Made by a program: the position numbers and the translations under genes. DNA of 64,000 nt from Capsulimonadaceae bacterium (lineage in GTDB: Bacteria; Armatimonadota; Armatimonadia; Armatimonadales; Capsulimonadaceae): the NCBI GenBank assembly GCA_965215505.1, contig OZ244065.1:4288001-4352000 (forward strand), written 5' to 3'. How positions within the stretch are numbered: position 1 is the stretch's first letter; every line of letters starts with the position of its first letter. The notes beneath the pieces are model-generated. The model was not told the DNA's origin. It was given only the letters and a program-made list of their open reading frames with translations, and did not search any database. Positions 1 through 64,000 of this stretch are shown here, one piece after another.

Positions 1-145
1 CCGATGTTTTCCGCCTCTCCTCTAAAATACCGTGGCAAAAATCGGCACAAACGCAGGGGGCATCAACATACTTTAACATTCTTTCCCCTGTGGTTTTTGC
101 CGCGCCGGGCCGACAATCAGTACCAGAATTGCGGAGGAGAAACCG

Positions 146-1087
146 ATGCGCCTTGTGACACGGTCCGATTTTGATGGCCTGATCTGTGCGGTCCTGTTGA
201 AGCAGGTCGAGACGATTGACACGATCCAGTTCGTCCACCCGAAAGACTTGCAGGACGGCAAGTTTGAGGTGACCGAGGACGACATCCTGACCAACGTCCC
301 CTACGTCCCCGGCTGCGGCCTGTGGTTCGACCACCACGCCACCGAGGTCGAGCGCGTGGTCGGCAAGATAGACTTCCGGGGCGGGGACTGCCGGGTCGCC
401 CCGAGCGCCGCCCGCGTGGTCTACGACTACTACGGCGGGGCGGCCCGCTTCCCCGGCATCGAGGAGATGATGGCCGAGGTGGACAAGGCCGACTCGGCGC
501 AGTTCAGCGCCGACGACATCCTGCACCCCCAGGGCTGGCCCCTGCTGTCGTTCCTGATGGACGCCCGGACGGGCCTGGGCCGTTTCCGTGACTACCGCAT
601 CTCCAACTACCAACTGATGTACGACCTCATTGATGCGTGTCAGACCATGACCATCACCGAAATCCTGGCCCTGCCCGATGTCCGGGAGCGCGTCGTCCGC
701 TACTTCGAGCAGGACGCCCTGTTCCGAAGAATGCTCGCCGACCACTCGTGGACGCAGGGCAATGTGGTCGTCACGGACCTGCGCGGAGTCGAGACGATCC
801 CCTGCGGCAACCGCTTCCTGGTCTACGCCACCTTCCCCGAGGCGAACACCTCCGTCTGGATCGTCAACGGCTTCCAGGGGAAGAACTGCGTCTTCGCCTG
901 TGGCCACTCCATCCTGAACCGCACCTCCCGCACCCACATCGGTTCCCTCATGCGCCGCTTCGGCGGCGGCGGCCACGAGGCCGCCGGCACCTGTCAGGTC
1001 CCCCACGAGGAGGCCGAAGAAACCCTGAAGGAACTGGTGGCGGCGATGAACCGCGACGAATCCGTCGTCCTGGCGCTGGCGGCGTGA
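146..1087 (+). CDS. DHH-family phosphoesterase (exopolyphosphatase/oligoribonuclease NrnA-like)
   Basis: N-terminal SDFDG motif, WFDHH, C-terminal DHHA1 GGGH; GGAGGAG Shine-Dalgarno upstream of ATG 146. Confidence 0.85.
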   Translation: MRLVTRSDFDGLICAVLLKQVETIDTIQFVHPKDLQDGKFEVTEDDILTNVPYVPGCGLWFDHHATEVERVVGKIDFRGGDCRVAPSAARVVYDYYGGAARFPGIEEMMAEVDKADSAQFSADDILHPQGWPLLSFLMDARTGLGRFRDYRISNYQLMYDLIDACQTMTITEILALPDVRERVVRYFEQDALFRRMLADHSWTQGNVVVTDLRGVETIPCGNRFLVYATFPEANTSVWIVNGFQGKNCVFACGHSILNRTSRTHIGSLMRRFGGGGHEAAGTCQVPHEEAEETLKELVAAMNRDESVVLALAA

Positions 1088-1173
1088 CCTAATCCCGGCC
1101 CGAGCGCCGACCCTTCCCCAACAGGGAAGGGTCGGTCGGGCGCAGTTGCTCCGCGCTCGCGCCGGGGTTAGGT
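1087..1173. repeat. Nested palindromic element (REP-like or terminator)
   Basis: Near-perfect 21-bp outer inverted repeat acctaatcccggcccgagcgc / gcgctcgcgccggggttaggt enclosing the hairpin cgacccttccc-caaca-gggaagggtcg. Confidence 0.6.
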
Positions 1174-1200
1174 TCCCCCCTCCGGTGGTAGCATGACTCC

Positions 1201-1935
1201 ATGCCCGCCAAGCCCATAGCCCCCAGCCCCGAACTCATCCAAAAAGCCCTACTCGTTCACGACCGGCTGTGCGCCGAGTACGGCTGCCCCATCGCCTACT
1301 TCCACGACCTGGACCCCCTGAGCGAGCTGGTTTCGTCCCTGCTCTCGCACCGCACCAAGAACGCGGATTCGCATCGCGCCTTCCAGAACCTCCGAGCGCA
1401 GTTCCCCGACTGGGCCGCCGTGCGGGACGCGCCGACCGAGGCCGTGGAGGCCGCCCTGGCCCCCTGTACCTGGCCGGAGCAGAAGGCGCCGCGCGTCCAG
1501 GAAATCCTGCGGCGGATCGCGGACGAGCGCGGCGAACTGTCGCTGGACTTCCTGGAAAGCCTGCCCGTGCCCGAGGCCCGCGCCTGGATGGAGCGCCTGC
1601 CCGGCGTCGGCCCCAAGACCAGCGCCGCCGTCCTGGCCTTCAGCCGCCTCCGGGGCCGCGCCCTGCCCGTGGACAGCCACCACCACCGCGTCGCCGCCCG
1701 GCTCGGCCTGATCGGGCCGAAGGTGGACGTCGGCCCGTCCCACGCCCTCCTCGAAGAACAACTCCCCCCCGGATGGACCGCGCAGCAGGTCTACGACAAC
1801 CACGAAGCCCTGATGCTGCACGGCCAGCGCTGCTGCTTCTTCCAAAACCCCGCCTGCGGGCGCTGCGTCGTTCTCGACCTCTGCCCGTTCGGGCAGGCGC
1901 GCGTCGGGCGCGTCAGGCTGGACGCAAGGGGGTAG
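1201..1935 (+). CDS. Endonuclease III-like HhH-GPD DNA glycosylase with [4Fe-4S] cluster
   Basis: HhH motif LPGVGPKTS, catalytic PVD, Cys pattern C-x6-C-x2-C-x5-C (CFFQNPACGRCVVLDLC). Confidence 0.9.
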   Translation: MPAKPIAPSPELIQKALLVHDRLCAEYGCPIAYFHDLDPLSELVSSLLSHRTKNADSHRAFQNLRAQFPDWAAVRDAPTEAVEAALAPCTWPEQKAPRVQEILRRIADERGELSLDFLESLPVPEARAWMERLPGVGPKTSAAVLAFSRLRGRALPVDSHHHRVAARLGLIGPKVDVGPSHALLEEQLPPGWTAQQVYDNHEALMLHGQRCCFFQNPACGRCVVLDLCPFGQARVGRVRLDARG

Positions 1936-1983
1936 GGGACCAGGATGATGCGGGTATAACCTCGGCATAGAAAGCTGGTTCTC

Positions 1984-2925
1984 ATGCCCGAAGGTCCCGA
2001 AGTCCGACGCCACGCCGACGCCCTGGCGGCGGCATTGACCCCCCATCCACTCGTCTCCCTCACCGCCCGCACCAAGGCCGCCCGCGCCTGGCTGGCCGAG
2101 CGCCCCGGCCTGCTGGAAGGCCGGCGCATTGAAAGCGTCCGGTCGCGCGGCAAGAACCTGGTCGGGCGGATCGAGGGCGGCTACTACTTCTACTCGCACC
2201 TGATGATGTGGGGCCACTGGCACGTCTTCGCGGGCGACGCCGCCCCCGAAGCCGACCGCCGGGAGCGCGCCCGGATCGTCGTCCCCGAGGCCGCCGCCGT
2301 GCTGCTCTCCGCCCCCGTGTTCGAGGTCGGGGAGGGCGACCCCATGCAGGAAGTCGAGTTCCTGCGCCTTTTGGGGCCGGACACGCTGCCCTATCCCGGC
2401 GAGGGCGCTTTTGACGCCGCCTGCTTTCAGGCCCGCCTGCTGATGCCGTCGCACCGGTCGCGGACGATCGGGGCGGCCCTGCTCGACCAGACCATTTTGG
2501 CGGGCATTGGCAACTACCTCCGGGCTGAGATCCTGTTCGCCTGCCGCATGGACCCCTGGCGTCTGGTCGGGGACCTGACACCCGATGACCTGGACTGCCT
2601 GAGCGGGACCATCCCCGCCGTCGTTGCCCGCGCCTACTCGACCGGAGGCGTCACCGTCCCCGACGAAGCCCAGGCGCGGATGCGGGCCGAGCCGGGCCTG
2701 ACCTACAACCCGGACAGCGAGTGGGGGACGCGGCACTGGGTCTTCCGCCGGACGAACCTCCCGTGCCTTGTCTGCGGCGGGCCGATCCGCCAGAAGCGGC
2801 AGATGACGCGGCAGGACGAGGACGGCGAGAAGGAACGCATCACCTACTTCTGCCCCGTCTGCCAGGGAACCAGTGTGCCGCTGTCGCCCTTCAAGGCCAA
2901 GAAGAAGGCGGAGGCCCCGGCATGA
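1984..2925 (+). CDS. Fpg/Nei-family DNA glycosylase/AP lyase
   Basis: N-terminal MPEGPE, RGKNL, H2TH LLDQ..AGIGNYLRAEILF, zinc finger CLVC...CPVC. Confidence 0.92.
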   Translation: MPEGPEVRRHADALAAALTPHPLVSLTARTKAARAWLAERPGLLEGRRIESVRSRGKNLVGRIEGGYYFYSHLMMWGHWHVFAGDAAPEADRRERARIVVPEAAAVLLSAPVFEVGEGDPMQEVEFLRLLGPDTLPYPGEGAFDAACFQARLLMPSHRSRTIGAALLDQTILAGIGNYLRAEILFACRMDPWRLVGDLTPDDLDCLSGTIPAVVARAYSTGGVTVPDEAQARMRAEPGLTYNPDSEWGTRHWVFRRTNLPCLVCGGPIRQKRQMTRQDEDGEKERITYFCPVCQGTSVPLSPFKAKKKAEAPA

Positions 2926-4652
2926 ACCCTTCCGCTTTCCTCCACTTTGCCGAGACTGCGGAGTCGGTCGGCGCGACCACCAAGCGGCTCGAAAAGGCCG
3001 CCATCCTGGGCCTCTACTTCGCCGCCCTCCCCGATGACGACCTGCGCCATGCCGCCCGCTACTTCGCCGGGTACACCTTCCCGCTGCGCGACCAGCGGAC
3101 CACGAACGTCGGCGGCGCGGCCCTGCTTGCCGCGATCATCGCCGTCACGGGCGCGGACGAAACGCACGTCCGCGAGCGCCTGGTCGCCTTAGGCGATGCG
3201 GGCGACGTGGCGCATGAAGCCTTCGCCGCCTCGCCACAGGTCGCCCTTGTCCCTGTCCTGACCATCCCCCAGATCGCCGCGTTCCTGGAGACACTGTCGG
3301 CGACGGCGGGTACGAAGCGCAAGGTGGAACTAGTGACGGGCCTGCTGCGCGAGGCCTCCCCCTTGGAGGCCAAATACGTCGTCAAGTTGCTGGGCGGCGA
3401 CCTGCGGATCGGGCTGAAAGAGGGCGCGGTGGAGGACGCCGTTGCCCGCCTCGCCGCCGTCACCGTCGGCCAAGTCCAGTGGGTCAATATGCTGGAAGGC
3501 GACATCGGCGAGACGGCCCTGCTGGCCCGGCAGGGGCGGCTGGGTGAGGCACGGATGCGCCTGTTCCACCCCCTGAAGTTCATGCTGGCGACGCCCGCCG
3601 CAGACCTCGCCGATGTCGCCCGGCAGATGCCGATCCCTTTCGTCGTGGAAGACAAGTTCGACGGCATCCGCGCCCAGGCCCACATCGCCCCGCACATCCA
3701 GGGCGACGGCATCCTGCACGGCGTCGCCCACGAAGGCCGCCGCGTCGCCCTCTTCTCGCGGACTTTGGACGAGATCACCGAGAGCTTCCCCGACCTGGTC
3801 GCGCCGCTGGCCGCCCTGCTCCCCGACTCGGCTTCCGCCTCGGGCCTCATCCTCGACGGCGAGATCATCCCCGTCTTGGGCGACCTGACCCTGCCCTTCC
3901 TTCAACTCCAAAAGCGCCTGGGCCGCAAGACGCTGACCGACGCCCTTCGGGCCGAGGTGCCCGTCGCCTTCGTCCCCTATGACGTGCTGTATGCCGAAGG
4001 TCGGGTGCTGATCGAGGAGCCGTTTTCCGCCCGCCGGGCCATCCTGGAAACGCTGCCCGCCGACGGCATCGGGGTACGCCGGGCCGGCTCCGAGCTGTTC
4101 ACCGAGACTGCCGCGCTGGACGCTGCCTTTGACGCCGCCCGCGCGCGCGGCAACGAGGGCCTGATGGTCAAAGACCCCGCCTCGCCTTACAAGCCGGGCC
4201 GGCGCGGGCGGGACTGGCTCAAAATAAAACGCGCCTTGGCGACGCTGGACGTGGTCATCACGGCGGCTCAGGTGGGCGAAGGACGGCGCAGCAGGTTCCT
4301 GTCGGATTACACCTTCGCCGTCCGCGCGAGCGAAACCGACCCGACTCTGCTGAACGTCGGCAAGGCCTACTCGGGCCTGACCGATGTGGAGACGCAGGAG
4401 CTTTCCGACTGGTGCCGCGCCCACACCTTGCAGGAGTTCGCCCACGGCAAGGTGCGGACCGTTGAGCCTTTGGTCGTGCTGGAGATCACCTTCGACCGCG
4501 TCCAGGCGTCCGCCCGTCACAAGAGCGGCTACGCCCTGCGCTTCCCGCGCATCCTACGCCGCCGCCCCGACAAGCCCGCCGCCGAGGTAGACACACTGGA
4601 AACGGTCCGGCGGCTGGCCGAGGCCGAAGGAGGCACGGCCGATGACGCTTGA
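2922..4652 (+). CDS. ATP-dependent DNA ligase (DBD-adenylation-OB, LigB/archaeal-like)
   Basis: Motif I EDKFDG, LDGE, EGLMVK, WLKIK, LRFPR; start set at ATG 2922, which overlaps the Nei stop (ATGA). Confidence 0.93.
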   Translation: MNPSAFLHFAETAESVGATTKRLEKAAILGLYFAALPDDDLRHAARYFAGYTFPLRDQRTTNVGGAALLAAIIAVTGADETHVRERLVALGDAGDVAHEAFAASPQVALVPVLTIPQIAAFLETLSATAGTKRKVELVTGLLREASPLEAKYVVKLLGGDLRIGLKEGAVEDAVARLAAVTVGQVQWVNMLEGDIGETALLARQGRLGEARMRLFHPLKFMLATPAADLADVARQMPIPFVVEDKFDGIRAQAHIAPHIQGDGILHGVAHEGRRVALFSRTLDEITESFPDLVAPLAALLPDSASASGLILDGEIIPVLGDLTLPFLQLQKRLGRKTLTDALRAEVPVAFVPYDVLYAEGRVLIEEPFSARRAILETLPADGIGVRRAGSELFTETAALDAAFDAARARGNEGLMVKDPASPYKPGRRGRDWLKIKRALATLDVVITAAQVGEGRRSRFLSDYTFAVRASETDPTLLNVGKAYSGLTDVETQELSDWCRAHTLQEFAHGKVRTVEPLVVLEITFDRVQASARHKSGYALRFPRILRRRPDKPAAEVDTLETVRRLAEAEGGTADDA

Positions 4653-5730
4653 CCCCATTCCCGACCCGACACCCGATCTGTCAACCGCCCGCGCGGCTTT
4701 CCAGGCCTTCGTCGAGCCGATCCCGCGCGACGCCGCCGTCGCCGCCCTGCACGACTCGGACGCCGACGGGCTGGCGGCGGGCGTCCTCTGGCAGCGCGGC
4801 CTGGAACGGCTGGGCTTCTCGAACATCCACCGCCTCCTGCCGGACCGCCAGCGCAGCGCGTGGAGCGAGGGCAACCGCGAGACAATCAAGGCTGCAAACC
4901 CGGACCGGCTGTTCGTCCTGGACCTGGGCAGCCAGCCCGAGCCGGTCCTGCCCGGCGTCCTGACCTGCTTCGTGGACCACCACCGGCCCGGCGGCGTCCC
5001 TGACGGCGACACCCTGGTCAGCGCCTACGCTTGGGACCCCATCCCGACCACCGCGCTGTTGACCTGGGAGCTGCTGGCCGGACTGACCGACGTGGCCGAC
5101 CTGGACTGGGTCGCCGCCATCGGGCTGATGGGGGACCTCGGCGATGCGGCCCCGTTCCCGATGCTGGCCGAGGCCAAGAAGCGCTACACCGCCAAGTATC
5201 TGAAAGAGGCCGTCGCCCTGCTCAACGCCGCCCGCCGGGCCGCCCGCTACGACCCCGAGGCGGCGGCCCGTGCCCTGCTCGCCCATGCCGACCCGCGCGA
5301 ACTGGTCAGTTCGTTGAGCGCCGACGTGCAGGCACTGCGCGCGGCCCGTGAGGAGGTCAAGGCGGCCATGGAAGAAGCTAAGAAAGCCGCGCCCGTCTTC
5401 AGCGGGCAAGTGGCACTCATCCGCGCCTCGTCCCCCTGCCAGATCCACCCGCTCGTCGCCCAGATCTGGCGGACACGCCTGCCCAAGTTCATCGTCCTCG
5501 CCGCGAACGACGCCTACCTGCCGGGCCGCGTCAACTTCTCCGCCCGCGCCGCTCGGGGTGTGAACGTCTTGGAGTTCCTGCGCTCCGTCCCGCTCCCGCC
5601 CGGCGAAGGCAATTTCGGCCAGGGCCACGACCAGGCCTCGGGCGGCAGCCTGCCCATCGCCCGCTGGAACGCGCTGCTGGCCGCGCTCGGCTTCGCAGCC
5701 GACGTGTTCGCGCCGGAGAACGCGGGTTGA
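4642..5730 (+). CDS. RecJ-like DHH/DHHA1 phosphoesterase
   Basis: HDSDADG, VLDLG, VDHH, SAR and GQGHDQASGG motifs; overlaps the ligase stop by 11 nt. Confidence 0.8.
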   Translation: MTLDPIPDPTPDLSTARAAFQAFVEPIPRDAAVAALHDSDADGLAAGVLWQRGLERLGFSNIHRLLPDRQRSAWSEGNRETIKAANPDRLFVLDLGSQPEPVLPGVLTCFVDHHRPGGVPDGDTLVSAYAWDPIPTTALLTWELLAGLTDVADLDWVAAIGLMGDLGDAAPFPMLAEAKKRYTAKYLKEAVALLNAARRAARYDPEAAARALLAHADPRELVSSLSADVQALRAAREEVKAAMEEAKKAAPVFSGQVALIRASSPCQIHPLVAQIWRTRLPKFIVLAANDAYLPGRVNFSARAARGVNVLEFLRSVPLPPGEGNFGQGHDQASGGSLPIARWNALLAALGFAADVFAPENAG

Positions 5731-5731
5731 G

Positions 5732-5949
5732 GTCGCCACGGGTTGAAACCCGAGGCACCGAAGTCCCCAGCGTCCAGGGGACGCAAGACTATAGGATTCA
5801 GAACGATGTCGTGTAGGGGCGGGGTCCCCCCGCCCTCCTATATTCCTTGCCCTCCTGTATTCCTTGCCGCCCTATCCCCGCCATGTCCTCATCCTAACGT
5901 CGCTTTGACGGTGGGCTTTTCGGTGCCTCGGGTTTCAACCCGTGGCGAC
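5732..5949. repeat. REPIN/MITE-like element, family A, copy 1
   Basis: Perfect 31-bp terminal inverted repeats (5732-5762 and 5919-5949); internal gtaggggcggggtccccccgccctcc hairpin; near-identical copy at 43971-44143. Confidence 0.85.
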
Positions 5950-5983
5950 TCTCAACACCCTACCGGCAGGGTACAATCATCCC

Positions 5984-6685
5984 ATGAGCATACAGGCACA
6001 GCCCGTGCAGCCGTCGGATCGGCTCGGCATGACCGAGGAGCAGTGGGCGCAGTGGCAGGCTTACACGCGCGGCTTCGGGGAGCAGGATGAGAATGGCGTG
6101 GACGTCTCCCTGTTGCGCCGGAACCTGCGCCTCTCGCCCTGGGAGCGGCTGGAAAAGATGGAGCGCGAACTCGCGTTTTTCAAGGAGGACACTATGAGAC
6201 CGGATAACGACTTTCAGCGGATCATCGTGGCGCTGGACGCCAGCGGCCTGCGGTTCGTGATCATCGGCGGGATCGCCATGCGCCTGCAAGGGGCATCGCA
6301 CATCACGGACGACATCGATTTCGCGTTCGCCCGCGACCCGCAAAGCCTGGGAGCCTTGGTGAGCGCCCTCGCGCCCTACCACCCGCGCCTGCGCGGTGCG
6401 CCCGCCGGGCTGCCGTTCTTCTGGGACCTGCGGACCCTCCAGACATCGGTCAACATGACTTTGGAAACGGACGCCGGTTCCGTGGACCTCGTAGGCGAGC
6501 CTGACGGCGTCGTCTCCTTCGAGGACCTCTGGGAAGGGGCGACGGTTATAGAGCGTCAGGGCGTTCAAGTCCGGGTGGCCTCTGTGGAGGCTTTGATCGC
6601 GATGAAGCGCGCCGCCGGTCGGCCCAAAGATTACGGGCATTTGCTGGAACTGGAACGTCTGCTTAAAGTCAACTCGGGGGAGTAG
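5984..6685 (+). CDS. Minimal nucleotidyltransferase-like protein with fused N-terminal small module
   Basis: IIGGIA...ITDDID Pol-beta-type motif and LIAMKRAAGRPKD; N-terminal GVDVSLLRRNLRLSPWERL segment; internal AAGGAGG plus in-frame ATG at 6194. Confidence 0.75.
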   Translation: MSIQAQPVQPSDRLGMTEEQWAQWQAYTRGFGEQDENGVDVSLLRRNLRLSPWERLEKMERELAFFKEDTMRPDNDFQRIIVALDASGLRFVIIGGIAMRLQGASHITDDIDFAFARDPQSLGALVSALAPYHPRLRGAPAGLPFFWDLRTLQTSVNMTLETDAGSVDLVGEPDGVVSFEDLWEGATVIERQGVQVRVASVEALIAMKRAAGRPKDYGHLLELERLLKVNSGE

Positions 6686-6790
6686 TGACTCTGTTGCCTT
6701 CCCTGCGGCGTTTCAGGAACGCCAGTGATGTTCTGGAAGGAGGGCGTTTAATCAATATGTACCTATTGTGCGGAGGCGGGAGGCATCTTG

Positions 6791-7018
6791 ATGAGATTAG
6801 GGGCTGGTTCTGGTGCGTCCAGTTTGGCCTACGGGCTGGCATTGTGGACGGCTGTTCCTATCGTGATGATAGTCGGTGCCGTGCTTGATCGTATCCTGCG
6901 GAAGAAGGGGCGATTGTACCTGCTGCCCCGAATACTGTGGCCTGCATTCGCGCTCTTAGTGTTTCTGTTCTTGTTTATCTACTCGCGTCACTACAATGCT
7001 ATGGTGATCGCCCATTGA
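6791..7018 (+). CDS. Small hypothetical membrane protein
   Basis: Two hydrophobic helices separated by RKKGR; GGAGG upstream; lower GC than the flanks. Confidence 0.45.
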   Translation: MRLGAGSGASSLAYGLALWTAVPIVMIVGAVLDRILRKKGRLYLLPRILWPAFALLVFLFLFIYSRHYNAMVIAH

Positions 7019-7173
7019 GCGCACTATGATGGGAGTTGGAGCGTGCAGAGGGGCGGCGTGTGAGAGGGTGCATTGGCCTGTCTGACCTTCGAGGCATTAT
7101 ACCGCCAGGCTGACAAGATCGCCCGGCAATAACGGTTTTGTGTCTGGTATAATAGCCGCATCAAGGGGACCCC

Positions 7174-7623
7174 ATGTGCCGAATACTCGTTGTGGATGAT
7201 GAAGAGGAAGTGCGCGAGGCCGTGCAGCGGCGGCTCGTCCGCGAGGGATACCGCGTCGAGACCGCGCCGGGTGAGGCGGCGGGGATTGAGAAGATGCACC
7301 ACGCCGAGCGGGCCTATGACATCGTCATCACCGACATGAGCATGGAGGATTCGGGGTCCGGCATACGCATCCTGGAGAACGCCGTCTCGCGCGACGTCTT
7401 CACCGAGGTCATCGTGCTGACCGCCTACGGCAATGTCGCCAACGCCGTCGAGTGCATGAAGCGCGGCGCCTTCGACTACGTCGAGAAGAACATGCCCGGC
7501 GTGGACGTCTTCGAGCTGCTGTGCCTCAAAGTGGCGCAGGCCGTCGAGCGACGCCGGGGGGCCGTGGACACCGTCCGACGGCTCGAAGCGTTCACCAAAA
7601 GCCGGGGCGGGCTTGACCTCTAA
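7174..7623 (+). CDS. Stand-alone response regulator receiver domain (NtrC-type REC)
   Basis: ILVVDDE, DIVITD, LTAYG, GAFDYVEK. Confidence 0.9.
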   Translation: MCRILVVDDEEEVREAVQRRLVREGYRVETAPGEAAGIEKMHHAERAYDIVITDMSMEDSGSGIRILENAVSRDVFTEVIVLTAYGNVANAVECMKRGAFDYVEKNMPGVDVFELLCLKVAQAVERRRGAVDTVRRLEAFTKSRGGLDL

Positions 7624-7689
7624 AGCATCCATGAAGCACTCGGGCGGGGCTGATGTTTGGCCTCCTTCAGATGGGGAGAAGAAGGCAGC

Positions 7690-9669
7690 ATGACACAGAT
7701 TTCGGGCGACATTCTCCAATCCTGGGACGAAGCCTCGCGGCGCGAGTGGCTCGTCACCAACGGCATCGGCGGCTACGCGATGGGCAGCCTCGCCGGGGCC
7801 AACACGCGCCGCTATCACGGCCTGCTCGTTCCCGCCTTCTCGCCGCCGCTCGGCCGCGCCGTCCTGCTTTCCAAGGTGGAAGAGGAGGTGCGGGTCGAGG
7901 ACCAGCTTTATCAGCTCGCGGCCAATAAATACCCCAGCGTCGTCCAGCCCCAGGGCTTCCGGCATCTGACCTACTTCGGGACGCGCCCCGTCCCGACCTT
8001 CACCTTCATCTTCCACGAAGAAACCGTCGTGCTGGAAAAGCGCGTCTGGATGGCGCACGGCCGGAACACCGTCTACGTCCAGTACACCTTGGTGAAGGCC
8101 CCCGAACCCGTCCGGCTGGGATTGGTGCCCCTCCTGGCCTACAAGGATTACCACACGGAGCAGCATCGGTGGGACGGCTTCACCTGCGACCTGACCTTCG
8201 AGCCGGACGGCCGGCTCCAGTGCGTCGCCTTCCCGACGGCCAACCCGCTCTTCCTCCAGGTGAAGCCGCCTTTCGCCTTTGATGACCACAAGGGCTGGTT
8301 CTATAACTTCGAACACCCGCGCGAGCAGGAGCGCGGGCTGGACTTCACCGAGGACCTGTACTGCCCCGGCCGCTTTGGCGGCGTCCTCGCGCCGGGCGAA
8401 ACCGTCACGCTGACCGCGACCGTCGAGGCCGAGCCGCCCGACGCGCCGGAGGAGGCATTGGCCGCCGAGATCGCCCGCCAGAAGGGGCTTCTGGCCCAGG
8501 CCGGTGTCCCGCCTGGCGACGACGCCCGCGAGGCGCTGACCCTGGCCGCCGACCAGTTCCTCATCGAGAAATCCCCCCGCGTCGCCCGCTCGACGGTCAT
8601 GGCCGGATACCCCTGGTTCACCGACTGGGGCCGGGACACCATGATCGCACTGCCCGGCCTGTGCCTGACCACGGGGCGGCACGGCGTCGCCCGCGAGATA
8701 CTGACCTCGTTCGCGGGCGCGGTCCAGAACGGCCTCCTGCCCAACCGCTTCTCGGACGGCGGGGGGGGGGCCGAGTACAACACCGTGGATGCCAGCCTGT
8801 GGTTCTTCCACGCCGTCCATGCCTACGCGCAGGCGTCGGGGGATTGGGAGTTCGCGCAGAGCGAGATGCTGCCCGTCCTGCACACCATCCTGGATGCCCA
8901 CATCAAGGGCACCGACTACGACATCGGCGTGGACCCCGCCGACGGCCTGCTCCACGCCGGCCATCCGGGCGTACAACTCACCTGGATGGACGCCAAGGTC
9001 GGCGACTGGGTGGTGACGCCGCGCACCGGCAAGCCGGTCGAGATCAACGCGCTCTGGCACAACGCCCTTTGTGTGACAGCGGACCTCGCCGAGCGCGCCG
9101 GGCAGGCGGACCTCGCTGCCGACTGCGCCAAGCGCGCCGCCCAGGCCAAGGCATCGTTCGCCGACGCCTTCTGGAACCCCGCCACGCACTCCCTGTTCGA
9201 CGTCATCGGCCCGGACGGTCGGCCCGACGCCTCGCTCCGGCCCAACCAGATCTTCGCCGTCAGCCTGCCCTTCCCGGTGGTCGCGGGCGACCAGGCCAAG
9301 ACCGTCGTGGACGCCGTCGCCGAGTCCCTGCTGACCCCGTTCGGCCTGCGGACACTCGCCCCCGGCTCGCCCGATTACCACGCGCAGTACGCGCCGGGCG
9401 ACCCGGCCGCCCGCGACGGGGCCTACCACCAGGGCACCGTCTGGCCCTGGCTGCTCGGGGCCTTCTGCGACGCCCACCTGAAAGTCTACGGCGACAAGCC
9501 GAAGGCCCGCGCCCTCCTGAGCGCCCTCCTGGGGCCGGGCCTGTCCCAGTACGGCGTCGGCAGCCTCTCCGAGATCGCCGACGGCGACGCCCCCCACGCG
9601 CCCAACGGCTGCCCCGCCCAGGCCTGGAGCGTCGCCGAGGTCCTGCGGGCGTATGTGATGCTGGCGTAA
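7690..9669 (+). CDS. Glycogen debranching enzyme (amylo-alpha-1,6-glucosidase family)
   Basis: EWLVTNGIGGYA, AGYPWFTDWGRDTMI, TWMDAK, YHQGTVWPW, GCPAQAWS. Confidence 0.92.
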   Translation: MTQISGDILQSWDEASRREWLVTNGIGGYAMGSLAGANTRRYHGLLVPAFSPPLGRAVLLSKVEEEVRVEDQLYQLAANKYPSVVQPQGFRHLTYFGTRPVPTFTFIFHEETVVLEKRVWMAHGRNTVYVQYTLVKAPEPVRLGLVPLLAYKDYHTEQHRWDGFTCDLTFEPDGRLQCVAFPTANPLFLQVKPPFAFDDHKGWFYNFEHPREQERGLDFTEDLYCPGRFGGVLAPGETVTLTATVEAEPPDAPEEALAAEIARQKGLLAQAGVPPGDDAREALTLAADQFLIEKSPRVARSTVMAGYPWFTDWGRDTMIALPGLCLTTGRHGVAREILTSFAGAVQNGLLPNRFSDGGGGAEYNTVDASLWFFHAVHAYAQASGDWEFAQSEMLPVLHTILDAHIKGTDYDIGVDPADGLLHAGHPGVQLTWMDAKVGDWVVTPRTGKPVEINALWHNALCVTADLAERAGQADLAADCAKRAAQAKASFADAFWNPATHSLFDVIGPDGRPDASLRPNQIFAVSLPFPVVAGDQAKTVVDAVAESLLTPFGLRTLAPGSPDYHAQYAPGDPAARDGAYHQGTVWPWLLGAFCDAHLKVYGDKPKARALLSALLGPGLSQYGVGSLSEIADGDAPHAPNGCPAQAWSVAEVLRAYVMLA

Positions 9670-9782
9670 ACAAAAAAGTGCCCCGCCACTTGCGCGGCGG
9701 GGCGAACTAGAGAAACACGATGACAGAAGCAACTCTGCACTCCTAGTTTCGGCGTCCGGGGGCCGCTCCCGTACCGTCATCT

Positions 9783-10331
9783 TTACGGGGTTTTCGCGGT
9801 GACCGCCGCCACGGCCTCGGCGGGCGTCTCCACCAGCGTCAGATACTCCAGATGCCTCGGCTCGACGGCCAGTGTCGCCGCGCAGGCATCTAGCCACGGC
9901 CCCCAGGTGTCCCGCCCGACCAGGACGAGCGGGCGCGGCGAGAGGATGTTCGTCGTCAGCTTGTTCCAGACCAGGGCCAGCTCCACCACCGTCCCGATGC
10001 CGCCGCGCAGGACAATGAACCCCGCCGAGTCTACAATCAGTGCCTGTAACCGCTGGTAGAAGTCCTGCGTTGGGCGCGTCTCCGTCAGATAGTCATTGAC
10101 GCGCGAGGTGAGCTGCGCCATCGTGACGCCGACCACCGACCCGCCCGCCTCGAACGCACCTTGTGAGGCCGTTGCCATCGTCCCCTGGTAGCCGCCGGTG
10201 CAGACGACGTACCCCGCCCCGGCCAGTAGCCGCCCGACCTCGTGCGCTTCCTCATATTCCCGGTCGCCGGGCCGGCACTGCGACCCGCCGAAGACCGAGA
10301 TCATTTTTCCGTCTGATTTTGCCTGTGTCAT
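9783..10331 (-). CDS. LOG-family (Rossmann-fold nucleotide-binding) protein
   Basis: VFGGS, TGGYQGTM, RGGIGTVVE (variant of PGGxGTxxE). Confidence 0.85.
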   Translation of the reverse strand: MTQAKSDGKMISVFGGSQCRPGDREYEEAHEVGRLLAGAGYVVCTGGYQGTMATASQGAFEAGGSVVGVTMAQLTSRVNDYLTETRPTQDFYQRLQALIVDSAGFIVLRGGIGTVVELALVWNKLTTNILSPRPLVLVGRDTWGPWLDACAATLAVEPRHLEYLTLVETPAEAVAAVTAKTP

Positions 10332-10409
10332 GTCCCGAGTCTACCCGCTTTGACTCCGTGCGCCGGCTGCGGGTATCATAGCCGCACGTTCACCCCCAAA
10401 GGATTTCTC

Positions 10410-12323
10410 ATGCCCGCCCCCAATGACACCATCGTTCCCGGCGACAATCTGACCGTGGAAGGCGTCCCGCCGATCCCCAAGTCGCTCGCCGACGGCCTGC
10501 GCCGCTACACCGAGTTCCGCGCCGCCGCCTTCGCGGACTGGCACCCGGCCCGGCGCGAGATGCTGATCCGCACCCGCTTCGCCGACACGTTGCAGGTGCA
10601 TCAGGTCCTTTTCCCCGGCGGCGACCGGCGGCAGATGACCTTCTTCCCGGACACGGTCGGCGCGGCCTCTTATCAGCCGACGACCGGCGACTGCTTCGTC
10701 TTCAGCAAGGACACCGGCGGCGACGAGTTCTCGCAGAACTACCGCTATGACTTCGAAGACGGCGGCATCACGCGGCTGACCGACGGAGCCTCCAAGAACA
10801 GCCACGGCGTCTGGTGGCCCCGTAATGACACCATGGCCTACACCTCCACCCGGCGCACGGGCCGCGACACGGACCTGTACACCGTCCGCCCCGCCGACCC
10901 CGCGAGCGACCGGATGGTGGCCGCGCTGGAAGGCGGCGGCTGGTTCCCCCTGGACTGGTCCCCGACCGACGAGGCCGGGCTGATCCTGGTCGCCGAGTAC
11001 GTCTCGGTCAACGAGAGCTACCTGTGGCTGATGAGCGCCGAGACGGGCGAGAAGACCCTGCTGACGCCTAAAGGCGGCCCGAAGACGGCCTACGCGAACG
11101 CGAGGTTCGCCGCCGACGGCAAAAGCCTGTACGTCTTGACCGACAAGGACTCGGAGTTCCAGCGCCTGGCCTCGCTCGACATCGCAACCGGCGAATTGGC
11201 AGTTCTGACGCCCGACCTGGGCTGGGGCGTGGAGGCCATGGACGTCTGCGCGGACGGCAGCCGGATCGCCCTCGTCACCAACGAGGACGGCGTCAGCGTC
11301 CTGCGCCTGCTGGACACCCGGACGGGTGGATTGACCGTCCCGCCCGGCATCCCGGTCGGCGTCATCGGCGGCCTGCGCTGGCACCCGAACGGCCAGGACC
11401 TGGCCCTCGCCCTGCTGTCCGCCCGGTCGCCGTCCGACGTCTACTCCCTGAACGCCGATACCGGTGTACTGGACCGCTGGACCCGGAGCGAAACCGGTGG
11501 CCTGAACACGGACCGCTTCTCGGAGCCGGAACTTGTCCGCTGGCCTTCCTTCGACGGCCGCTCCATTTCGGGCTTCCTCTACCGGCCCGCCGCGAAGTTC
11601 ACGGGGAAGCGCCCCGTCAACATCGTCATCCACGGCGGACCCGAGGGGCAGGCGCGGCCCGGCTTCCTGGGCCAGAGCAACTACCACCTGAACGAGCTGG
11701 GCGTCGCCCTCCTGTACCCCAACGTGCGCGGGTCGGACGGCTACGGCAAGACGTTCCTGGACCTGGACAACGGCTTCCTGCGCGAAGGCTCCTACCAGGA
11801 CATCGGCGCATTGCTGGACTGGATCGCGACCCAGCCGGACCTTGACGCCGACCGAGTCATGGTCAGCGGTGGGTCTTACGGCGGCCACATGACGCTGGCC
11901 GTCTCGTACCTCTACAGCGACCGCATCGCCTGCTCCCTCGACATCGTCGGCATGTCCAGCCTGGTTACGTTCCTGGAGAACACGGAAGGCTACCGCCGCG
12001 ACCTGCGGCGCGTGGAATACGGCGACGAGCGCGACCCCGAGATGCGCGCCTTCCTGGAGCGCATCGCGCCCATCGCCCATGTGGAGGACATCCGCAAGCC
12101 GCTCTTCATCGTCCAGGGCAAGAACGACCCGCGTGTCCCCGCCTCCGAAGCCTTGCAGATGGCCGAGACCCTGCGCGGCAACGCCGTCCCCGTCTGGTTC
12201 CTGATGGCCGACGACGAGGGCCACGGGTTCGTCAAGAAGAAAAACGTCGAGTTCCAGTTCTACGCCACCATCCAGTTCATGCAGGCCTATTTGCTGGGTG
12301 GCGATGTGGGTACATCAGAATAA
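10410..12323 (+). CDS. S9-family prolyl oligopeptidase/acylaminoacyl peptidase
   Basis: Beta-propeller followed by HGGPE, GGSYGG nucleophile, NDPRV, EGHGF. Confidence 0.92.
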   Translation: MPAPNDTIVPGDNLTVEGVPPIPKSLADGLRRYTEFRAAAFADWHPARREMLIRTRFADTLQVHQVLFPGGDRRQMTFFPDTVGAASYQPTTGDCFVFSKDTGGDEFSQNYRYDFEDGGITRLTDGASKNSHGVWWPRNDTMAYTSTRRTGRDTDLYTVRPADPASDRMVAALEGGGWFPLDWSPTDEAGLILVAEYVSVNESYLWLMSAETGEKTLLTPKGGPKTAYANARFAADGKSLYVLTDKDSEFQRLASLDIATGELAVLTPDLGWGVEAMDVCADGSRIALVTNEDGVSVLRLLDTRTGGLTVPPGIPVGVIGGLRWHPNGQDLALALLSARSPSDVYSLNADTGVLDRWTRSETGGLNTDRFSEPELVRWPSFDGRSISGFLYRPAAKFTGKRPVNIVIHGGPEGQARPGFLGQSNYHLNELGVALLYPNVRGSDGYGKTFLDLDNGFLREGSYQDIGALLDWIATQPDLDADRVMVSGGSYGGHMTLAVSYLYSDRIACSLDIVGMSSLVTFLENTEGYRRDLRRVEYGDERDPEMRAFLERIAPIAHVEDIRKPLFIVQGKNDPRVPASEALQMAETLRGNAVPVWFLMADDEGHGFVKKKNVEFQFYATIQFMQAYLLGGDVGTSE

Positions 12324-12335
12324 GGGAATACGACT

Positions 12336-12536
12336 ATGGCAAAATACACCTTAGACCTCGGCACGGAGTTCGAGCAGCAACTTAACCAGGTCGCCAAAGA
12401 CAAGTCGCTGCCGAAGGCGGAGATCATCCGCCGGGCGGTGGCGACCTACATTGTCATCAGCCGCGAGGCTGGTCAAGGCGGCAAAGTGACTATCGCGGAC
12501 AGGCAAGGCCACATCCTGAAACAACTCGCGGTGTGA
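12336..12536 (+). CDS. Ribbon-helix-helix (CopG-like) DNA-binding protein
   Basis: 66 aa; YTLDL strand followed by PKAEIIRRAV helix pattern. Confidence 0.7.
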   Translation: MAKYTLDLGTEFEQQLNQVAKDKSLPKAEIIRRAVATYIVISREAGQGGKVTIADRQGHILKQLAV

Positions 12537-12590
12537 AATAAAGGCCCGGCCCTGAAGGCCGGGCTTGACTGCTGGCGGTAAGGAACTACG

Positions 12591-13106
12591 ATGAAGCAGT
12601 TTTGGCAGATGAAGCAGTTTTGGCAGATGATGCTGTCTTTTACTATCCAAGAGCTAGTGCCCATTACAATCCTTGGCCTTCTCCCGTCAACTTTATTATG
12701 GTGCTACTGTCCTGCGCCGGGCAGGATTGTTTTCGTGGTTGAGACGGGCGCTGTCTTGCTGAATGCCTTCTCCTTTGTCGTCATTGGGCGTTTTCTACGG
12801 CGGCAGTGGACCGAGGCATCGCCTTATGTTTACAAGAGCGGCTTCAGCCTGTTGGCAAAGCGATCCTATTCTGGGATAGAAGAAACGGACAGTACGGCCT
12901 TCTCTAAACTATTAGATGCCGTTCGTCACCGCGAAGCGATGGCACCGCTGCGGCCCTGGCTGCTCACCAACGACATCACTTGGTATGTCCTGCTGGCCGC
13001 CTACATGTTTATGCTCATCCCAATGGTGATTGTGGTACTTGTGATGAAAGCCATCTCGCGATTGATGAACAGAACACTCAAAATGCACGGGGCGCATGGC
13101 CGATAA
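12591..13106 (+). CDS. Hypothetical membrane protein (low GC)
   Basis: Three hydrophobic segments; AAGGA before ATG; 18-bp tandem duplication at the start; overlaps the MFS start. Confidence 0.5.
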   Translation: MKQFWQMKQFWQMMLSFTIQELVPITILGLLPSTLLWCYCPAPGRIVFVVETGAVLLNAFSFVVIGRFLRRQWTEASPYVYKSGFSLLAKRSYSGIEETDSTAFSKLLDAVRHREAMAPLRPWLLTNDITWYVLLAAYMFMLIPMVIVVLVMKAISRLMNRTLKMHGAHGR

Positions 13107-14409
13107 CGTACTACAGCCGGGCCACGCCGACGCGCCCCTCTATACGCGCTTCCCCGCCCTGCGCTCCCGCAACTACCGCTTGCTCTGGCTGGGGCAGGGC
13201 GTCTCCGGCGTCGGCTCCACGATGCAGGTGTGGGCGATCAACTGGCAGCTCTACGCCCTGACCCACCACGCGCTGGCACTCGGCCTGATCGGGCTGTTCC
13301 GGGTCGTGCCCATCATCCTGTTCTCGCTCATCGGCGGGACGGTCGCGGACGCCTGGGACCGGCGGAAGGTGATGCTGGCGACGCAGACGACATTGGCCCT
13401 GGTCGCGGCGGCCCTGGGACTGCTGACCGTGACGCACCAGATGACGGCGGCCCACATCTATCTGCTGACCGTCATCGGGGCGGCGGCGATGGCCTTCGAC
13501 AACCCTGCCCGGCAGGCCCTCATCCCCAGCCTCGTGCCGCGCGCGGACTTCGCCAGTGCCATCGCCCTGAACTCCATCGTCTTCCGCACGGCGACCATCG
13601 CCGGCCCGATGGCGGCGGGCCTGCTGATCGCGCGGGGCGGGCTGGGGGACACCTACTGGATCAACGCCGCCTCGTTCCTGGCCGTCATCGCCGCCCTGCT
13701 GCTGATGCGGATGCCGGCGGGGGCGTCCCCGACCGAGGCGGACGCCGGGCCGGAGCCGGAGAAGGCGCGGGTGAGTGTGGAGGCGCTGACGGAGGGCCTG
13801 CGCTTCGTCTGGCAGACGCCGATCCTGGTCTGGACGCTCTCGCTGGACTTCCTGGCGACCTTCTTCTCCTCGGCGAACGCCCTGATGCCCATCTTCGCGC
13901 GGGACATCCTGCACGCCGGGGCGCGGGGCTATGGCGTCCTTGCGGCCGCCGAGGCCGTCGGCGCACTAGGGGCCGGCCTCGTGCTGTCCCTGGGCCGGCC
14001 CATCGTGCGTCAGGGGAAGGTCGTGCTATGGGCGGTCGTCGCCTACGGGCTGGCGACAGTCGTGTTCGGTGCCTCGCGCCTGTTCTGGCTGTCCTGGCTC
14101 GCGCTGGCCGCCGTGGGCGTGGCGGACTCGGTCAGCACGGTCCTGCGGCAGACGATCCGGCAGCTCGTCACGCCGGACCGTCTGCGCGGGCGCATGACGT
14201 CAGTGAACATGATCTTCTTCATGGGCGGGCCGCAGCTCGGCGAGCTGGAGGCGGGCCTGGCGGCCACCTGGCTGGGTTCCCCGTGGTCGGTCATCGTCGG
14301 CGGCCTGGGCTGCCTGCTGACGGTTGCCTTGGTGGCGGCCCGCGCCCCGCTGCTCCGGGGCTACCGAGCGCCGGGGGCCGAACACAAAGAAGCGGGACAG
14401 GCCCCGTAG
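13096..14409 (+). CDS. MFS transporter (EntS/DHA3-like)
   Basis: About 12 TM helices, GGTVADAWDRRKVM motif A, FDNPARQALIPSLV. Confidence 0.9.
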   Translation: MADNVLQPGHADAPLYTRFPALRSRNYRLLWLGQGVSGVGSTMQVWAINWQLYALTHHALALGLIGLFRVVPIILFSLIGGTVADAWDRRKVMLATQTTLALVAAALGLLTVTHQMTAAHIYLLTVIGAAAMAFDNPARQALIPSLVPRADFASAIALNSIVFRTATIAGPMAAGLLIARGGLGDTYWINAASFLAVIAALLLMRMPAGASPTEADAGPEPEKARVSVEALTEGLRFVWQTPILVWTLSLDFLATFFSSANALMPIFARDILHAGARGYGVLAAAEAVGALGAGLVLSLGRPIVRQGKVVLWAVVAYGLATVVFGASRLFWLSWLALAAVGVADSVSTVLRQTIRQLVTPDRLRGRMTSVNMIFFMGGPQLGELEAGLAATWLGSPWSVIVGGLGCLLTVALVAARAPLLRGYRAPGAEHKEAGQAP

Positions 14410-14428
14410 GACCTGCCCCGCTTTTTTA
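14388..14428. terminator. Bidirectional intrinsic terminator
   Basis: aagcgggacagg...cctgccccgctttttt between the convergent MFS and RRM genes. Confidence 0.6.
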
Positions 14429-14444
14429 CAAGCTAGACTGCGAA

Positions 14445-14813
14445 CTAGTACCGGCTGCTGCCGCCACCGCCGTAGCCACCGCCGCCGCTGCTGCGGCCAC
14501 CACCGCCGCCGCCGTAGCCGCCGCCACCACCGCTGCCGCCGCGGCTGCCGCCGCCACCGCCGCCCTCACGCGGGCGGGACTCGTTGACGACCAGGGCGCG
14601 CCCGTCCACGTTGCGGCCGTTGATGGCCGCGATGGCCTGCTGGGCCTCGTCTTCGCTCGCCATCTCGACGAAGCCGAAGCCGCGGGCCTGGCCGGTGTAG
14701 CGGTCGGTGACCACCTGGGCGCTGGAGACGTTGCCGGCCTCGGAGAACAGGTCATGGAGCTGCTGGTCGGTGGTCTGATAGCTCAGGTTGCCGACGTAAA
14801 GTTTGGTTGCCAT
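14445..14813 (-). CDS. RRM RNA-binding protein with Gly-rich tail
   Basis: RNP2 LYVGNL, RNP1 RGFGFVEM, GGGGY tail; AAGGAG SD. Confidence 0.95.
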   Translation of the reverse strand: MATKLYVGNLSYQTTDQQLHDLFSEAGNVSSAQVVTDRYTGQARGFGFVEMASEDEAQQAIAAINGRNVDGRALVVNESRPREGGGGGGSRGGSGGGGGYGGGGGGRSSGGGGYGGGGSSRY

Positions 14814-14985
14814 CAGTGAATGGCTCCTTTCAGGTGCGAGATTCCCCGCGCGGTGCATGAGGCCATCACTGAAGAAATCGAGGAACACGTCGGAATGGAG
14901 CCGAAGGAGCCGAGGAGATCGCAGAGGAAGGCATCAGACTGATGCGTCAAAGGAAGGTTGCCGGGGGAGACCCGGTTTCAGGAGT

Positions 14986-14994
14986 ATTATACCA
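14986..14994 (-). promoter_or_regulatory. Extended -10 promoter of the RRM gene
   Basis: TG-G-TATAAT on the minus strand about 170 nt upstream of the ATG. Confidence 0.6.
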
Positions 14995-15051
14995 CGAGAA
15001 TGGGATTTCTTGTCACACGCGGAATAAATTATTGCCTAGGAACAAGCCTGA

Positions 15052-15262
15052 CCCGGCCTGAAGGCCGGGCCTACTCGGATGGGCCGCCCGTTTCGGGGCT
15101 TCGGGAAGATGGTAGAGGCGTACCCCTGTGTGCGCCCTCTTTCGATGGGCGCGAGCAGGAGGGGAGGGCGCGGCAAGCAGCGCCCCTACGATGTCCGGAG
15201 GGTGTTGTCCGTAGCCCCGAAGAGGCGGCCCATCCGAGTAGACCGGCGGTTTAACGCCGGGC
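15052..15262. repeat. BIME/REPIN-like element, family B, copy 1 (four GTAG-type REPs)
   Basis: Outer hairpin-CTAC / GTAG-hairpin pair, inverted arms ctactcggatgggccgcc / ggcggcccatccgagtag, inner GTAG (15112) and CTAC (15189) REPs. Confidence 0.8.
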
Positions 15263-15267
15263 CATCC

Positions 15268-16845
15268 CTACCGACGCCGCCGCAGGTACGAGGCGGAGAT
15301 CCGCATCTCCTCGCGGTACTTGACGACGGTCCGGCGGGCGACGGTGAAGCCGCGCTCCTGGAGGGCGTCCACGATGGCCTGATCGTTCAGGGGCAGGCCC
15401 GGCTCTTCCTCGGAGACGAGGGCGGCGATGATGCCCTTCAGGGTGACGGCGTTCTCGAAGAAGATGTCGAAGGAGACGACGTCCTGAGAGGGGAGCTGGA
15501 CGTATTTGTAGAGCAGGGCGCGGCTGACCGTGGACTCGTGCATGCCCACCATCTTCGCCAGCTGTGTGCGGGTCAAGGGGCGCAGGAAGGCGCGCTGGCC
15601 GGTCTCCAAAAAGCCCTGCTGGCACTCGATCACGGCCATCGTGATCTTCTGGATCGTGCGCCGACGCTGCTGCAAGTTCTTCAGGAACATGGTCGCCCGC
15701 TCGACGTAGGCGATGACGTGCTTCTGGTGGTCGGCGGACAGTCGCACCGACCCATCGCGCGCCGGCTCGCCGCTGTGGCGGCTGGCCCGGATGGCGTCAT
15801 ACAGGCCCCGGTAGTAGGGGTTGATCTGCAACGTCGTGTTGTCGAAGCCCAGCACCTCGACCGTGAAGCCGGTGACACCGCGCTTGATAATGACGTCCGG
15901 GCGGATGCCCCGGCTCTGACCGTTCTGGTGGTCCCAGGGCATGCGGAAGCCGGCCGCCGGGTTCGGCTTGAGTTTCTTGGTGATGAACTCCGAGGCGGCC
16001 TCGACCCGTTTGACGGGGAGGTTCATCTTGCGGGCGAGGGCCGCGAACCGGCGCTGGACGAAGGCATCCCAGTGGTGTGTGAGCAAGGCCAGGGCGACCG
16101 GGTCGAACGAGCGGTCGTCGCCCTCCTCGCGCAGATGGCGCATCTGGAGCAGGAGGCACTCGCGCAGGTCGCGCGCGCCGACACCCGGCGGGTCGCAGGC
16201 CTGGAGCCGCTCGATGCCCTGCGTGATCTGGCTGCACGGGACACGCAGCACGGCGCACGCCTCGTCCACGTTGACCTGGAGCCAGCCGCGCTCATTCAGG
16301 CTGTCCACCAGGTACTCGGCGATCCGGATCTCTTCGGGCGTCCGCGAGGTGGCGCGCAGGTGCATCAGGAGCTGCTCCGCCAGCGAGGTCTGCGTGCGGG
16401 CAAGCATCAGCGGGTCGAACTCGCCCTCGCCCTCGTCCGCGCCCGGCCCGAACTCGTTCTCGGCCCGCGCGGCCAGCCGCTCGTCCTCCGCCGTCTCCTC
16501 GCCCCGCGCGGCCAGCACGGCCAGGCTCTCGGCAAGCGAGGGAGTTGACTCGTCTTCCCGGCCCCGCTCGGAGAGGCTCGCGTCGGAGAGCGGGTGCGAG
16601 TCGCGGCTGAACGGGCAGTGCGCGCAGGACCCGATCCGGCTGCCCGGACACAGGCGGCAGCCGCCCTCGCCCGCCTCCGGGCCGTCGCTCAAGAGTTCCA
16701 GAGCGGGGTTCTCCTGCTGCTCCTGCTCGATGGCCTGCTGTAGTTCCATGGTGGAACATTGGAGCAAGCTGTTGGCCTGAATCAGATGGGGCGCAAGCTT
16801 CTGCACCTGGGCCTGACGCTGTATGTTCTCCTGACGTAACTGCAC
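15268..16845 (-). CDS. rpoN: RNA polymerase sigma-54 factor
   Basis: Gln/Leu-rich region I, DPPGVGARDLRECLLLQ, MHESTVSRA HTH, RpoN box ARRTVVKYRE; GTG start inferred. Confidence 0.93.
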   Translation of the reverse strand: MQLRQENIQRQAQVQKLAPHLIQANSLLQCSTMELQQAIEQEQQENPALELLSDGPEAGEGGCRLCPGSRIGSCAHCPFSRDSHPLSDASLSERGREDESTPSLAESLAVLAARGEETAEDERLAARAENEFGPGADEGEGEFDPLMLARTQTSLAEQLLMHLRATSRTPEEIRIAEYLVDSLNERGWLQVNVDEACAVLRVPCSQITQGIERLQACDPPGVGARDLRECLLLQMRHLREEGDDRSFDPVALALLTHHWDAFVQRRFAALARKMNLPVKRVEAASEFITKKLKPNPAAGFRMPWDHQNGQSRGIRPDVIIKRGVTGFTVEVLGFDNTTLQINPYYRGLYDAIRASRHSGEPARDGSVRLSADHQKHVIAYVERATMFLKNLQQRRRTIQKITMAVIECQQGFLETGQRAFLRPLTRTQLAKMVGMHESTVSRALLYKYVQLPSQDVVSFDIFFENAVTLKGIIAALVSEEEPGLPLNDQAIVDALQERGFTVARRTVVKYREEMRISASYLRRRR

Positions 16846-16929
16846 GATCCGGGTTGCCTCTCGCGGTCTTGTGGCTCGACAGAGTCGCCGCTCTTCTGCC
16901 TCCATTGTCGGCAGAACGGCGGTGCGCGT

Positions 16930-16954
16930 GTAGGGGCGCGATGCGCCGCGCCCT
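16930..16954 (+). repeat. Single GTAG-type REP
   Basis: gtaggggcgcgatgcgccgcgccct hairpin preceded by GTAG. Confidence 0.55.
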
Positions 16955-17093
16955 TCAGGATTCGTCGCTCTGACGAATCCCCCCGCCGGAATGTTCCCGC
17001 AGGCCAGAGGATTCTTTCGTGAGTGTCTTTTACCCGAACGCGCGGCCCAGGTCTGTGACCGGCAGCACACTCGATCAGCCACAACAGTTTCGT

Positions 17094-19463
17094 TTACAGT
17101 TTCGTTTTGAAGTACGCGATGGTGTCCAGGATGCCCACTTCCAGCGGGATGCGCGGCTCCCAGCCCAGCAGGGTGCGCGCCTTGGTGATGTCCGGGCGGC
17201 GCTGCTTGGGGTCGTCCGCCGTCGGCAGCGGGACGTGGATGATCGGGCTGTCGCTGCCCGTCGCCTCCAGGATCACCTGGGCGAACTCGAGCATCGTGCG
17301 CTCCACCGGGTTCCCGACGTTGATCGGCCCGGATTGTTCAGAAACGGACAGCTTGAAGATGCCGTCGATCAGGTCCGAGACGTAGCAAAAGGAGCGCGTC
17401 TGCCGGCCGTCGCCGAAGACCGTCAGCGGCTCCCCCCGGAGCGCCTGGCTGACGAAGGCCGGCACGACGCGGCCATCGTTTATCCGCATGCGGGGTCCGT
17501 AGGTGTTGTGGGCGAACACGCCCGTTCCGGCGACGAAGTTCTCGCACTCCGGCACGGAGAAGTCATAAACGTAGGGCGTCGTCTCCGTCGGCTCGACGGC
17601 GTTCACCCTGGCCCAGACGAGGTCGCCGAAGCGCCCCGCGTTCAATGTCTGTTCAACGCCCGCATCCCAGGTGAGGATGTCGAACGAGGAAAGGCGGCAG
17701 AGCGTGAGACTGTAGAACGGGTACTCCCTCGTGTTGGCCTCGCTCTTGCGGCCCAGGCGGGACTGGTATTTGCCCACCGAGGCGACCAGCCCGAAGCGGA
17801 GCAGGCCGTAGGTCAGGTCCTGCGCCAGCAGGCGGCTGGTCGTCACGAAGTTCAGCTTGCTGCCGACATTCGCGCCGCTGTGCGTACCGTCGCCCTCACG
17901 GTAGCCCTCCAGGAAGTGCTTGAAGCGCGGCAGCGGGAGCTGCATGACCCAGGCCGGGATGCGCTTGCTGGAGGACAGTCCTCCAAGACCAAGTACCTCG
18001 GCCATGAGCCAGCACAGGTGCTTGCCGTGCGTGTAGATGCTGGCCCCGCGCTTGGCCGTGCGGACGGTGGAACCGACGTGGACTCCGAAGGTGTCCCGTA
18101 GGATGCCTGCGGCCCGTTCTAGGGCCGCTTCGTGGGAGCAGAGCGTCAGGAAGTGGATGGACTTGTCGGCGTAGTGGGCGACGATGCCTTCCGCCAGGAA
18201 GAAGCCCAGGAACCAGAGCAGGTCGTCCGTGACCGCCACCTCGCACGGCAGCGAGACTTTGTTGCCGCAGTTGTAGGGGCGGAGCCGGGCACCGGTGGGC
18301 CAGGTCAGCGAGAGCTGCGCCCGGAGGCGGTGCCAGATGAATAGGGGCAGCGTCCCCGCCTGCTCACACTTCCGCAACGCGCAGCCCGCCGAGTTGTGCG
18401 GGGAGGCGCTGCCGTCGAAGCGCCCGCTCTCGCGGAAGATCGTCCAGATCTGGTCGCGGTTGTCGGCGATGATCTGCTTCATCTCCGGCGCGACCAGCAG
18501 GAGTTCCCAGAGCGCGGCCGGCGTGGCGGCGCGGGCGATCCACTCCTCGCCGATGTGTACGGTGGGCCGGTCTTTCTCCACCACGGGCATTTTGCCGGCG
18601 ATGGCCACATGGTCGCCGACCTGGATCTCGCGGACGGGGATCGCTTCGGGCTTCCCCTGCTTGTCACGGCGGAACACGCTGTGGTCGCCGGTCACATGGA
18701 TCTGCCGCCCGTAGCGCGTCCTCAACACGAAGGCGTCTTTCCGGGACGGCGGGTGCTTGATGAGCGCGCTGGCCTCGCGCAAGGCGACGCACCCGGTGGC
18801 CGGGTCGAAGGCCGGCACCCGGAGCGAATGGGGGCGGCGGATCAGCTCATGCTCCATGCGGTCCGAGAACTCCTCGACCGCCGTCAGATGCATCTCGTCC
18901 CCGTCGAAAACGGCAACCGTCTCGTGCGCCAGAATGCTGTTGAAAATCCGTACGATCTTGGCGTCCATCCCGAACTTGCGGCGGTAGGCGAACGTCACCG
19001 CCTCGGCGTAGCGCTTAGCCTCGTCGTAGACGGCGCGGGTGCCGTGCGGGTTGACGTTGCCGAAATACTCCTCCGGCTGCGGGTGGATGGCCGGGTCGCC
19101 GTAGACCTCGGAGGTGGAGGCCATCAGGAACCGCGCGCCCTTGTCCCGCGCCAGATCCAGGGTGTGGTGCGTGCCGACCGAGCCGACCAGCAGCGTCTCC
19201 AGGGGCAGCTCCAGATAGTCCACCGGGCTTGCCGGGGAGGCGAAGTGGTAGACCATGTCCACCGGCCCGTCCACCGTATAGGGCTGGATGATGTCCTGCC
19301 GGACGTACTCGAAGCGCGGATTACCCCGCAGGTGCGCGACGTTCTCCTCGCTGCCCGTGACCAGGTTGTCCACGGCCACCACGTCGTAGCCTTCCGCCAG
19401 GAGGCGGTCGGACAGATGCGATCCTAAAAAGCCGGCACCGCCGGTCACCACTGCACGCGCCAT
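17094..19463 (-). CDS. UDP-glucuronate decarboxylase-like NAD-dependent epimerase/dehydratase containing an intein
   Basis: [35 protein letters not shown] rejoins after intein removal to give about 311 aa. Confidence 0.92.
17505..18938 (-). mobile_element. Intein with LAGLIDADG homing endonuclease (478 aa)
   Basis: Starts SILAHET (Ser1), block [18 protein letters not shown] helices FLGFFLAEG and [10 protein letters not shown], block F VYDFSV, ends HN, +1 Thr. Confidence 0.93.
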
Positions 19464-19499
19464 TCTGCCTCCCAATTCCGAGGGGCCTTGCCCCACCCT

Positions 19500-19528
19500 A
19501 TTATAGGGGAGAAACGGGCCGATGTCAA
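19500..19528 (-). promoter_or_regulatory. Consensus sigma70 promoter for the epimerase gene
   Basis: TTGACA-17 nt-TATAAT on the minus strand. Confidence 0.85.
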
Positions 19529-19700
19529 GGAAGAAGGGGTCAAGGGAGCGTTAAATCTGAAACATGCGGCCCGCCCCGGCTGTCTAAGAGCCGTCTGACA
19601 GCCGTGCGAGGCGGGCCGGGCCGCCCCCAGTCTGCTTGCCAAAGACATCGAATCCGTGTTAAACTTCAAAGGCCCCTTACGACGTATGGTAACATATATG

Positions 19701-20297
19701 ATGTCTCTCACTGCCTCCTCTGCCCGCCGCGCCGCCCTCGCGCTGGTCCTGCTCGCCTGCGCCGCCTTCTGCCCGCCGGGTGTGGCCGCGCCCGGCGCGA
19801 AAAAGGGCGTGGCCAAGAAGCCGTCCGCGCCGCTCAACCTGAGCGGGAGCATCGAAAGTCCGACCATCCAGATCGGCGACCCGAAGCTGCCTGGCAAGCT
19901 GCTGGCCGTCGTGAAGGGGAACGTGCTGGGGGTCGGCCCCGGAGGCGGCGGGGAACTCGGGACCATGACGCAGGTCCACGCGCTCCTCTACCAGAAGGGC
20001 AGGCAGGCCGCCACCTTCGACGCGCCCGTCGCGCACATCAGTCAGAACAACGCCACGAAAAACGTCGTGGCCGTCGGCACCGGCGGGGTCGTCATCAAGT
20101 CACTGATCGAGCCGGGGACGCGGCTCACGGCAGACATCGTCACCTGGTATGCCGGCCTCAACAGGATCGTGGCGACAGGCCACGTCGTTTACCATAACGG
20201 CAAATCGGGCTGGGACGTTCTGGCCCCGACGATGACCGCAGACACCCAGCTCCACTCGGTGAGCGGCGCAAAAGGCCGCGCGTTCGGCAAGTTTTAG
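19701..20297 (+). CDS. LptC-like LPS export protein
   Basis: N-terminal hydrophobic anchor, beta-jellyroll-like pattern (LTADIVTW, IVATGHVVY), position upstream of lptB; start uncertain. Confidence 0.6.
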   Translation: MSLTASSARRAALALVLLACAAFCPPGVAAPGAKKGVAKKPSAPLNLSGSIESPTIQIGDPKLPGKLLAVVKGNVLGVGPGGGGELGTMTQVHALLYQKGRQAATFDAPVAHISQNNATKNVVAVGTGGVVIKSLIEPGTRLTADIVTWYAGLNRIVATGHVVYHNGKSGWDVLAPTMTADTQLHSVSGAKGRAFGKF

Positions 20298-20334
20298 GGG
20301 CCTCGCTCGAACCAGCGGGGCCGATGAGGACTTC

Positions 20335-20928
20335 TTGACTAAAAATCGTGTTTTCGCCGTGGCTGTCCTGACGGGCGCTCTGTCAGGCCTCGTCCCGCTT
20401 TCGCTGTCCGCACAGAAGGTGGACACTCAGAAGGCAGGCGGGACGGCCCACAGCCGCAAAATCGGGACGGTGAACATCAGCTTTGGGGGATTCCTGTTGA
20501 TAGGGAACCGGGGGCATTTCTCGGAGGGCGTCCGGATGACTTCCGCCCAATACGATCTGGCGGCGGAAGACGTCACGGCCACGCAGGCACCGCCCAAGAG
20601 CGGGCACAGCGGCCTGACGGGGGCGACGGCGGCGGGGAGCCTCGCCAAAAAGACGCAGGTGGTCGCCCACGTCAAGCAGCCCCTGCAAGGGGAAGAGTTC
20701 CAGATCTCCGCCGACCACGCCGTCTATGTCCCGGAGTATGAACGCACCGACGGCGGCAGGATAGACTTCACGGGCCACGTCACGGTCGTCTCCCGGTCGG
20801 GCTTCCTGGCGGGGCCGGCCCCCGCAGACTTCGGGAACGGCCCGGTCACGGTCCTGCTGGGGCGGGGGGACGATTACCCGCAGATCCAGACCGGGCCGGG
20901 CCACATCGTCGCGACTCCCGCGCAGTAA
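20335..20928 (+). CDS. LptA/OstA-like periplasmic protein
   Basis: Signal peptide, ADHAVY...IDFTGHVTV pattern, directly upstream of lptB. Confidence 0.6.
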   Translation: MTKNRVFAVAVLTGALSGLVPLSLSAQKVDTQKAGGTAHSRKIGTVNISFGGFLLIGNRGHFSEGVRMTSAQYDLAAEDVTATQAPPKSGHSGLTGATAAGSLAKKTQVVAHVKQPLQGEEFQISADHAVYVPEYERTDGGRIDFTGHVTVVSRSGFLAGPAPADFGNGPVTVLLGRGDDYPQIQTGPGHIVATPAQ

Positions 20929-20944
20929 TTAGGGAACCAACACC

Positions 20945-21706
20945 ATGCCGATCCTACGCGCTGAGAATCTACAAAAAACTTACAAAGGCCGCAAGGTCGT
21001 CAACGGCGTCTCGGTCGAGATCAACCCCGGCGAGATCGTCGGCCTGCTCGGGCCGAACGGGGCCGGCAAGACCACGTCGTTCTACATGATGGTCGGCCTG
21101 GTCAAGCCCGACGGCGGGCGCGTCCTGCTCGACGACAAGGACATCACGCGCCTGCCCATGTACCGGCGCGCGCACGCCGGCATCGGCTACTTGGCCCAGG
21201 AGCCGAGCGCCTTCCGGGGACTGACGGCCGAGCAGAACATCATGCTGGTCCTGGAGATGCTGCCCGGCCTGACCTCCCAGGAGCGCAAGGCGCGGCTGGA
21301 AGACCTGTTGGACAGCCTGGACATGGCCGCCCGCCGCCACACGCTGGCCCGGCAGCTCTCGGGCGGCGAGCGGCGGCGCATCGAGATCGCCCGCGTCCTC
21401 GCCACCCGTCCCTCGTTCATCCTGCTGGATGAGCCGTTCACGGGCGTGGACCCCATCGCCATCGAAGACCTGCAAAAGATCATTGACGAACTCAAGACGC
21501 GCGGCATCGGCGTCCTCATCACGGACCACAACGTCCACGCGACTCTGGCGATCACGGACCGTGCCTACATCATCTCCGAGGGCGAGATCAAGACCTCGGG
21601 GACGGCGGAAGAACTCATCCAGGACCCCATCGCCCAGAAGTACTATCTGGGCCAGAACATGACGCTGATGATGCGGCGCGGTGCGGGGGGGACGCTCATC
21701 GGATGA
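20945..21706 (+). CDS. lptB: LPS export ABC transporter ATP-binding protein
   Basis: [38 protein letters not shown]. Confidence 0.95.
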
Positions 21707-22827
21707 ACACGCTCGCGAACACGCTCCACATAAGGCTGCTGGACCGGCTTGTCCTGCTGGACCTGCTGCCGAAGCTGCTGGCCTCCATCGCCGCCTTCTC
21801 GACCATCTTCCTGATCACCGGGCCGCTGATCGCCGCCTCCCGCTTCCAGGCGCTGGGCTTCCCATGGTGGGTCATCGCGCAGTTCTTCGGCTGGGACTTC
21901 CTCGAATTCGTCCGGTACACCTTCCCGATGGGGATGCTGCTGGCCGCCCTTCTGGGCTTCGACCGGCTCTCGCGCGACAGCGAGATCATCGCCCTGTTTG
22001 CGGGCAGCATCTCGTTCCCGCGCATCATCGCGCCCGTCCTCGCCCTGGGGCTGCTGGTCAGCCTGGTCAACTACACTTTCAACGACCGGATCGCCACCTA
22101 CGCCACCGAGCGCGTCGCCGACTTCAACAGCCACCGGCAGGACATCCTCGGCGAGACGACGCACCCGCTGGACCTCGCGAACCGCGCGGACGGCAAGCTG
22201 CAAGTGACCGTGCATGTGGAGAAGGGCTATGACGTCGTCGCGAAGGCGCTGCGTCAGGTGACGATCACGGTTTACGACCCGGACGGCCGCCCGAGCAAGA
22301 TCATCTACGCCGACCGCGCCATCGCGCGGGGTAATGGCTTCAAAACGTGGACACTGTACGACGGCTATGGCGTCAACTGGCAGGGGGCCCCCTTCAGCAC
22401 GCCCTTTTCAAGAATGCAAACGAATGAGATCAACAAGACGCCGGAGAACATGAGTTTCTTACAGCGTGACCCCGAGACGCTGAATTTTCGGGACTTGCAG
22501 CGCCAGATCAACGAGCTGAAGGCTGGCGGCGGCAATGTCAGCGACGTCCGCAACGCCGAGGTGGGGCTGTGGTTCAAAGTCTCCCTGCCCTTCTCGTGCC
22601 TCATCTTCGGCATGGTCGGCGCACCCCTCGGGGTGCGCTCATCCCGCTCGGGCAAGGTCAGCGGGCTGGTCTGGGCTTTGCCGATCATGCTCGGGTATTA
22701 CGTCATTTACATGACCATGAGCAATGCCGCCGCCGGCGGGGCCGTCCCGCCGATCCTGGCGGCCTGGCTGCCCAACATCATCGGCCTGTGCGTCGGGGCT
22801 GGCCTGATCTGGAAGGCGTCGCGCTGA
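21703..22827 (+). CDS. LptF/LptG-family permease
   Basis: [11 protein letters not shown], 3+3 TM layout, LAAWLPN; ATGA overlap with lptB. Confidence 0.9.
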
Positions 22828-22866
22828 AGGGGGCGGATGTGAAGGAATGGAGCTTGAGAGTTTAAG

Positions 22867-24318
22867 ATGGGTGCCGTAGTCTTTTTCGCCTTCATCCTGT
22901 TCGTCATGGGCGGCGTCACCGCCTACATGGGCGACCGGCTGGGCAGCTACATCGGCAAAAAACGGCACTCGACGTTCGGCCTGCGCCCCCGGCACACCGC
23001 CATGCTGTGGACGGTCGTTTCGGGCGGCGTCATCGCCGTCGGGACCCTGCTGCTGTTCCTGGCCCTGAACCGGACCTTCAGCACCGCCCTGGTGCGCGGC
23101 CCGCAGCTCCTGGAGACGAACGGCACGTTGCAGCACCAGAACCTGGCCCTGGCCCGGCACAACGTCGCCACCGAGCGCCGGGCGCGGGAGGACGACGCGC
23201 GGGCGAGCCAGGCCCAGGCGCAGGCGGCGCAGGCGCGGAAAGGACTGGCCCAGGTCGCCGCCGTGCTGGGGCGGGCGCAGAACACCCTGGCGCGCAGCCG
23301 CCAGACCCTGGCACAGCGGCAGGCCGAGCTGGACGGGGCGCAGCGGCGGCTGGCGGACGCCCGGCGGGGGCTGGACACGACGCACGCGGAACTCCGGCGG
23401 GCGGAGGACAGCGTCCACCAGGCCCGGCTCGGCGTCCGCGAGGCGCGGCGGCAGGCGCAGCTCGCCGACGCCCAGGCCGTGCGCGCCAGCCGGGACGTGC
23501 TGACGCTGGGGATCAAGGAGGACGCGCTCCGAATCGAGCAGAACACGCTCACCGCCGAGAACAAGGCGCTCGCCCGCCGGAGCCAGGCCCAGCAGGCCCT
23601 CCTGCTGACCTCGCAGGGCCGCTCGCTGGTCTTCCGCCGGGCGGAGGAGCTGGGCCGGACCGTCGTCTCGACCGGCCAGCCGGTCCCCTCGGTGCGGCGG
23701 GAGCTTGCCGTTTTCCTGGACCAGGTCGAGCTGACCGCCCGCCAGCGCGGCGCGGGCGGCCTGGACAACTCGCCCGCCGTCGTCCTCGCCGCCCCCGCGC
23801 CGGTCGAGGGCGCGGAGGCCGCCGCCGAGACGCGGGAGGCGGTCCTGGACGCCCTTTCGGAGAGCATCGCCGCCCAGGGCGGCCAGCCCAGCGTCGTCGT
23901 GGTCGCCGACGCCCGCTACAACACGTTCAACGGCGAGCCGGTCAAGCTGGACCTGAAGCCCTATGCCAATGATCTGGTGTTCCCGAGGGGCACTGTCATC
24001 GCAAGCCGCGCGATCAACGGGGAGCAGTCCCAGACCGTCATCCTCGGCCTCTTGCAGTCCTTCCTGACCGACCAGGTCCGCGTGGCCGCCCGCCGGCGCG
24101 GCATCATCCCGGTCCCCGACCCGCAATCCGGCGACCCGCGCGTCGGCCAGCCCATCGACACCCCGACCGCGCTCGCCCTGGTCCGGCAGATCCAGCAGGC
24201 CGGGCCGGACGCCCGCGTCACCGCCGCCGCCGCCGCCGACACCTACAGCGCCGACCTGCTGCGCCTGGACCTGCGCGTCACGCCCGCCCCGCCCAAGCCC
24301 GACACGGCGCAGAAATAA
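22867..24318 (+). CDS. DUF3084-family membrane-anchored coiled-coil protein
   Basis: AYMGDRLGSYIGKKRHSTFGLRPRHTA signature, long coiled coil, conserved position after lptF/G. Confidence 0.85.
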   Translation: MGAVVFFAFILFVMGGVTAYMGDRLGSYIGKKRHSTFGLRPRHTAMLWTVVSGGVIAVGTLLLFLALNRTFSTALVRGPQLLETNGTLQHQNLALARHNVATERRAREDDARASQAQAQAAQARKGLAQVAAVLGRAQNTLARSRQTLAQRQAELDGAQRRLADARRGLDTTHAELRRAEDSVHQARLGVREARRQAQLADAQAVRASRDVLTLGIKEDALRIEQNTLTAENKALARRSQAQQALLLTSQGRSLVFRRAEELGRTVVSTGQPVPSVRRELAVFLDQVELTARQRGAGGLDNSPAVVLAAPAPVEGAEAAAETREAVLDALSESIAAQGGQPSVVVVADARYNTFNGEPVKLDLKPYANDLVFPRGTVIASRAINGEQSQTVILGLLQSFLTDQVRVAARRRGIIPVPDPQSGDPRVGQPIDTPTALALVRQIQQAGPDARVTAAAAADTYSADLLRLDLRVTPAPPKPDTAQK

Positions 24319-24355
24319 CAAGGCACTAAGGCAGTAAAAAGAAGGAGCCACCCGA

Positions 24356-24664
24356 ATGACGATCACGATTGACGTGCCGCCGGACATGGCGGCCCGGTTA
24401 TCCACCGAAGCCGACCGCCAGGGCAAGGACGTACCCGGAGTGGTGCGCGGCTTCTTGAAACAGCGCTTCGCCGGCCGCCCCGTGCGCGCCTACGACCCCG
24501 CCGCGCTCGCGGCTTTAATCGAGTCTTTCGATGAGGGCGATCCTGAAGAGCAGCGCACAACACTGGAGTACCTGAAGGTCGCCATAGACCGGGACCGTCC
24601 CGGTCAGCGCAGCATATTCGGTGAGGGCATTAACCCCATGCCGCCGCCGGATGAGATCGGCTGA
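24356..24664 (+). CDS. Putative antitoxin
   Basis: MTITIDVPPD N-terminus, EEQRTTLEYLKVAIDRDR, directly upstream of a PIN gene. Confidence 0.65.
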   Translation: MTITIDVPPDMAARLSTEADRQGKDVPGVVRGFLKQRFAGRPVRAYDPAALAALIESFDEGDPEEQRTTLEYLKVAIDRDRPGQRSIFGEGINPMPPPDEIG

Positions 24665-24669
24665 CAAGC

Positions 24670-25128
24670 ATGATCATCCTTTTGGATAGCGGCCCGCTGG
24701 GGCTGATAACGAACCCGCGTGGCGGCACTGAGGCGCAGGCATGCAAAGCGTGGTTACAGACACTCGCTCCGTCGGGCCACATTGCCCCGGTTCCGGAGAT
24801 CATTGACTACGAGCATCGCCGTGAGCCGCTGGCGGGCCTCACGCAAGCAATCATGCGTCTGGATGGCATCAAAGCAGTCGGGGCGTATGTTCCCGTCAGC
24901 GAAGAGGCTTATCTACGCGCGGCATCTCCATGGGCCACCGCGCGTCGGCAGGGCATCCCGACGGCGGACCGCTTCGCCCTGGACGCCGATGTCATCCTCG
25001 CGGCACAGGCGGCGACGCTGGACCCGACCGAATGGGGCCAGCCCGGCGCTCCCGTGGTCATCGCCACCACGAACGTCGGCCATCTGAGCCGCTTCGTAGA
25101 CGCGCGCCTGTGGCGTGGCATCCCATGA
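24670..25128 (+). CDS. PIN-domain (VapC-like) toxin, possibly degenerate
   Basis: LLDSGPLG, PEIIDYE, LDADVILAAQA, IATTNVGHL. Confidence 0.75.
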   Translation: MIILLDSGPLGLITNPRGGTEAQACKAWLQTLAPSGHIAPVPEIIDYEHRREPLAGLTQAIMRLDGIKAVGAYVPVSEEAYLRAASPWATARRQGIPTADRFALDADVILAAQAATLDPTEWGQPGAPVVIATTNVGHLSRFVDARLWRGIP

Positions 25129-25589
25129 CCGACCCCTCCACGCCCGGAACGCTCTCCCCGCCCGAAACCCTCCTCGCCGTGGACCCCGGACGCGCCAAGT
25201 GCGGCCTGGCCGTCGTCACCGGCCCTGCACAAGAAGGCCAAGCCCCGCGCTGTCTGGAGCGGGCCGTCGTCGCTACCGAGCGGCTGACTCTGGCCGTGGC
25301 CGACATCCTGCGGCGGCGGCCCGAGGTCGGCAAAATCCTCATCGGCGGCGGCACCAACAGCGCGACCCTCCGCCGCGCATTGGAAGCGGCTTTCCCCCAA
25401 CTCCCCCTCCAGACGGTGGACGAACACAACACGTCCGCCCGCGCCCGGCAGCGGTTCGTCCAGGAGAATCCCGCCCCCGGATGGCGTCGCCTGCTGCCGT
25501 CCGGCCTCCGTTCCCCGGAAGTCCCTTACGACGATTACGCCGCAATTATGCTTGCGGAGGATTATTTTGCGAAAAAAACGGGGACATAA
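25125..25589 (+). CDS. YqgF/RuvX-like RNase H-fold nuclease
   Basis: LAVDPGRAKCGLA, VDEHNTS, PYDDYAA; ATGA overlap with the PIN stop. Confidence 0.85.
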   Translation: MTDPSTPGTLSPPETLLAVDPGRAKCGLAVVTGPAQEGQAPRCLERAVVATERLTLAVADILRRRPEVGKILIGGGTNSATLRRALEAAFPQLPLQTVDEHNTSARARQRFVQENPAPGWRRLLPSGLRSPEVPYDDYAAIMLAEDYFAKKTGT

Positions 25590-25937
25590 CGCAAAATCGT
25601 GAAACAAACGCCACCGGCGCTTGTCTCACGGTTTGGGAACAGCCCCGAACGCTGCAAACCCCCCGCCGCGCTCCCAATGATGGTGAGGCGGCACGCATCC
25701 GGTGATGCCCTCGAACGCACAACAGCGGGACCGACCCGCGCGAGGCGGCACCGCGACACGCGAGGCGATCTGGAAATCTCTGCCCCGGATCTGCAAGGCA
25801 ACATGGATACTTGCGGACGAAAGGACGGCGAGGACCGACCGTTAGCCTATCGCGCTCTGCCAATCCGCGCTGACCGTTCCTTCTGGCGTCGAGGCTTGTG
25901 CCGGGGTGCGAATGTTCATCGCAAGGAGAAACGCTCC

Positions 25938-28058
25938 ATGAAGAAGTCTTTAGTGCTTCTCGCCGGTGCCAGCATGGCCTTCCTTGGCCTGCCCGCCGTG
26001 TCCCATGCTCAGGCGGCCAGCGGCCCGTTCGCTGACGTCCCCACCGACCACTGGGCCTACCAGTCGGTGGACACCCTCCAGAAGGCCGGCATCGTGATCG
26101 GCTACCCCGACGGCACCTACGGTGGCCGCCGGCCCATGACCCGCTACGAGTTCGCCGTCGCCATCGCCCGCCTGCTGGCCCGGCAGCCCGCCGCCGCCCC
26201 CGCCCCCGACCTGTCGGGACTGGACGCGCGGATCAGCGCCAACGCCGCCGCCATCGACGCCCTGCGGACCCTGGTGAACGGCTTCGCCCCCGAGCTGACC
26301 CGGCTCGGCCAGGACGTCGCCGCCATCAACGCCCGCCTGGACGGCCTGGAGGCCCGCGTCAACGCGCTCAATGACCGGCTGAACAAGGATGAGGGCATCC
26401 TCGGCTCGGTCGTGGATGAGCAGCGCCGCGTCAAGGTCAATGGTACGGTGACCCTCATCGCGCTGGCCGAAAATACGCGCCGCAATGGCAAGGCCTTCAC
26501 CGACGAGAACGGCGTCGTCCAGGGCCGGACCGGCTCCAAGGCGCTCCTCCAGTCCTCGGACGTCTACCACGACATCCTGCTCAACATCCGCGGCAAGCTC
26601 TCGGACACCGCCACCGCGAATGTTGACCTGGACTTCGGCAACTATCTGAGCCAGGTCGGCAACACGGCCGCCTTCCCCGGCTACTCCGCCGGCGGGGCCG
26701 CCCCGTCCGTCCTGTCGCCCGGCAGCCTGACCGCCGCCAACCAGTACGCCAACGTCTACAAGGCCTACCTGGATGCCGCCGTCAAGCTCGGACCTCTGGG
26801 CGGTGCCGAACTGCTCGTGGGCCGCTTCGGCAACCAGTACACCCGCTACACCTTGAAGCAGGTGGACGCCGACATCTACACCAACCTGATCCAGACCGAC
26901 TCCGGTGACATCATCGGCGACGGCGCTGCGGTCAACTTCAAGCTCGGCCCGGCCCATGTGAACGCCTTCGCGATCAAGGACACTGCCATCCAGTTCTCCG
27001 AGCTGTACGGCGGCTCCCAGGGGACGCAGTTCAACGCCGCCGTGCCCGCCACGCCCGGCAACCCGTTCGCGGTGGGAACGCCCGCCTTCTTCTCCAACAC
27101 CCAGACGCGGCCCGGCGGCCTGATTGCCGCCAACCATGCGGCCACCCTGGATGAAGGGGTCGGCGGCCGCGTGACCTTCGGCGCCCCCGAGGGCGCGGTC
27201 CTGGGCGCGACCGTCGAGTACTTCGGCCTCAGCAACCGCACCAACAACGGCCTGAGCGCCCTTGACGGCGTGACCGACCCGAACAAGTCCACCCAGCTCA
27301 CCGGGCTGGGCCAGGGCAACGGCCAGTACAACCGCCTGTCGGTGTACGGCGCGGACTTCAACGGTGCCCTGCCGTTCGGCCTCCCCGGCGTCAAGAAGGG
27401 CGGCATCCTGATCGATGCCAACTATAACGTCTCCGCTGAGGGCCTCGGCCACGGCTTCGCCAATATCGGCTCGGGCTACCGCTACCAGTCCACCGACGAC
27501 CAGATCGGCTTCTCCGTCGCCGGAGTCCAGATCAAGGGCGGCTACCAGTACGTCGGACCCGAGTACTCGGCTCCCGGCTACTGGGGTCGGCTCGGCGCCT
27601 GGAGCAATCCGACGAACGTCCGTGGCCCGGTCGTGTCCGCCAAGTATGCGCTCACCCGCAAACTCAGCCTGAACGCCGACGGCGAGTTCTACAAGGCCGC
27701 CTACGGGTCCAACAGCAACGGTACGCCGATCAACTCGCCGCTGCACCAGAACGACCACGTCAGCCGCTACCAGGTCGGCCTGGGCTACGGCCTGACCAGC
27801 GCCTACGGCGTTGACCTCGGCTACGAGGACGTCCGCTACGACCTGCGGAACAACGGCGGCTCGCTCGCCGCCGCCGGTAAGCCTGACGAGAACTACGTCA
27901 ACATCGGCATCGGCCACACGATCAGCCCGAACGCCAGCGTCAAGCTGCTGTACCAGATCGTCCACTACGACGACAAGGGCACCGGCTTCGACCCGACGGC
28001 GGGCGGCGGCAAGACGGACGGCAACGTCGCGCTCGGCCAGTTCCAGCTCAAGTTCTAG
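25938..28058 (+). CDS. SLH-domain outer-membrane porin (OmpM-like peptidoglycan tether)
   Basis: Signal peptide, SLH FADVPTDHWAY...GYPDG...TRYEFA, coiled coil, beta-barrel ending QFQLKF; AAGGAG SD. Confidence 0.9.
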   Translation: MKKSLVLLAGASMAFLGLPAVSHAQAASGPFADVPTDHWAYQSVDTLQKAGIVIGYPDGTYGGRRPMTRYEFAVAIARLLARQPAAAPAPDLSGLDARISANAAAIDALRTLVNGFAPELTRLGQDVAAINARLDGLEARVNALNDRLNKDEGILGSVVDEQRRVKVNGTVTLIALAENTRRNGKAFTDENGVVQGRTGSKALLQSSDVYHDILLNIRGKLSDTATANVDLDFGNYLSQVGNTAAFPGYSAGGAAPSVLSPGSLTAANQYANVYKAYLDAAVKLGPLGGAELLVGRFGNQYTRYTLKQVDADIYTNLIQTDSGDIIGDGAAVNFKLGPAHVNAFAIKDTAIQFSELYGGSQGTQFNAAVPATPGNPFAVGTPAFFSNTQTRPGGLIAANHAATLDEGVGGRVTFGAPEGAVLGATVEYFGLSNRTNNGLSALDGVTDPNKSTQLTGLGQGNGQYNRLSVYGADFNGALPFGLPGVKKGGILIDANYNVSAEGLGHGFANIGSGYRYQSTDDQIGFSVAGVQIKGGYQYVGPEYSAPGYWGRLGAWSNPTNVRGPVVSAKYALTRKLSLNADGEFYKAAYGSNSNGTPINSPLHQNDHVSRYQVGLGYGLTSAYGVDLGYEDVRYDLRNNGGSLAAAGKPDENYVNIGIGHTISPNASVKLLYQIVHYDDKGTGFDPTAGGGKTDGNVALGQFQLKF

Positions 28059-28082
28059 AGTCCCCTCCGGGACCCGACGAGC

Positions 28083-28116
28083 GACCCCCCAGGCGAAAGC
28101 CTGGGGGGTCTTTTTT
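28083..28116 (+). terminator. Intrinsic terminator
   Basis: gaccccccaggc-gaaa-gcctggggggtc followed by T6. Confidence 0.9.
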
Positions 28117-28142
28117 CGTACCAGACCTCCCGCATAAGCATA

Positions 28143-28416
28143 GCCCGGCGCTAAACCGCCGGTCTACACGGACGGGCCGCCCGCTTCGGGGCTTCGGAGG
28201 CATCTCTTCGGAGGGACATGGGGCAGCACCCGTAGGGGTAGGGCTTGTCCCTACCCTCTTCTCCTGTCCTACTCTTCTCCTGCTCTTCGCTGCGGAATGC
28301 GCGGCATGGCAAGAGGACAGGGGGAAACCCCGGCCCTACGTCGCTGTGTCCCTCCGAAGCCCCAAAGGGGCGGCCCACCGGCGGAGCCGGGAGTAGACCG
28401 ACCCTTCAGGGCCGGG
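28143..28416. repeat. BIME/REPIN-like element, family B, copy 2
   Basis: Same outer REPs (gtagaccggcggttta.cgccggg type) and gggccgccc..ttcggggcttcgg arms as 15052-15262; inner GTAG at 28232 and CTAC at 28339. Confidence 0.8.
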
Positions 28417-28480
28417 ACCGACGGGCCGGGATATGCACACGCCGGGGCTGACCGCCGGGACGCCTTTCACGCCGGCAACG

Positions 28481-28517
28481 AAAAAGCGCCCCGGTCTACT
28501 CAAGACCGGGGCGCTTT
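28481..28517 (-). terminator. Intrinsic terminator of the S55 fusion gene
   Basis: aaaaagcgccccggtc...gaccggggcgcttt. Confidence 0.75.
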
Positions 28518-28541
28518 CTGCTTCTGGTACTTTAACGCGCG

Positions 28542-31500
28542 CTACGGCACCGTCACCGTCACCGTCTGCGTGGCCGAATTGCCTGCCATGTCCACTGCCT
28601 GCACCTCCACCGTGTGCTTGCCGGACGTGAGCGCGGGCAGGGACAGCGTGAACGATTCCGAAGACGAGTCGAACAGGCCGTCGTCTGCCGCCGCCGCCAC
28701 CGGGTCGCCGCTGTCCACCTTGGCTTGGACCGCCTTGATGAAGGCCAGGCCCGTCGTCACCGTCCCACGCAGAGTCACCGTCTTGTCGGCGGCGACCACC
28801 GGCGTTCCCGCCGTCAGCGTCGGAGAGGCGTTCGCGACCAGGAAGGGGGCCGAAACGGCCTTGGCGGTCAAGGAGTCAGCCGGGTTGCTCGGCTTGTCGC
28901 TGGCCGTGACGCGGAGCTGATAAGTCCCGTCCGGCACTTCCGAGGTGTCCCACGAGAAGGAGGTGTCTTTCAGGCCCGTGGCCCCCGCCACCGCCTTGGC
29001 GTCCTGCGCCGCGTCCGCAGTCGCGGTGGCCTTTATCTGCGCCTGAATCTTCGCGCGGACGGCGGGCGGGATGTTGGTCTGCTTGTCCAGGTTCGCCTGC
29101 GAAGCGGCCAGAGTCGCCGCCGCACTCTTGGGTTTCGACCCGTCCGGCGTCGCGTGCTTGGTGATCGGCGTCCAGGTCTTGCCGCCGTCTCCGGAGTAAG
29201 CGGCGTCATAGACCAGAGTGTCCTTGTCCGGGTCGCTGCCCGTCCACTGGAGCAGGGCGGACTTGGAGACGGCGTCGCCGCCCGCAGGCTTGGTGATGCT
29301 GACGACAGGCGCATGGTTGTGCGGCAGATAGTAGACGCTCACGTCGCGCAGCTTGGGGGCCACCCCGACGGCGTCGCCGCTCAGGAGGGCCTGGTACTGG
29401 AGGAAGCGGGCGGGAGGCGAGGTGACGGCCTGCCCGTGCGCGCTGGTGTAGGGGGCCGACCAGGCGCTCCATGAGGCGTCCGGCCGCTCGATGTTCCCCG
29501 AGCGTGTCTGGAGGGTGACAGCGGCCCCGGCGGGCGTGTCCGCCGACCAGGCGATGGTGCCCCAGCGCGACCGGCTGCCCGCGTCGTGGACGGTGGACTG
29601 GAAGACCCCTTGCAGGCCGCTCCCGCCCGAAACGCCGATCTTGTAGACGCTGCCCACGGTCGCCGTCCCGGCATAGACCGCGTTGCCCGCCGTGTCCAGG
29701 GCGAGGCTCAGGAACTGCTCGTCCGAGTCGGCCACATACGACTGCACGCTGTCATCCGGGTTGATCTTGTAGACCGTGCTGCCCGAGACGGCGTACACGG
29801 CGTCGCTGGCATCCGTCTTGAGGCTCTGGATGCCCGGAGTGGAGCGCCCCAGCAGCCGCTTGGCCGTCCCGTCCGGCGCGATGCGGTAGACGGTGCCGGT
29901 CGCGGAGGTCCCCGCGTAGACATTGCCCAACGAGTCAGTCGCCAGGGCGCTGACGTTCGGCTCCGCCGCGTCATACAGCACGCTGCTCTTGCCGTCCGGC
30001 GTGATCTTGTAGACGATGCCGTCCGGCCCGCTCCCCGCATAGACGTTGCCGCCCTTGTCGGTGGCGATGGAGAGGATGTTGGCCTCGGGCGAGGTGAACA
30101 AGGGCTGGGCTGCGCCGATAGCAGCGGGGGTGATTGCTGCGGCATCAGTCGCCGCGACAGGAACGCCGGCCGGCGTAACGAAGGTCATGCCGGGTCGGCG
30201 TAACCCCTGAGCCACAGAGATGCCGCCCGCCATCCCATTCACCTTGACGCGCCGCCCTGTGCTGTCAGGACGGCGCGTGCTGTCTGCCGCTGTTAGCACG
30301 CTCATAGGGGACATCGCCCTGACACGCCTCCCGCCCATGCTGTAGACGCGGCCTGTCCCACCGCCCGTAGCCACAAAAACCTCATCCTGAGCCTGATTAT
30401 AGGCTAGGGCCGTGACGTACTTCTCCTGCACCGTGAACGCCTTCGCACCCTTGCCGTCCTGCCCGACCTTGAACACGATGCCGTTCGGCAGGGTGCCTGC
30501 GTACAGGTTGCCCGCGTTGTCCAGGACCAGCGAGGTCACTTCCAGCTCTTTGGTCTGGAAGAACGGGGTCGCCTTGCCCGCCGCGTCCATCTTGTAGATG
30601 ACGCCGCCGTCGCCGGTGCCCAGATAGACGTTTCCCTTGCCGTCCGGCAGAATGGACCAGATGTAGCTCTCCGAGGTGTCCGCCACCTTCTGCAAGGAGG
30701 GGGCCAGGCGCACGTCGCCCAGGCTGGTCACGGCGACATTTTTCAATACGCCCGCCGCGAACTCGCCCATGGTGTCCTGACGCCAGACCGACGGCAGCCG
30801 CCCGACCGGCTTGATGGTTGCCGGGGCGGAGGAGTCATCCGAAGCGGGCGCGGTCGCATCCGTTGCCTTTGCCGGGGCCGAGTCGGCTGGCGTTCCCGCG
30901 ACCGCCGCCGAAGTCTGGTCCGAGGCCGTGGCACCACCCCGAGCGCGTGGGGCGGCCTTCGTCGCCAGGGCGTCCGGCGAGAGCATCAGGACGAAGTCGC
31001 CTGGGCCGTCCCCGGTCAGCGAGGACATCGGGAGGGGGCCGCTGTCGGCGGTCGGGGCGGGGTCCGCCCCGGCGGGCGCGGCGCTGCCGCCGGAAGAGGC
31101 CGAGGGCCGAGCGCTTTCGGCTACATCCTTTCGCCGGACCATGATGTTCAGGGTCTGCCCGCCCGTCACGACGTAGGGGACGGTCTGCGACACCTTAACC
31201 TCGTCGCGCTCGGTCCGCAGGCCCGTCGTCCGCGCGGACTGCATGACGGAGGCGAATGTCGGCGGCAGGCCGGACAGCTTCTCCCCTTTGACCGTCACGG
31301 CCGCCGTCGGCAGCAGCAGGTGCGCGACCAGTTCATTGTTGCGCGGCTTCTCCGAGAACGCCTTGACGAGCTGGCCGACATTCGCGGCGGGACCCAGCGG
31401 CTCCGCCGAGCGGATCTGGAGCAGGCCGCCCAGCAGGCTCGTCACCCCGCCGTCCGACCCGCCCCCGCGCACGCTCAGGGAGAGCGGGCCGTCCGCCGTC

Positions 31501-32984
31501 GCCTGGGGAATCTTGACCGACACCATCCGCGTGTACAGAGGCCGCTTGTAGGGCTTCAGCACGACGCCGACGTCCACGGTGTCGCCGGGGGCGAAGTGGG
31601 ACTGCTTGACGAACAGGTGGTCTATCTCCGCCGTGTCGTGCCGGTTCTGGATCGTCACGTCCATGCGGACGCTCTTGACGGCCAGCGGGTAGAAGGAGTT
31701 GGACGACAACAGGTGCATCAGGCTGTCCAGGTCCTCGATGGCCGTCTGGTCAATGCTCAGGGCGTCGTAGAAGGTGTTGGTGCGCTTGACGTGCCCGATC
31801 TCCTCCACGTCCACATCAAAGCTCACCTGTGCGACCGAGTCGCCCGGCTGCCCATGCACCTGCGCGATGGCGGCGTCGGCCATCTGCGAGACGAGCTGGC
31901 CGGTCAGCAGCGGGTGGTTGATGATCCGCATGTGGAAGTCCTTGCGGCGCTTGATGGACTCGTCGTTGATCGAGATGGTCATGGGCACCATCTCCGGCAT
32001 CGGCCCGATCACGCCACCGACCGAGAACGGCCGGTCCTGGAAGATGCGCCCCACCGTCTTGATCGGGGCACCGATCTTGGTGGAGTCCTGATAGGAGGGG
32101 AAGACGTCCACCACATAGGCCGTGGTCAGGGCGGCATCAATCGGCCCCAGGCTGGTGAAGGGGTGCCCGAACAGCAGGAGCCGGTTGCCGTCGCGGTAGG
32201 TCACGGTCCCGGTCGCCGTCAGGTCCATGTCGCCCTGCACCAGCGAGACGCCCACGGCGGAGCCGGGAACGAGGGTCGCCCCCTTTGCCAAGGGGTTCGT
32301 GTCCGTGTCCCCGCCCGCCCCGCCGCCTGCCATGACGTTGAAGTGGAACGGCGACAAAGACTGGTTCAGCCGGCTGATGTTCTGCGCGCTGAACCCGCTC
32401 GCCATCAGCGGCAGGTCGCCGCCGGAAAAGTTCGGCAACGCCACCCCCGCGCTCATGTTCCCGTTCAGACCCGCACCCATCGCCGTAGGCGGCCTGGCGC
32501 TGAGGGAAGAAGGCTTGGCGGGCAGGTCGGGACTCCAGGCGTCGAACATGTACTCAATGGGCGTCGCGTACCCGATGGGGTCCTTGGCGAATTGGTTGCC
32601 CAGCGAGATCGCGCCCACGAGCCGCCCGCCGATATAGATGGGGCTGCCGCTCATGCCGTGCGCGATCTCCATGTGCCGGGCGACGACCGGCCCGTCCAGC
32701 ACGCGGAAGGCGATATAGTCCTTGCCCTCGTTGAACTTGGAGACGACGCCCAGTATCTCGACCCCGAAGCGGGTGATCTTGGTGCCTTTAAAGACGGTCA
32801 GCGCGTAGCCCTTCATGCCGGGGCGCAGCTCACTGACGTGCATGAACTTCTTCGAGTCCCACTGAAGCCGCTGGCTCGGCGCGGGGTGGGTGACGGGCAC
32901 GGGTGGCCGGGCGTCGGCACTCCCGGCAGCCAGCAGGAAGGCGGCCAGCGCGGTGCCGAGAGCGAAACGAGGGAGTTGCTTCAT
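28542..32984 (-). CDS. Secreted SpoIVB-like peptidase S55 fused to beta-propeller and Ig-like domains
   Basis: Signal peptide, GMSGSP, FGHPF; repeated D.xGNVYAG propeller blades; C-terminal beta-sandwiches (DPDKDTL, VDMAGN). Confidence 0.8.
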   Translation of the reverse strand: MKQLPRFALGTALAAFLLAAGSADARPPVPVTHPAPSQRLQWDSKKFMHVSELRPGMKGYALTVFKGTKITRFGVEILGVVSKFNEGKDYIAFRVLDGPVVARHMEIAHGMSGSPIYIGGRLVGAISLGNQFAKDPIGYATPIEYMFDAWSPDLPAKPSSLSARPPTAMGAGLNGNMSAGVALPNFSGGDLPLMASGFSAQNISRLNQSLSPFHFNVMAGGGAGGDTDTNPLAKGATLVPGSAVGVSLVQGDMDLTATGTVTYRDGNRLLLFGHPFTSLGPIDAALTTAYVVDVFPSYQDSTKIGAPIKTVGRIFQDRPFSVGGVIGPMPEMVPMTISINDESIKRRKDFHMRIINHPLLTGQLVSQMADAAIAQVHGQPGDSVAQVSFDVDVEEIGHVKRTNTFYDALSIDQTAIEDLDSLMHLLSSNSFYPLAVKSVRMDVTIQNRHDTAEIDHLFVKQSHFAPGDTVDVGVVLKPYKRPLYTRMVSVKIPQATADGPLSLSVRGGGSDGGVTSLLGGLLQIRSAEPLGPAANVGQLVKAFSEKPRNNELVAHLLLPTAAVTVKGEKLSGLPPTFASVMQSARTTGLRTERDEVKVSQTVPYVVTGGQTLNIMVRRKDVAESARPSASSGGSAAPAGADPAPTADSGPLPMSSLTGDGPGDFVLMLSPDALATKAAPRARGGATASDQTSAAVAGTPADSAPAKATDATAPASDDSSAPATIKPVGRLPSVWRQDTMGEFAAGVLKNVAVTSLGDVRLAPSLQKVADTSESYIWSILPDGKGNVYLGTGDGGVIYKMDAAGKATPFFQTKELEVTSLVLDNAGNLYAGTLPNGIVFKVGQDGKGAKAFTVQEKYVTALAYNQAQDEVFVATGGGTGRVYSMGGRRVRAMSPMSVLTAADSTRRPDSTGRRVKVNGMAGGISVAQGLRRPGMTFVTPAGVPVAATDAAAITPAAIGAAQPLFTSPEANILSIATDKGGNVYAGSGPDGIVYKITPDGKSSVLYDAAEPNVSALATDSLGNVYAGTSATGTVYRIAPDGTAKRLLGRSTPGIQSLKTDASDAVYAVSGSTVYKINPDDSVQSYVADSDEQFLSLALDTAGNAVYAGTATVGSVYKIGVSGGSGLQGVFQSTVHDAGSRSRWGTIAWSADTPAGAAVTLQTRSGNIERPDASWSAWSAPYTSAHGQAVTSPPARFLQYQALLSGDAVGVAPKLRDVSVYYLPHNHAPVVSITKPAGGDAVSKSALLQWTGSDPDKDTLVYDAAYSGDGGKTWTPITKHATPDGSKPKSAAATLAASQANLDKQTNIPPAVRAKIQAQIKATATADAAQDAKAVAGATGLKDTSFSWDTSEVPDGTYQLRVTASDKPSNPADSLTAKAVSAPFLVANASPTLTAGTPVVAADKTVTLRGTVTTGLAFIKAVQAKVDSGDPVAAAADDGLFDSSSESFTLSLPALTSGKHTVEVQAVDMAGNSATQTVTVTVP

Positions 32985-33131
32985 AGAGTAGGGTATTTCT
33001 TGCCGTATGTTTTTGTCGCGGGCTGAGGCTAGAGATCGTTTAGTCGCTGATGCTATGTGTTGACAAGGCGGGACGAGGGACGAGTGATTTCAATCACTCG
33101 TCCTGATGGCTGGCTCTCATCCCGTTCTTAA

Positions 33132-33533
33132 CTACGCGCTCTTGGCGTAGACTTGTTCCGGGTCGAACTGGGGCGCGGTGATCGTCCGCCACTCCTCGCC
33201 CTCATCCGCCACTTCGCGGTAGTAGCAGGTGGGGTGCCCCGTATGGCAGGTCGCGCCGACGGGCCGGGCCAGGACCAGCAGCGAGTCGTCGTTGCAGTTG
33301 ACCCGCAGCGAGACGAAGTCCAGGGTATTCCCGCTGGTTTCCCCTTTGGTCCAGAGCTTCTGCCGGGAGCGCGTCCAGAACGTCACCTTGCCCGCCCGCA
33401 GCGTCTTTTCTAGAGCGGCGCGGTTCATGAAGCCGAGCATCAGGACGTCTTTGGTGTCCGCGTCCTGCACGACGGCGGGGACCAGGCCGCCTTCGGCCCT
33501 GTCCCAGCGAATTTGTTCCACAATCGAGGTCAT
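33132..33533 (-). CDS. hisI: Phosphoribosyl-AMP cyclohydrolase
   Basis: LVPAVVQD, RSRQKLWTKGETSG, CHTG..TCYY. Confidence 0.9.
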   Translation of the reverse strand: MTSIVEQIRWDRAEGGLVPAVVQDADTKDVLMLGFMNRAALEKTLRAGKVTFWTRSRQKLWTKGETSGNTLDFVSLRVNCNDDSLLVLARPVGATCHTGHPTCYYREVADEGEEWRTITAPQFDPEQVYAKSA

Positions 33534-33537
33534 AGAG

Positions 33538-34764
33538 TCACACCCGTAGGAAAAGTTTCCGGCGGCGCATCTCCAGCAGCGCCAGCCAGACGACGAAGAG
33601 GTAGCCCAGCGTGTAGGCCCAGCCGCCCCGGTACGGCCCGTAATGCATGATCGCCAGGTGCAGCCAGGCCTGCTCCAAGGTTTCGCGCGTCCCATTAGGC
33701 ATGGGCCAGGTCCAGACGCGCAGGATGAACACCTTGATCAAGATCGGCCCGACATAGGCCGCGATGGCGTTGGAGCCGTACACCACGAACGGGAAGGCCA
33801 GCCACGCCGGCCACTTCCAGCCGCTCGCGTCGATCAGGGCATAAAGAAGCGTCAACACGCCCCCGCCCAGCCCCGCTGTCAGCAAGATGTAGGAGGCGGT
33901 CCAGACCGGCTTGTTGTAAGGCAGGCTGAAATGCCAGGCCCAGCCGCCGGCCGCCAGCAGGCCGCTGAAAGCCAGCAGGACGATGACCTTCTCCACAGGC
34001 TTCCACCGCTCGCGCCGCAGGATGTCTCCGAAGACTGTCCCGATCAGCACCAGCGCCGCCGTCGGCACGACCGAAACCAGGCCGGAGAGGTGCAGTCTGT
34101 CAAGGTACGTCCGGTTCAGATACCAGATGGCGTTGGCTTCCTCGCGGAACGCCCCGCGCCCCAGGCCCGGCACCGGGAAGTGCTGGAGGACGGCGGCGTG
34201 CCCGGACAGAAGCCCCAGCGCGACCGGCAGCCGCAGCCACACCGGCAGGACCGAGAGCAAAGCCCCGGCCCCGTAAGCCAGCCCGATAAGCTGCAAGACG
34301 TTCAGGTCGAACACCGGCCGCTTCAGGAGACTTGAGTCGATCAGGCAGCCCAGGAAGACCAGCGCCAGGACCCGGCCCAGGGCGCGCAGGCCGTACCGCC
34401 AGCCCCCTGCCCCCTTCCGGCGCGCACCCGCCGCCGAGAACGGCAGGGCGACCCCGACGATCAGCAGGAACCACGGGAAGATCAGGTCGGCAAATCTCAG
34501 CCCGCCGTTCCAGGGCGCGTGCATGAGCTGCGCGGGCGTCCGTTCGTCCAGCGCGATGTTGTTGACCAGCAGCATCCCCGCCGTGGTCAGGCCCCGGAAA
34601 GCGTCCAGCGAAACCAGGCGCGTGCCGGACGGGCGCTTGGGGTCCGCCGTTTTAGGAGCCGCCATCTGAGGAGCCGCCATCTGAGGAGCCGCCATCTGAG
34701 GAGCCGCCATCTGAGGAGCGGCCTGTTCCTGTGAAGTCAGTTGTGGCGGCGCTTTGAGGGTCAT
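33538..34764 (-). CDS. Membrane acyltransferase, heparan-alpha-glucosaminide N-acetyltransferase-like
   Basis: RLVSLDAFRG, ADLIFPWF, VLQLIG, NKPVWTASY, GSNAI; multi-TM. Confidence 0.85.
   Translation of the reverse strand: MTLKAPPQLTSQEQAAPQMAAPQMAAPQMAAPQMAAPKTADPKRPSGTRLVSLDAFRGLTTAGMLLVNNIALDERTPAQLMHAPWNGGLRFADLIFPWFLLIVGVALPFSAAGARRKGAGGWRYGLRALGRVLALVFLGCLIDSSLLKRPVFDLNVLQLIGLAYGAGALLSVLPVWLRLPVALGLLSGHAAVLQHFPVPGLGRGAFREEANAIWYLNRTYLDRLHLSGLVSVVPTAALVLIGTVFGDILRRERWKPVEKVIVLLAFSGLLAAGGWAWHFSLPYNKPVWTASYILLTAGLGGGVLTLLYALIDASGWKWPAWLAFPFVVYGSNAIAAYVGPILIKVFILRVWTWPMPNGTRETLEQAWLHLAIMHYGPYRGGWAYTLGYLFVVWLALLEMRRRKLFLRV
34654..34719. repeat. 15-bp tandem repeat (4.4 units, encodes QMAAP)
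   Basis: aggagccgccatctg repeated exactly four times plus a partial unit. Confidence 0.95.
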
Positions 34765-34815
34765 CCGGTGTTAATCCTGAGCGAACCCACCCCAGCACTT
34801 GTCGCGGGGCGGGGT

Positions 34816-35346
34816 CTAATCCAGCCACCGCGCCGCCACTGCCGTGCCTATCGCCAGAAAGGCCATAACAAGCACCGGAGCGCAGCCCTTCCCCTGGGCG
34901 AACTCCACCTGCCCCTTGACGTCATGGCGGGGGTTGTTCGCGGGCGGCTTGGACGAGTAATCGGGCGCGGAGATCGCGTACCGCGCGGGCGCGCGGCTGC
35001 CGCGCCAGACGTGCAGGGCGGCGTCGGTGTTGCTCGGCGGGTAGTTCGAGGTCACCTGGAACAGCGCCTCGCCGTCCTCGGCGTCTATCCGGCCCCCCTC
35101 CCAGCGCAGCCAGCTCGCGCCGGCCTCGTCGGTGAACCAGTGGATCGCCTGCCAGCCCGGCGGGGTCATCTCGTTCGTCACCGCCTCGGGGTAGGGGACG
35201 CGGCCCGGAGCGCCGCCGAAAAAATAGGGTCCGATGTCGAGCCGCGTGATCCCCGGCCCGTTCGCCTCCTCGGCGATGTTGAGCTGGTACATGAAGCCGG
35301 TCACGACCTGCATTGTCTCGACATACGGCGCTGTAATCATGGGCAT
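34816..35346 (-). CDS. Hypothetical protein with C-terminal membrane anchor
   Basis: GC-typical codon usage; C-terminal GC motif plus hydrophobic helix. Confidence 0.6.
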   Translation of the reverse strand: MPMITAPYVETMQVVTGFMYQLNIAEEANGPGITRLDIGPYFFGGAPGRVPYPEAVTNEMTPPGWQAIHWFTDEAGASWLRWEGGRIDAEDGEALFQVTSNYPPSNTDAALHVWRGSRAPARYAISAPDYSSKPPANNPRHDVKGQVEFAQGKGCAPVLVMAFLAIGTAVAARWLD

Positions 35347-35477
35347 CCTGGGGGCAATCCTCTTGAGTGGTGGGAGATCGGGCGGATACGGCGGATAAGA
35401 TGCGCTATTGTACCAGATTCCGCGCCCGTTTGCCTACACGCGGGCTGGAAACGCCGGGCCGTTCTTGACTCCCGTTC

Positions 35478-35507
35478 TTGACTTCCCGCCCCGCCGTGTG
35501 CTATACT
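35478..35507 (+). promoter_or_regulatory. sigma70 promoter of rpsR
   Basis: TTGACT-18 nt-TATACT with extended TG. Confidence 0.7.
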
Positions 35508-35608
35508 CACGGGCATTCGTCTTCACGAAAATCACACACCCGCAAGTCGCACCGCCTCTCTCTTCGCCGAGAACGGGGCGGTGAGGATCGCAACGAGAGG
35601 ATTTCACC

Positions 35609-35902
35609 ATGGCTTACGGTGCCCCAAGCGGAGGCCCGCGCGGCGCGCGCCCCGGCGGTCCGGGCGGACCCGACCGCAACAAGAACCGGCGCTTCAAGCG
35701 GCGCAAGGTCAGTTCGCTGACCATCAACAAGATCAAGACGGTGGACTACAAGAACGTCACCCTCTTGAGGACGTTCACCGACGAGCGCGGCAAGATCATC
35801 CCCCGCCGCCGCTCCGGCGCGACCGCCAAGGAGCAGCGCATGATCGCCGTCTCCATCAAGCGCGCCCGCGAGATCGCCCTGCTGCCCTTCGTCAAGGATT
35901 AG
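35609..35902 (+). CDS. rpsR: 30S ribosomal protein S18
   Basis: [32 protein letters not shown]. Confidence 0.95.
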
Positions 35903-35904
35903 TC

Positions 35905-35938
35905 GAAACGCCCCGGCCTGAACAGGCCGGGGCGTCTT
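35905..35938 (+). terminator. Hairpin/terminator after rpsR
   Basis: acgccccggcctg-aa-caggccggggcgt. Confidence 0.6.
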
Positions 35939-35953
35939 CGTTTGGAGGCCCGA

Positions 35954-36316
35954 ATGAACCGCCTGCTCCTGCTGACCATGCCCCTCGTTTTAACCGCTGT
36001 GGCCCCGGCGGCCCAGGCACAGACGCCGAAGAAGCCCGCGCCGACGACGGTCCCTGCGCCCGTGGTCGCTCCTGCGCCGAAGCCCGCTCCTGCGCCGAAG
36101 CCCGCGCCTGCGCCGAAGCCCGCGCCTGCCGATCCCCTCGCAGGCGTGCGCGTCCATCTCGCCGCCCTGCGCTCTCTGCCGCTGACCCAACCGCAGGCGG
36201 CCCTCCGGGCACCGCAGACCGTGCCACTCTCCTTCACGCCCTGGGCGCATGAGGTGCCGGTTGCGATGTCTCATGCTGCCGTCCAATCATCAGTCAGCTC
36301 CGGCTGTTTCCGCTGA
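35954..36316 (+). CDS. Small secreted Pro/Ala-rich protein
   Basis: GGAGG SD, signal peptide ending AQA, three PAPKPA-type 18-bp repeats. Confidence 0.65.
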   Translation: MNRLLLLTMPLVLTAVAPAAQAQTPKKPAPTTVPAPVVAPAPKPAPAPKPAPAPKPAPADPLAGVRVHLAALRSLPLTQPQAALRAPQTVPLSFTPWAHEVPVAMSHAAVQSSVSSGCFR

Positions 36317-36319
36317 CGG

Positions 36320-36356
36320 GAAAGCCCCGGCCCATGCGGGCCGGGGCTTTCTGCCG
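36320..36356. repeat. 37-bp terminator-like direct repeat, copy 1
   Basis: 35/37 identical to 40344-40380. Confidence 0.8.
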
Positions 36357-36457
36357 CCTGAGCTACGGTCACTACAGGCGGCGCAAGGAGTTCGGTGTTA
36401 CTCTGCCGTTCGGTGTTTGGAAGTGTCCGCCTCTTCCAAGCCTTGGACATCCACCCT

Positions 36458-36835
36458 TCACCGTGCCCAGGGCGGTGCCCCGACCTCCGTTCCATCAGCC
36501 ATCGTCGCCCGCCCCTCTGCGGAAAGGCAGGCGATCAGATGAGCCGCCTCAGCGCCGGGGTTGCTTAACTGGAGCGGCGTGTGGGCCGGGACCGAGACAG
36601 CATCCCCGCCACTCACTTCCACGGGTTCGCCGGCGATGGTGAAGACGACCGAACCTCCCAGCACGAGAAAAACTTCCTCATGGTCCAGGTGATGCGGCGC
36701 ACTGACCGCGCCCGGCAGCGCCGTCACGCGCCAGGAAGAAAGTTCCGTCGCCCCCCGGCTTGGCGCCGTCTGCCCCGTGAACTCGAAGCCGGGTACACTG
36801 AATGTCGGCGCATCCGCGCCGCGTACAACTGCCAT
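36458..36835 (-). CDS. Cupin-domain protein
   Basis: HHLDHEEVFLVLGG, GDAVSVPAHTP. Confidence 0.85.
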   Translation of the reverse strand: MAVVRGADAPTFSVPGFEFTGQTAPSRGATELSSWRVTALPGAVSAPHHLDHEEVFLVLGGSVVFTIAGEPVEVSGGDAVSVPAHTPLQLSNPGAEAAHLIACLSAEGRATMADGTEVGAPPWAR

Positions 36836-36883
36836 AGTGTGAGTCCTCCTTTTCGTGCGTGCGCCAAGCCTGCGAATGGCGCT

Positions 36884-36923
36884 TAGTAAGTCAGGCTTAC
36901 TATGTAGTTAGTGTACCTGTCTA
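36884..36923. promoter_or_regulatory. Putative MarR operator(s)
   Basis: Perfect palindrome tagtaag-N5-cttacta plus a degenerate tandem copy, between the divergent cupin and marR genes. Confidence 0.6.
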
Positions 36924-36966
36924 AGTGGGCGCTGTCAACCCTGATGCGCTTCTTCGCGTGATTACC

Positions 36967-37446
36967 ATGAACAGAGAAACATCCTCCCCAGCCGGCACGG
37001 ACCACCGGCAGCTTCAAGAGCTCCGGGACAACCACATCGGGCGCTTGTTCCTGCAAGCGCACCGCGCCTTCGCCAAACGGAGCATCGGCAAACTCCGGGA
37101 GCGGGGGCATGACCACCTCACCCTGGCCCACACCGCCCTCCTCCCTCACCTCGATCTCGAAGGCACCACGGTCACAGTGCTGGCGGAACGGGCGGGGATG
37201 ACCAAACAATCCATGCGGCAACTGGTGCTTGACCTGGAAGCCAAAGGCTACGTCACGCGGGCTGACGATCCCAGTGACCGGCGGGCGACGCTCGTCACCT
37301 TCACGGAGGAAGGCTGGCGCTTTCTGCGTGACGCCCACGAGATCAAGAAGGAGATGCAGGCCGAGTATCTGGCGATTCTCGGTCAGGAGCGCATGGAAGC
37401 CTTGGAAAAGTCACTCGCAGAGATCATCCAGGAGGCCGGGTCATGA
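36967..37446 (+). CDS. MarR-family transcriptional regulator
   Basis: LAERAGMTKQSM, LEAKGYV, DPSDRRA. Confidence 0.92.
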   Translation: MNRETSSPAGTDHRQLQELRDNHIGRLFLQAHRAFAKRSIGKLRERGHDHLTLAHTALLPHLDLEGTTVTVLAERAGMTKQSMRQLVLDLEAKGYVTRADDPSDRRATLVTFTEEGWRFLRDAHEIKKEMQAEYLAILGQERMEALEKSLAEIIQEAGS

Positions 37447-37572
37447 ACTGGGACGGAGTCATGGCTGGGGCACCTGTTGTCCCCGGCCGTTCTGCGCCAG
37501 TGCCCTCTCGAAAGCGGCTTTCATCTCGGCCTCGGTCATTTTCGCCGTGATCCTGCCGACGCTCCTTCCTTT

Positions 37573-37764
37573 TCAGTCTCCCAGCCTCTCGATGAGGCCC
37601 ATCACCCAGCACAGGGGGCAGCCCCGCAGCGCGACCAGCCCGCCCACACCTAGAGCGAGCGCGAGCAGAATGTGGGGCGACCCAGCGACATACGAGCCGG
37701 CGAAGAGCGCGCCTGCGGCGGCGCCCCTGAGCAGATGCACACCCAACGAATTGCTCCCAAACAT
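37573..37764 (-). CDS. Small membrane protein with CPLC motif
   Basis: GGAGG SD, two hydrophobic segments, RGCPLCW. Confidence 0.7.
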   Translation of the reverse strand: MFGSNSLGVHLLRGAAAGALFAGSYVAGSPHILLALALGVGGLVALRGCPLCWVMGLIERLGD

Positions 37765-37776
37765 ACTGACCTCCTC

Positions 37777-38292
37777 TCATGCCAGCAGGTGTTCACGCAC
37801 CAGTTGCCGCCCCCGGTAGAGGCGCGTCTTGACCGTCTCCGGCACCAGCCCCAGCCGCTCGGCGATCTCGCGGACGGTCATCTCCTCGAAGTCGCGCAGG
37901 AGGATCACGTCCCGGTAGATGGCGGGCAAGGACTGGACGGCCAGCGTGATGTCCATCCGCAGTTCTATGTCGGAATGGGCGGACAGGTATGCCTCCTCCT
38001 GGACCGCCTCCAGGTCGGCGTGGCCCGGCCGCATCAGCCGCAGGCACTCGCGGCGGACGATCTGGAATATCCACTGGGAGAAGGTCCCGACCGAGCGCAG
38101 CGCGGACACCTTGCGGTAGACGATGATCAGCGCCTCCTGCACGGCGTCCTCGGCGTCGGCGGTCGTCAAACAGGTCAGGGCGGCGTAGCGGCGCAGATTC
38201 GGGCGGCAGAGGATGAGCAGGCTTTCGAGCGCCGCCGCATCCCCCTGCCGCGCGGCCTCCAGGAGCCGCTTGTCGTGCTGCCCAGCCGTCAA
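37777..38292 (-). CDS. ECF RNA polymerase sigma factor
   Basis: DAEDAVQEA region 2, EIAERLG..ETVKTRLYRGR region 4; TTG start overlapping the upstream stop. Confidence 0.9.
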   Translation of the reverse strand: MTAGQHDKRLLEAARQGDAAALESLLILCRPNLRRYAALTCLTTADAEDAVQEALIIVYRKVSALRSVGTFSQWIFQIVRRECLRLMRPGHADLEAVQEEAYLSAHSDIELRMDITLAVQSLPAIYRDVILLRDFEEMTVREIAERLGLVPETVKTRLYRGRQLVREHLLA

Positions 38293-38525
38293 GGTGTCTT
38301 CTCCGCGCGCTGCTTCTTGAGGTTCTGCTGGATGCGCCGCCCGGCCAGGGCGCACATGGGGCAGAAGCCGAAGAAGCCCGTCAGCACCGCGACCGCCCCG
38401 GAAGCCGCCAGGACATACCCGAGGGGCGTCCCCCTCATCCCGACCAGTCCGAAGGCGACCAGGGCGAACCCCGCGAGGACGCGAACCGCGCGCTCGGCCG
38501 CGGGGACATTCTTTGCGTAGATCAT
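38289..38525 (-). CDS. DUF2892/YgaP-like membrane protein
   Basis: KNVPAAERAVRV, two TMs, FCPMC. Confidence 0.8.
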   Translation of the reverse strand: MIYAKNVPAAERAVRVLAGFALVAFGLVGMRGTPLGYVLAASGAVAVLTGFFGFCPMCALAGRRIQQNLKKQRAEKTP

Positions 38526-38567
38526 TCTTCCGATTTCTCCTCTCCGTAATGATTGGCCTGCATTGAC

Positions 38568-38596
38568 AAGAGGAGGGAAGTGGGCCGAAAAGTTTC
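38568..38596 (-). promoter_or_regulatory. Candidate ECF-type (autoregulatory) promoter
   Basis: GAAACT-17 nt-CCTCTT upstream of the DUF2892-sigma operon. Confidence 0.4.
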
Positions 38597-38703
38597 AGCC
38601 CCTTTGACATGTTTTGGACGTCGAGGATTGATGGAACGCAAAAACGTCTCGGCCTGTTCAGGCCGGGGCTTCCTGCCGTCTAGCGGGCTTCCTGCCGTCT
38701 GGG

Positions 38704-39360
38704 CTAGGCTGGTGCCAGGCGGCGCAGAGCATCCAGGACCGCCGACGGCTCGGCCCGCTGCGAGTGGTCGGCAAAAACCTGAGCGAACTGAATGGTGCCG
38801 CCCCGGTCAATGACGAATGTTCCCGGCAGCGGCAGCTCGCGCGAGTCGTCGCCGTTAGCCTTCGGCAAGTCCACGCCGAACTGTCCCTGCAACTGATGGA
38901 TCGGATCGCCTAGCTTGTAAACGACGCCGAACTGCCGCGCGACGGAATTCCCCTGGTCGCTGAGAACGTCGTAACCTAGTTCCGCCGTTTCCGCAAAGGA
39001 CAGTGTCGCGTCCGGGGTCTGCGGCGAGATCGCCACCAGAGTCGCTCCCAGCGCCTTGATCTCCGGCAGGACCTCCTGGTAGGCGCGCACGGCCATGTTG
39101 CAGAACGGGCACCACGCGCCCCGGTAGAACATCACCACGACGGGGCCGCGCGCGCGCAGATCGGCCATCCGCACGGTCCGCCCGTGTGCGTCCGGGAGGG
39201 CGAAGTCGGGCGCATCCTGCCCGACCGAGAGGCTCCGCTCGGCGATGCCGGAATGGGAAAGTTCGCCGATCCATTCCTGGATCGTTTTGACTGCGGCTGG
39301 GGGTGCCTGCTTGAAGAAGTTCGTTTTGAACGCGGTGATCTGGGCTTCGAGTGTCGCCAT
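38704..39360 (-). CDS. Peroxiredoxin-like AhpC/TSA protein
   Basis: APDFALPD, FYRGAWCPFC, AISPQ, PLPGTFVID. Confidence 0.9.
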   Translation of the reverse strand: MATLEAQITAFKTNFFKQAPPAAVKTIQEWIGELSHSGIAERSLSVGQDAPDFALPDAHGRTVRMADLRARGPVVVMFYRGAWCPFCNMAVRAYQEVLPEIKALGATLVAISPQTPDATLSFAETAELGYDVLSDQGNSVARQFGVVYKLGDPIHQLQGQFGVDLPKANGDDSRELPLPGTFVIDRGGTIQFAQVFADHSQRAEPSAVLDALRRLAPA

Positions 39361-39465
39361 GGGTTTCTCCTTGTGTTTTTTTGCATTGTGCGGTATTATT
39401 GTACCGCCGCCTCATAGCATGGGTCTATAATTAAAAGCGGCATAATCTTAAGCGAGCGTATCACA

Positions 39466-40338
39466 ATGGACTTTATCGGCGCGGCGTTGGAGAAGATGAA
39501 GGTGACGGCGGACGCCGTGGGCCACTCGGAGGTCTGCGCGCCCTGGCAGATGGAAGGGGGCGACCGGCTCCCGGCCGCGTACTACTTCCTGCGGGGGCGG
39601 GGGGAGATCGCCCTGGACGGGCAGGGGGCGCACCGCCTCGAAGCGGGCGACCTGATTTTCGTGCCGCGCGGGGAGAAGCATGTCGTCCGTGACGGCCCGG
39701 CACTGCCCGAGGGGGCGGGGAGGAGTCATTTCCTCCATGCGACGATTCAGGCGGAGATCGGCGGCGACTGCCCGTTCATCTCGGCGCTGCCGTCGCTGCT
39801 GATTCTGAGGGCCGGGGAGCGGGCGGACTGCCCCCATCTGGACACCCACTTGCAGAGTCTGGTCTGGGAGTCCGCCACCGGCGGACCCGCCTCGGAGCTG
39901 CTGCTGGCCCGTCTGTGGGAGGTCGTGTTCCTGCTGGCGTTCCGCACCTATCTCTCCCAGGCCACCCACCAGAACGCGACGGGATGGCTGGCCGCCATTC
40001 GGGACCCGCAGATGGCGCGGGCGTTGGGCGCGATCCAGGGCCAGCCGCACGTCCCCTGGACGGTGGAGGGTCTGGCGGCGGAGGCGGCGATGTCCCGCGC
40101 CACGTTCATTCGGCAGTTCACCCGCATCATGGGGGAGCCGCCGATGAAGTTCCTATACCTGCACCGGATGGGCGTCGCCGCCAGCCTGCTCCGTCAGGGC
40201 CAGGGTAATCTGGCTGCGGTCGCCGCCCGTGTCGGCTACGGCAGCGAGGCCGCGTTCAGCAATGCTTTTCACCGCTGCTACGGTTCTGCCCCCGGTGCGT
40301 ACCGCACCGCTCATCTGCGTGTCCCGCCGACTGCCTAA
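39466..40338 (+). CDS. AraC-family regulator with cupin_6 sensor (RclR-like)
   Basis: GWLAAIRDP, WTVEGLA, MSRATF, VGYGSEAAFSNAF. Confidence 0.9.
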   Translation: MDFIGAALEKMKVTADAVGHSEVCAPWQMEGGDRLPAAYYFLRGRGEIALDGQGAHRLEAGDLIFVPRGEKHVVRDGPALPEGAGRSHFLHATIQAEIGGDCPFISALPSLLILRAGERADCPHLDTHLQSLVWESATGGPASELLLARLWEVVFLLAFRTYLSQATHQNATGWLAAIRDPQMARALGAIQGQPHVPWTVEGLAAEAAMSRATFIRQFTRIMGEPPMKFLYLHRMGVAASLLRQGQGNLAAVAARVGYGSEAAFSNAFHRCYGSAPGAYRTAHLRVPPTA

Positions 40339-40343
40339 ACACA

Positions 40344-40380
40344 GAAAGCCTCGGCCCATTCGGGCCGGGGCTTTCTGCCG
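40344..40380. repeat. 37-bp terminator-like direct repeat, copy 2
   Basis: 35/37 identical to 36320-36356. Confidence 0.8.
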
Positions 40381-40431
40381 TCCGGAGCGGCCATAATTCC
40401 CGCGCACCGATGGGCCGCGCTTCCAGCCGGC

Positions 40432-40776
40432 CTAATCGGTCTGAGCCGCCTCGCCCGCCCGCTCCAGGAATCGCTCCCCCCACTCCTGCATCGCCATCAG
40501 CACCGGGCGCAGTGTCCGCCCGTAATCGGTGAGCGAGTACTCCACCTTGGGCGGTATCTGCGCGTACACCTGCCGATGCACAATGCCATGCATTTCCAGT
40601 TCGCGCAGTTGCTGGGTGAGCATCTGCTGGCTCGCACAAGGGATCGCGCGCCCCAACTCTCCGAAACGACGCTCCCCATGAAGCAACTCGTGTAAGATCA
40701 ACGGCTTCCATTTGCCGCCGATGACGGAAAGGGTGGCCTCGACCGAACAGAGTTTGGTTTTCTTGGGCCGCCCCAT
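40432..40776 (-). CDS. HxlR-family winged-HTH regulator
   Basis: CSVE..LSVIGGKWK, LTQQLRELE, PPKVEYSLT. Confidence 0.92.
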   Translation of the reverse strand: MGRPKKTKLCSVEATLSVIGGKWKPLILHELLHGERRFGELGRAIPCASQQMLTQQLRELEMHGIVHRQVYAQIPPKVEYSLTDYGRTLRPVLMAMQEWGERFLERAGEAAQTD

Positions 40777-40907
40777 GTTCTCACTCCACTCCTCAGTCAG
40801 TTCTTCCAGAGTATGCCGGGGAAAAATGCGTTCTTGTTTCTGAAAACGCCAAGCGGTACACTGGACTGCCGCCGCAAAACATCGGGCGGCGTGAAAGGAA
40901 CCCTACC

Positions 40908-41699
40908 ATGCCCCTATCGGGAACACGCCTGACGCTGATCGGCGGCCCAACACTGCTCCTGGAGATCGGCGGCCTCCGCCTGCTGACGGACCCGACCTTT
41001 GACCCGGCCGGCGGCGAGTATCATACCGCCAGAGGTGTCGTGCTACACAAAACGGCCGGACCGGGGCAGGCACCTGAAACGCTGGGCCGCATTGACGTGG
41101 TGCTGCTGTCGCATGACCAGCACTTCGACAACCTAGACACGGCGGGACGTGACCTCCTGCCGTCTGCCGGCAACGTGCTCACCACTGTTTCCGGGGCCGC
41201 GCGCCTCGCGCTGCCGAATAGCGTAGGGCTGGGGCAGTGGCAGAGCGTAGAACTCGCCCTCGCCGGGACTGAAGGCTCAACGCTGCGGGTGACCGGCGTT
41301 CCGGCGCGACACGGACCCGAAGGCATCGAGGCGATGCTCGGGGAGGTCACGGGCTTCGTGCTCGAATGGGGCGACAGCGTCCTCTATCTCTCCGGCGACA
41401 CGGTCTGGTATGAGGGGGTCGCTGAGATCGCCCACCGGTTCCCGCGCGTCGGCGCGGCAGTCCTGTTCCTCGGTGGGGCGCGAGTGGCGCAGGGCGGGCC
41501 GCTCCTGACGATGGACGGTGCGGAGGCCGTGCTGGCGACCCGCGCACTGAACCCGCAGAAGGTCATCCCTGTCCATTATGAAGGCTGGCAGCATTTCCGC
41601 GAGGGACGCGCCCAGGTGGAACAAGCATTCGCGGCGTCGGGCTTATCCGAGCGCCTTCTGTGGCTCCATCCCGGCGAGCCGCAGGAGGTGATGGTCTGA
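40908..41699 (+). CDS. Metallo-beta-lactamase-fold hydrolase
   Basis: LTDPTFD, SHDQHFDNLD, SGDT, PVHYEGW. Confidence 0.88.
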   Translation: MPLSGTRLTLIGGPTLLLEIGGLRLLTDPTFDPAGGEYHTARGVVLHKTAGPGQAPETLGRIDVVLLSHDQHFDNLDTAGRDLLPSAGNVLTTVSGAARLALPNSVGLGQWQSVELALAGTEGSTLRVTGVPARHGPEGIEAMLGEVTGFVLEWGDSVLYLSGDTVWYEGVAEIAHRFPRVGAAVLFLGGARVAQGGPLLTMDGAEAVLATRALNPQKVIPVHYEGWQHFREGRAQVEQAFAASGLSERLLWLHPGEPQEVMV

Positions 41700-41750
41700 A
41701 CGCAAGACGCCCTTCTGCCATCGGCAGGAGGGCGTCTCGTTCTGCGGCTC

Positions 41751-42176
41751 CTACACCAGCTTCGCGTCCAGCACGATCTCCGTCCCGGCCAGCGCCTTGG
41801 AGACGGGGCATCCTGCTTTCGCGCCCGCCGCAAGCTCCTGGAACCTGGCCTCGTCAATGCCCGGCACCGCCCCTTCGGTGGTCAGCTCGATCTTGCTAAT
41901 CGAGAAGCCCGGCCCGTCGGGGCCGAAGTGGACCTTGGCCGACGTGTGGATGCGGTCCGGCGGGAAGCCCGCGTGTTCCAGCATGGCCGAGAACTGCATC
42001 GAGAAGCAGCCCGCATGGGCCGCCCCGATCAGCTCTTCGGGGTTCGTCCCTGTGCCCTCTTCCATGCGCGACTTGAACGAGAACGGGCCTTCGAAGGCAC
42101 CGCTGCCCAGCTTCATCGTGCCCTTGCCGGTCATCAAACCACCCGACCATTGGGCGTCTGCGTTGCGAACTGCCAT
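41751..42176 (-). CDS. osmC: OsmC peroxiredoxin
   Basis: TNPEELIGAAHAGCFSM, AKAGCPVSKAL. Confidence 0.92.
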   Translation of the reverse strand: MAVRNADAQWSGGLMTGKGTMKLGSGAFEGPFSFKSRMEEGTGTNPEELIGAAHAGCFSMQFSAMLEHAGFPPDRIHTSAKVHFGPDGPGFSISKIELTTEGAVPGIDEARFQELAAGAKAGCPVSKALAGTEIVLDAKLV

Positions 42177-42211
42177 CTGTTTCTTTTCTCCTCTGAATTG
42201 ATCCGGGGCCT

Positions 42212-43072
42212 TTAGCCTTGGGGGGCGACGCCATGGCTCTTGAGCCAGGCGTACATCTTCTGGTCGCCGTCGGCGGCGTCTTTGGCGTTGTAGGAGGGAC
42301 GGTAGTCGGCGTGAAAGCCGTGGCCCGCGTCCGGGTAGACGGTGATCTGCGAGGTGGCCGCCGTGCCGCCCGCCGCCTTCAGGGCGGCCCGCATCGCCGC
42401 GATGCTCTCCTGCGAGATGCCCTGGTCCTGCCCGCCGTACAGCCCCAGCACGGGGGCCTTGATCTGGGCGGCAAGCTCCGTCGGACTCTGCGGGCGCAGC
42501 ACGTCCCCCTGACCGTCCAAATGCCCGTACCAGGCGATGCCCGCCTTTAGGGTCGGGTTGTGTGCCGCGTACAGCCAGACGATCCGCCCGCCCCAGCAGA
42601 AGCCCGTGATGCCCAGCTTGGACACGTCCCCGTGCCCGCTGTTCTCGGCCCAGATGACGGCCGCATCCAGGTCCGTCATCACCTGCTCGTCAGGCACCTT
42701 GGAGACGATGGGCATGATCTGGCCGATGTCGGCGGCCTTGGACACGTCTCCCTGGCGCGCATATAGCTCGGGCGCGATGGCGAGGTAGCCCTGCTTGGCG
42801 AACCTTCGGCAGACATCCTTGATGTGTTCGTGGACGCCGAAGATCTCCTGTACGACCAATATCACCGGGAATGCCTTGCCCTTGGCGGGCATAGAGTGAT
42901 AGCCGGGGATCGTCCCCTCCGAGGTTGGGATCTGGATCTCCCCCGCCGTCAGCCCCGCCGCGTCCGTGTGGATCGTCTGCGCCGAGACCGGCTGCACGGC
43001 CAGGGCGAAGCCCACCGCCAGACTCGTCTTCATCGTCGTGGCGACGAACTCGCGCCGCGTTACTTCCGTCAT
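42212..43072 (-). CDS. Dienelactone hydrolase family protein
   Basis: TRREFV Tat-like N-terminus, QEIFG, GFCWGG, HGF. Confidence 0.9.
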
Positions 43073-43085
43073 GTGTGTTTCTCCT

Positions 43086-43928
43086 CTACTTCAGCTCGAA
43101 CCCGCGCTCCTGCAAGACCTGCCGCCAGATGTCGCGGCCTGACAGCGATTCCGGTCCGGCCACGCGCTTGGCGGAGTGGTTGGCCCAGGTCCCCGGTACG
43201 TTCATGTTCTGCGCCTCGTAGAATCCGCGCATCGTCTGGCCGTAGGCCGTGACGGACTCGTCGCGCGCCTGGGCGTCATAGGTCTCGTGGTGAATCAGGC
43301 CGGGCTGGGGGAGGCGCGGCTTCACGGCGGACATGTCCCCGGCGGCAGGGTAGCCTACCGCCAGGCCGAACAGGGCGATGACGCGCGGGGGCAGGTTCAG
43401 TAGGGCAGCCAACTCGCGCGGGTGGTTGCGCGCCCCGCCCACATAGCAGATGCCCAATCCCATGCCCTCGGCGGCGGTCGCGGCGTTCTGTGCGGCAAGC
43501 GAAGCATCAACAACTGCCGTCAGGAACATTTCCAGATAGCCCAATGCCCCACCCGGCATCCCTTCGCGGGCGGAGGCGGCCGTCAAGCGGGCCAGGTCGG
43601 CACAGAAAACCAGGAATAGAGGTGCCTGCCGGATGAAGTCCTGGTCCCCGGACAGCGCCGCCGCCTCGGCCTTGCGGGCGGGGTCCTGGATGGCGACGGC
43701 GCTCCACACCTGCAAGTTGGACGAAGACGCCGCGCTCTGCGCCGCCGCGCCCAGCAGTTCCAGCGTCCCCGGCGGCAGCGGCTCGGGGCTGTAGCGGCGG
43801 ACGGACTTGTGCGCCAGCAGCGTCTCCAGGACGGGGTTGTCGGCGAACGCGCCGGGCGGCAGAGTGGGGGCGTCGGGGCCGTAGCGCTGCGCCAGCAGGC
43901 CCCCGAGCGATTCGGCAGATTCGGTCAT
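43086..43928 (-). CDS. NfsA/Frp-type NADPH-dependent nitroreductase
   Basis: [32 protein letters not shown]. Confidence 0.9.
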
Positions 43929-43970
43929 GCCGCTTCAACAGGAATTAGGGGCCGGGGAGTTCCCGGCGCC

Positions 43971-44143
43971 TGCCACGGGTTGAAACCCGAGGCACCGAAG
44001 TTCCCAGCGTCCAGGGGACGCAAGAAGGGAAGATGTTGCCGCGTAGGGGCGGGGTCCCCCCGCCCTCCTATCCTGATTCTTGCTTTGTCCTAACGTCGCT
44101 TCGACGGCGGGCTTTTCTGCGCCTCGGGTTTCAGCCCGTGGCA
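43971..44143. repeat. REPIN/MITE-like element, family A, copy 2
   Basis: tgccacgggttgaaacccgaggc...gcctcgggtttcagcccgtggca; same internal blocks as 5732-5949. Confidence 0.85.
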
Positions 44144-44174
44144 ATCCGCCTTCCGTTCTGGTACACTCCCAGTC

Positions 44175-46381
<2,207 letters not shown>

Positions 46382-46446
46382 ACCGTCCCGCTCACGAATA
46401 GGTCAAGGGGGCGCGGTTCGCCGCGCCCCCGTTAGCCCTATCTCCA

Positions 46447-47718
46447 CTAGCCGTGCAGAGGTTTTTTCCGCGACGGGGCGGTCAAACCCTTCGGAACCTG
46501 TGACTTCGAGACGACGTAGCCGACCTCGATCCGGTCCCCTTCCCGCCAGCGCCGCGCCAGAAGTGCGTAGCCGCCCGCAGGTGCCGGCGTCGCCTGCGCG
46601 ACGCCGTTGATCCATATCCTGGCGGGCTGTCCGGGCGGCAGGAAGACGCGCAGCCAGGCCGCCCGAGGCGTTGCCGTGCCCACGGTGATCGCCCGGACGC
46701 CCCCGGCCGTCTTCTGCTCCAGGCGGAGGCCGTGGAAGACGGCGGCCGAGTCGCGGCGCGTGTTCACCGCCAGCCCCAGCGGGGCGCGCGTCCAGGCCGC
46801 CCGCGCCATCTCCGGCCCGTCCGGCGGCAGGCGCTCCAGGGCGGCGGCATAGCCGGGCCGGCCGGTCAGCAGCAGCATCTCGGCGGTCAGGGCCTGGGAG
46901 TGCGGCCCGCGCGCCCATTCCTGCCGCGCCCGTGCCAGCAAGGCCGGCTGCCCCGTTGCCTCATAAAGCGCGCACAGGCCCAGGCCGTCGCCATTGTCTG
47001 ACCCGTCGCTCAGGGCGGCCTGCCGGCGGGCGGCGGTGAGGAAGCGCGGGTCGTCGGTCTCCTGGAACAGCCGCGCCAGCGGGTAGATCCAGGCCGGGTC
47101 CGGCCGGCTCTGGGCGGCAGCGGCCATCCGTCCGCCCGCCGAAAGCGCGGCCTGGATCGCCGCCGGCCGCCCCGCCGCCGCGTAGTAGGCCAGGAGACCG
47201 CGCAGGCACGACCGCTGCGCCGCCGCCTCGGCGGGCGACCAGGGCCGACGGGCCGCGCTTGGGGCCGAACCGCCCGGCCCGAATGTCCCGTCCTCCGCCT
47301 GAGTCGCCAGCAGGCGGTTCGCCACCCGGTCCTGCTTGGCCGTCAGGGAGTCCGGCTCGCGGCCCCAGGCACAGGCCGCTTCCAGCCAGGCCCCGGCCGC
47401 CCCCGCGTCGCCTCTGCCGGGGCGTTCGAGTCCCGCCAGCAGGCGATCCTCGTCGGCCCGCAGCAGCGCGGCCACCCACGGGTTGCCGGGGATGCGGACT
47501 GCCCCCGGCGGGGCGGGCGGGAGCCGGAAGAAGGGAGACGGCGCGGCGGGCGGCGGGGGACGGCGCTCCCAGACGGGGAGGTTGACCGTCTCGAACCGTG
47601 AGGGGGAGTGGCCCCGGCACAGCAGGGCGAAAAACGGGGCGGGGCCGAGCAGCAGGAAGCCGAGGGCCAGCGGGCCGAGGCGAGCGTATCGGGATGGGCG
47701 CAGGGCGGTACGGGACAT
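46447..47718 (-). CDS. Secreted degenerate GH127 (DUF1680)-like protein
   Basis: Signal-like N-terminus, QAEDG, GLLAYY, LARLFQETDDPRFL, LYEATG, LLTGRPGYAAALER, RRWREGDRIEV; shortened. Confidence 0.55.
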   Translation of the reverse strand: MSRTALRPSRYARLGPLALGFLLLGPAPFFALLCRGHSPSRFETVNLPVWERRPPPPAAPSPFFRLPPAPPGAVRIPGNPWVAALLRADEDRLLAGLERPGRGDAGAAGAWLEAACAWGREPDSLTAKQDRVANRLLATQAEDGTFGPGGSAPSAARRPWSPAEAAAQRSCLRGLLAYYAAAGRPAAIQAALSAGGRMAAAAQSRPDPAWIYPLARLFQETDDPRFLTAARRQAALSDGSDNGDGLGLCALYEATGQPALLARARQEWARGPHSQALTAEMLLLTGRPGYAAALERLPPDGPEMARAAWTRAPLGLAVNTRRDSAAVFHGLRLEQKTAGGVRAITVGTATPRAAWLRVFLPPGQPARIWINGVAQATPAPAGGYALLARRWREGDRIEVGYVVSKSQVPKGLTAPSRKKPLHG

Positions 47719-47866
47719 GCCCTGATTATACCCGACCCCGTCAGACCCTCTCCCGTGCGGCGGCATCTTGACAGCCTGGCCCGCTGGCGGGTAGATTGAT
47801 GTACGAAACCGTGTCCGCCGCAGGCGGCTTCACGCACCGCAGGTTTTATCGTCTCGGACGGCGGCC

Positions 47867-48673
47867 ATGAAAAACGCAGCACCAAAAAACAGCGCGCCCT
47901 CGGAAACGCAAGGGGGGCCTCCGGCCCGTCCCAGGCCGTTTGAAGGGGTCACGATCCTGGGCGTCCGGGTGGACTGCATCTCCCCCGCCGAGACTCTGGC
48001 CGAGATAGACCGCTTCGTCGCCGCGCGGACTCCCCACCACATCGTCACTGCCGACGCCTCCATGGTGATCACGGCCCGGCACGACCCCGCGCTGCGGGCC
48101 ATCATCGAGGGGGCGGACCTTGTGACCCCGGACGGCTTCGGCATCCTGTGGGCCTCGCGCCAGGTGCGGACGCCGGTCCCGTACAAAGTCTCGGGCGTGG
48201 ATCTGGTCGGGGAGTTGTGCCGTCTGTCGCCGACGAAGGGCTACCGCATCTTCTTCTTCGGGGCCGGGCCGGGGGTGGCCGAGGAGGCCGCCGTCAAGAT
48301 GCGCGCCGAGTATCCGGGCACCCAGATCGTCGGGACGCGCGACGGCTTCTTCACGCCCGCGCAGGAGCCGGAGGTCGTGGCGCAGATCCAGGCCGCCCGC
48401 CCCGACATCGTCCTGGTCGCCCTGGGCATCCCCAAACAGGAGAAGTGGATCACCCGCTACAAAGGCGTACTCGGGGCCTCCGTCCTCGTCGGCGTCGGCG
48501 GCTCCTTCGACGTCTTTTCGGGCCGCGTCCGTCGCGCGCCGCCCTTCATGCAGCAGCACGGCTTCGAGTGGCTGTACCGCCTGTACAAGAACCCCCGGAA
48601 ATTCGCCAAAGTGATGACCCTGCCGGAATTCGCCTGGCTCACCCTGCGCCAGCGTTTCGGCGGCGCCGCCTGA
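47867..48673 (+). CDS. WecB/TagA/CpsF glycosyltransferase (GT26)
   Basis: PDG, GVDL, LGIPKQEKW, GVGGSFD, RAP, EWLYRL. Confidence 0.93.
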   Translation: MKNAAPKNSAPSETQGGPPARPRPFEGVTILGVRVDCISPAETLAEIDRFVAARTPHHIVTADASMVITARHDPALRAIIEGADLVTPDGFGILWASRQVRTPVPYKVSGVDLVGELCRLSPTKGYRIFFFGAGPGVAEEAAVKMRAEYPGTQIVGTRDGFFTPAQEPEVVAQIQAARPDIVLVALGIPKQEKWITRYKGVLGASVLVGVGGSFDVFSGRVRRAPPFMQQHGFEWLYRLYKNPRKFAKVMTLPEFAWLTLRQRFGGAA

Positions 48674-48702
48674 CAGGACATGACCCGCCCCCCAAGCCGG
48701 GT

Positions 48703-48882
48703 CTACTTCTTCGGCGTCTTCGGTGGGTCAGGCGTCTTAGTGATCGGGCCGATCACGATGGGGATTTTGCCGTCCTTCCCCTTCTTATCGCCCGCGAATG
48801 CGGCCTGCGGCGCGGCCAGCGCGCTGCCCAGCGTCAGGCCGGCCAGTGCGATCAGCCACCCGCGCGTGTTCTTCTGTTTCAT
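48703..48882 (-). CDS. 59-aa secreted basic, Pro-rich peptide (absent from the ORF track)
   Basis: GAGGAGG SD; MKQKNTRGWLIALAGLTLGSALAAPQAAFA signal peptide, mature part GDKKGKDGKIPIVIGPITKTPDPPKTPKK. Confidence 0.7.
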   Translation of the reverse strand: MKQKNTRGWLIALAGLTLGSALAAPQAAFAGDKKGKDGKIPIVIGPITKTPDPPKTPKK

Positions 48883-48956
48883 GGTCGTTCATCCTCCTCG
48901 GACACTGTTTAGTCGCCAAAACGACGCAAAATGTTCCCGCTAACTCTGCTCACCGC

Positions 48957-50054
48957 TCACAAATCCGGCAGCGTCACTCCCCAGCCCGCCCCGGCATCTT
49001 CAGCCATGACGATCTCCTCGCCTTCCGCCGTGAACCCGCCGGAAAGGCCCGGTATCGGGCGCAGGAGGCGGTGCGAGTCTAAGTCCAGGTAGTCGAACGC
49101 GCCCGTGCCCGCCGCGACCTGGGCGGCGGCGGCGATGCCCAGCCCCGTTTCCAGCATGCAGCCCAGCATCAGCTTCTTGCCGGACGCCCGGCAGAGCGCG
49201 ATGATCTGCAATGCGCCGACGATTCCCGACTTCATCAGCTTGACGTTTACCCCGTCCACCGCGTCCTCACCCAGCAGGCGCTGGACCTCGGAGGGGGTGC
49301 GCGCGGCCTCATCGGCGAACACCGGCATTCCGGCCCGTTCGCGGACGTATCTCAGGCCCGCCACATCCCCAGCCGCCACGGGCTGTTCCAGCAGGTCTAT
49401 CGCCGCCCCCGTCGCGGCCAAAGCGCGGGCGAACGCGACCGCCTCGTCCGGCGCGAAGGCCTGGTTGGCGTCTATCCGCAGGCGGACGCCGGGCACGGCC
49501 CGGACGATCTCCCCGATGCGGGCGAGGTCGGCGGCAGGCCCTTCCGGGTCACCGACCTTGATTTTGAGCGACCGGAACCCCTCAGCCCAAGCGGCCCCGG
49601 CGAGGGCGGCGGCTTCGTCCAGGGGGACCAGCGGAATCGTCAGGTCCGTCGTCACCCGCGCCGATGCCCCCCCGAAGTGCTGCCAAAGCGGCAGGCCCCG
49701 GTGACGTGCCCAGACGTCGTACAGCGCCATCTCCAGCCCCGCCCGCGCGGCGGGCGCGTCGTGCAGCAGGTCATTGGCCAGAGCGAGGAGCGGCTGGAGC
49801 CGGTCGGTCGGCATCCCCTCGAGACGCGGGCCGACCGCAGCCAGGGCCGTTTCCACCGACTCGACGCTCTCGCCAGTCACATAGCCGACCGGGCAGCTCG
49901 CTCCGACCCCGGCCTCGCCCGTTTCCGTCGCGACATGGACACGCACGTTGCGTGCGTCGTGCGCGCTGCGCGCGGCGATGACGAACGGCGCGACGAGCGG
50001 CAGCGTCCAGGGCCGGGCGCGGACGGAGATGATACGCATGGCCTCGTTACGCAT
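48957..50054 (-). CDS. L-Ala-D/L-Glu dipeptide epimerase (enolase superfamily)
   Basis: KIKVG, DANQ, EQP, ADE, KLMK, GCMLE, DLD. Confidence 0.9.
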   Translation of the reverse strand: MRNEAMRIISVRARPWTLPLVAPFVIAARSAHDARNVRVHVATETGEAGVGASCPVGYVTGESVESVETALAAVGPRLEGMPTDRLQPLLALANDLLHDAPAARAGLEMALYDVWARHRGLPLWQHFGGASARVTTDLTIPLVPLDEAAALAGAAWAEGFRSLKIKVGDPEGPAADLARIGEIVRAVPGVRLRIDANQAFAPDEAVAFARALAATGAAIDLLEQPVAAGDVAGLRYVRERAGMPVFADEAARTPSEVQRLLGEDAVDGVNVKLMKSGIVGALQIIALCRASGKKLMLGCMLETGLGIAAAAQVAAGTGAFDYLDLDSHRLLRPIPGLSGGFTAEGEEIVMAEDAGAGWGVTLPDL

Positions 50055-50382
50055 GCCCCCATTGTACCGCACTTGGCGGCCGAGCGCAAGCGGAGGCGGC
50101 TGTGGGTCAGGGCGACCGCATACCGACGTTGTTTCCGTGCCATGACCCGCCGATGCCAGGAATGGCACGGCTATCCCTGCTGAGTGCCGCAGATTTGAGT
50201 GCCGCGAAGCGGTACTTCCTGGCGTCCTCGCCGCGTAGCCGTGCGTTTCAACGCACGGTCGGGGTTGGATGCGATTGCCCTGGCAAGTTTGTCTCGCCTG
50301 CCTGAAGTTTGTCCCGCCTGCCTGCCGGGTAGAGTCAAGCACAAACCGTTTCGCAGTCGCTCTTCAAAGGAGAAATCTCACC

Positions 50383-51225
50383 ATGGCACATCTGTATGCT
50401 TCATTCGCGGACGCCTCGCTGGCGGAAAAGGCGGCAGGCGCCCTGCTCGATCATGGGGTCCGCCAGGAAGACCTCAGCCTGGTCGCGAACGACCAGTATG
50501 GCCAGACGCGCGAGGCTTATACCACCCACGGCGTGAACCCCCAGTACGGTACGGCAGCCGCCGAGGCGGGCGTCGGGGGCATCGGCGATCGACTGGCGCA
50601 GACCGGCGACCGGCTCGCCGGGTCGGTCACGGGCGCGTTCGGCGCGGAAGGCGCGGCGGCCGGTTACGAGACGGCGGCGGCGGAGCGCGCGGGCAACGTG
50701 GGCGTCGGGACGGTCGGGACCATCGGTAACGCGGGCGTCTACAGCACCGGCACCCCGACGACGGCCGTTGCCGGGGACCTCAACCCGCTGGACCACGGCG
50801 GCCCGGACTCGGCCATGAGCCAGGGCGATGCTGCTACGGCGGCCAAGCACGGCATCAGCACGACGACTCCCGAGGACGCGGGCGAAGGCGCGGTCAAAGG
50901 GACGGGCATCGGCCTTGGGGTCGGAATCCTGGCCAGCCTGGCGGCCCTGACTGTGCCCGGCATCGGCCTGGTCCTTGGCGGCGGCGCTCTCGCCGCTGCC
51001 CTGGGCGCGACGGCCCTGACGGCGGGCGCGGGGGCCATCGCGGGTGGCGCGACCGGCTACCTCAAGGACCAGGGCGTCCCGCACGAGGCGGCCGAGCGCT
51101 ACCACGGCACGGTGGCTGGCGGCGGTGCGGTTCTCTCGGTCAACGTCCCCTCGGGCGACGTTGACCAGGCGACGGCCGAGGGCGTCCTGTCCAAGTACGG
51201 CGCGGCGGACGTGAACGCCTACTGA
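50383..51225 (+). CDS. General stress protein-like membrane protein
   Basis: N-terminal ASFADASLAEKAAGALL..G...EDLSLV, Gly-zipper TM region, GVPHEAAERY. Confidence 0.7.
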   Translation: MAHLYASFADASLAEKAAGALLDHGVRQEDLSLVANDQYGQTREAYTTHGVNPQYGTAAAEAGVGGIGDRLAQTGDRLAGSVTGAFGAEGAAAGYETAAAERAGNVGVGTVGTIGNAGVYSTGTPTTAVAGDLNPLDHGGPDSAMSQGDAATAAKHGISTTTPEDAGEGAVKGTGIGLGVGILASLAALTVPGIGLVLGGGALAAALGATALTAGAGAIAGGATGYLKDQGVPHEAAERYHGTVAGGGAVLSVNVPSGDVDQATAEGVLSKYGAADVNAY

Positions 51226-51264
51226 TCCGAAGGCGGCCAACCGAAAATCCTTCCGAAAGACTCC

Positions 51265-51293
51265 TTGACAAGCGGGGAGAGACGTGTTAGAAT
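51265..51293 (+). promoter_or_regulatory. sigma70 promoter of the pil operon
   Basis: TTGACA-17 nt-TAGAAT with extended TG. Confidence 0.8.
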
Positions 51294-51432
51294 AGGGGGC
51301 GTGGAGGAATCCACGTCCTCTTTTTTCAGTCCGCGCACCCAGGGACCAGCACTTTCCCAACGCGCCCCACGCGACATAAACGAATTTTATGATGAAAACG
51401 AGCGCAAGACCAAAGCGAGATCGAGGTAGCTT

Positions 51433-52986
51433 ATGCCCGCCGGGCCACTGATCGGAATTGATATCGGGTCGCAGCAGATCAAGATCGCCGAGTTGCGCCC
51501 CGGCAAGACCGGGCTGACCGTCACCGCCCTCGGCCTCGGGCCGACTCCGGCCGGCGTCGTCCAGAACAGCATCATCACCGACCCCGCCGCCATGGGGGCC
51601 GCCATCAAGAGCCTCATGCGCGAGAGCGGCATCACCATCAAGCGCGCCGTCGGCTGCATCACCGGCCAGAACGCCGTCGTCATCCGCATCATCGAAGTCC
51701 CGCGTATGACCGACGCCGAGCTGAAAGAAACCATGAAGTGGGAGGTCGAGCGGCACGTCCCGTTCGCGCCCTCCGAGACCGTCCTGGACTACCAGCCGCT
51801 CGTCCCGCGCACGGCTGAGGCCGCCAGTGGCCCCAACATGGAGGTGCTGCTCGCCGTCGCACAGCAGGACGCCGTTTCCAACTACATTGACACCCTGTTC
51901 GCGGCGGGCCTCGACCCCGTCGCCATTGACATCGAGCCGCTGGCGATCTCGCGGGCCATCCTGGACCTCCAGAACGGCGTCCCCGTCGCCCGGCCCCAGG
52001 TGCCGTTCGGTGAGCCGGCCTTCGCCGACGGCCCCGAAGAGACGGTCGCCATCGTCAACATCGGTGCGGCCAACACCGACATCGCCATCTTCCAGGGCGG
52101 CCAGCTCACCTTCCCCCGCTCCCTGCCCCTCGCCGGGGACAGCCTGACGCGCGCCATCGCCGAGGCGATGCAGTACACCATGGAACAGGCCGAGCGCGTC
52201 AAGCGCGACTACGCCGTCGTCCAGCTCGACCGCATGGCCGTTTACACCGGCACCGCCTACGAGGAGGGCTACGAGACGCCGCAGTTCCAGGATGAGGACA
52301 ACTTCAATCTCGGCGACGACAACCCGTTCGACCTCGGCGGGCAGAGCGCCGAATTCGGCAACGCCTTCGGCACCCCCTTCGGCGGAGCCTCCGATGCGCC
52401 CCTCGGCGGCACCGCCTTCGGCGGCGGTCCTGCCTTCGACGACCAGGAGCGGACTCAGCCCATCGAGCGGCGCACGCTCAATCTCGCCCGGCCCGCGACC
52501 TCCGACGCGCCCCCCGCCTTCATGCCGCCCACCGACGATGCCGGGTTTGGGATGGCGGGTGCGGGCGGCGGCCCGGACGAGTCCAAGCTGCGTGACGACA
52601 TCTTCGAAGCCATCGCGCCCGTCCTGGGCGAGCTGGCCTCCGAGATCCGGCGCTCCTTCGACTACTACCGCAGCCGGGGCGCGCAGGTGTCCATTGACCG
52701 TGTGCTGCTGACCGGCGGCAGTGCTGGCCTGGCGAACCTCGCCGCCTTCCTCCAGAACGAGCTGCAAGCGCCGGTCGCCGTCGCCAGCGCGCTCACCGCC
52801 CTCCCGGTCACGTCCAAGCACTTCGACCCGTCCTACCTGCCGACCATCGGACCCGCCTTCACCATCGCCGTCGGCCTGGCCGCGCGGGACGTCGTCTTCG
52901 GCGCGAACCCGATGCCCAAGAAGCCCAAGCCGGTCAAGGCGGCCAAAGTGGCTGCCGGATCGGTCACGGCCCCCCCGGCTTCCTAA
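51433..52986 (+). CDS. pilM: Type IV pilus assembly protein PilM
   Basis: IGIDIGS, VNIGA, EIRRSFDYY, LTGGSA, AVGLAAR; about 110-aa acidic insert. Confidence 0.9.
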   Translation: MPAGPLIGIDIGSQQIKIAELRPGKTGLTVTALGLGPTPAGVVQNSIITDPAAMGAAIKSLMRESGITIKRAVGCITGQNAVVIRIIEVPRMTDAELKETMKWEVERHVPFAPSETVLDYQPLVPRTAEAASGPNMEVLLAVAQQDAVSNYIDTLFAAGLDPVAIDIEPLAISRAILDLQNGVPVARPQVPFGEPAFADGPEETVAIVNIGAANTDIAIFQGGQLTFPRSLPLAGDSLTRAIAEAMQYTMEQAERVKRDYAVVQLDRMAVYTGTAYEEGYETPQFQDEDNFNLGDDNPFDLGGQSAEFGNAFGTPFGGASDAPLGGTAFGGGPAFDDQERTQPIERRTLNLARPATSDAPPAFMPPTDDAGFGMAGAGGGPDESKLRDDIFEAIAPVLGELASEIRRSFDYYRSRGAQVSIDRVLLTGGSAGLANLAAFLQNELQAPVAVASALTALPVTSKHFDPSYLPTIGPAFTIAVGLAARDVVFGANPMPKKPKPVKAAKVAAGSVTAPPAS

Positions 52987-53049
52987 AGGGCCGTCCCGAA
53001 ACCGACCCGTCCGAGAGACACCCGCCCGAGAGACACCCGAGAGATCACA

Positions 53050-54204
53050 ATGCTCCGAATCAACCTGCTGCCCCCCTATGTGACGCAGAGGCGTCTTACC
53101 AAGCGCCTCATACCGGTGTTCGCCCTGCTGCTGCTGGCGTGCATCGCTCTGCCCCTCTTCCTGTATGCCAACATGAAGGCGCACCTGAACGACATAACGC
53201 AGCAGGCGGAGGCGGACGAGACGGCCAAGGCCGCCAATGACGCCCTGGATGCCCAAGCCGCCAGCACGACGGCGAAAGTGCAGCCCATCCTGGACAAAGT
53301 GAACTTCGTTGACGGGGTCCACAAGTACAACCGTGACCAGGTCACCACGCTCGTCGCCGTCGCGAACCAAAGCCCCAAGAAGAGCTTCATCTACAGCGGC
53401 ATGGCCCCCGGCGCGGGCTACTCGACCATGACCATCAACGCCTACTCGCCCAGCGTCGAGGAAGCCGGCCGCTACCTCGAGGCGATGTACCAGCAGCCCG
53501 CCTTCACCTCGGTCGCCGTGGACAAGATCCCCGGCTACCCCGACAATGTCCAGCACCGGTGGTATCTCGGCCCGATCAAGCCTCAGTACATGGTGTTCGC
53601 CGACGGCGCTTCGGCGTCCGGCGGCGGTGCCGCCGCCGGCGGCTATCCCGGTGGCGGCGGCGGCGCTGCCACCGCCACGGCGGGCGGCTTCAATGCAGCC
53701 AGCCTCGCTCTGAACGGACCCAACAATATCCCGCCCGGCGTCGGCCCGCCCCCGCCTGAGCTGATCGGCGGCCTCGCCACGGGCGGCGGTGCCGCAAGCG
53801 GCGGCTATCCCGGCAGCGGCGGTGGCGGCGGTTACCCCGGCGGTGGGGGCGGAGCGCAGGCCGGTGGCGGCGGCTACAGCCCGAACTTCCTGCGAATCGC
53901 CCTGGCCGGCGTCAGCCCCTTCGCCACCCCTGACGTGATCGCGCGCATTCTGAGGAACAAGATGCGTCAGGTCCACATGGTGACCATCCCCAAGGGCTTC
54001 AACGTCACCGTGACGGCGGGCATCAACAAGCCTTACGCCCCGCTGACCGCACCGACGCCCCCCGGCGGCGGACCGGCGGCGGGCGGTGCGCCGGGCGGCT
54101 TCGGCGGCGGTGCAGGCGCTTACCCCGGCGGCGGCGGTGCGCCCGGCGGCTACCCCGGTGGGGGTGCCCCCGGCGGCTATCCCGGAGGCGCGGCGTCAGG
54201 CTGA
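53050..54204 (+). CDS. pilN: PilN-like protein with GYPG-rich tracts
   Basis: RINLLP PilM-binding motif, TM, coiled coil; follows pilM. Confidence 0.75.
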   Translation: MLRINLLPPYVTQRRLTKRLIPVFALLLLACIALPLFLYANMKAHLNDITQQAEADETAKAANDALDAQAASTTAKVQPILDKVNFVDGVHKYNRDQVTTLVAVANQSPKKSFIYSGMAPGAGYSTMTINAYSPSVEEAGRYLEAMYQQPAFTSVAVDKIPGYPDNVQHRWYLGPIKPQYMVFADGASASGGGAAAGGYPGGGGGAATATAGGFNAASLALNGPNNIPPGVGPPPPELIGGLATGGGAASGGYPGSGGGGGYPGGGGGAQAGGGGYSPNFLRIALAGVSPFATPDVIARILRNKMRQVHMVTIPKGFNVTVTAGINKPYAPLTAPTPPGGGPAAGGAPGGFGGGAGAYPGGGGAPGGYPGGGAPGGYPGGAASG

Positions 54205-54220
54205 CGCTCAAGGAGACCCA

Positions 54221-55054
54221 ATGAAAACAGCGCGCCTCAGTCCCGTCGTCGTCGCCGCCGTCGGCACTGTACTATCCCTCCTGGCGATCGCCCTGATCTT
54301 CTTCCTGATGATCAAGCCGACGCAGGACGACACCGTGACCCAGCAGGCACGTCTTGACGCCGCCGCCCCCGGCACCGACCCGGAAGATCGGGAAGCAGGG
54401 CTTGCCCGGAACAAGAAGACGGCCCAGGCCAAACTCGCCCAGGCCAAGGTCAATGTGCAGAAAACGCAGATGCAGTGGGCACAGGTCGAAGCCGCAATCA
54501 TGCCTCCGTTCGACGTGAGCAACCGCCGCAAAGCGTTCCGGCAGCTCACCTATGAGCTGACGCACAACCTCGCGCCCGATCTACAGAAGCAGCTCACGGC
54601 CGGGGGCGTCACCTCGTCCACGAGGTTCGCACTGCCGCCGCCGCCCACCAGTCCGAACGACCCGATGATCCGGCCCGGCGTGATCGAGATCCCGCTCGGC
54701 ACGGTCACCGTCAACGGCGACTTCCGGCACATCCTGGCGAACTTCAACGACTGGCAGTATTTCAACCGCCTGGTCAAAGTAGACGGCCTGACCTTGACGG
54801 GCAACAGCCCGTACATGCAGGGGAGCTACACCGCGACGCTGTACATCTTCCCACAGGGTGACACCAATCCCGAGCCGCCCCTCGCCAAAGCGGGCGGGGC
54901 CGGCGGAGCCGGCGCACCCGGTGGCGGCGGCAGCTATCCCGGCGGCGGCGGCGGCGGCAGCTATCCCGGCGGCGGAGGCCCCCCCCCCGGTGCTGGAGGC
55001 CCTGGCGGCTACCCCGGCGGCGGTGGCCCCGGAGCCTACCCCGGCGGCCACTGA
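54221..55054 (+). CDS. pilO: PilO-like protein with GYPG tail
   Basis: TM, coiled coil, VNGDFRHIL..F...FNRLVKVDGL ferredoxin-like pattern; third gene of the operon. Confidence 0.7.
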   Translation: MKTARLSPVVVAAVGTVLSLLAIALIFFLMIKPTQDDTVTQQARLDAAAPGTDPEDREAGLARNKKTAQAKLAQAKVNVQKTQMQWAQVEAAIMPPFDVSNRRKAFRQLTYELTHNLAPDLQKQLTAGGVTSSTRFALPPPPTSPNDPMIRPGVIEIPLGTVTVNGDFRHILANFNDWQYFNRLVKVDGLTLTGNSPYMQGSYTATLYIFPQGDTNPEPPLAKAGGAGGAGAPGGGGSYPGGGGGGSYPGGGGPPPGAGGPGGYPGGGGPGAYPGGH

Positions 55055-55174
55055 GAAGAATGGAGTTCGGCGCGTTAAGTCTTACGCTAAAGTTTAACGC
55101 GCCTGCATTGAAGGCTTTCCCGTTGGGAACACTCAGAACGGGTATGACCAACGGAAAGCGAGGGAATTGTCTGC

Positions 55175-56191
55175 ATGGACTGGTTCAAAGATAAGAAAAA
55201 CCTGCCGATCGTGGTGGCTCTGGCCGTCGTCGTGTTCCTGGGGGCGGGCGGCCTGATCGCCATGGAACTCGGCCTGTTCAACGGCGGCGCGGCGACGCCC
55301 ACGGCCTCCGCCCCGCCCAGCGGCGCGGGCTATCCGGGTGGTCCTGCCGCCGCCCCCGGTCCTGCCGCCTCTCTCGGTGCGGGTGGCTACCCAGGTGCGC
55401 GCCCGGCGGGCCGTCCCACCCGTGGCGCGGCAGCCGCCGCCGCAAAGGCGTCCCGTCCGGCCACCCCCGGCGCGGTGGTCACCGCCGTGAAGGGGCCTGT
55501 CAACCCGATGACCAGCGCGGACCCGTTCGCCCTCCCCGGCCCGCACAAGGCCGTCGCTTCGGCTGGTGGCCCGAACGTCGCCGGCATGCGGCCCCCCCTG
55601 CGGGACACCCTGCCGCCCCTCAACCTGTTCACGCTGCGCCCGCCGACCCCGCAGGTTGCGAGCAGCCTGACCCTCCCCAATGGGGGGGACGAGACGCTGG
55701 CCGGGACCCGCGTTTCCGGCATCGTGACCGCCGCCGACGGCATCTTCGCCGTACTTGACGTCAATGGAAGCTCACAGACCGTCAAGCCGGGTGACTCTCT
55801 GCCCGGCGGCAGCAAAGTCGCCTCGATTCAGTCCACCGGCGTTACCCTGCACACGCCCGAGGGGAACACGATTACCGTGCCCCTGTCTAACGGTCCGCCC
55901 CAGCAGAACCCGCAGCCCGGTTACGGCGGCGGCTTCGGGGGCGGCGGCTATGGCGGTGGATATCCCGGTGCCGGCGGCTATGGTGGCGGGTATCCGGGTG
56001 CCGGCGGCTTCGGCGGTGGTGGCGGCTACCCCGGTGGTGGCGGCTTCGGCGGCGGCGGGTATCCGGGTGCCGGCGGCTTCGGCGGCGGCGGTGGCTTCGG
56101 CGGCGGTGGCGGCTACCCCGGTGGTGGCGGCTTCGGCGGCGGTGGCGGCGGTTACCCCGGCGGCGGTGGGGGAGCGGGTGCGCCCGAGTAG
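55175..56191 (+). CDS. PilP/GspC-like membrane-anchored protein with GYPG/GF tail
   Basis: TM, ADPF motif, RVSGIV...AVL...VKPGD...VASIQ beta-domain; fourth gene of the operon. Confidence 0.6.
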   Translation: MDWFKDKKNLPIVVALAVVVFLGAGGLIAMELGLFNGGAATPTASAPPSGAGYPGGPAAAPGPAASLGAGGYPGARPAGRPTRGAAAAAAKASRPATPGAVVTAVKGPVNPMTSADPFALPGPHKAVASAGGPNVAGMRPPLRDTLPPLNLFTLRPPTPQVASSLTLPNGGDETLAGTRVSGIVTAADGIFAVLDVNGSSQTVKPGDSLPGGSKVASIQSTGVTLHTPEGNTITVPLSNGPPQQNPQPGYGGGFGGGGYGGGYPGAGGYGGGYPGAGGFGGGGGYPGGGGFGGGGYPGAGGFGGGGGFGGGGGYPGGGGFGGGGGGYPGGGGGAGAPE

Positions 56192-56204
56192 AGAGAGGAA
56201 CACG

Positions 56205-56957
56205 ATGAACAGGTCTATTTTCTCTCTCCTCGTTCCCGTCCTTCTGGCTGGGGGCGGCCTGGCGGCACGGGCACAGACCGGGGCAGATTCCAAGCCGGTC
56301 ACGCTCAACGTCTCGCAGGTCCCCATACAGACGGTCCTGAAGACGCTTTTCAACGGCGCTGGCGTCCGCAGCTTCGTGATAGACGCGGACGTCCCGCGCA
56401 CGGCACTCGTCGGCTCGATCAGCCTGAGCGGCGTTCCGTTCTCGGTCGCGCTCAAGCAGGTCCTGGGGGCGGTCAGCCCGCCCTTGGTCGCCGAACTCCA
56501 GGACGGCATTTACCACGTCCGAACTAGTGCGTCCGCGCCGCCGGACTTTGGGCCGCAGGCTGGTTTTCCCCCGGCCGATGCCGGACAGAACAACATCTAC
56601 AAGATTCGCATCAGGCACTATGATGCGGGCATGATTGCGGACGCCCTGACCCGCCGCGGAGGCATCATCCAGCTGCCGCCGAACTTCGTCATTCCGTCGA
56701 GCGCGAGCGTGGCGGGTGGGCCGACCGGCCCGAACATAACGACGGTGGGCGCGGCGGCCGGCCAGCCCCCGGCGGCTCCAAACGGCGGCGGGCTTCAGAA
56801 CGGCACGGCGACCGGCGCGAACGTCCTGCCGCCCGGCGTCAAGCGCATCTTCATCCTCGCGAGTGACAACTCTCTGGTGGTCGAGGCCACCGCCCAGGGC
56901 TACGAAAACCTGACCGACGAGCGCCTGCTCTCCGGCGGGTACACGCCAGTCTATTAA
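56205..56957 (+). CDS. Secreted secretin N-terminal-module protein (N0 + N3-like, no barrel)
   Basis: Signal peptide, KPVTLNVSQVPIQTVL; LPPGVKRIFILASDNSLVVEAT matches secretin LPDGVTRIFALQSNNSLLVQAT. Confidence 0.7.
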   Translation: MNRSIFSLLVPVLLAGGGLAARAQTGADSKPVTLNVSQVPIQTVLKTLFNGAGVRSFVIDADVPRTALVGSISLSGVPFSVALKQVLGAVSPPLVAELQDGIYHVRTSASAPPDFGPQAGFPPADAGQNNIYKIRIRHYDAGMIADALTRRGGIIQLPPNFVIPSSASVAGGPTGPNITTVGAAAGQPPAAPNGGGLQNGTATGANVLPPGVKRIFILASDNSLVVEATAQGYENLTDERLLSGGYTPVY

Positions 56958-57000
56958 AGGCTCTCTTCGACGGCTTTATCGAAAGAAAAAGGAAAAACCC

Positions 57001-57816
57001 ATGAAAATCCGATACACGCGACGTCATGCGGCCCTCGCCCTTGGTGCCCTGGCCCTGCTCGGCGGCTCGGTCGTGGCCACCCCCGCACGGGCGCAGGACG
57101 CCAGCGCGGCGTCCGACAAGCCCATCACGCTGAACCTCCAGAACGTCCCCATCCAGACCGCCCTGAAGCTGCTGTTCAACGCTGCGGGCATCCACAACTA
57201 CACCATCGCTTCGGACGTACAGGGGACCGCCAACATTAACAGCGCCAATGTTCCCTTTACGATCGCCCTGACTAACCTGCTGAACTCGGTCGGCGCGGCC
57301 TTCACCGTCGAGAACGGCAGCTACAACGTCGCCATCAAGCGGCCCACGCCGGCACCCCCCGTGGTCGTCACCCCGCAGCCGAACGGGAACACGATCGTGG
57401 GCGGCAGCCAGGACTCGACGGCCAGCACGGCGGATCAGCCCAAGCGCTTCTACCCGATTCCGGTCAACAAGTACGACGCCTACTACCTTGCCCTCCTGCT
57501 CGGCTCGCAGGGCCTCGTCCGCGTTGACGTCAACGGCATCCTGCCCTCCCAGTTCAGCCAGGCCACCGGGCAGGGCCAGGGCGGTCAGGGCGGCCCCGCC
57601 GGCGGCATCACCTCGGTCGGTGGCCAGGGCGGTCGCGGCGGCGGCTTCGGCGGCGGTGGCGGCTACGGCGGTGGCGGCGGCGGCTTCGGCAGCGGCGGCG
57701 GTGCCCGCGGCAGCGTCGGCGGCGGCGGCGGCGGCTTCGGCGGCTTTGCCATCATCAACCCCGCCGGTTCGCAGAACACAAGCCCGCAGGGCACGCCCCC
57801 CCAGGGCACGAACTAA
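57001..57816 (+). CDS. Second secreted secretin N-terminal-module protein with Gly-rich tail
   Basis: Signal peptide, KPITLNLQNVPIQTAL, VPFTIAL; paralogous to 56205-56957. Confidence 0.7.
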   Translation: MKIRYTRRHAALALGALALLGGSVVATPARAQDASAASDKPITLNLQNVPIQTALKLLFNAAGIHNYTIASDVQGTANINSANVPFTIALTNLLNSVGAAFTVENGSYNVAIKRPTPAPPVVVTPQPNGNTIVGGSQDSTASTADQPKRFYPIPVNKYDAYYLALLLGSQGLVRVDVNGILPSQFSQATGQGQGGQGGPAGGITSVGGQGGRGGGFGGGGGYGGGGGGFGSGGGARGSVGGGGGGFGGFAIINPAGSQNTSPQGTPPQGTN

Positions 57817-58006
57817 TCGGACCCCGGTCCCCCCACCCGTCTTGGCGGGGGGACCCTACCAATCATTTAATCAGGCCCGCGTTGCGCGGCGACGACGAAG
57901 CGCTCCATTCTGCACTCATCTCCCTGTCTGACCCCCCACTCAAGTCGGGGCAACCGACTTCTCGCGACTTCGCAACGCTTCCATTTTCCGTTCAGGAGGA
58001 CATCTC

Positions 58007-59941
58007 ATGGGTTTATATCGAAGACGATCGGGCTTAACCGCCGCGTGCGGCCTGCTGGCTCTGGCGGGGCTGGCGTCCGCCGCCGCCCCGGCCCGGAGCG
58101 CCGAGGACGCCCCCCCCACGGCGAACGGCCGTGGGATCAGCATGGACGTGGCCGGTGCCGACATGCACACAGTCGTCCACATGCTGGAGCAGCAGGCCCA
58201 TGTGGATGCCCTCGTCCATGATGGCGACAAGCCGTTCAAGCCCATCAATCTCCATCTGGATGAGGCGTCCCTGCCGAAAGCGCTGAGGACCATCGCGGCC
58301 AGTGCGGGCGCGAAAGTCAGCAAGAATGAGGACGGGGTCTACGTCTTCGAGCCTCTCACCGCCGACAGTCCGGCCGCCCCGGCAAGCCCTGCACCCGCCG
58401 TCCAGGCCCCCGCCGCGCCGCAGCAACCCGCCGACAACCGCCCCGAGGCGCGCTACCCGTCTGGGTCGCTGCACTGGCAGTCCATCGTCCTCCAGCATGC
58501 CGTCCCGAATGACATCCTGAGGATCATGCACTGGGACCAGGACCTCGTCGAACTCGACCCCTTCAAGCCCGTCGAGGCCCCCCAGCAGCGCCCCAACGTG
58601 TCCTCATTCGGCGCGAACACGATTCTCCCGTCCAGCCTCGCCGGTCTCGGCGGCAACGGCTTCCCGAACAACAACTACAATAACGGCGGCTACCAGAACG
58701 GTGGCTATAACAACGGCGGCTACCAGAATGGCGGCAACCCGTCCGTGCCGCTCGGCACCGGCAATGGTGGTCCCGCCGGCGCGAACTACGCGAACTCCGC
58801 CCACCGCAGCGCTGAACCCGGCTCCCCCGGCCAGGCCAACCAGTTCCCCGGCGGCGGCTTCGGCGGCGGCTTCGGCGGCGGCCAGTTCGGGGGTGGCGGC
58901 GGCCAGTTCGGCGGCGGCGGCCAGTTCGGGGGTGGCGGCGGCCAGTTCGGCGGCGGCGGTCAGTTCGGCGGCGGCGGTCAGTTCGGGGGTGGCGGCGGCC
59001 AGTTCGGCGGCGGCCAGTTCGGCGGCCAGGGTGGGCCGGGCGGGGCGGGCGGACGGGCCCAGCTTCCCGACGGTGTGACGCGCATCTTCGCCCTGCAAAG
59101 CAACAACTCCCTGCTGGTCCAGGCGACCGTGGATGGATACAACACGGTCAAAAACCTGGTCCGCATCCTCGACATCGCCCCGCGCCAGGTCCAGATCAAG
59201 GTCGAGTTCGTCACCGCCAGCGTCGTGGACGTGGATAACCTCGGCGTCAACTTCGACCTCGTGCCCTATCCGGGTCTGGAACTCGCCACGAACCAGGGCA
59301 GCAGCGCCATCAGCACGACGGCCGCGCCGACCTTCCTGCAATACGCCACCGGCAACATCGTCGCCCAGCTTTTCCAGACGCTCACCCGCACGCGCGGCAA
59401 GGTGGTCCAGGCGCCGATCATCACGACGACGAACAACGTGGCGGCCAGCATCAACGTGTTCACCCAGATCCCGTTCTTCACCTCCTCCAGCGTGGTCACG
59501 GGCGGTCTGAACAACAACACGGTTAACAACACGCAGGCCAACTTCATCACCCTCAACACGGGCCTGACGATTGCGCCGCGCATCAACAGCGACGACTCGG
59601 TCACGATGAACCTCTCGCCGACGATCACTGACGTCACCGGCCAGCCCGCCGTCGGCGGCATCCCGCCGACCGTCACCCAGAGCATCACCACCCTCCGCAC
59701 CGTCCGCAGCGGCGACACCATGGTCCTCGGCGGCCTGGTCCGCAAGCAGGAAACGACCTCGACCCAGCGCATCCCGATCCTCGCCGACATCCCGGTCTTG
59801 GGCGGCATCTTCCGCACCCGCAACAAGCAGATCAACGACACCGAGCTGCTGATCTTCGTCACGCCGACCATCATCGGCGACAGCAACGACAGCGCGACCG
59901 CCAATGCCAACGGCGGCCAGAGCGTTACCGTCACGCCGTAA
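58007..59941 (+). CDS. Secretin (PilQ/GspD family)
   Basis: LDIAPRQVQI, LTIAPRIN, VRSGDTMVLGGL, IPILADIPVLGGIFR, ELLIFVTPTII. Confidence 0.92.
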   Translation: MGLYRRRSGLTAACGLLALAGLASAAAPARSAEDAPPTANGRGISMDVAGADMHTVVHMLEQQAHVDALVHDGDKPFKPINLHLDEASLPKALRTIAASAGAKVSKNEDGVYVFEPLTADSPAAPASPAPAVQAPAAPQQPADNRPEARYPSGSLHWQSIVLQHAVPNDILRIMHWDQDLVELDPFKPVEAPQQRPNVSSFGANTILPSSLAGLGGNGFPNNNYNNGGYQNGGYNNGGYQNGGNPSVPLGTGNGGPAGANYANSAHRSAEPGSPGQANQFPGGGFGGGFGGGQFGGGGGQFGGGGQFGGGGGQFGGGGQFGGGGQFGGGGGQFGGGQFGGQGGPGGAGGRAQLPDGVTRIFALQSNNSLLVQATVDGYNTVKNLVRILDIAPRQVQIKVEFVTASVVDVDNLGVNFDLVPYPGLELATNQGSSAISTTAAPTFLQYATGNIVAQLFQTLTRTRGKVVQAPIITTTNNVAASINVFTQIPFFTSSSVVTGGLNNNTVNNTQANFITLNTGLTIAPRINSDDSVTMNLSPTITDVTGQPAVGGIPPTVTQSITTLRTVRSGDTMVLGGLVRKQETTSTQRIPILADIPVLGGIFRTRNKQINDTELLIFVTPTIIGDSNDSATANANGGQSVTVTP

Positions 59942-59959
59942 GGCCGGCGAATAAACGCG

Positions 59960-59991
59960 AGAGGGCGGGGCTTTGCCCCGCCCTCTTTTTT
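59960..59991 (+). terminator. Intrinsic terminator of the pil operon
   Basis: agagggcggggc-ttt-gccccgccctct followed by a T-tract. Confidence 0.85.
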
Positions 59992-60073
59992 CTGTCCCTA
60001 GGCCGCATCGGGTATAATCACCCCCAGAGTCTCTCATCATCGTTTGGTCCAGTCCTTAGTCCAGGAGTCCACC

Positions 60074-61261
60074 GTGTTCCGATTTCTTACCGCCGGCGAG
60101 TCCCACGGCCCCGCCCTCACCGCCGTCATCGAGGGCGTCCCCGCCGGGCTGCCGGTCCTCGCCGGGCCGATCAACGCCCAGCTCAAGCGCCGCCAGGGCG
60201 GCTACGGGCGCGGCGCGCGCCAGAAGATCGAGTCGGACACAGTCGAGATCCTGTCCGGCGTCCGCTTCGGGCTGGCCCTCGGCAGTCCCCTCACCCTCGT
60301 CGTCCGCAACCGAGACTGGGCCAACTGGACCGTAAAGATGTCCGCCGAACCCCTCCCCGAAGGCCAGGCCCCGCCCCCCATCACCGTCCCGCGCCCCGGC
60401 CACGCCGACTACACCGGCATGATGAAGTATGGCCATGACGACCTGCGGAACACCCTGGAGCGCTCCTCCGCCCGCAACACCGCCACCCTCGTCGCCGTCG
60501 GCGCGGTCGCCCGCGCCCTGCTGGCCGAGTTCGGCGTCTCGGTCGCCTCCCATGTCGTCAACATCGGCGGCGTCCGGGTCAACGCCGACCACATTGATCT
60601 GCGCCAGGTCGCCGCGCTGGCAGAAGACAGCCCCGTCCGTGTCGCCGACCCCGAGGCCGAGGCGCGCATCATCGCCGCCATTGATGAGGCCAAGTACCGG
60701 GGCGACACCCTGGGCGGCACCTTCGAGGTCGTCACGCTGGGCCTCCCCGTCGGGCTAGGCTCCTACTCGCAGTGGGACACGCGCATCGACGGCAAGCTGG
60801 CCCAGGCGCTCATGGCGATCCAGGCCATCAAGGGCGTCGAGATCGGCATCGGCTTCGGGGCCGCCGACGTCCCTGGCTCCCAGGTCCATGATCCCTTCTT
60901 CTATGACGACGCTGAGGGCGGCTCGGACGCCCGCTTCCGGCGCGGCTCCAACAACGCCGGCGGGACGGAGGGCGGTATCACCAACGGCGAACCACTCGTC
61001 ATCCGGGCCGTGATGAAGCCCATCGCCACCCTGATGAAGCAGCTCCCCTCGGTCAACCTCGAAACCAAAGAGGGCGTCCCCGCCTTCGCCGAGCGGTCCG
61101 ACGTCTGCGCCGTCCCCGCCGCCGCGGTCGTCGGCGAGGCGATGGTCGCCCTCGTGCTTGCCCAGGAGATGTGCCTCAAATTCGGCGGCGACAGCCTCGC
61201 CGAGATGCGCGCCAACTACGACGCCTACCAGCACACCGTTTCAGGGCGCATGAGCAAGTAG
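60074..61261 (+). CDS. aroC: Chorismate synthase
   Basis: TAGESHG, RPGHAD, ERSSAR, NNAGG.EGGITNG, ERSD; GTG start after GGAG. Confidence 0.96.
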   Translation: MFRFLTAGESHGPALTAVIEGVPAGLPVLAGPINAQLKRRQGGYGRGARQKIESDTVEILSGVRFGLALGSPLTLVVRNRDWANWTVKMSAEPLPEGQAPPPITVPRPGHADYTGMMKYGHDDLRNTLERSSARNTATLVAVGAVARALLAEFGVSVASHVVNIGGVRVNADHIDLRQVAALAEDSPVRVADPEAEARIIAAIDEAKYRGDTLGGTFEVVTLGLPVGLGSYSQWDTRIDGKLAQALMAIQAIKGVEIGIGFGAADVPGSQVHDPFFYDDAEGGSDARFRRGSNNAGGTEGGITNGEPLVIRAVMKPIATLMKQLPSVNLETKEGVPAFAERSDVCAVPAAAVVGEAMVALVLAQEMCLKFGGDSLAEMRANYDAYQHTVSGRMSK

Positions 61262-61291
61262 GGGAAACGAAGAGCTGAGAGGAGAACCGAC

Positions 61292-61570
61292 ATGACTGTG
61301 ACGCTGGAACTTTCCCCCGAAACCGAGGCAGACCTGCGCGAGCGTGCGGGAAAGTGCGGCCAGTCCGTTGCCGACTATCTGTTGACCTTGACCGTATTAA
61401 GTCTCTATCGTGACTTATCTTTATCTGAGAGGGAGAGGGACATCGTCAGAGAACGAATAGCAGACCGGCTCGCAGGCGATAAGGGGATGCTGCTAGCGGA
61501 CTACCAATCTGAGGTCGTGGCAAAGCGTGAGGCGCGTAAGCGGCAGCAAGAAGCCGAAACCGCCGCATGA
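61292..61570 (+). CDS. Orphan antitoxin-like small protein
   Basis: MTVTLELSPETEADL..RA...GQSVADYL; GAGGAG SD; lower GC. Confidence 0.55.
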   Translation: MTVTLELSPETEADLRERAGKCGQSVADYLLTLTVLSLYRDLSLSERERDIVRERIADRLAGDKGMLLADYQSEVVAKREARKRQQEAETAA

Positions 61571-61592
61571 GCGGAGGCATACATCCTTGACT

Positions 61593-62258
61593 ATGCCTGA
61601 CTTCTCGGGCGCGTTCTGGTTCTACGCGCAAGAGGCTCTGCAAACATGGGGCGGTCGTAGCGTCTCCGTTGAAGTCCGCGAGGTGGGCACACTCACTCTG
61701 ACCTCGGGCAAGATCGTTGCCTGTGATGGCCTGATTCCGAGCGACGAGCCGTTCACGCAAACAGTCACCCCTGGCTCCTACCCTGTCGTCTTGTGCCTGG
61801 TCAGCGGCGACAAAGGGTGGCCCATCATTGCCTGTGCCATGCTGCGCTTCAAAGACGAGATGCCGCGCACCTGGAAACTTGCGACGGTCGCCGGTCAGAG
61901 CGAGGTTCCTGACCGGAAGGGTGAGATTGTCGGCTATGGAGTAGACACCGGGGACGGATGCTTCGCTGACCTTGACGCGATGCGGGAGTTGATAAGTCTC
62001 CAGGAGCCATATGAGCGGTTCAGAGACGCGGTGACTAAGTCTCGCTCAGACTGGTTTGACTATAACCTGGACGTTGAACCGCCCACCAACATCATCACCT
62101 TTTCGTCCGGCGAGGGGGACGGGACTTATCCTTCTTATTTCGGCTACGACGCAGATGGCGATGCCCTTTGCCTTGCGACTGACTTTGGCATCATTGCGCC
62201 CCTGCCGGAGACACACACAGAAGCGCCGAGCAAGTATCAACTGAGGCTCGACCTTTGA
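61593..62258 (+). CDS. DUF4241-family protein
   Basis: LTSGKIVACD, PGSYPV, YGVDTG, SGEGDGTYPSYFG. Confidence 0.75.
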   Translation: MPDFSGAFWFYAQEALQTWGGRSVSVEVREVGTLTLTSGKIVACDGLIPSDEPFTQTVTPGSYPVVLCLVSGDKGWPIIACAMLRFKDEMPRTWKLATVAGQSEVPDRKGEIVGYGVDTGDGCFADLDAMRELISLQEPYERFRDAVTKSRSDWFDYNLDVEPPTNIITFSSGEGDGTYPSYFGYDADGDALCLATDFGIIAPLPETHTEAPSKYQLRLDL

Positions 62259-62836
62259 CGGTAATACGGAACATAGTCCTCATCGGCTTCATGGGAACGG
62301 GCAAAAGCGCTGTGGGCCGCGTCCTCGCCCGGCGGACGGGCTGGCATCACCTGGACACCGACGCCGAGATCGAAAGGGCGGCGGGCCGGACCATCCCGGA
62401 GATATTCACCGAAGAAGGCGAACCCGCCTTTCGCGCCCGCGAGGCCCTTCTCCTCTCCTCTCTGGCTCCCCCAGAATTAGGTTTTAGTGGGGTGGGGGCG
62501 GGGGGGGCCTCTCTCATCCTCTCCACCGGCGGCGGGACGCCCCTGCGCCCCGAGAACGCCGCCTTGCTGAAACGGATCGGCACCGTCGTCTGGCTCCAGG
62601 TCGCGCCCCCGGCCATCCTCGCCCGCGTCCAGCGCAGCCTGCACGAGCGGCCCCTGCTGGCCGGGCATCGGGACAATCCCTTGGGGCGCATCGAGGCCCT
62701 CCTTGCCGACCGCGCGCCGCGTTATGCCGCCCTGGCCGACTACACCCTGGACACCTCGGACTGCGCGAACTCGGAAGAAGCCGCCGACCGGCTGGGACGC
62801 CTGCTCGCACCCGATTTTGACACATCTCCCTCATGA
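62255..62836 (+). CDS. aroK: Shikimate kinase
   Basis: GFMGTGKS, DTD, GEPAFR, STGGG, RPLL. Confidence 0.93.
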   Translation: MTVIRNIVLIGFMGTGKSAVGRVLARRTGWHHLDTDAEIERAAGRTIPEIFTEEGEPAFRAREALLLSSLAPPELGFSGVGAGGASLILSTGGGTPLRPENAALLKRIGTVVWLQVAPPAILARVQRSLHERPLLAGHRDNPLGRIEALLADRAPRYAALADYTLDTSDCANSEEAADRLGRLLAPDFDTSPS

Positions 62837-63963
62837 CAAATACCACACAGACCGTCCGCGTCAGCCTCAGCGACCGCTCCTATGACATCCTGGTCGGGCG
62901 CGGCCTGCTTGCCCGTCTAGGAGAGGAAACCGCCGCCCGCGTGGCGGGCGGCAAGGCGGCGGGCCGGTCGGCCTTCATCCTCAGCAGCGCGGCCATCGCT
63001 AACCGCTACGGCGCGTCCGCCCGCGAAAGCCTGGAAGCGGCGGGGTTCCGGGTCCACACCGCCCTCATCCCCGCCGGGGAGCGGGCCAAGACATTGGCCT
63101 CGGTCAGTCGCCTGTACGCCGCCCTGTATGACCAGGCCGCCGACCGGCGCACCGTCGTCGTCGCATTGGGCGGGGGCGTCATCGGCGACATGGCGGGCTT
63201 CGTCGCCGCCACCTACACGCGCGGTCTGGACTTCGTGCAGGTGCCGACCACCCTGCTCGCCCAGGTGGACAGCAGCGTCGGCGGCAAGACCGGCGTGAAC
63301 TTCGGGTCGGCCCAGAACTCGGCCAAGAACCTGATCGGCGCGTTCCACCAGCCCCGCCTCGTCATTATTGACCCGGACACGCTGGGCACCCTTCCTCTCC
63401 GGGAACGGCGCTCCGGCCTCGCCGAAGTCATCAAATATGGTATAATAGGCGACAAAGATTTCTTTACGCTCCTGGAGCGCGAGTCGGCGGGCCTGCTCGA
63501 CCTCTCTTCGCCCCACCTGGAACACGTCCTGGCCCACTCCTGCGCGCTCAAAGCCCGCGTCGTGGAGCAGGACGAACACGAGGGCGGCCTGCGCGCCATC
63601 CTGAACTTCGGCCACACCGTCGGCCACGCCCTGGAGTCGCTGACGCGCTACCGGGTCTACACGCACGGCGAGGCCATCGCATTAGGCATGGTCTCAGCTT
63701 CGCTGATCGGCGAGGAAGTCGGCGTGACCAAGCCGGACGATACCGCTGCCCTGACCGCCCTCCTGCGCGCCTCGGGCTTCGCCGTCCGCCTGGACCCGGC
63801 GCATTCGGTGGACGAGATCACGCGGCTCCTGGCCTGGGACAAGAAGAGCGTCGGCGGGTCGGCCCGCTTCGTGCTGATGGAGGAGATCGGGCGGGCGACG
63901 CTCGGCCACCGGGTCCCCGAATCCGCCATCCGCCGGGCACTGGAGCGGCAGCGAAGTTTGTAG
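62833..63963 (+). CDS. aroB: 3-dehydroquinate synthase
   Basis: GGGVIGD, PTTLLAQVDSSVGGKT, LNFGHT.GHALE, HGEA, DKK. Confidence 0.96.
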   Translation: MTNTTQTVRVSLSDRSYDILVGRGLLARLGEETAARVAGGKAAGRSAFILSSAAIANRYGASARESLEAAGFRVHTALIPAGERAKTLASVSRLYAALYDQAADRRTVVVALGGGVIGDMAGFVAATYTRGLDFVQVPTTLLAQVDSSVGGKTGVNFGSAQNSAKNLIGAFHQPRLVIIDPDTLGTLPLRERRSGLAEVIKYGIIGDKDFFTLLERESAGLLDLSSPHLEHVLAHSCALKARVVEQDEHEGGLRAILNFGHTVGHALESLTRYRVYTHGEAIALGMVSASLIGEEVGVTKPDDTAALTALLRASGFAVRLDPAHSVDEITRLLAWDKKSVGGSARFVLMEEIGRATLGHRVPESAIRRALERQRSL

Positions 63964-64000
63964 GGGTGACGTGGCGGGGAAAAGGACGCACCCGGACGAG

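Follow-up and report, generated by a model that had tools for sequence, protein, structure and literature searches.

Why does a type IV pilus machine carry glycine- and aromatic-rich tracts on one protein after another, and what might such tracts do? The question is raised by a locus in the window, a 64,000-nucleotide stretch of DNA from an Armatimonadota genome that is Capsulimonadaceae-like and has 66% GC. The initial annotation had proposed that the machine is decorated throughout with Gly-rich tracts bearing aromatic stickers, which would form a periplasmic gel or sleeve around it; we found no published description of these tracts.

Identity and topology of the pilus locus

The gene order in the window is pilM, pilN, pilO, a pilP-like gene, two small genes (X1 and X2) and pilQ, then aroC-aroK-aroB:

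51433..52986, + strand: PilM, 517 aa, actin-like ATPase fold, cytoplasmic (TIGR01175 pilM, PF11104)
53050..54204, + strand: PilN-like, 384 aa, with INLLP N-terminus, transmembrane segment and periplasmic domain
54221..55054, + strand: PilO-like, 277 aa, with transmembrane segment and periplasmic domain
55175..56191, + strand: PilP-like, 338 aa, with N-terminal transmembrane anchor, Pro/Gly linker, beta domain and tail
56205..56957, + strand: X1, 250 aa, with signal peptide, N0/STN-like domain and split N-domain
57001..57816, + strand: X2, 271 aa, a truncated paralogue of the PilQ N-terminus, with signal peptide, N0, linker, strand 1, helix 1 and Gly/Phe tract
58007..59941, + strand: PilQ secretin, 644 aa, with signal peptide, N0-like domain, Pro/Ala linker, N3 with insert, and barrel
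60044..63963, + strand: 3' of pilQ, aroC (60044-61261), two small ORFs, aroK (62255-62836) and aroB (62833-63963)

We identify this locus as the Armatimonadota version of the module for type IV pilus alignment and secretin assembly genes, pilMNOPQ, because PilM (TIGR01175 E 6.4e-63, 212.8 bits vs. a cut-off of 133; PF11104 1.3e-50) and PilQ (PF00263 E 2.8e-37) score over curated cut-offs, PilN has the INLLP motif, a pilB-pilT-pilC-like cluster is present at another site in the genome, and LptF/G, for an outer membrane, is encoded in the window. The window also encodes an SLH-domain protein. PilN starts MLRINLLPP, with I4, N5, L6, L7 and P8 unchanged in 12 orthologues, and gave no match in Pfam or NCBIfam profile searches. 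PilO likewise gave no match in Pfam, and a PilO-like gene sits between the pilN-like and pilP-like genes in relatives too; the PilP-like protein matched TIGR03021 (pilP_fam) over residues 176-225 at E 3.6e-7 and 31.2 bits, which is under the cut-off of 34.65. The aro genes were supported by their own profiles (Chorismate_synt 8.6e-117, SKI 2.7e-34, DHQ_synthase 2.7e-45), and aroC comes after pilQ in relatives as well.

PilN, PilO and PilP have transmembrane anchors (Kyte-Doolittle means of 2.84 over residues 20-38, 2.81 over residues 9-27 and 2.74 over residues 12-30, respectively), and the N-termini of X1, X2 and PilQ are signal-peptide-like; every tract but that of PilM is therefore periplasmic. 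X1 and X2 are paralogues (34% identity, E 5e-18), and the X1 C-terminus matches PilQ 353-383 (55% identity, E 2e-7), while its STN match is weak (1.3e-3). X1 occurs in only 14 of 51 loci compared (11 distinct once duplicate fetches of one region are removed), and its insert, residues 155-207, has one aromatic residue and zero charge. X2 residues 1-171 align to PilQ 1-178 when the two families are compared by hhalign (99.8% probability, E 2.3e-27), and the X2 N0 domain spans residues 42-112 with an AlphaFold2 (AF2) pLDDT of about 90. All 111 X2 homologues are unnamed or 'hypothetical' proteins, labelled Armatimonadota or Fimbriimonadales where a taxon is given, and X2 synteny spans Capsulimonadaceae to Chthonomonas- and Fimbriimonadaceae-labelled metagenome-assembled genomes.

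The locus shares with the canonical PilMNOPQ systems (Pseudomonas, Myxococcus, Neisseria, Thermus, Vibrio) its gene order, the PilM and PilQ families, INLLP, the PilP-like beta domain and the downstream aro genes. It differs in several ways: its PilQ lacks AMIN and has a single N domain besides N0, two further N0-domain paralogues are encoded, five proteins bear Gly/aromatic tracts, and PilM carries an acidic insert of 110 aa. According to the initial annotation, model PilN, PilO and PilP proteins lack such Gly/aromatic tracts.

Composition, age and repeat origin of the tracts

The tracts outside PilQ are as follows:

52258..52587, + strand: PilM insert, residues 276-385, acidic and Phe/Gly-rich, with NPF/DPF-like motifs
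53605..53874, + strand: PilN internal Gly-rich insert, residues 186-275, with GGYPG units
54064..54201, + strand: PilN C-terminal tail, residues 339-384, with three YPG and one GFG
54863..55051, + strand: PilO C-terminal tail, residues 215-277, with four YPG
55901..56188, + strand: PilP C-terminal tail, residues 243-338, with 9 Tyr and 6 Phe in its 96 aa
57568..57768, + strand: X2 C-terminal Gly/Phe tract, residues 190-256 (pLDDT <50 at 179-253)

The PilM insert is a feature apart from the periplasmic tracts. It had been counted as part of the sticker mesh, which its cytoplasmic location bars: no hydrophobic N-terminal segment was found in PilM, and the insert (110 aa) is 23% charged and 11% aromatic, with 24 D/E in a stretch of 131 aa. 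Its length is 64-184 aa in 43 of 44 aligned orthologues (23 aa in L072, labelled Actinomycetota), with NPF, SPF and DxF as recurring motifs.

The periplasmic tracts are present as first described, and the motif counts were exact: YPG occurs six times in PilN, four in PilO and eight in the PilP-like protein (six in the C-terminal tail, two in the N-terminal linker). X2 has four GGF and one GGY, and PilQ has eight QFG and three GGY (inside NGGY). The motifs are more frequent than tract composition alone would give, as none of 2000 residue shuffles reached the observed YPG (PilN, PilO, PilP) or QFG (PilQ) counts. D/E/K/R make up 1-3% of the tracts vs. 10-18% of the remainder of the same proteins. 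Median aromatic density is 0.10 in X2 and 0.12 in PilQ, with narrow spread and with spacings of 5 and 7 dominating, so the proposed sticker-spacer-type composition (uncharged, with an aromatic every 5-7 residues) is borne out. The PilQ and X2 tracts are consistent with disorder in AF2 models (pLDDT 28-44 across both, from alignments of 19 and 65 sequences).

Rather than being absent from orthologues, the tracts are kept, to different degrees. The PilQ insert and the homologous X2 tract are the oldest and most constrained pair, and their sites are occupied phylum-wide, to 30-35% core identity. A tract of at least 25 aa occurs in 109/111 X2 homologues, none of the 109 being without aromatics (pooled composition G 64.6%, F 8.8%, Y 1.5%, D/E/K about 0.1%), and a tract at the PilQ site occurs in 108/120 homologues, 3 of the 108 without aromatics. 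In a relative with 37% GC the X2 tail is Gly/Ser/Asn-rich, uses GGA and GGT codons and still has ~9 aromatics per ~70 aa. Repeat units vary among close relatives (GGGFN, GQGQF, GGGGNPF, GGFPG, GGQPGGF), with one hydrophobic residue in nearly every unit.

The PilN, PilO and PilP tails are younger and more variable than the PilQ and X2 tracts. The aromatic PilP tail is kept across the order: those of 21/21 orthologues are aromatic and near charge-free over 23-96 aa (pooled F 7.2%, Y 6.9%), and the one in the window is 65% Gly, 15.6% aromatic and 1% charged. The PilO and PilN tails are later, looser additions. Aromatics are found in the PilO tail of 31/32 orthologues (the tail here being 49% Gly and 3% charged) and in the PilN tail of 25/32, with 7/32 having none. 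One Chthonomonas-labelled locus has PilO-like and PilP-like tails that lack aromatics and bear several charges, and a PilN-like tail with just one Phe. The PilN internal insert belongs to a ~130-180 aa insertion preceding the last beta-strand (PKGFxxTVTA), which in alignment is present in Capsulimonadaceae-type orthologues and missing from four short forms (L028, L029, L031, L066); 18/18 same-genus genomes have the long form.

Every tract contains imperfect DNA tandem repeats (Tandem Repeats Finder, TRF; periods 18-69 bp, 67-94% matches), including period 27 in the tails of PilN (82% matches, 54129-54190) and PilO (94% matches) and period 57 in the PilQ insert (89% matches, 58874-59026), so the regularity of the motifs comes in large part from duplication. 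Near-identical strains from other runs differ by in-frame indels of 3, 18 and 51 nt; contigs of other runs have in-frame indels in the PilO tail at 54892, 54918, 54939 and 54973-55025, and those of two runs have an 18-nt deletion in the PilP tail at 56053. The tracts are made and resized by tandem-repeat slippage, with composition kept. Codon variation between units had been taken as a sign of selection on the protein; the codons do vary (GGC, GGT, GGG and GGA for Gly, TAT and TAC for Tyr), but in DNA tandem repeats with strain-level indels such variation is poor evidence of selection. Passing from GGC, the dominant codon, to Phe (TTC) or Tyr (TAC) takes two base changes, whereas Asp, Val and Cys, each one change away, hardly occur.

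As a background we used 105 other ORFs of the genome with Gly tracts of at least 25 aa that passed a GC3 filter, a set that is incomplete since PilP and several further Gly-rich ORFs failed the filter. The pooled tracts of this set are 14% charged and 3.6% aromatic, and 44/105 ORFs have no aromatic, vs. 1.2% charged and 8.7% aromatic for the four filter-passing pil ORFs; only 1/105 has at least one aromatic per 12 residues together with at most one charge per 30. The feature is not peculiar to the pilus machine: exported proteins of this genome that are unrelated to it (DUF3500, DUF5666-like, a PKD protein, alpha-2-macroglobulin) carry Gly/aromatic tracts too, and the use of such tracts as linkers may be a general trait of the lineage.

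The PilQ insert and its closest known counterparts

The tracts are periplasmic, as the initial annotation proposed, but the geometry is more specific than a sleeve, with the PilQ tract forming the loop between helix 1 and strand 2 of N3:

58472..58525, + strand: PilQ N3 first half, strand 156-161 and helix 167-173 (AF2 pLDDT about 77)
58541..59056, + strand: PilQ insert between N3 helix 1 and strand 2, residues 179-350 (172 residues; pLDDT <50 throughout)
59075..59170, + strand: PilQ N3 second half, strands 357-363 and 368-373, helix 375-388 (AF2 pLDDT 78-88; Secretin_N profile positions 26-69, E 4e-6)

The insert contains three NGGY, a conserved SVPxGxGN...QANQF segment, two GGF and the eight QFG, and P248, A277 and Q279 are unchanged in 19 sequences. 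Secretin_N matches residues 336-394 at profile positions 25-69 of 69. By sequence, solved PilQ and GspD chains match this PilQ only from about residue 340, whereas its model aligns to solved secretins with Z of 12-14.4 (VIA-align), alignments with InvG, GspD and PilQ structures beginning at model residues 151-156, where the modelled part of each of those chains starts (the InvG construct runs from 176 to the end, and the domain is called N3).

In InvG and PulD the same N3 loop (InvG residues 217-267, PulD loop 288-303) is variable and, when the channel is empty, either disordered or left out of the model, and it is credited with the periplasmic constriction; in needle-bound InvG it runs outward between the N domains. 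By borrowing this geometry, we suggest that the PilQ tract may face the channel lumen. At the position aligned with the insert, an Aeromonas GspD (6i1x) shows a short run rich in Gly. The PilQ insert differs from the InvG and PulD loops in its length (~170 vs. ~15-50 residues), its phylum-conserved Gly/Phe/Gln/Asn repeat and its homologous counterpart in X2.

Further likenesses are of composition or role. The tracts resemble FG-nucleoporins and the YG domain of PEX13, whose YG phase is described in PMC9795577, in being uncharged and of low complexity, with regularly spaced Phe/Tyr beside Gly at a density kept while repeats turn over, and, for PilQ, in standing on an oligomeric ring that encircles the path of a large folded substrate. 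They are non-homologous to these, lie in the bacterial periplasm and have 55-65% Gly with an aromatic every 5-7 residues. Aromatic spacing in FG-nucleoporins is sparser than this, and we know of no transport receptors for the pil tracts. In Pseudomonas aeruginosa, according to PMC13392014, the periplasmic SlkA/SlkB keep the secretin of the type IV pilus blocked until docking of the inner-membrane complex, guarding the outer-membrane barrier; this is the role proposed below for the PilQ insert and X2, although the Slk are separate proteins and are likened by role alone.

Candidate functions of the tracts

We tentatively favour the view that these are composition-selected disordered segments, and that their most plausible action would be to plug or seal the vestibule of the secretin in a way that can be displaced. 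A PilQ ring of 12-15 subunits would bring ~12-15 loops of ~170 residues each, and with them ~200 aromatics, to a place in or just under the periplasmic vestibule, since in solved secretins a constriction within the channel is put down to the homologous N3 loop. These loops could make a soft, self-adhering, displaceable plug or gasket that closes the empty secretin and then gives way to, or seals around, the pilus, while the X2, PilP, PilO and PilN tails might join or stick to it and so couple the inner-membrane subcomplex to the secretin. That selection acts on tract composition is suggested by the kept aromatics, the low charge, the 37% GC relative, the codon distance and the long tract being in only 2/6 secretin ORFs of the genome. 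Several observations speak against a plug. Among the top 150 clusters at 50% identity, 21/122 full-length PilQ representatives have no tract, and 9 of the 101 that do have no F/Y/W (most of those nine have Leu, Ile or Met instead); the PilN, PilO and PilP tails vary widely; and the tandem repeats and strain indels indicate that much of the pattern is mutational. With aromatics only 5-7 residues apart and almost nothing but Gly between them, such a tract could also collapse or aggregate instead of giving a permeable mesh.

It is possible, although we doubt it, that the tracts are non-cohesive spacers, entropic bristles or elastic tethers that fix distances or absorb force among the PilMNOP complex, the wall and the secretin, with aromatics only tuning compaction. 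The PilN, PilO and PilP tracts are placed at C-termini or in linkers, their tail lengths vary 4-fold among orthologues (as in PilP) and also between strains, as fits length adaptors, and the SLH-domain protein and LptF/G suggest an outer membrane tethered to a wall polymer. The GYPGQ, GGYPG, GQGYPGQ and GGFGG units and the low-GC G/S/N-Tyr/Phe form resemble elastomeric and prion-like repeats (silk GPGGY/GPGQQ, resilin, glutenin, plant glycine-rich proteins, FUS-type [G/S]Y[G/S]), but the likeness is compositional only, being non-homologous and from other cellular contexts. The PilQ tract, however, is tied at both ends within one small domain and so gains no reach, and the C-terminal tails end free; a pure spacer would have no need of aromatics, yet these are in 109/109 X2 and 105/108 PilQ tracts, and near-total exclusion of charge is unusual for entropic linkers.

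Nearly neutral growth of low-complexity sequence, in which GGC-rich microsatellites of a genome with 66% GC expand by slippage wherever they encode surface loops or termini, is an unlikely account of the whole. It would explain the repeats and strain indels in the tracts, the ~100 other ORFs with Gly tracts and the like tracts on exported proteins, and the confinement of the large PilN insert to one family. It does not explain why the same two sites keep tracts across the phylum, why the aromatic pattern survives at 37% GC with Ser/Asn in place of Gly, why charge is so low against the background, or why only two of six secretins are affected and aromatic codons lie two steps from GGC.

We consider it improbable that loop aromatics anchor the machine by stacking on the sugars of peptidoglycan or secondary wall polymers in place of AMIN or LysM domains. 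Aromatic residues often bind sugars, the tracts are periplasmic, an SLH protein is in the envelope, and Pfam found no AMIN or other wall-binding domain in PilQ, only Secretin and Secretin_N; but profile searches found no known carbohydrate-binding motif or fold, the N3 loop by homology faces the channel and not the wall, and the replacement of Phe by Leu, Ile or Met in some lineages fits hydrophobic cohesion better than sugar stacking. A folded Gly-rich structure missed by AlphaFold2 (polyglycine-II bundles or a beta-solenoid making a rigid extra ring or cap) is very improbable, for although the aromatic spacing is regular and folds with high Gly and periodic aromatics exist, pLDDT stays low in both tracts despite the alignments available, and unit length and sequence shift between close relatives and strains in a way that a defined fold would hardly tolerate.

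The pilus module and its cell

The pil region (51433-59941) comprises seven genes in one direction, followed by aroC, aroK and aroB, and the pilus machine that it encodes belongs to the PilMNOPQ kind. The features concerned, together with two envelope genes and one neighbouring ORF of the window, are:

21703-22824 (+), LptF/G permease
25599-28055 (+), SLH-domain protein
50269-51225 (+), 318-aa Gly/Ala-rich ORF directly upstream of pilM, hydrophobic in its C-terminal half, with no Pfam or NCBIfam match
52258-52587 (+), acidic insert within pilM
56205-56957, X1, the first of two small genes between the pilP-like gene and pilQ
57001-57816, X2, the second of these genes
58007-59941, pilQ

We assigned PilM (517 aa) to the actin-like PilM family (TIGR01175, 212.8 bits vs. 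a cut-off of 133; PF11104, 172.7 bits vs. 27) and PilQ (644 aa) to the outer-membrane secretins (PF00263, Secretin, 128.3 bits, cut-off 27.5), whose solved members its model resembles in fold (structural alignment, Z 12-14.4). Because PilQ scored 132 against the TIGR02515 PilQ model, under the cut-off of 284, it was left without a subfamily assignment. The PilN-like protein begins with MLRINLLPP, in which I4, N5, L6, L7 and P8 are invariant in an alignment of 12 orthologues, and has a single transmembrane helix (residues 20-38); its INLLP stretch is what we take to be the PilM-binding motif, and the Pfam PilN model gave no match. The PilO-like protein matched no family in Pfam or NCBIfam, the PilP-like protein scored 31.2 bits against TIGR03021 (pilP_fam), just below the cut-off of 34.65, and both are named from position and topology alone. 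These two carry N-terminal transmembrane anchors, and X1, X2 and PilQ have signal-peptide-like N-termini.

The genome is a single contig of 6.18 Mb with 66.5% GC, with 16 T2SSE matches above cut-off and 12 T2SSF matches. An adjacent T2SSE/T2SSF set, a pilB/pilT/pilC-like cluster, lies away from the window (G000:C1:2112644-2116644, on the contig of the source genome), and the extension and retraction ATPases and platform protein of a type IVa module are thus present in the genome. The LptF/G permease and the SLH-domain protein indicate a cell with an outer membrane and a periplasm; together they suggest an LPS outer membrane tethered via SLH domains to a wall polymer. The MAGs that hold related loci are titled Armatimonadota, Armatimonadales, Capsulimonadaceae, Chthonomonas or Fimbriimonadaceae, and the closest named PilQ relative, in Capsulimonas corticalis, is only 48% identical. 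One MAG labelled Janthinobacterium lividum (locus L036, JBPBQB010000048.1, with the X2 homologue P0056) has an Armatimonadota-type operon with a PilM 77-78% identical, and this record is probably wrongly labelled or wrongly binned.

The PilM insert is an acidic, Phe-rich stretch of 110 residues in which NPF, SPF and DxF motifs recur. Of 44 aligned orthologues, 43 have a homologous insert, 64-184 aa long, and the remaining one, from a locus titled Actinomycetota (L072), has 23 aa. The initial annotation had counted this insert into an aromatic sticker system of the pilus machine; it does not belong there, since PilM, the module's cytoplasmic member, lacks a membrane segment, and the insert is acidic. 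We therefore exclude it from any periplasmic mesh. It is a separate feature and, to judge from its sequence, possibly an array of cytoplasmic short linear motifs for some partner.

The PilQ insert and the paralogues X1 and X2

AlphaFold2 (19-sequence alignment) modelled PilQ with a strand (residues 156-161) and a helix (167-173) at pLDDT ~77, followed by the uncharged Gly/aromatic tract (179-350) at pLDDT <50, and then by two strands and a helix (357-388, pLDDT 78-88) that run into the barrel. Solved secretins (InvG, GspD and PilQ structures) align from model residue 151-156, which corresponds to the first modelled residues of those chains. Pfam Secretin_N is covered at positions 25-69 only, all of them C-terminal to the tract, and a Pfam scan of residues 150-215 alone recovered no first half of Secretin_N. 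The N3 domain, next to the barrel, is therefore read as split on the strength of the AlphaFold2 model and the fold match, not of Pfam, and the structural alignment ranges and Secretin_N coverage, taken with the model, place the tract as a 172-residue insert between N3 helix 1 and strand 2. In the model this is the known secretin 'N3 variable loop' site, as that site is defined in literature passages on InvG and PulD. The insert holds more than repeat units: three residues of its segment SVPxGxGN...QANQF (P248, A277 and Q279) are invariant in the 19 sequences. A fold missed by the model would be an unlikely alternative reading of the low-confidence residues; the repeat unit, as described below, varies even among close relatives.

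A long tract occurs in only 2/6 secretin ORFs of the genome, PilQ being one. The other (G000:C1:4847670-4850405, 912 aa) has a Gly/Pro/Met tract of 70 aa with GGMP repeats, nine Met and no aromatics; the remaining four secretin ORFs have no long tract.

X2 is a paralogue of the PilQ N-terminus cut off at the tract: profile comparison found X2 1-171 homologous to PilQ 1-178 (99.8% probability, E 2.3e-27) across the signal peptide, the N-terminal N0 domain, the linker and N3 strand 1 and helix 1, after which X2 ends in its own Gly/Phe tract. Pairwise BLASTP gave no significant match between X2 and PilQ. The AlphaFold2 model of X2 has the N0 domain at pLDDT ~90 and the tail at <50. X1 is in turn a paralogue of X2, with a C-terminus that matches the PilQ strands C-terminal to the insert and with a single aromatic residue in its own insert; it is present in 14/51 loci compared, or 11 distinct ones once duplicates of one region are set aside. 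The 111 X2 homologues all lack a name or are called 'hypothetical'. In the ESM Atlas, two of the three top matches were Armatimonadota STN clusters and the third a mostly viral cluster; short STN/Secretin_N proteins from other phyla also appeared there with scores <0.9, as leads only. A candidate N0-like relative of X2 picked by eye (L073:12768-13802, in a region of the source genome outside the window) was rejected, with an hhalign probability of 0.5% against the X2 family and no family match.

Composition, repeat dynamics and conservation of the tracts

The initial annotation had counted Gly/aromatic motifs across the module, and on recount every figure was exact; the motifs exceeded residue shuffles of their own tracts in 2000/2000 trials. 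Charged residues (D/E/K/R) make up 0.7-3% of the tracts vs. 10-18% of the remainder of each protein. We compared these values with 105 other GC3-filtered ORFs of the genome with a Gly tract of at least 25 aa, a background set that is incomplete, the GC3 filter having removed PilP and some further very Gly-rich ORFs. Pooled, the background tracts are 14% charged and 3.6% aromatic; 44/105 ORFs have no aromatic at all, and only 1/105 reaches an aromatic density of one in 12 residues while staying at or below one charge in 30.

Every tract is encoded by imperfect DNA tandem repeats (periods of 18-69 bp, matches of 67-94%; Tandem Repeats Finder), and near-identical strains, compared as contigs that break at the tracts, differ within them. 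Contigs from runs of four studies showed in-frame CGG insertions at 54918, 54939 and 58860, and there were 3-nt deletions at 54892 and 55433, an 18-nt deletion at 56053 and a 51-nt skip at 54973-55025. Because of these repeats and in-frame changes, we conclude that slippage makes the tracts longer and shorter. The same observations weaken an earlier argument that codon variation between repeat units reflects selection on the protein. They also bear on whether the tracts are simply tolerated slippage products, and the mutational instability of the repeats is a point against the plug reading given below; set beside this is the conservation of composition described next.

The expectation that composition would be conserved in orthologues was borne out: X2 has a tract of at least 25 aa in 109/111 homologues, none of the 109 lacking aromatics, PilQ has a tract of at least 20 aa at the same site in 108 of the best 120 homologues, 3/108 lacking aromatics, and PilP tails carry aromatics in 21/21 orthologues (23-96 aa, F+Y 14%, by alignment-based count). 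The pooled X2 tract is 64.6% G, 8.8% F and 1.5% Y, with D/E/K at ~0.1%. At a wider scale, the PilQ barrel matched 225 clusters of a 50%-identity library at E ≤1e-30; the best 150 were surveyed for tracts, and among the 122 of these with representatives of at least 500 aa, 101 have a tract and 21 have none. Nine of the 101 have no F/Y/W and mostly use Leu, Ile or Met instead. Aromatic density is narrow in X2 and PilQ (median 0.10-0.12, spacings of 5 and 7), and the repeat unit varies even among close relatives (GGGFN, GQGQF, GGGGNPF, GGFPG, GGQPGGF). A GC-driven artefact is argued against by a relative with 37% GC (L067), whose X2 tail is Gly/Ser/Asn-rich and uses GGA and GGT codons, and still retains ~9 Phe/Tyr per ~70 residues.

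The remaining tails are looser. By the same alignment-based count, aromatics occur in PilO tails of 31/32 orthologues (F+Y 4.6%) and in PilN tails of 25/32 (F+Y 4.3%), and a large internal PilN insert is present in 18/18 same-genus genomes and missing from the short forms of the sister family. One Chthonomonas-labelled locus shows PilO-like and PilP-like tails that are free of aromatics and carry several charges, next to a PilN-like tail with one Phe. A Gly-threshold survey had scored PilP tails as absent in four loci (L021, L024, L046, L051) and the PilO tail as absent in L024; these calls were rejected, alignment showing Gln/Asn/Pro-rich tails. The conservation counts point to two tiers, an old and constrained Gly/Phe tier in PilQ and X2 and a younger, looser Gly/Tyr/Pro tier on the PilN, PilO and PilP tails.

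A candidate plug in the secretin channel

How secretins stay tight is an active question. Solved secretin entries have 12-15 chains each, so that a PilQ ring would hold ~12-15 loops of 172 residues (~2,000-2,600 residues, ~18 aromatics per loop), anchored at what is the site of constriction in other secretins. At an average residue volume of ~0.1 nm³, this chain would suffice to fill several nm of the channel, and the loops would therefore have to shift aside for a passing pilus. Published accounts describe the secretin lumen as >75 Å wide and the InvG loop as moving aside for the needle. From the loop position and the InvG and PulD accounts of the homologous loop, we infer that the PilQ tracts may line or fill the transport conduit. 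Our preferred reading, which builds on the observed position, composition, conservation and repeat dynamics of the tracts and on the low AlphaFold2 confidence in those of PilQ and X2, is a putative soft, self-adhering and displaceable plug or gasket, which the X2, PilP, PilO and PilN tails would join or adhere to. The Slk proteins of Pseudomonas, which a recent report (PMC13392014) describes as plugging the pilus secretin, are a functional precedent for the plugging proposed here for the PilQ insert and X2.

The tracts might alternatively serve as elastic or entropic spacers, or, as a further suggestion, as glycan anchors; weighing against the plug are the like tracts on unrelated exported proteins of the same genome and the minority of homologues without a tract or without its aromatics. 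The putative plug invites comparison with eukaryotic barriers: as in FG/YG-type sequences, aromatic-Gly motifs recur in the tracts, which are uncharged and predicted to be disordered, and motif density is kept where the sequence is not. In composition the tracts resemble FG-nucleoporins and the YG domain of PEX13, the latter described in PMC9795577, a likeness that carries no evidence of membership in a class whose defining property is cohesion. Low-complexity sequence offers no usable homology signal for common descent with either. We consider it improbable, although worth stating, that the ~12-15 loops of the PilQ ring and the X2 and PilP tails form a true FG-type selective phase. Such a plug, cohesive and periplasmic, would keep the giant channel tight and melt locally to let the pilus (or DNA) through, and would be a bacterial equivalent, evolved independently, of the barriers at the nuclear pore and PEX13.

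Searches of full-text literature turned up no account of Gly/aromatic tracts in proteins of the type IV pilus or in secretins. The loop that makes the constriction in solved secretins here holds a Gly/Phe tract whose composition is conserved across the phylum, and a conserved truncated paralogue bears a like tract. The two are a testable candidate, and as a putative disordered, self-adhering gasket they would be a different solution to channel tightness from the plug proteins of Pseudomonas. If cohesion is real, barriers of the FG/YG-phase kind would no longer be confined to organelles of eukaryotes but would extend to the periplasm of bacteria; otherwise the tracts would be a clear natural example in which selection acts on the composition of a slippage-mutating repeat, from strain to phylum level.

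The Gly/aromatic tract habit extends beyond the pilus machine. Proteins with such tracts elsewhere in the source genome, followed by two other ORFs of the window, are among these:

L073:4884-5702 (-), outside the window, protein with a signal peptide and GGYPGG repeats that matched no family
L075:5292-6503 (+), L075:8621-9655 (+) and L076:2814-4814 (+), outside the window, a DUF3500 protein, a DUF5666-like protein (30% Gly, GGFGGPPP units) and one with a PKD domain, all with Gly/aromatic tracts
G000:C1:4302448-4302933, 5259120-5259701 and 5304819-5305307, ORFs with Gly/Arg/Ser/Tyr tails (GGGYGGGG with Arg and Ser), a distinct, charged Gly-tract class
14448-14888 (-), small RRM-domain protein (PF00076)
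17097-19496 (-), 800-aa NAD-dependent epimerase/dehydratase ORF split by an intein (Intein_splicing and LAGLIDADG domains)
L074:5936-10573 (G000:C1:3705936-3710573), outside the window, 1546-aa bacterial alpha-2-macroglobulin with an insert at L074:7973-8470

Between the bait-region domain and the A2M domain, the alpha-2-macroglobulin has a GspG-like segment (a weak Pfam T2SSG match), a GGFPGG tract and then a stretch of 31 aa with 65% identity to the post-insert strands of PilQ (E 1e-7; DNA 73% over 73 nt). Of 12 other same-genus genomes searched, two have the insert in large ORFs, at 49% and 44% identity, and the gene next to the alpha-2-macroglobulin encodes a prepilin-type DUF1559 protein.

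Follow-up and report, generated by a model that had tools for sequence, protein, structure and literature searches.

The pilus secretin encoded at 58007..59941 (forward strand, 644 residues) carries, inside its N3 ring domain, a 183-residue insert that is predicted to be disordered and that closes with an uncharged Gly/Gln/Phe array. Aligned homologues indicate that the property conserved across Armatimonadota is composition: Phe, or one of Leu, Met, Ile and Tyr, about every six residues, in a Gly/Gln/Asn matrix with next to no acidic residues. The insert is more than a product of chance. By analogy with loops and plugs described in other secretins, we tentatively read it as a soft, cohesive gasket or plug tethered below the gate, a role to which we give rather less than an even chance.

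Secretins are the widest holes in the bacterial outer membrane, and the recent answer to how they are kept tight, trans-acting plug proteins, comes from one species only (PMC13392014). A built-in low-complexity loop, found across a phylum at the site of the periplasmic constriction in other secretins, is a concrete candidate for a different answer.

The secretin and its divided N3 domain

To judge from profiles and predicted fold, the 644-residue protein is a member of the secretin superfamily, as the preliminary description of this DNA had held, and has an N3 ring domain and a double beta-barrel. In Pfam, residues 461-623 match Secretin (PF00263) with E 2.8e-37 and a score of 128.3 bits, the cut-off being 27.5, and Foldseek, given an AlphaFold2 (AF2) model with pLDDT 75-96 in its N3 and barrel parts, matched InvG, GspD and PilQ chains at E about 1e-21. 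Structural alignment of the same model with VIA gave Z of 13-16, with 260-290 residues aligned and an rmsd of 5.8-8.5. The double-barrel domain spans residues 394-623 (59186..59875) by Pfam, AF2 and Foldseek. An N0-like domain is modelled at residues 44-116 (58136..58354; pLDDT 90-96), and among the N0/STN-type domains to which VIA matches it are 4jtm_A (Z 7.8) and 4ar0 (Z 8.0). Pfam finds no AMIN domain in the protein, and N0 and N3 are joined by just a Pro/Ala-rich linker.

The N3 domain comes in two pieces. Its first half, beta1-alpha1, lies at residues 156-173 (58472..58525), where AF2 builds a strand at 156-161 and a helix at 167-173 (pLDDT about 90). The second half, beta2-beta3-alpha2, lies at residues 357-388 (59075..59170), with strands modelled at 357-363 and 368-373 and a helix at 375-388; phmmer sets the register, equating residue 355 with InvG 264 and residue 364 with PulD 313. 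Because the insert splits the domain, Pfam Secretin_N (PF03958) matches the second half alone, covering profile positions 25-69 of 69 at residues 336-394, and its 23.9 bits stay below the cut-off of 28.2. Where the chain compared has N3 as its first domain, VIA alignments set in at model residues 151-156; the alignment to InvG 176-end (6dv6_A) lays residues 153..635 of the model onto 176..530 of the chain. The half-profile match, the AF2 order of elements and the VIA starts agree with the earlier placement of the insert between two N3 halves, and both the model and the VIA alignments support a complete, though split, beta-alpha-beta-beta-alpha domain immediately preceding the barrel.

The insert itself, delimited by pLDDT and composition, occupies residues 174-356 (58526..59074) and includes 68 Gly, 17 Gln, 17 Asn, 14 Phe and 14 Pro. 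AF2 pLDDT is below 50 across residues 188-348, which predicts disorder. By model and alignment, its site is the alpha1-beta2 variable loop of secretin N3 domains (InvG 217-267, PulD 288-303). Three parts make up the insert. The first, a variable N/G/Y stretch, contains, at residues 224-243 (58676..58735), the repeat YNNGGYQNGGYNNGGYQNGG (tandem period 15, 3.9 copies), which varies among homologues. It is followed at residues 245-281 (58739..58849) by a linear motif, PSVPLGTGNGGPAGANYANSAHRSAEPGSPGQANQFP, that the homologue alignment identifies as conserved and that we abbreviate PSVP...RS...QANQFP. Its prolines P245 and P248 hardly vary, being kept in at least 90% of the 71 sequences; closer homologues align through PSVP..G.GN..AN..RS..P..QA.QFP, and distant ones keep P.VP plus QF[GP]GG. 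The third part is the array, residues 282-352 (58850..59062), whose 71 residues comprise 47 Gly, 10 Phe, 10 Gln and a single Arg among them, with no Asp, Glu or Lys. Ten FG dipeptides, eight of them QFG, fall at residues 285-338. In the DNA, the array corresponds to an imperfect tandem repeat with periods of 57 (2.7 copies, 89% matches) and 18 (8.2 copies, 80% matches).

The stretch that first drew attention, 58655-59050 or residues 217-348, does read NGFPNNNYNNGGYQNGGYNNGGYQNGGNPSVPLGTGNGG...QANQFPGGGFGGGFGGGQFGGGGGQFGGGGQFGGGGGQFGGGGQFGGGGQFGGGGGQFGGGQFGGQGGPGGAG and contains NGGYQNGGYNNGGYQNGG, with the number of FG and QFG motifs originally counted. A frame or assembly artefact was rejected as the source of the insert: the frame is unbroken, and the insert recurs in homologues taken from many independent assemblies. 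A feature search of the ESM Atlas with residues 217-352 gave no usable match.

Glycine-rich arrays in the pilus operon

The NCBIfam models do not set the subtype of this secretin, with both PilQ (TIGR02515, 132 bits against 284.35) and GspD (TIGR02517, 150.6 bits against 351.35) scoring below cut-off. Operon context points to a PilQ-type protein rather than a type II secretion (T2SS) secretin: the gene closes a pilM-N-O-P-like operon in an Armatimonadota genome of 66.5% GC, and pilM, N, O, P and the secretin gene come in that order before the shikimate-pathway genes aroC, aroK and aroB. T2SSE ATPases give 18 matches across the genome and none in the window, the 64-kb (64,000-nucleotide) stretch of DNA analysed here.

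All genes of the operon described here lie on the forward strand. The pilM gene (51433..52986) is identified by Pfam PilM_2 (E 1.3e-50). Two bitopic proteins, named from gene order alone, sit between it and the PilP-like gene: the PilN-position membrane protein (53050..54204), with internal and C-terminal Gly/Tyr/Pro tracts, and the PilO-position membrane protein (54218..55054), with a GGSYPGGGG... tail. The PilP-like protein (55175..56191), which has the C-terminal tail GYGGGFGGGGYGGGYPGAGG..., matches TIGR03021 pilP_fam at E 3.6e-7 and 31.2 bits, just below the cut-off of 34.65. Pfam assigns no family to the PilN-, PilO- and PilP-position proteins. In the PilN- and PilP-like proteins, internal Gly-rich tracts lie between membrane anchor and domain.

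Two small paralogues complete the set. The product of 56205..56957, recognized by its similarity to the secretin and a weak STN match, has an N0-like and a split N3-like domain but lacks the barrel, and is 55% identical to the secretin beta2-beta3-alpha2 segment over 31 residues (E 2e-7). The product of 57001..57816 is a secreted protein paralogous to the front part of the secretin, identified by weak STN and PilQ/HofQ N-terminal matches and a 28-sequence family alignment; it consists of a signal peptide, an N0/STN-like domain, a beta1-alpha1-like stub and a Gly/aromatic C-terminal tail. A protein of this second type is encoded immediately upstream of the secretin in 27/27 loci examined. Complex prediction between secretin residues 40-400 and residues 30-200 of the small upstream protein (score 0.00, mark 0.32) weighs neither way.

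We scanned all six frames of the 6.18-Mb genome for 40-residue windows with at least 20 Gly and at least 4 Phe, Tyr or Trp. Fifteen ORFs pass, and five of these lie in the 5-kb secretin operon: the secretin, the PilN-, PilO- and PilP-like proteins, and the small N0-domain paralogue. Only one of the six secretin-domain ORFs of the genome has an array. The presence of Gly/aromatic segments on every periplasmic part of the pilus machine points to a role for a disordered, possibly cohesive polymer. The same genome also encodes unrelated proteins with a signal peptide that bear comparable arrays (Pfam finds no family in the one such protein searched), which argues for a general envelope property over a channel-specific one.

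Composition and spread among homologues

An insert at the N3 alpha1-beta2 site is present in all 71 aligned homologues, measuring 86-173 residues between alignment anchors, and the homologous arrays are 22-75 residues long (interquartile range 49-61). Their 3852 residues are 55% Gly, 11.3% Gln, 9.5% Phe, 5.7% Pro and 5.5% Asn. Asp plus Glu make up 0.3%, against 10.8% in the background; Phe is enriched 3.5-fold, and Ala (0.35x), Val (0.09x) and Leu (0.21x) are depleted. The codons for Phe, Asn and Gln are AT-rich, in a genome of 66.5% GC. At least four bulky hydrophobic residues occur in 70 of the 71 arrays, at a median spacing of 6, and the median number of charged residues is 1. The FG dipeptide is far more erratic (range 0-11): 38 of the 71 homologues have at least three and 12 have none. 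Phe is followed by Gly in 215 of 365 cases and by Asn, Gln or Pro in 132, and relatives use the alternative units GFN, GFP, NPF, GGL, GGM and GGY.

Spread was scored as at least 25 Gly within a 60-residue window of the secretin. By this measure the array is found in 26/36 loci titled as Armatimonadota lineages, 3/8 untitled loci and 1/34 loci from other phyla; it is absent or weak in the other 10 titled loci, two of which are truncated ORFs. It is present in three classes of Armatimonadota. Among 131 full-length representatives at 50% identity, 91 reach the threshold and 40 fall below it, and 50 have at least three Phe inside the Gly window. A Gly-rich ORF lies upstream of the secretin in 27/27 Armatimonadota-type loci (22 titled, 5 untitled) but in only 3/26 control loci, a pattern independent of GC content (0.49-0.66 and 0.37-0.71, respectively). 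At loci L005-L008, L011 and L033 the secretin lacks an array but the small upstream protein has one. A GC-driven artefact was rejected: control secretin loci at 64-71% GC have no arrays, and Armatimonadota loci at 49-52% GC have them.

Possible roles and comparison with known systems

A loop with both ends in one domain, and tails that are free, could not pass force between domains, so they would act through their bulk. In the mechanism that we tentatively favour, the 12-15 loops of a channel, together with the tails of neighbouring proteins, would form, in the periplasmic vestibule below the gate, a tethered, weakly cohesive and deformable polymer mesh or brush. When the pilus is absent the brush would seal a leaky secretin; a passing pilus would displace it or use it as a gasket. 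Its physics would be akin to that of cohesive FG domains, without nucleoporin homology or evidence for carrier-mediated selectivity.

Two precedents fit such a plug, by analogy. In InvG, residues 228-251 are disordered and the loop has been proposed to form a periplasmic constriction in the closed state; with the needle present it is out of the lumen, threaded between N3 and N1, where it stabilises N-domain contacts of the assembled state (PMC6155069). Secretin gates leak, and the mobile luminal proteins SlkA and SlkB keep Pseudomonas aeruginosa PilQ sealed in trans up to the docking of the inner-membrane complex; in bacteria without Slk, the authors expect plugs of other types (PMC13392014). 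The claim made at the outset that N3 loops are disordered agrees with PulD 288-303 and InvG 228-251, but the claim that they face the channel holds only conditionally, because the InvG loop leaves the lumen when the needle is present.

Several observations count against the plug or constrain it. With the filament present, the ordered parts of the InvG loop are found outside the lumen (PMC6155069). The array evolves as a tandem repeat and is missing or weak in some family members. With only a Pro/Ala-rich linker between N3 and N0, the secretin loop could exit freely. We estimate that 14 whole inserts amount to about 230 kDa, which at a gel-like 300 mg/ml would fill a column of 7.5 nm width to a height of about 29 nm; this exceeds the capacity of the vestibule, whereas the 71-residue arrays alone (about 82 kDa, about 10 nm) would fit.

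The arrays might instead work outside the lumen. Loops threading outward below the N3 ring would interlock with the putative partner tails of the PilN/O/P-like proteins and N0 paralogues, gluing outer- and inner-membrane subcomplexes together or embedding the machine in the cell wall, with the lumen unfilled. Arrays on every periplasmic component of the operon and upstream of the secretin (27/27 against 3/26 controls) suit this arrangement, as do the array-less secretin loci that keep an array on the small upstream protein, the position of the InvG loop outside the lumen in the assembled state (PMC6155069) and that of BfpG, an N0-like partner protein that binds the periphery of the BfpB N3 ring (PMC12531336). 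From its sequence, the conserved PSVP...QANQFP segment also looks like a docking motif. We nevertheless think a peripheral scaffold rather unlikely, given that arrays occur on unrelated secreted proteins too and that neither the exclusion of acidic residues nor the bounded array length is obviously needed for a pure structural glue. Alternatively, replication slippage may have expanded a permissive disordered loop into a flexible filler of indifferent chemistry. In favour of this, the DNA repeats are tandem and imperfect; the unit differs even between close relatives (QFGGGG, GFNGGG, NPFGGGG, GFPGGG), the FG count runs from 0 to 11, 40/131 representatives are under the Gly threshold, and variation is known at the alpha1-beta2 loop, which is Gly/Thr/Ala-rich in ExeD (6i1x) and Gly/Ser-rich in a Methylococcaceae secretin (locus L044). 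Against mere tolerance, which we consider clearly unlikely, the composition opposes mutational bias, with Phe, Asn and Gln enriched and Ala, Val, Arg, Asp and Glu depleted; the array is retained across three classes and 49-66% GC, is missing in 33/34 other-phyla secretin loci, genomes of 64-71% GC included, and is one of several concentrated in a single operon. Were the material inert, the case would still show strong compositional conservation within a fast-evolving repeat. Rubber-like Gly-rich segments could also act as entropic or elastic spacers that adapt the machine to changes in periplasm width. The internal tracts of the PilN- and PilP-like proteins would suit such a role, and Gly-rich arrays bearing Phe or Met may resemble elastomeric repeat proteins. 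Elasticity is highly improbable here, however: the secretin array is anchored at both ends in one small domain, and of the other arrays most hang free at a C-terminus, so there would be no inter-domain load, and on this modelled topology we excluded a load-bearing linker role for the secretin array.

The preliminary description had gone further and likened the array to the nuclear-pore barrier. Its figure of well over 100 FG motifs per channel holds (10 in each of 12-15 subunits), and the uncharged Gly/Gln/Asn plus Phe composition is indeed nucleoporin-like; the FG unit, in contrast, is unconserved, and no carrier system is evident. A true selective phase, which specific cargo or carriers would cross by binding Phe, strikes us as very unlikely indeed. 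In its favour, 10 FG in 65 residues would place 120-150 in each channel, and the array shares with GLFG-type cohesive nucleoporin FG domains a predicted disorder, Phe in an uncharged Gly/Gln/Asn context and many copies tethered to a ring scaffold. Nucleoporin FG spacers are 10-20 polar residues, whereas the arrays here are 55% Gly with Gly-run spacers of 3-5, giving a motif density of about 1 per 6 residues, and the channel is about 7-8 nm wide. Moreover, the FG dipeptide is not kept among orthologues (12/71 have none, and 132/365 Phe precede Asn, Gln or Pro), many relatives carry Leu, Met, Ile or Tyr, and the cargo, a rigid pilus fibre, would push the mesh aside mechanically. Pfam finds Secretin and Secretin_N only, and no nucleoporin FG family, in the protein; transport receptors or carriers for the secretin channel are neither known nor evident. 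Literature searches for Armatimonadota pili, and for secretins or PilQ proteins with FG repeats or Gly-rich arrays, turned up nothing on these subjects.

A broader possibility, improbable in our estimation, is that Armatimonadota independently evolved an FG-type cohesive phase for an envelope channel, in which 60-90 tethered segments would form a hydrogel-like barrier crossed by the pilus and perhaps by DNA. If so, the phylum would possess a prokaryotic counterpart, in physical terms, of the nuclear-pore barrier, assembled from the secretin loop, the tails of the PilN/O/P-like proteins and the N0 paralogues. The plug idea is directly testable, with recombinant protein and in the cultivated relative Capsulimonas corticalis.

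The insert shares with the variable N3 loops of InvG, PulD and ExeD its alpha1-beta2 site and, by prediction, its disorder; the known loops of this kind are disordered or unbuilt in solved structures and are linked to a periplasmic constriction. Residues 288-303 of PulD are unbuilt in a channel described as having 'N3 domain constriction sites' (PMC6882859), and N-domain constrictions exist in XcpQ (PMC5646246). The insert differs in size, 183 residues against about 16-50, and in having its own 71-residue Gly/Gln/Phe array and PSVP...QANQFP motif, a phylum-wide compositional module and neighbours with like arrays. The 'N3 barrel' of BfpB was rejected as a precedent: it sits between beta1 and alpha1, another site.

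With SlkA and SlkB the candidate plug would share its proposed job, that of a displaceable mass below the gate that tightens a leaky type IV pilus secretin. The Slk proteins are separate periplasmic proteins, mainly of gamma-proteobacteria, whereas the candidate here lies in cis, with a small paralogue besides. BfpG is a small secreted N0-like protein encoded with its secretin, as are the 56205-56957 and 57001-57816 products, but it is without a Gly/aromatic tail, and the two products resemble truncated secretin front ends. The proteobacterial pilMNOPQ cluster shows the same pilM-N-O-P-secretin order followed by shikimate genes, and its PilQ the same N0-N3-secretin architecture. The secretin described here departs from proteobacterial PilQ in falling under the PilQ and GspD cut-offs, in being without AMIN domains, in the two extra N0 paralogue genes beside it and in the Gly/aromatic arrays that run throughout its operon.

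A secretin with a long insert in N3

The 644-residue protein encoded by ORF 58007-59941 (+) is a secretin. Pfam Secretin matches residues 461-623 with 128.3 bits against a cut-off of 27.5, Foldseek finds InvG, GspD and PilQ chains at E ~1e-21, and VIA-align gives Z 13-16 over 260-290 aligned residues, so that the identity proposed in the preliminary description holds. The protein falls well under the cut-offs of both the NCBIfam PilQ and GspD models, and its label of PilQ-type therefore stands on gene order. That description was also right to the letter about the stretch at 58655-59050. The interval is exactly residues 217-348 of the ORF on the + strand. This part of the protein includes NGGYQNGGYNNGGYQNGG, and its Gly tract carries 10 FG dipeptides within residues 285-338, of which 8 occur as QFG.

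The stretch had been placed between two halves of an N3-like domain, the ring-building domain before the secretin barrel, and we can confirm this. Pfam Secretin_N is matched by its second half alone (profile 25-69 of 69, at residues 336-394). In an AlphaFold2 model, computed with an alignment of 71 homologues as input, an N0-like domain (residues 44-116) and a Pro/Ala-rich linker precede the strand and helix of the first part of N3 (residues 156-161 and 167-173, pLDDT ~90). A long low-confidence stretch follows (residues 188-348, pLDDT <50), then the strand-strand-helix of the second part of N3 (residues 357-388) and, C-terminal of it, the secretin barrel. Structural alignments to chains that start at N3 begin at model residues 151-156; with InvG from residue 176 (6dv6_A), model residues 153..635 align onto chain residues 176..530. 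In the sequence register, residue 355 corresponds to InvG 264 and residue 364 to PulD 313. Together, the half-match, the order of elements in the model and both registers place the predicted insert (residues 174-356) between helix alpha1 and strand beta2 of N3.

Excerpts of the published structures describe loops here. The InvG loop at the matching N3 site is partly disordered and has been proposed to constrict the empty channel on its periplasmic side (PMC6155069). In PulD, the loop 288-303 was unbuildable, and "N3 domain constriction sites" are described for its channel (PMC6882859). The aligned N3 loop of ExeD (6i1x) is also Gly/Thr/Ala-rich.

A 912-residue T2SS-like secretin paralogue is encoded outside the window, by an ORF around 4849785-4850270 (+) of the genome's single contig (G000:C1). 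In this protein, (GGMP)n repeats link N0 to the N domain that follows, and the same alpha1-beta2 site of N3 holds a loop of ~90 residues that is uncharged and N/G/S/Q-rich.

Composition of the array among homologues

The N3 insert is present in all 71 aligned homologues (31-81% identity), with 86-173 residues (median 128, of which 36 Gly). Its lead-in to the Gly array is conserved: P245 and P248 of a PSVP motif are nearly invariant, and closer homologues have PSVP..G.GN..AN..RS..P..QA.QFP in common. The homologous arrays themselves span 22-75 residues (interquartile range 49-61), and their repeat unit is free to vary, from QFGGGG here to GFNGGG, NPFGGGG, GFPGGG, GGLGGG, GGMGGG or GGYGG in others. 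Over 3852 array residues the composition is G 55%, Q 11.3%, F 9.5%, P 5.7% and N 5.5%. Phe is enriched 3.5-fold; Ala (0.35x), Val (0.09x) and Leu (0.21x) are depleted, and Asp plus Glu make up 0.3%, versus 10.8% in the long ORFs of the genome. All but one of the 71 arrays hold at least four bulky hydrophobic residues, at a median spacing of 6. Judged from these alignments, composition is kept while the repeat unit changes.

The FG dipeptide, by the same measure, is not the conserved unit. At least three FG occur in 38 of the 71 homologues, and the 365 Phe residues are followed by Gly in 215 cases and by Asn, Gln or Pro in 132. The comparison with a nucleoporin FG array thus stands in part: FG dipeptides are present, but there is no homology, and 12 of the 71 homologues lack the motif.

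Is the array a general feature of the family? We marked secretin loci in genome records by at least 25 Gly in a 60-residue window of the secretin. This mark was reached at 26 of 36 Armatimonadota-titled loci (of the ten that fall short, two are truncated ORFs), at 3 of 8 untitled loci and at 1 of 34 loci from other phyla, the last a Gly/Ser-rich tract of a Methylococcaceae secretin. None of the PVC-group loci in the set bore an array of this kind, though these may encode secretins of other types. The best 150 representatives at 50% identity include 131 with a length of at least 450 residues; 91 of these reach the mark, 89 also with at least four bulky hydrophobics and 50 with at least three Phe. 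The Gly array is therefore common, not universal, in the family.

The Methylococcaceae tract (locus L044) has 27 Gly in 60 residues, and an Azoarcus secretin (L043) has a Gly/Arg/Ala/Pro-rich tract with 17. If these lie in the N3 loop, Gly-rich loops there are not limited to Armatimonadota; the Phe-bearing uncharged type was seen only in Armatimonadota.

Arrays in the pilus operon and the genome

The genome is a single contig (6.18 Mb, 66.5% GC), and the nearest named relatives are all Armatimonadota (Capsulimonas corticalis CCAX7_33050, Capsulimonadaceae, Chthonomonadales and Fimbriimonadales). The secretin gene is the last of an operon whose first listed gene is pilM (PilM_2, E 1.3e-50). Two bitopic proteins, named PilN and PilO by position, follow: the former (53050-54204) has an internal and a C-terminal Gly tract, the latter (54218-55054) a Gly tract. 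The PilP-like protein (55175-56191; TIGR03021, 31.2 bits, slightly under cut-off) ends in a 90-residue Gly-type tail. All three carry GGYPGGGG- or GGFGGGG-type tracts, and none matches a Pfam family above threshold. Between the PilP-like gene and the secretin lie genes for two small secreted proteins with N0/STN-like domains (56205-56957 and 57001-57816).

The gene directly before the secretin, here 57001-57816, is the constant carrier of a Gly array. At least one ORF with a Gly-rich window stands upstream on the same strand in each of the 27 Armatimonadota-type loci (22 titled, 5 untitled) whose upstream DNA was long enough, and in 3 of 26 control loci. GC content was rejected as the cause (0.49-0.66 versus 0.37-0.71 in controls). 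The small protein family, with 28 members, is built from a signal peptide, then an N0/STN-like domain, a short strand and helix that resemble the first part of N3, and a Gly/aromatic tail that runs to the C-terminus; by sequence, the 57001-57816 protein looks like a secretin front end cut off inside the array. The family stands directly upstream of the secretin in all 27 loci, including those with an array-less secretin (L005-L008, L011 and L033). The 56205-56957 protein is a further paralogue, with an N0-like and a split N3-like domain that keeps the second half (55% identity over 31 residues to beta2-beta3-alpha2 of the secretin); it ends shortly after, with no barrel. Capsulimonadaceae locus L004 has, by ORF spacing, apparently only one small protein upstream.

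Downstream of the secretin lie aroC, a DUF4241 gene, aroK and aroB. A 92-residue ORF and the DUF4241 gene (E 9.2e-37), at 61292-62258, break the shikimate gene run between aroC and aroK. T2SSE ATPase matches number 18 in the genome and none in the window; the assembly ATPases are encoded elsewhere.

A six-frame scan of the whole genome for 40-residue windows with at least 20 Gly and at least four F/Y/W found only 15 ORFs. Five are in the pilus operon: the PilN-, PilO- and PilP-like proteins, the 57001-57816 protein and the secretin, the only one of six secretin-domain ORFs with such an array. The other ten are mostly signal-peptide proteins, with one cytoplasmic RRM protein and one apparently spurious frame. 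Since unrelated signal-peptide proteins bear them, Gly/aromatic low-complexity tracts appear to be generally characteristic of the organism's extracytoplasmic proteins. Five such proteins (G000:C1 2056880-2057701, 4784857-4786344, 4896620-4897657, 3410299-3411816 and 605956-607626) have GGYPGGGGG, GGFPGGGG or GGFGGPGG arrays. One of the five matched no Pfam family.

Possible roles and known systems

What might the arrays do? The secretin loop leaves and re-enters one small domain, and most of the other arrays are free tails; neither kind can transmit load between domains, so the arrays must act by bulk or by binding. An elastic spacer we consider very improbable. Our tentative preference is for a mesh of tethered, uncharged segments with weak cohesion that would occupy the periplasmic vestibule and conduit, as a soft plug in the pilus-free channel and as a gasket or displaced mass when a pilus passes. 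This reading draws on the N3 site shared with the InvG loop (whose behaviour is of this sort), the selected composition and a precedent: excerpts of one report describe PilQ gates that leak and are sealed by the mobile luminal plug proteins SlkA/B, mainly confined to gamma-proteobacteria, with other plug types expected elsewhere (PMC13392014). By our estimate, fourteen 71-residue arrays (~82 kDa) at 300 mg/ml would make a 7.5-nm-wide column with a height of ~10 nm, for which a vestibule has room. Whole inserts (~230 kDa) would need ~29 nm; some of the insert must therefore lie elsewhere.

Alternatively, the loops may pass outwards beneath the N3 ring and lock together with the tails of neighbours as a peripheral scaffold, which we regard as possible but rather unlikely; in needle-bearing InvG channels, the loop was observed to thread outwards between N3 and N1 (PMC6155069). 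A repeat expansion that is merely tolerated appears more doubtful still. The selective barrier of the preliminary description, taken strictly as a nuclear-pore-like phase filling the lumen, is as improbable as the spacer. Returning to the plug or gasket, the array may, by analogy, behave as cohesive FG domains do. It does not belong to that nucleoporin family, with which it shares neither homology nor a conserved FG motif.

Searches of the open-access literature turned up nothing on secretin Gly/Phe arrays or on the pilus machines of Armatimonadota. The known kind is the variable, disordered N3 loop of secretins. New here are its size, its Gly/Gln/Phe chemistry, its conservation across the phylum as a compositional module, and its repeated occurrence across all periplasmic components of this pilus machine.
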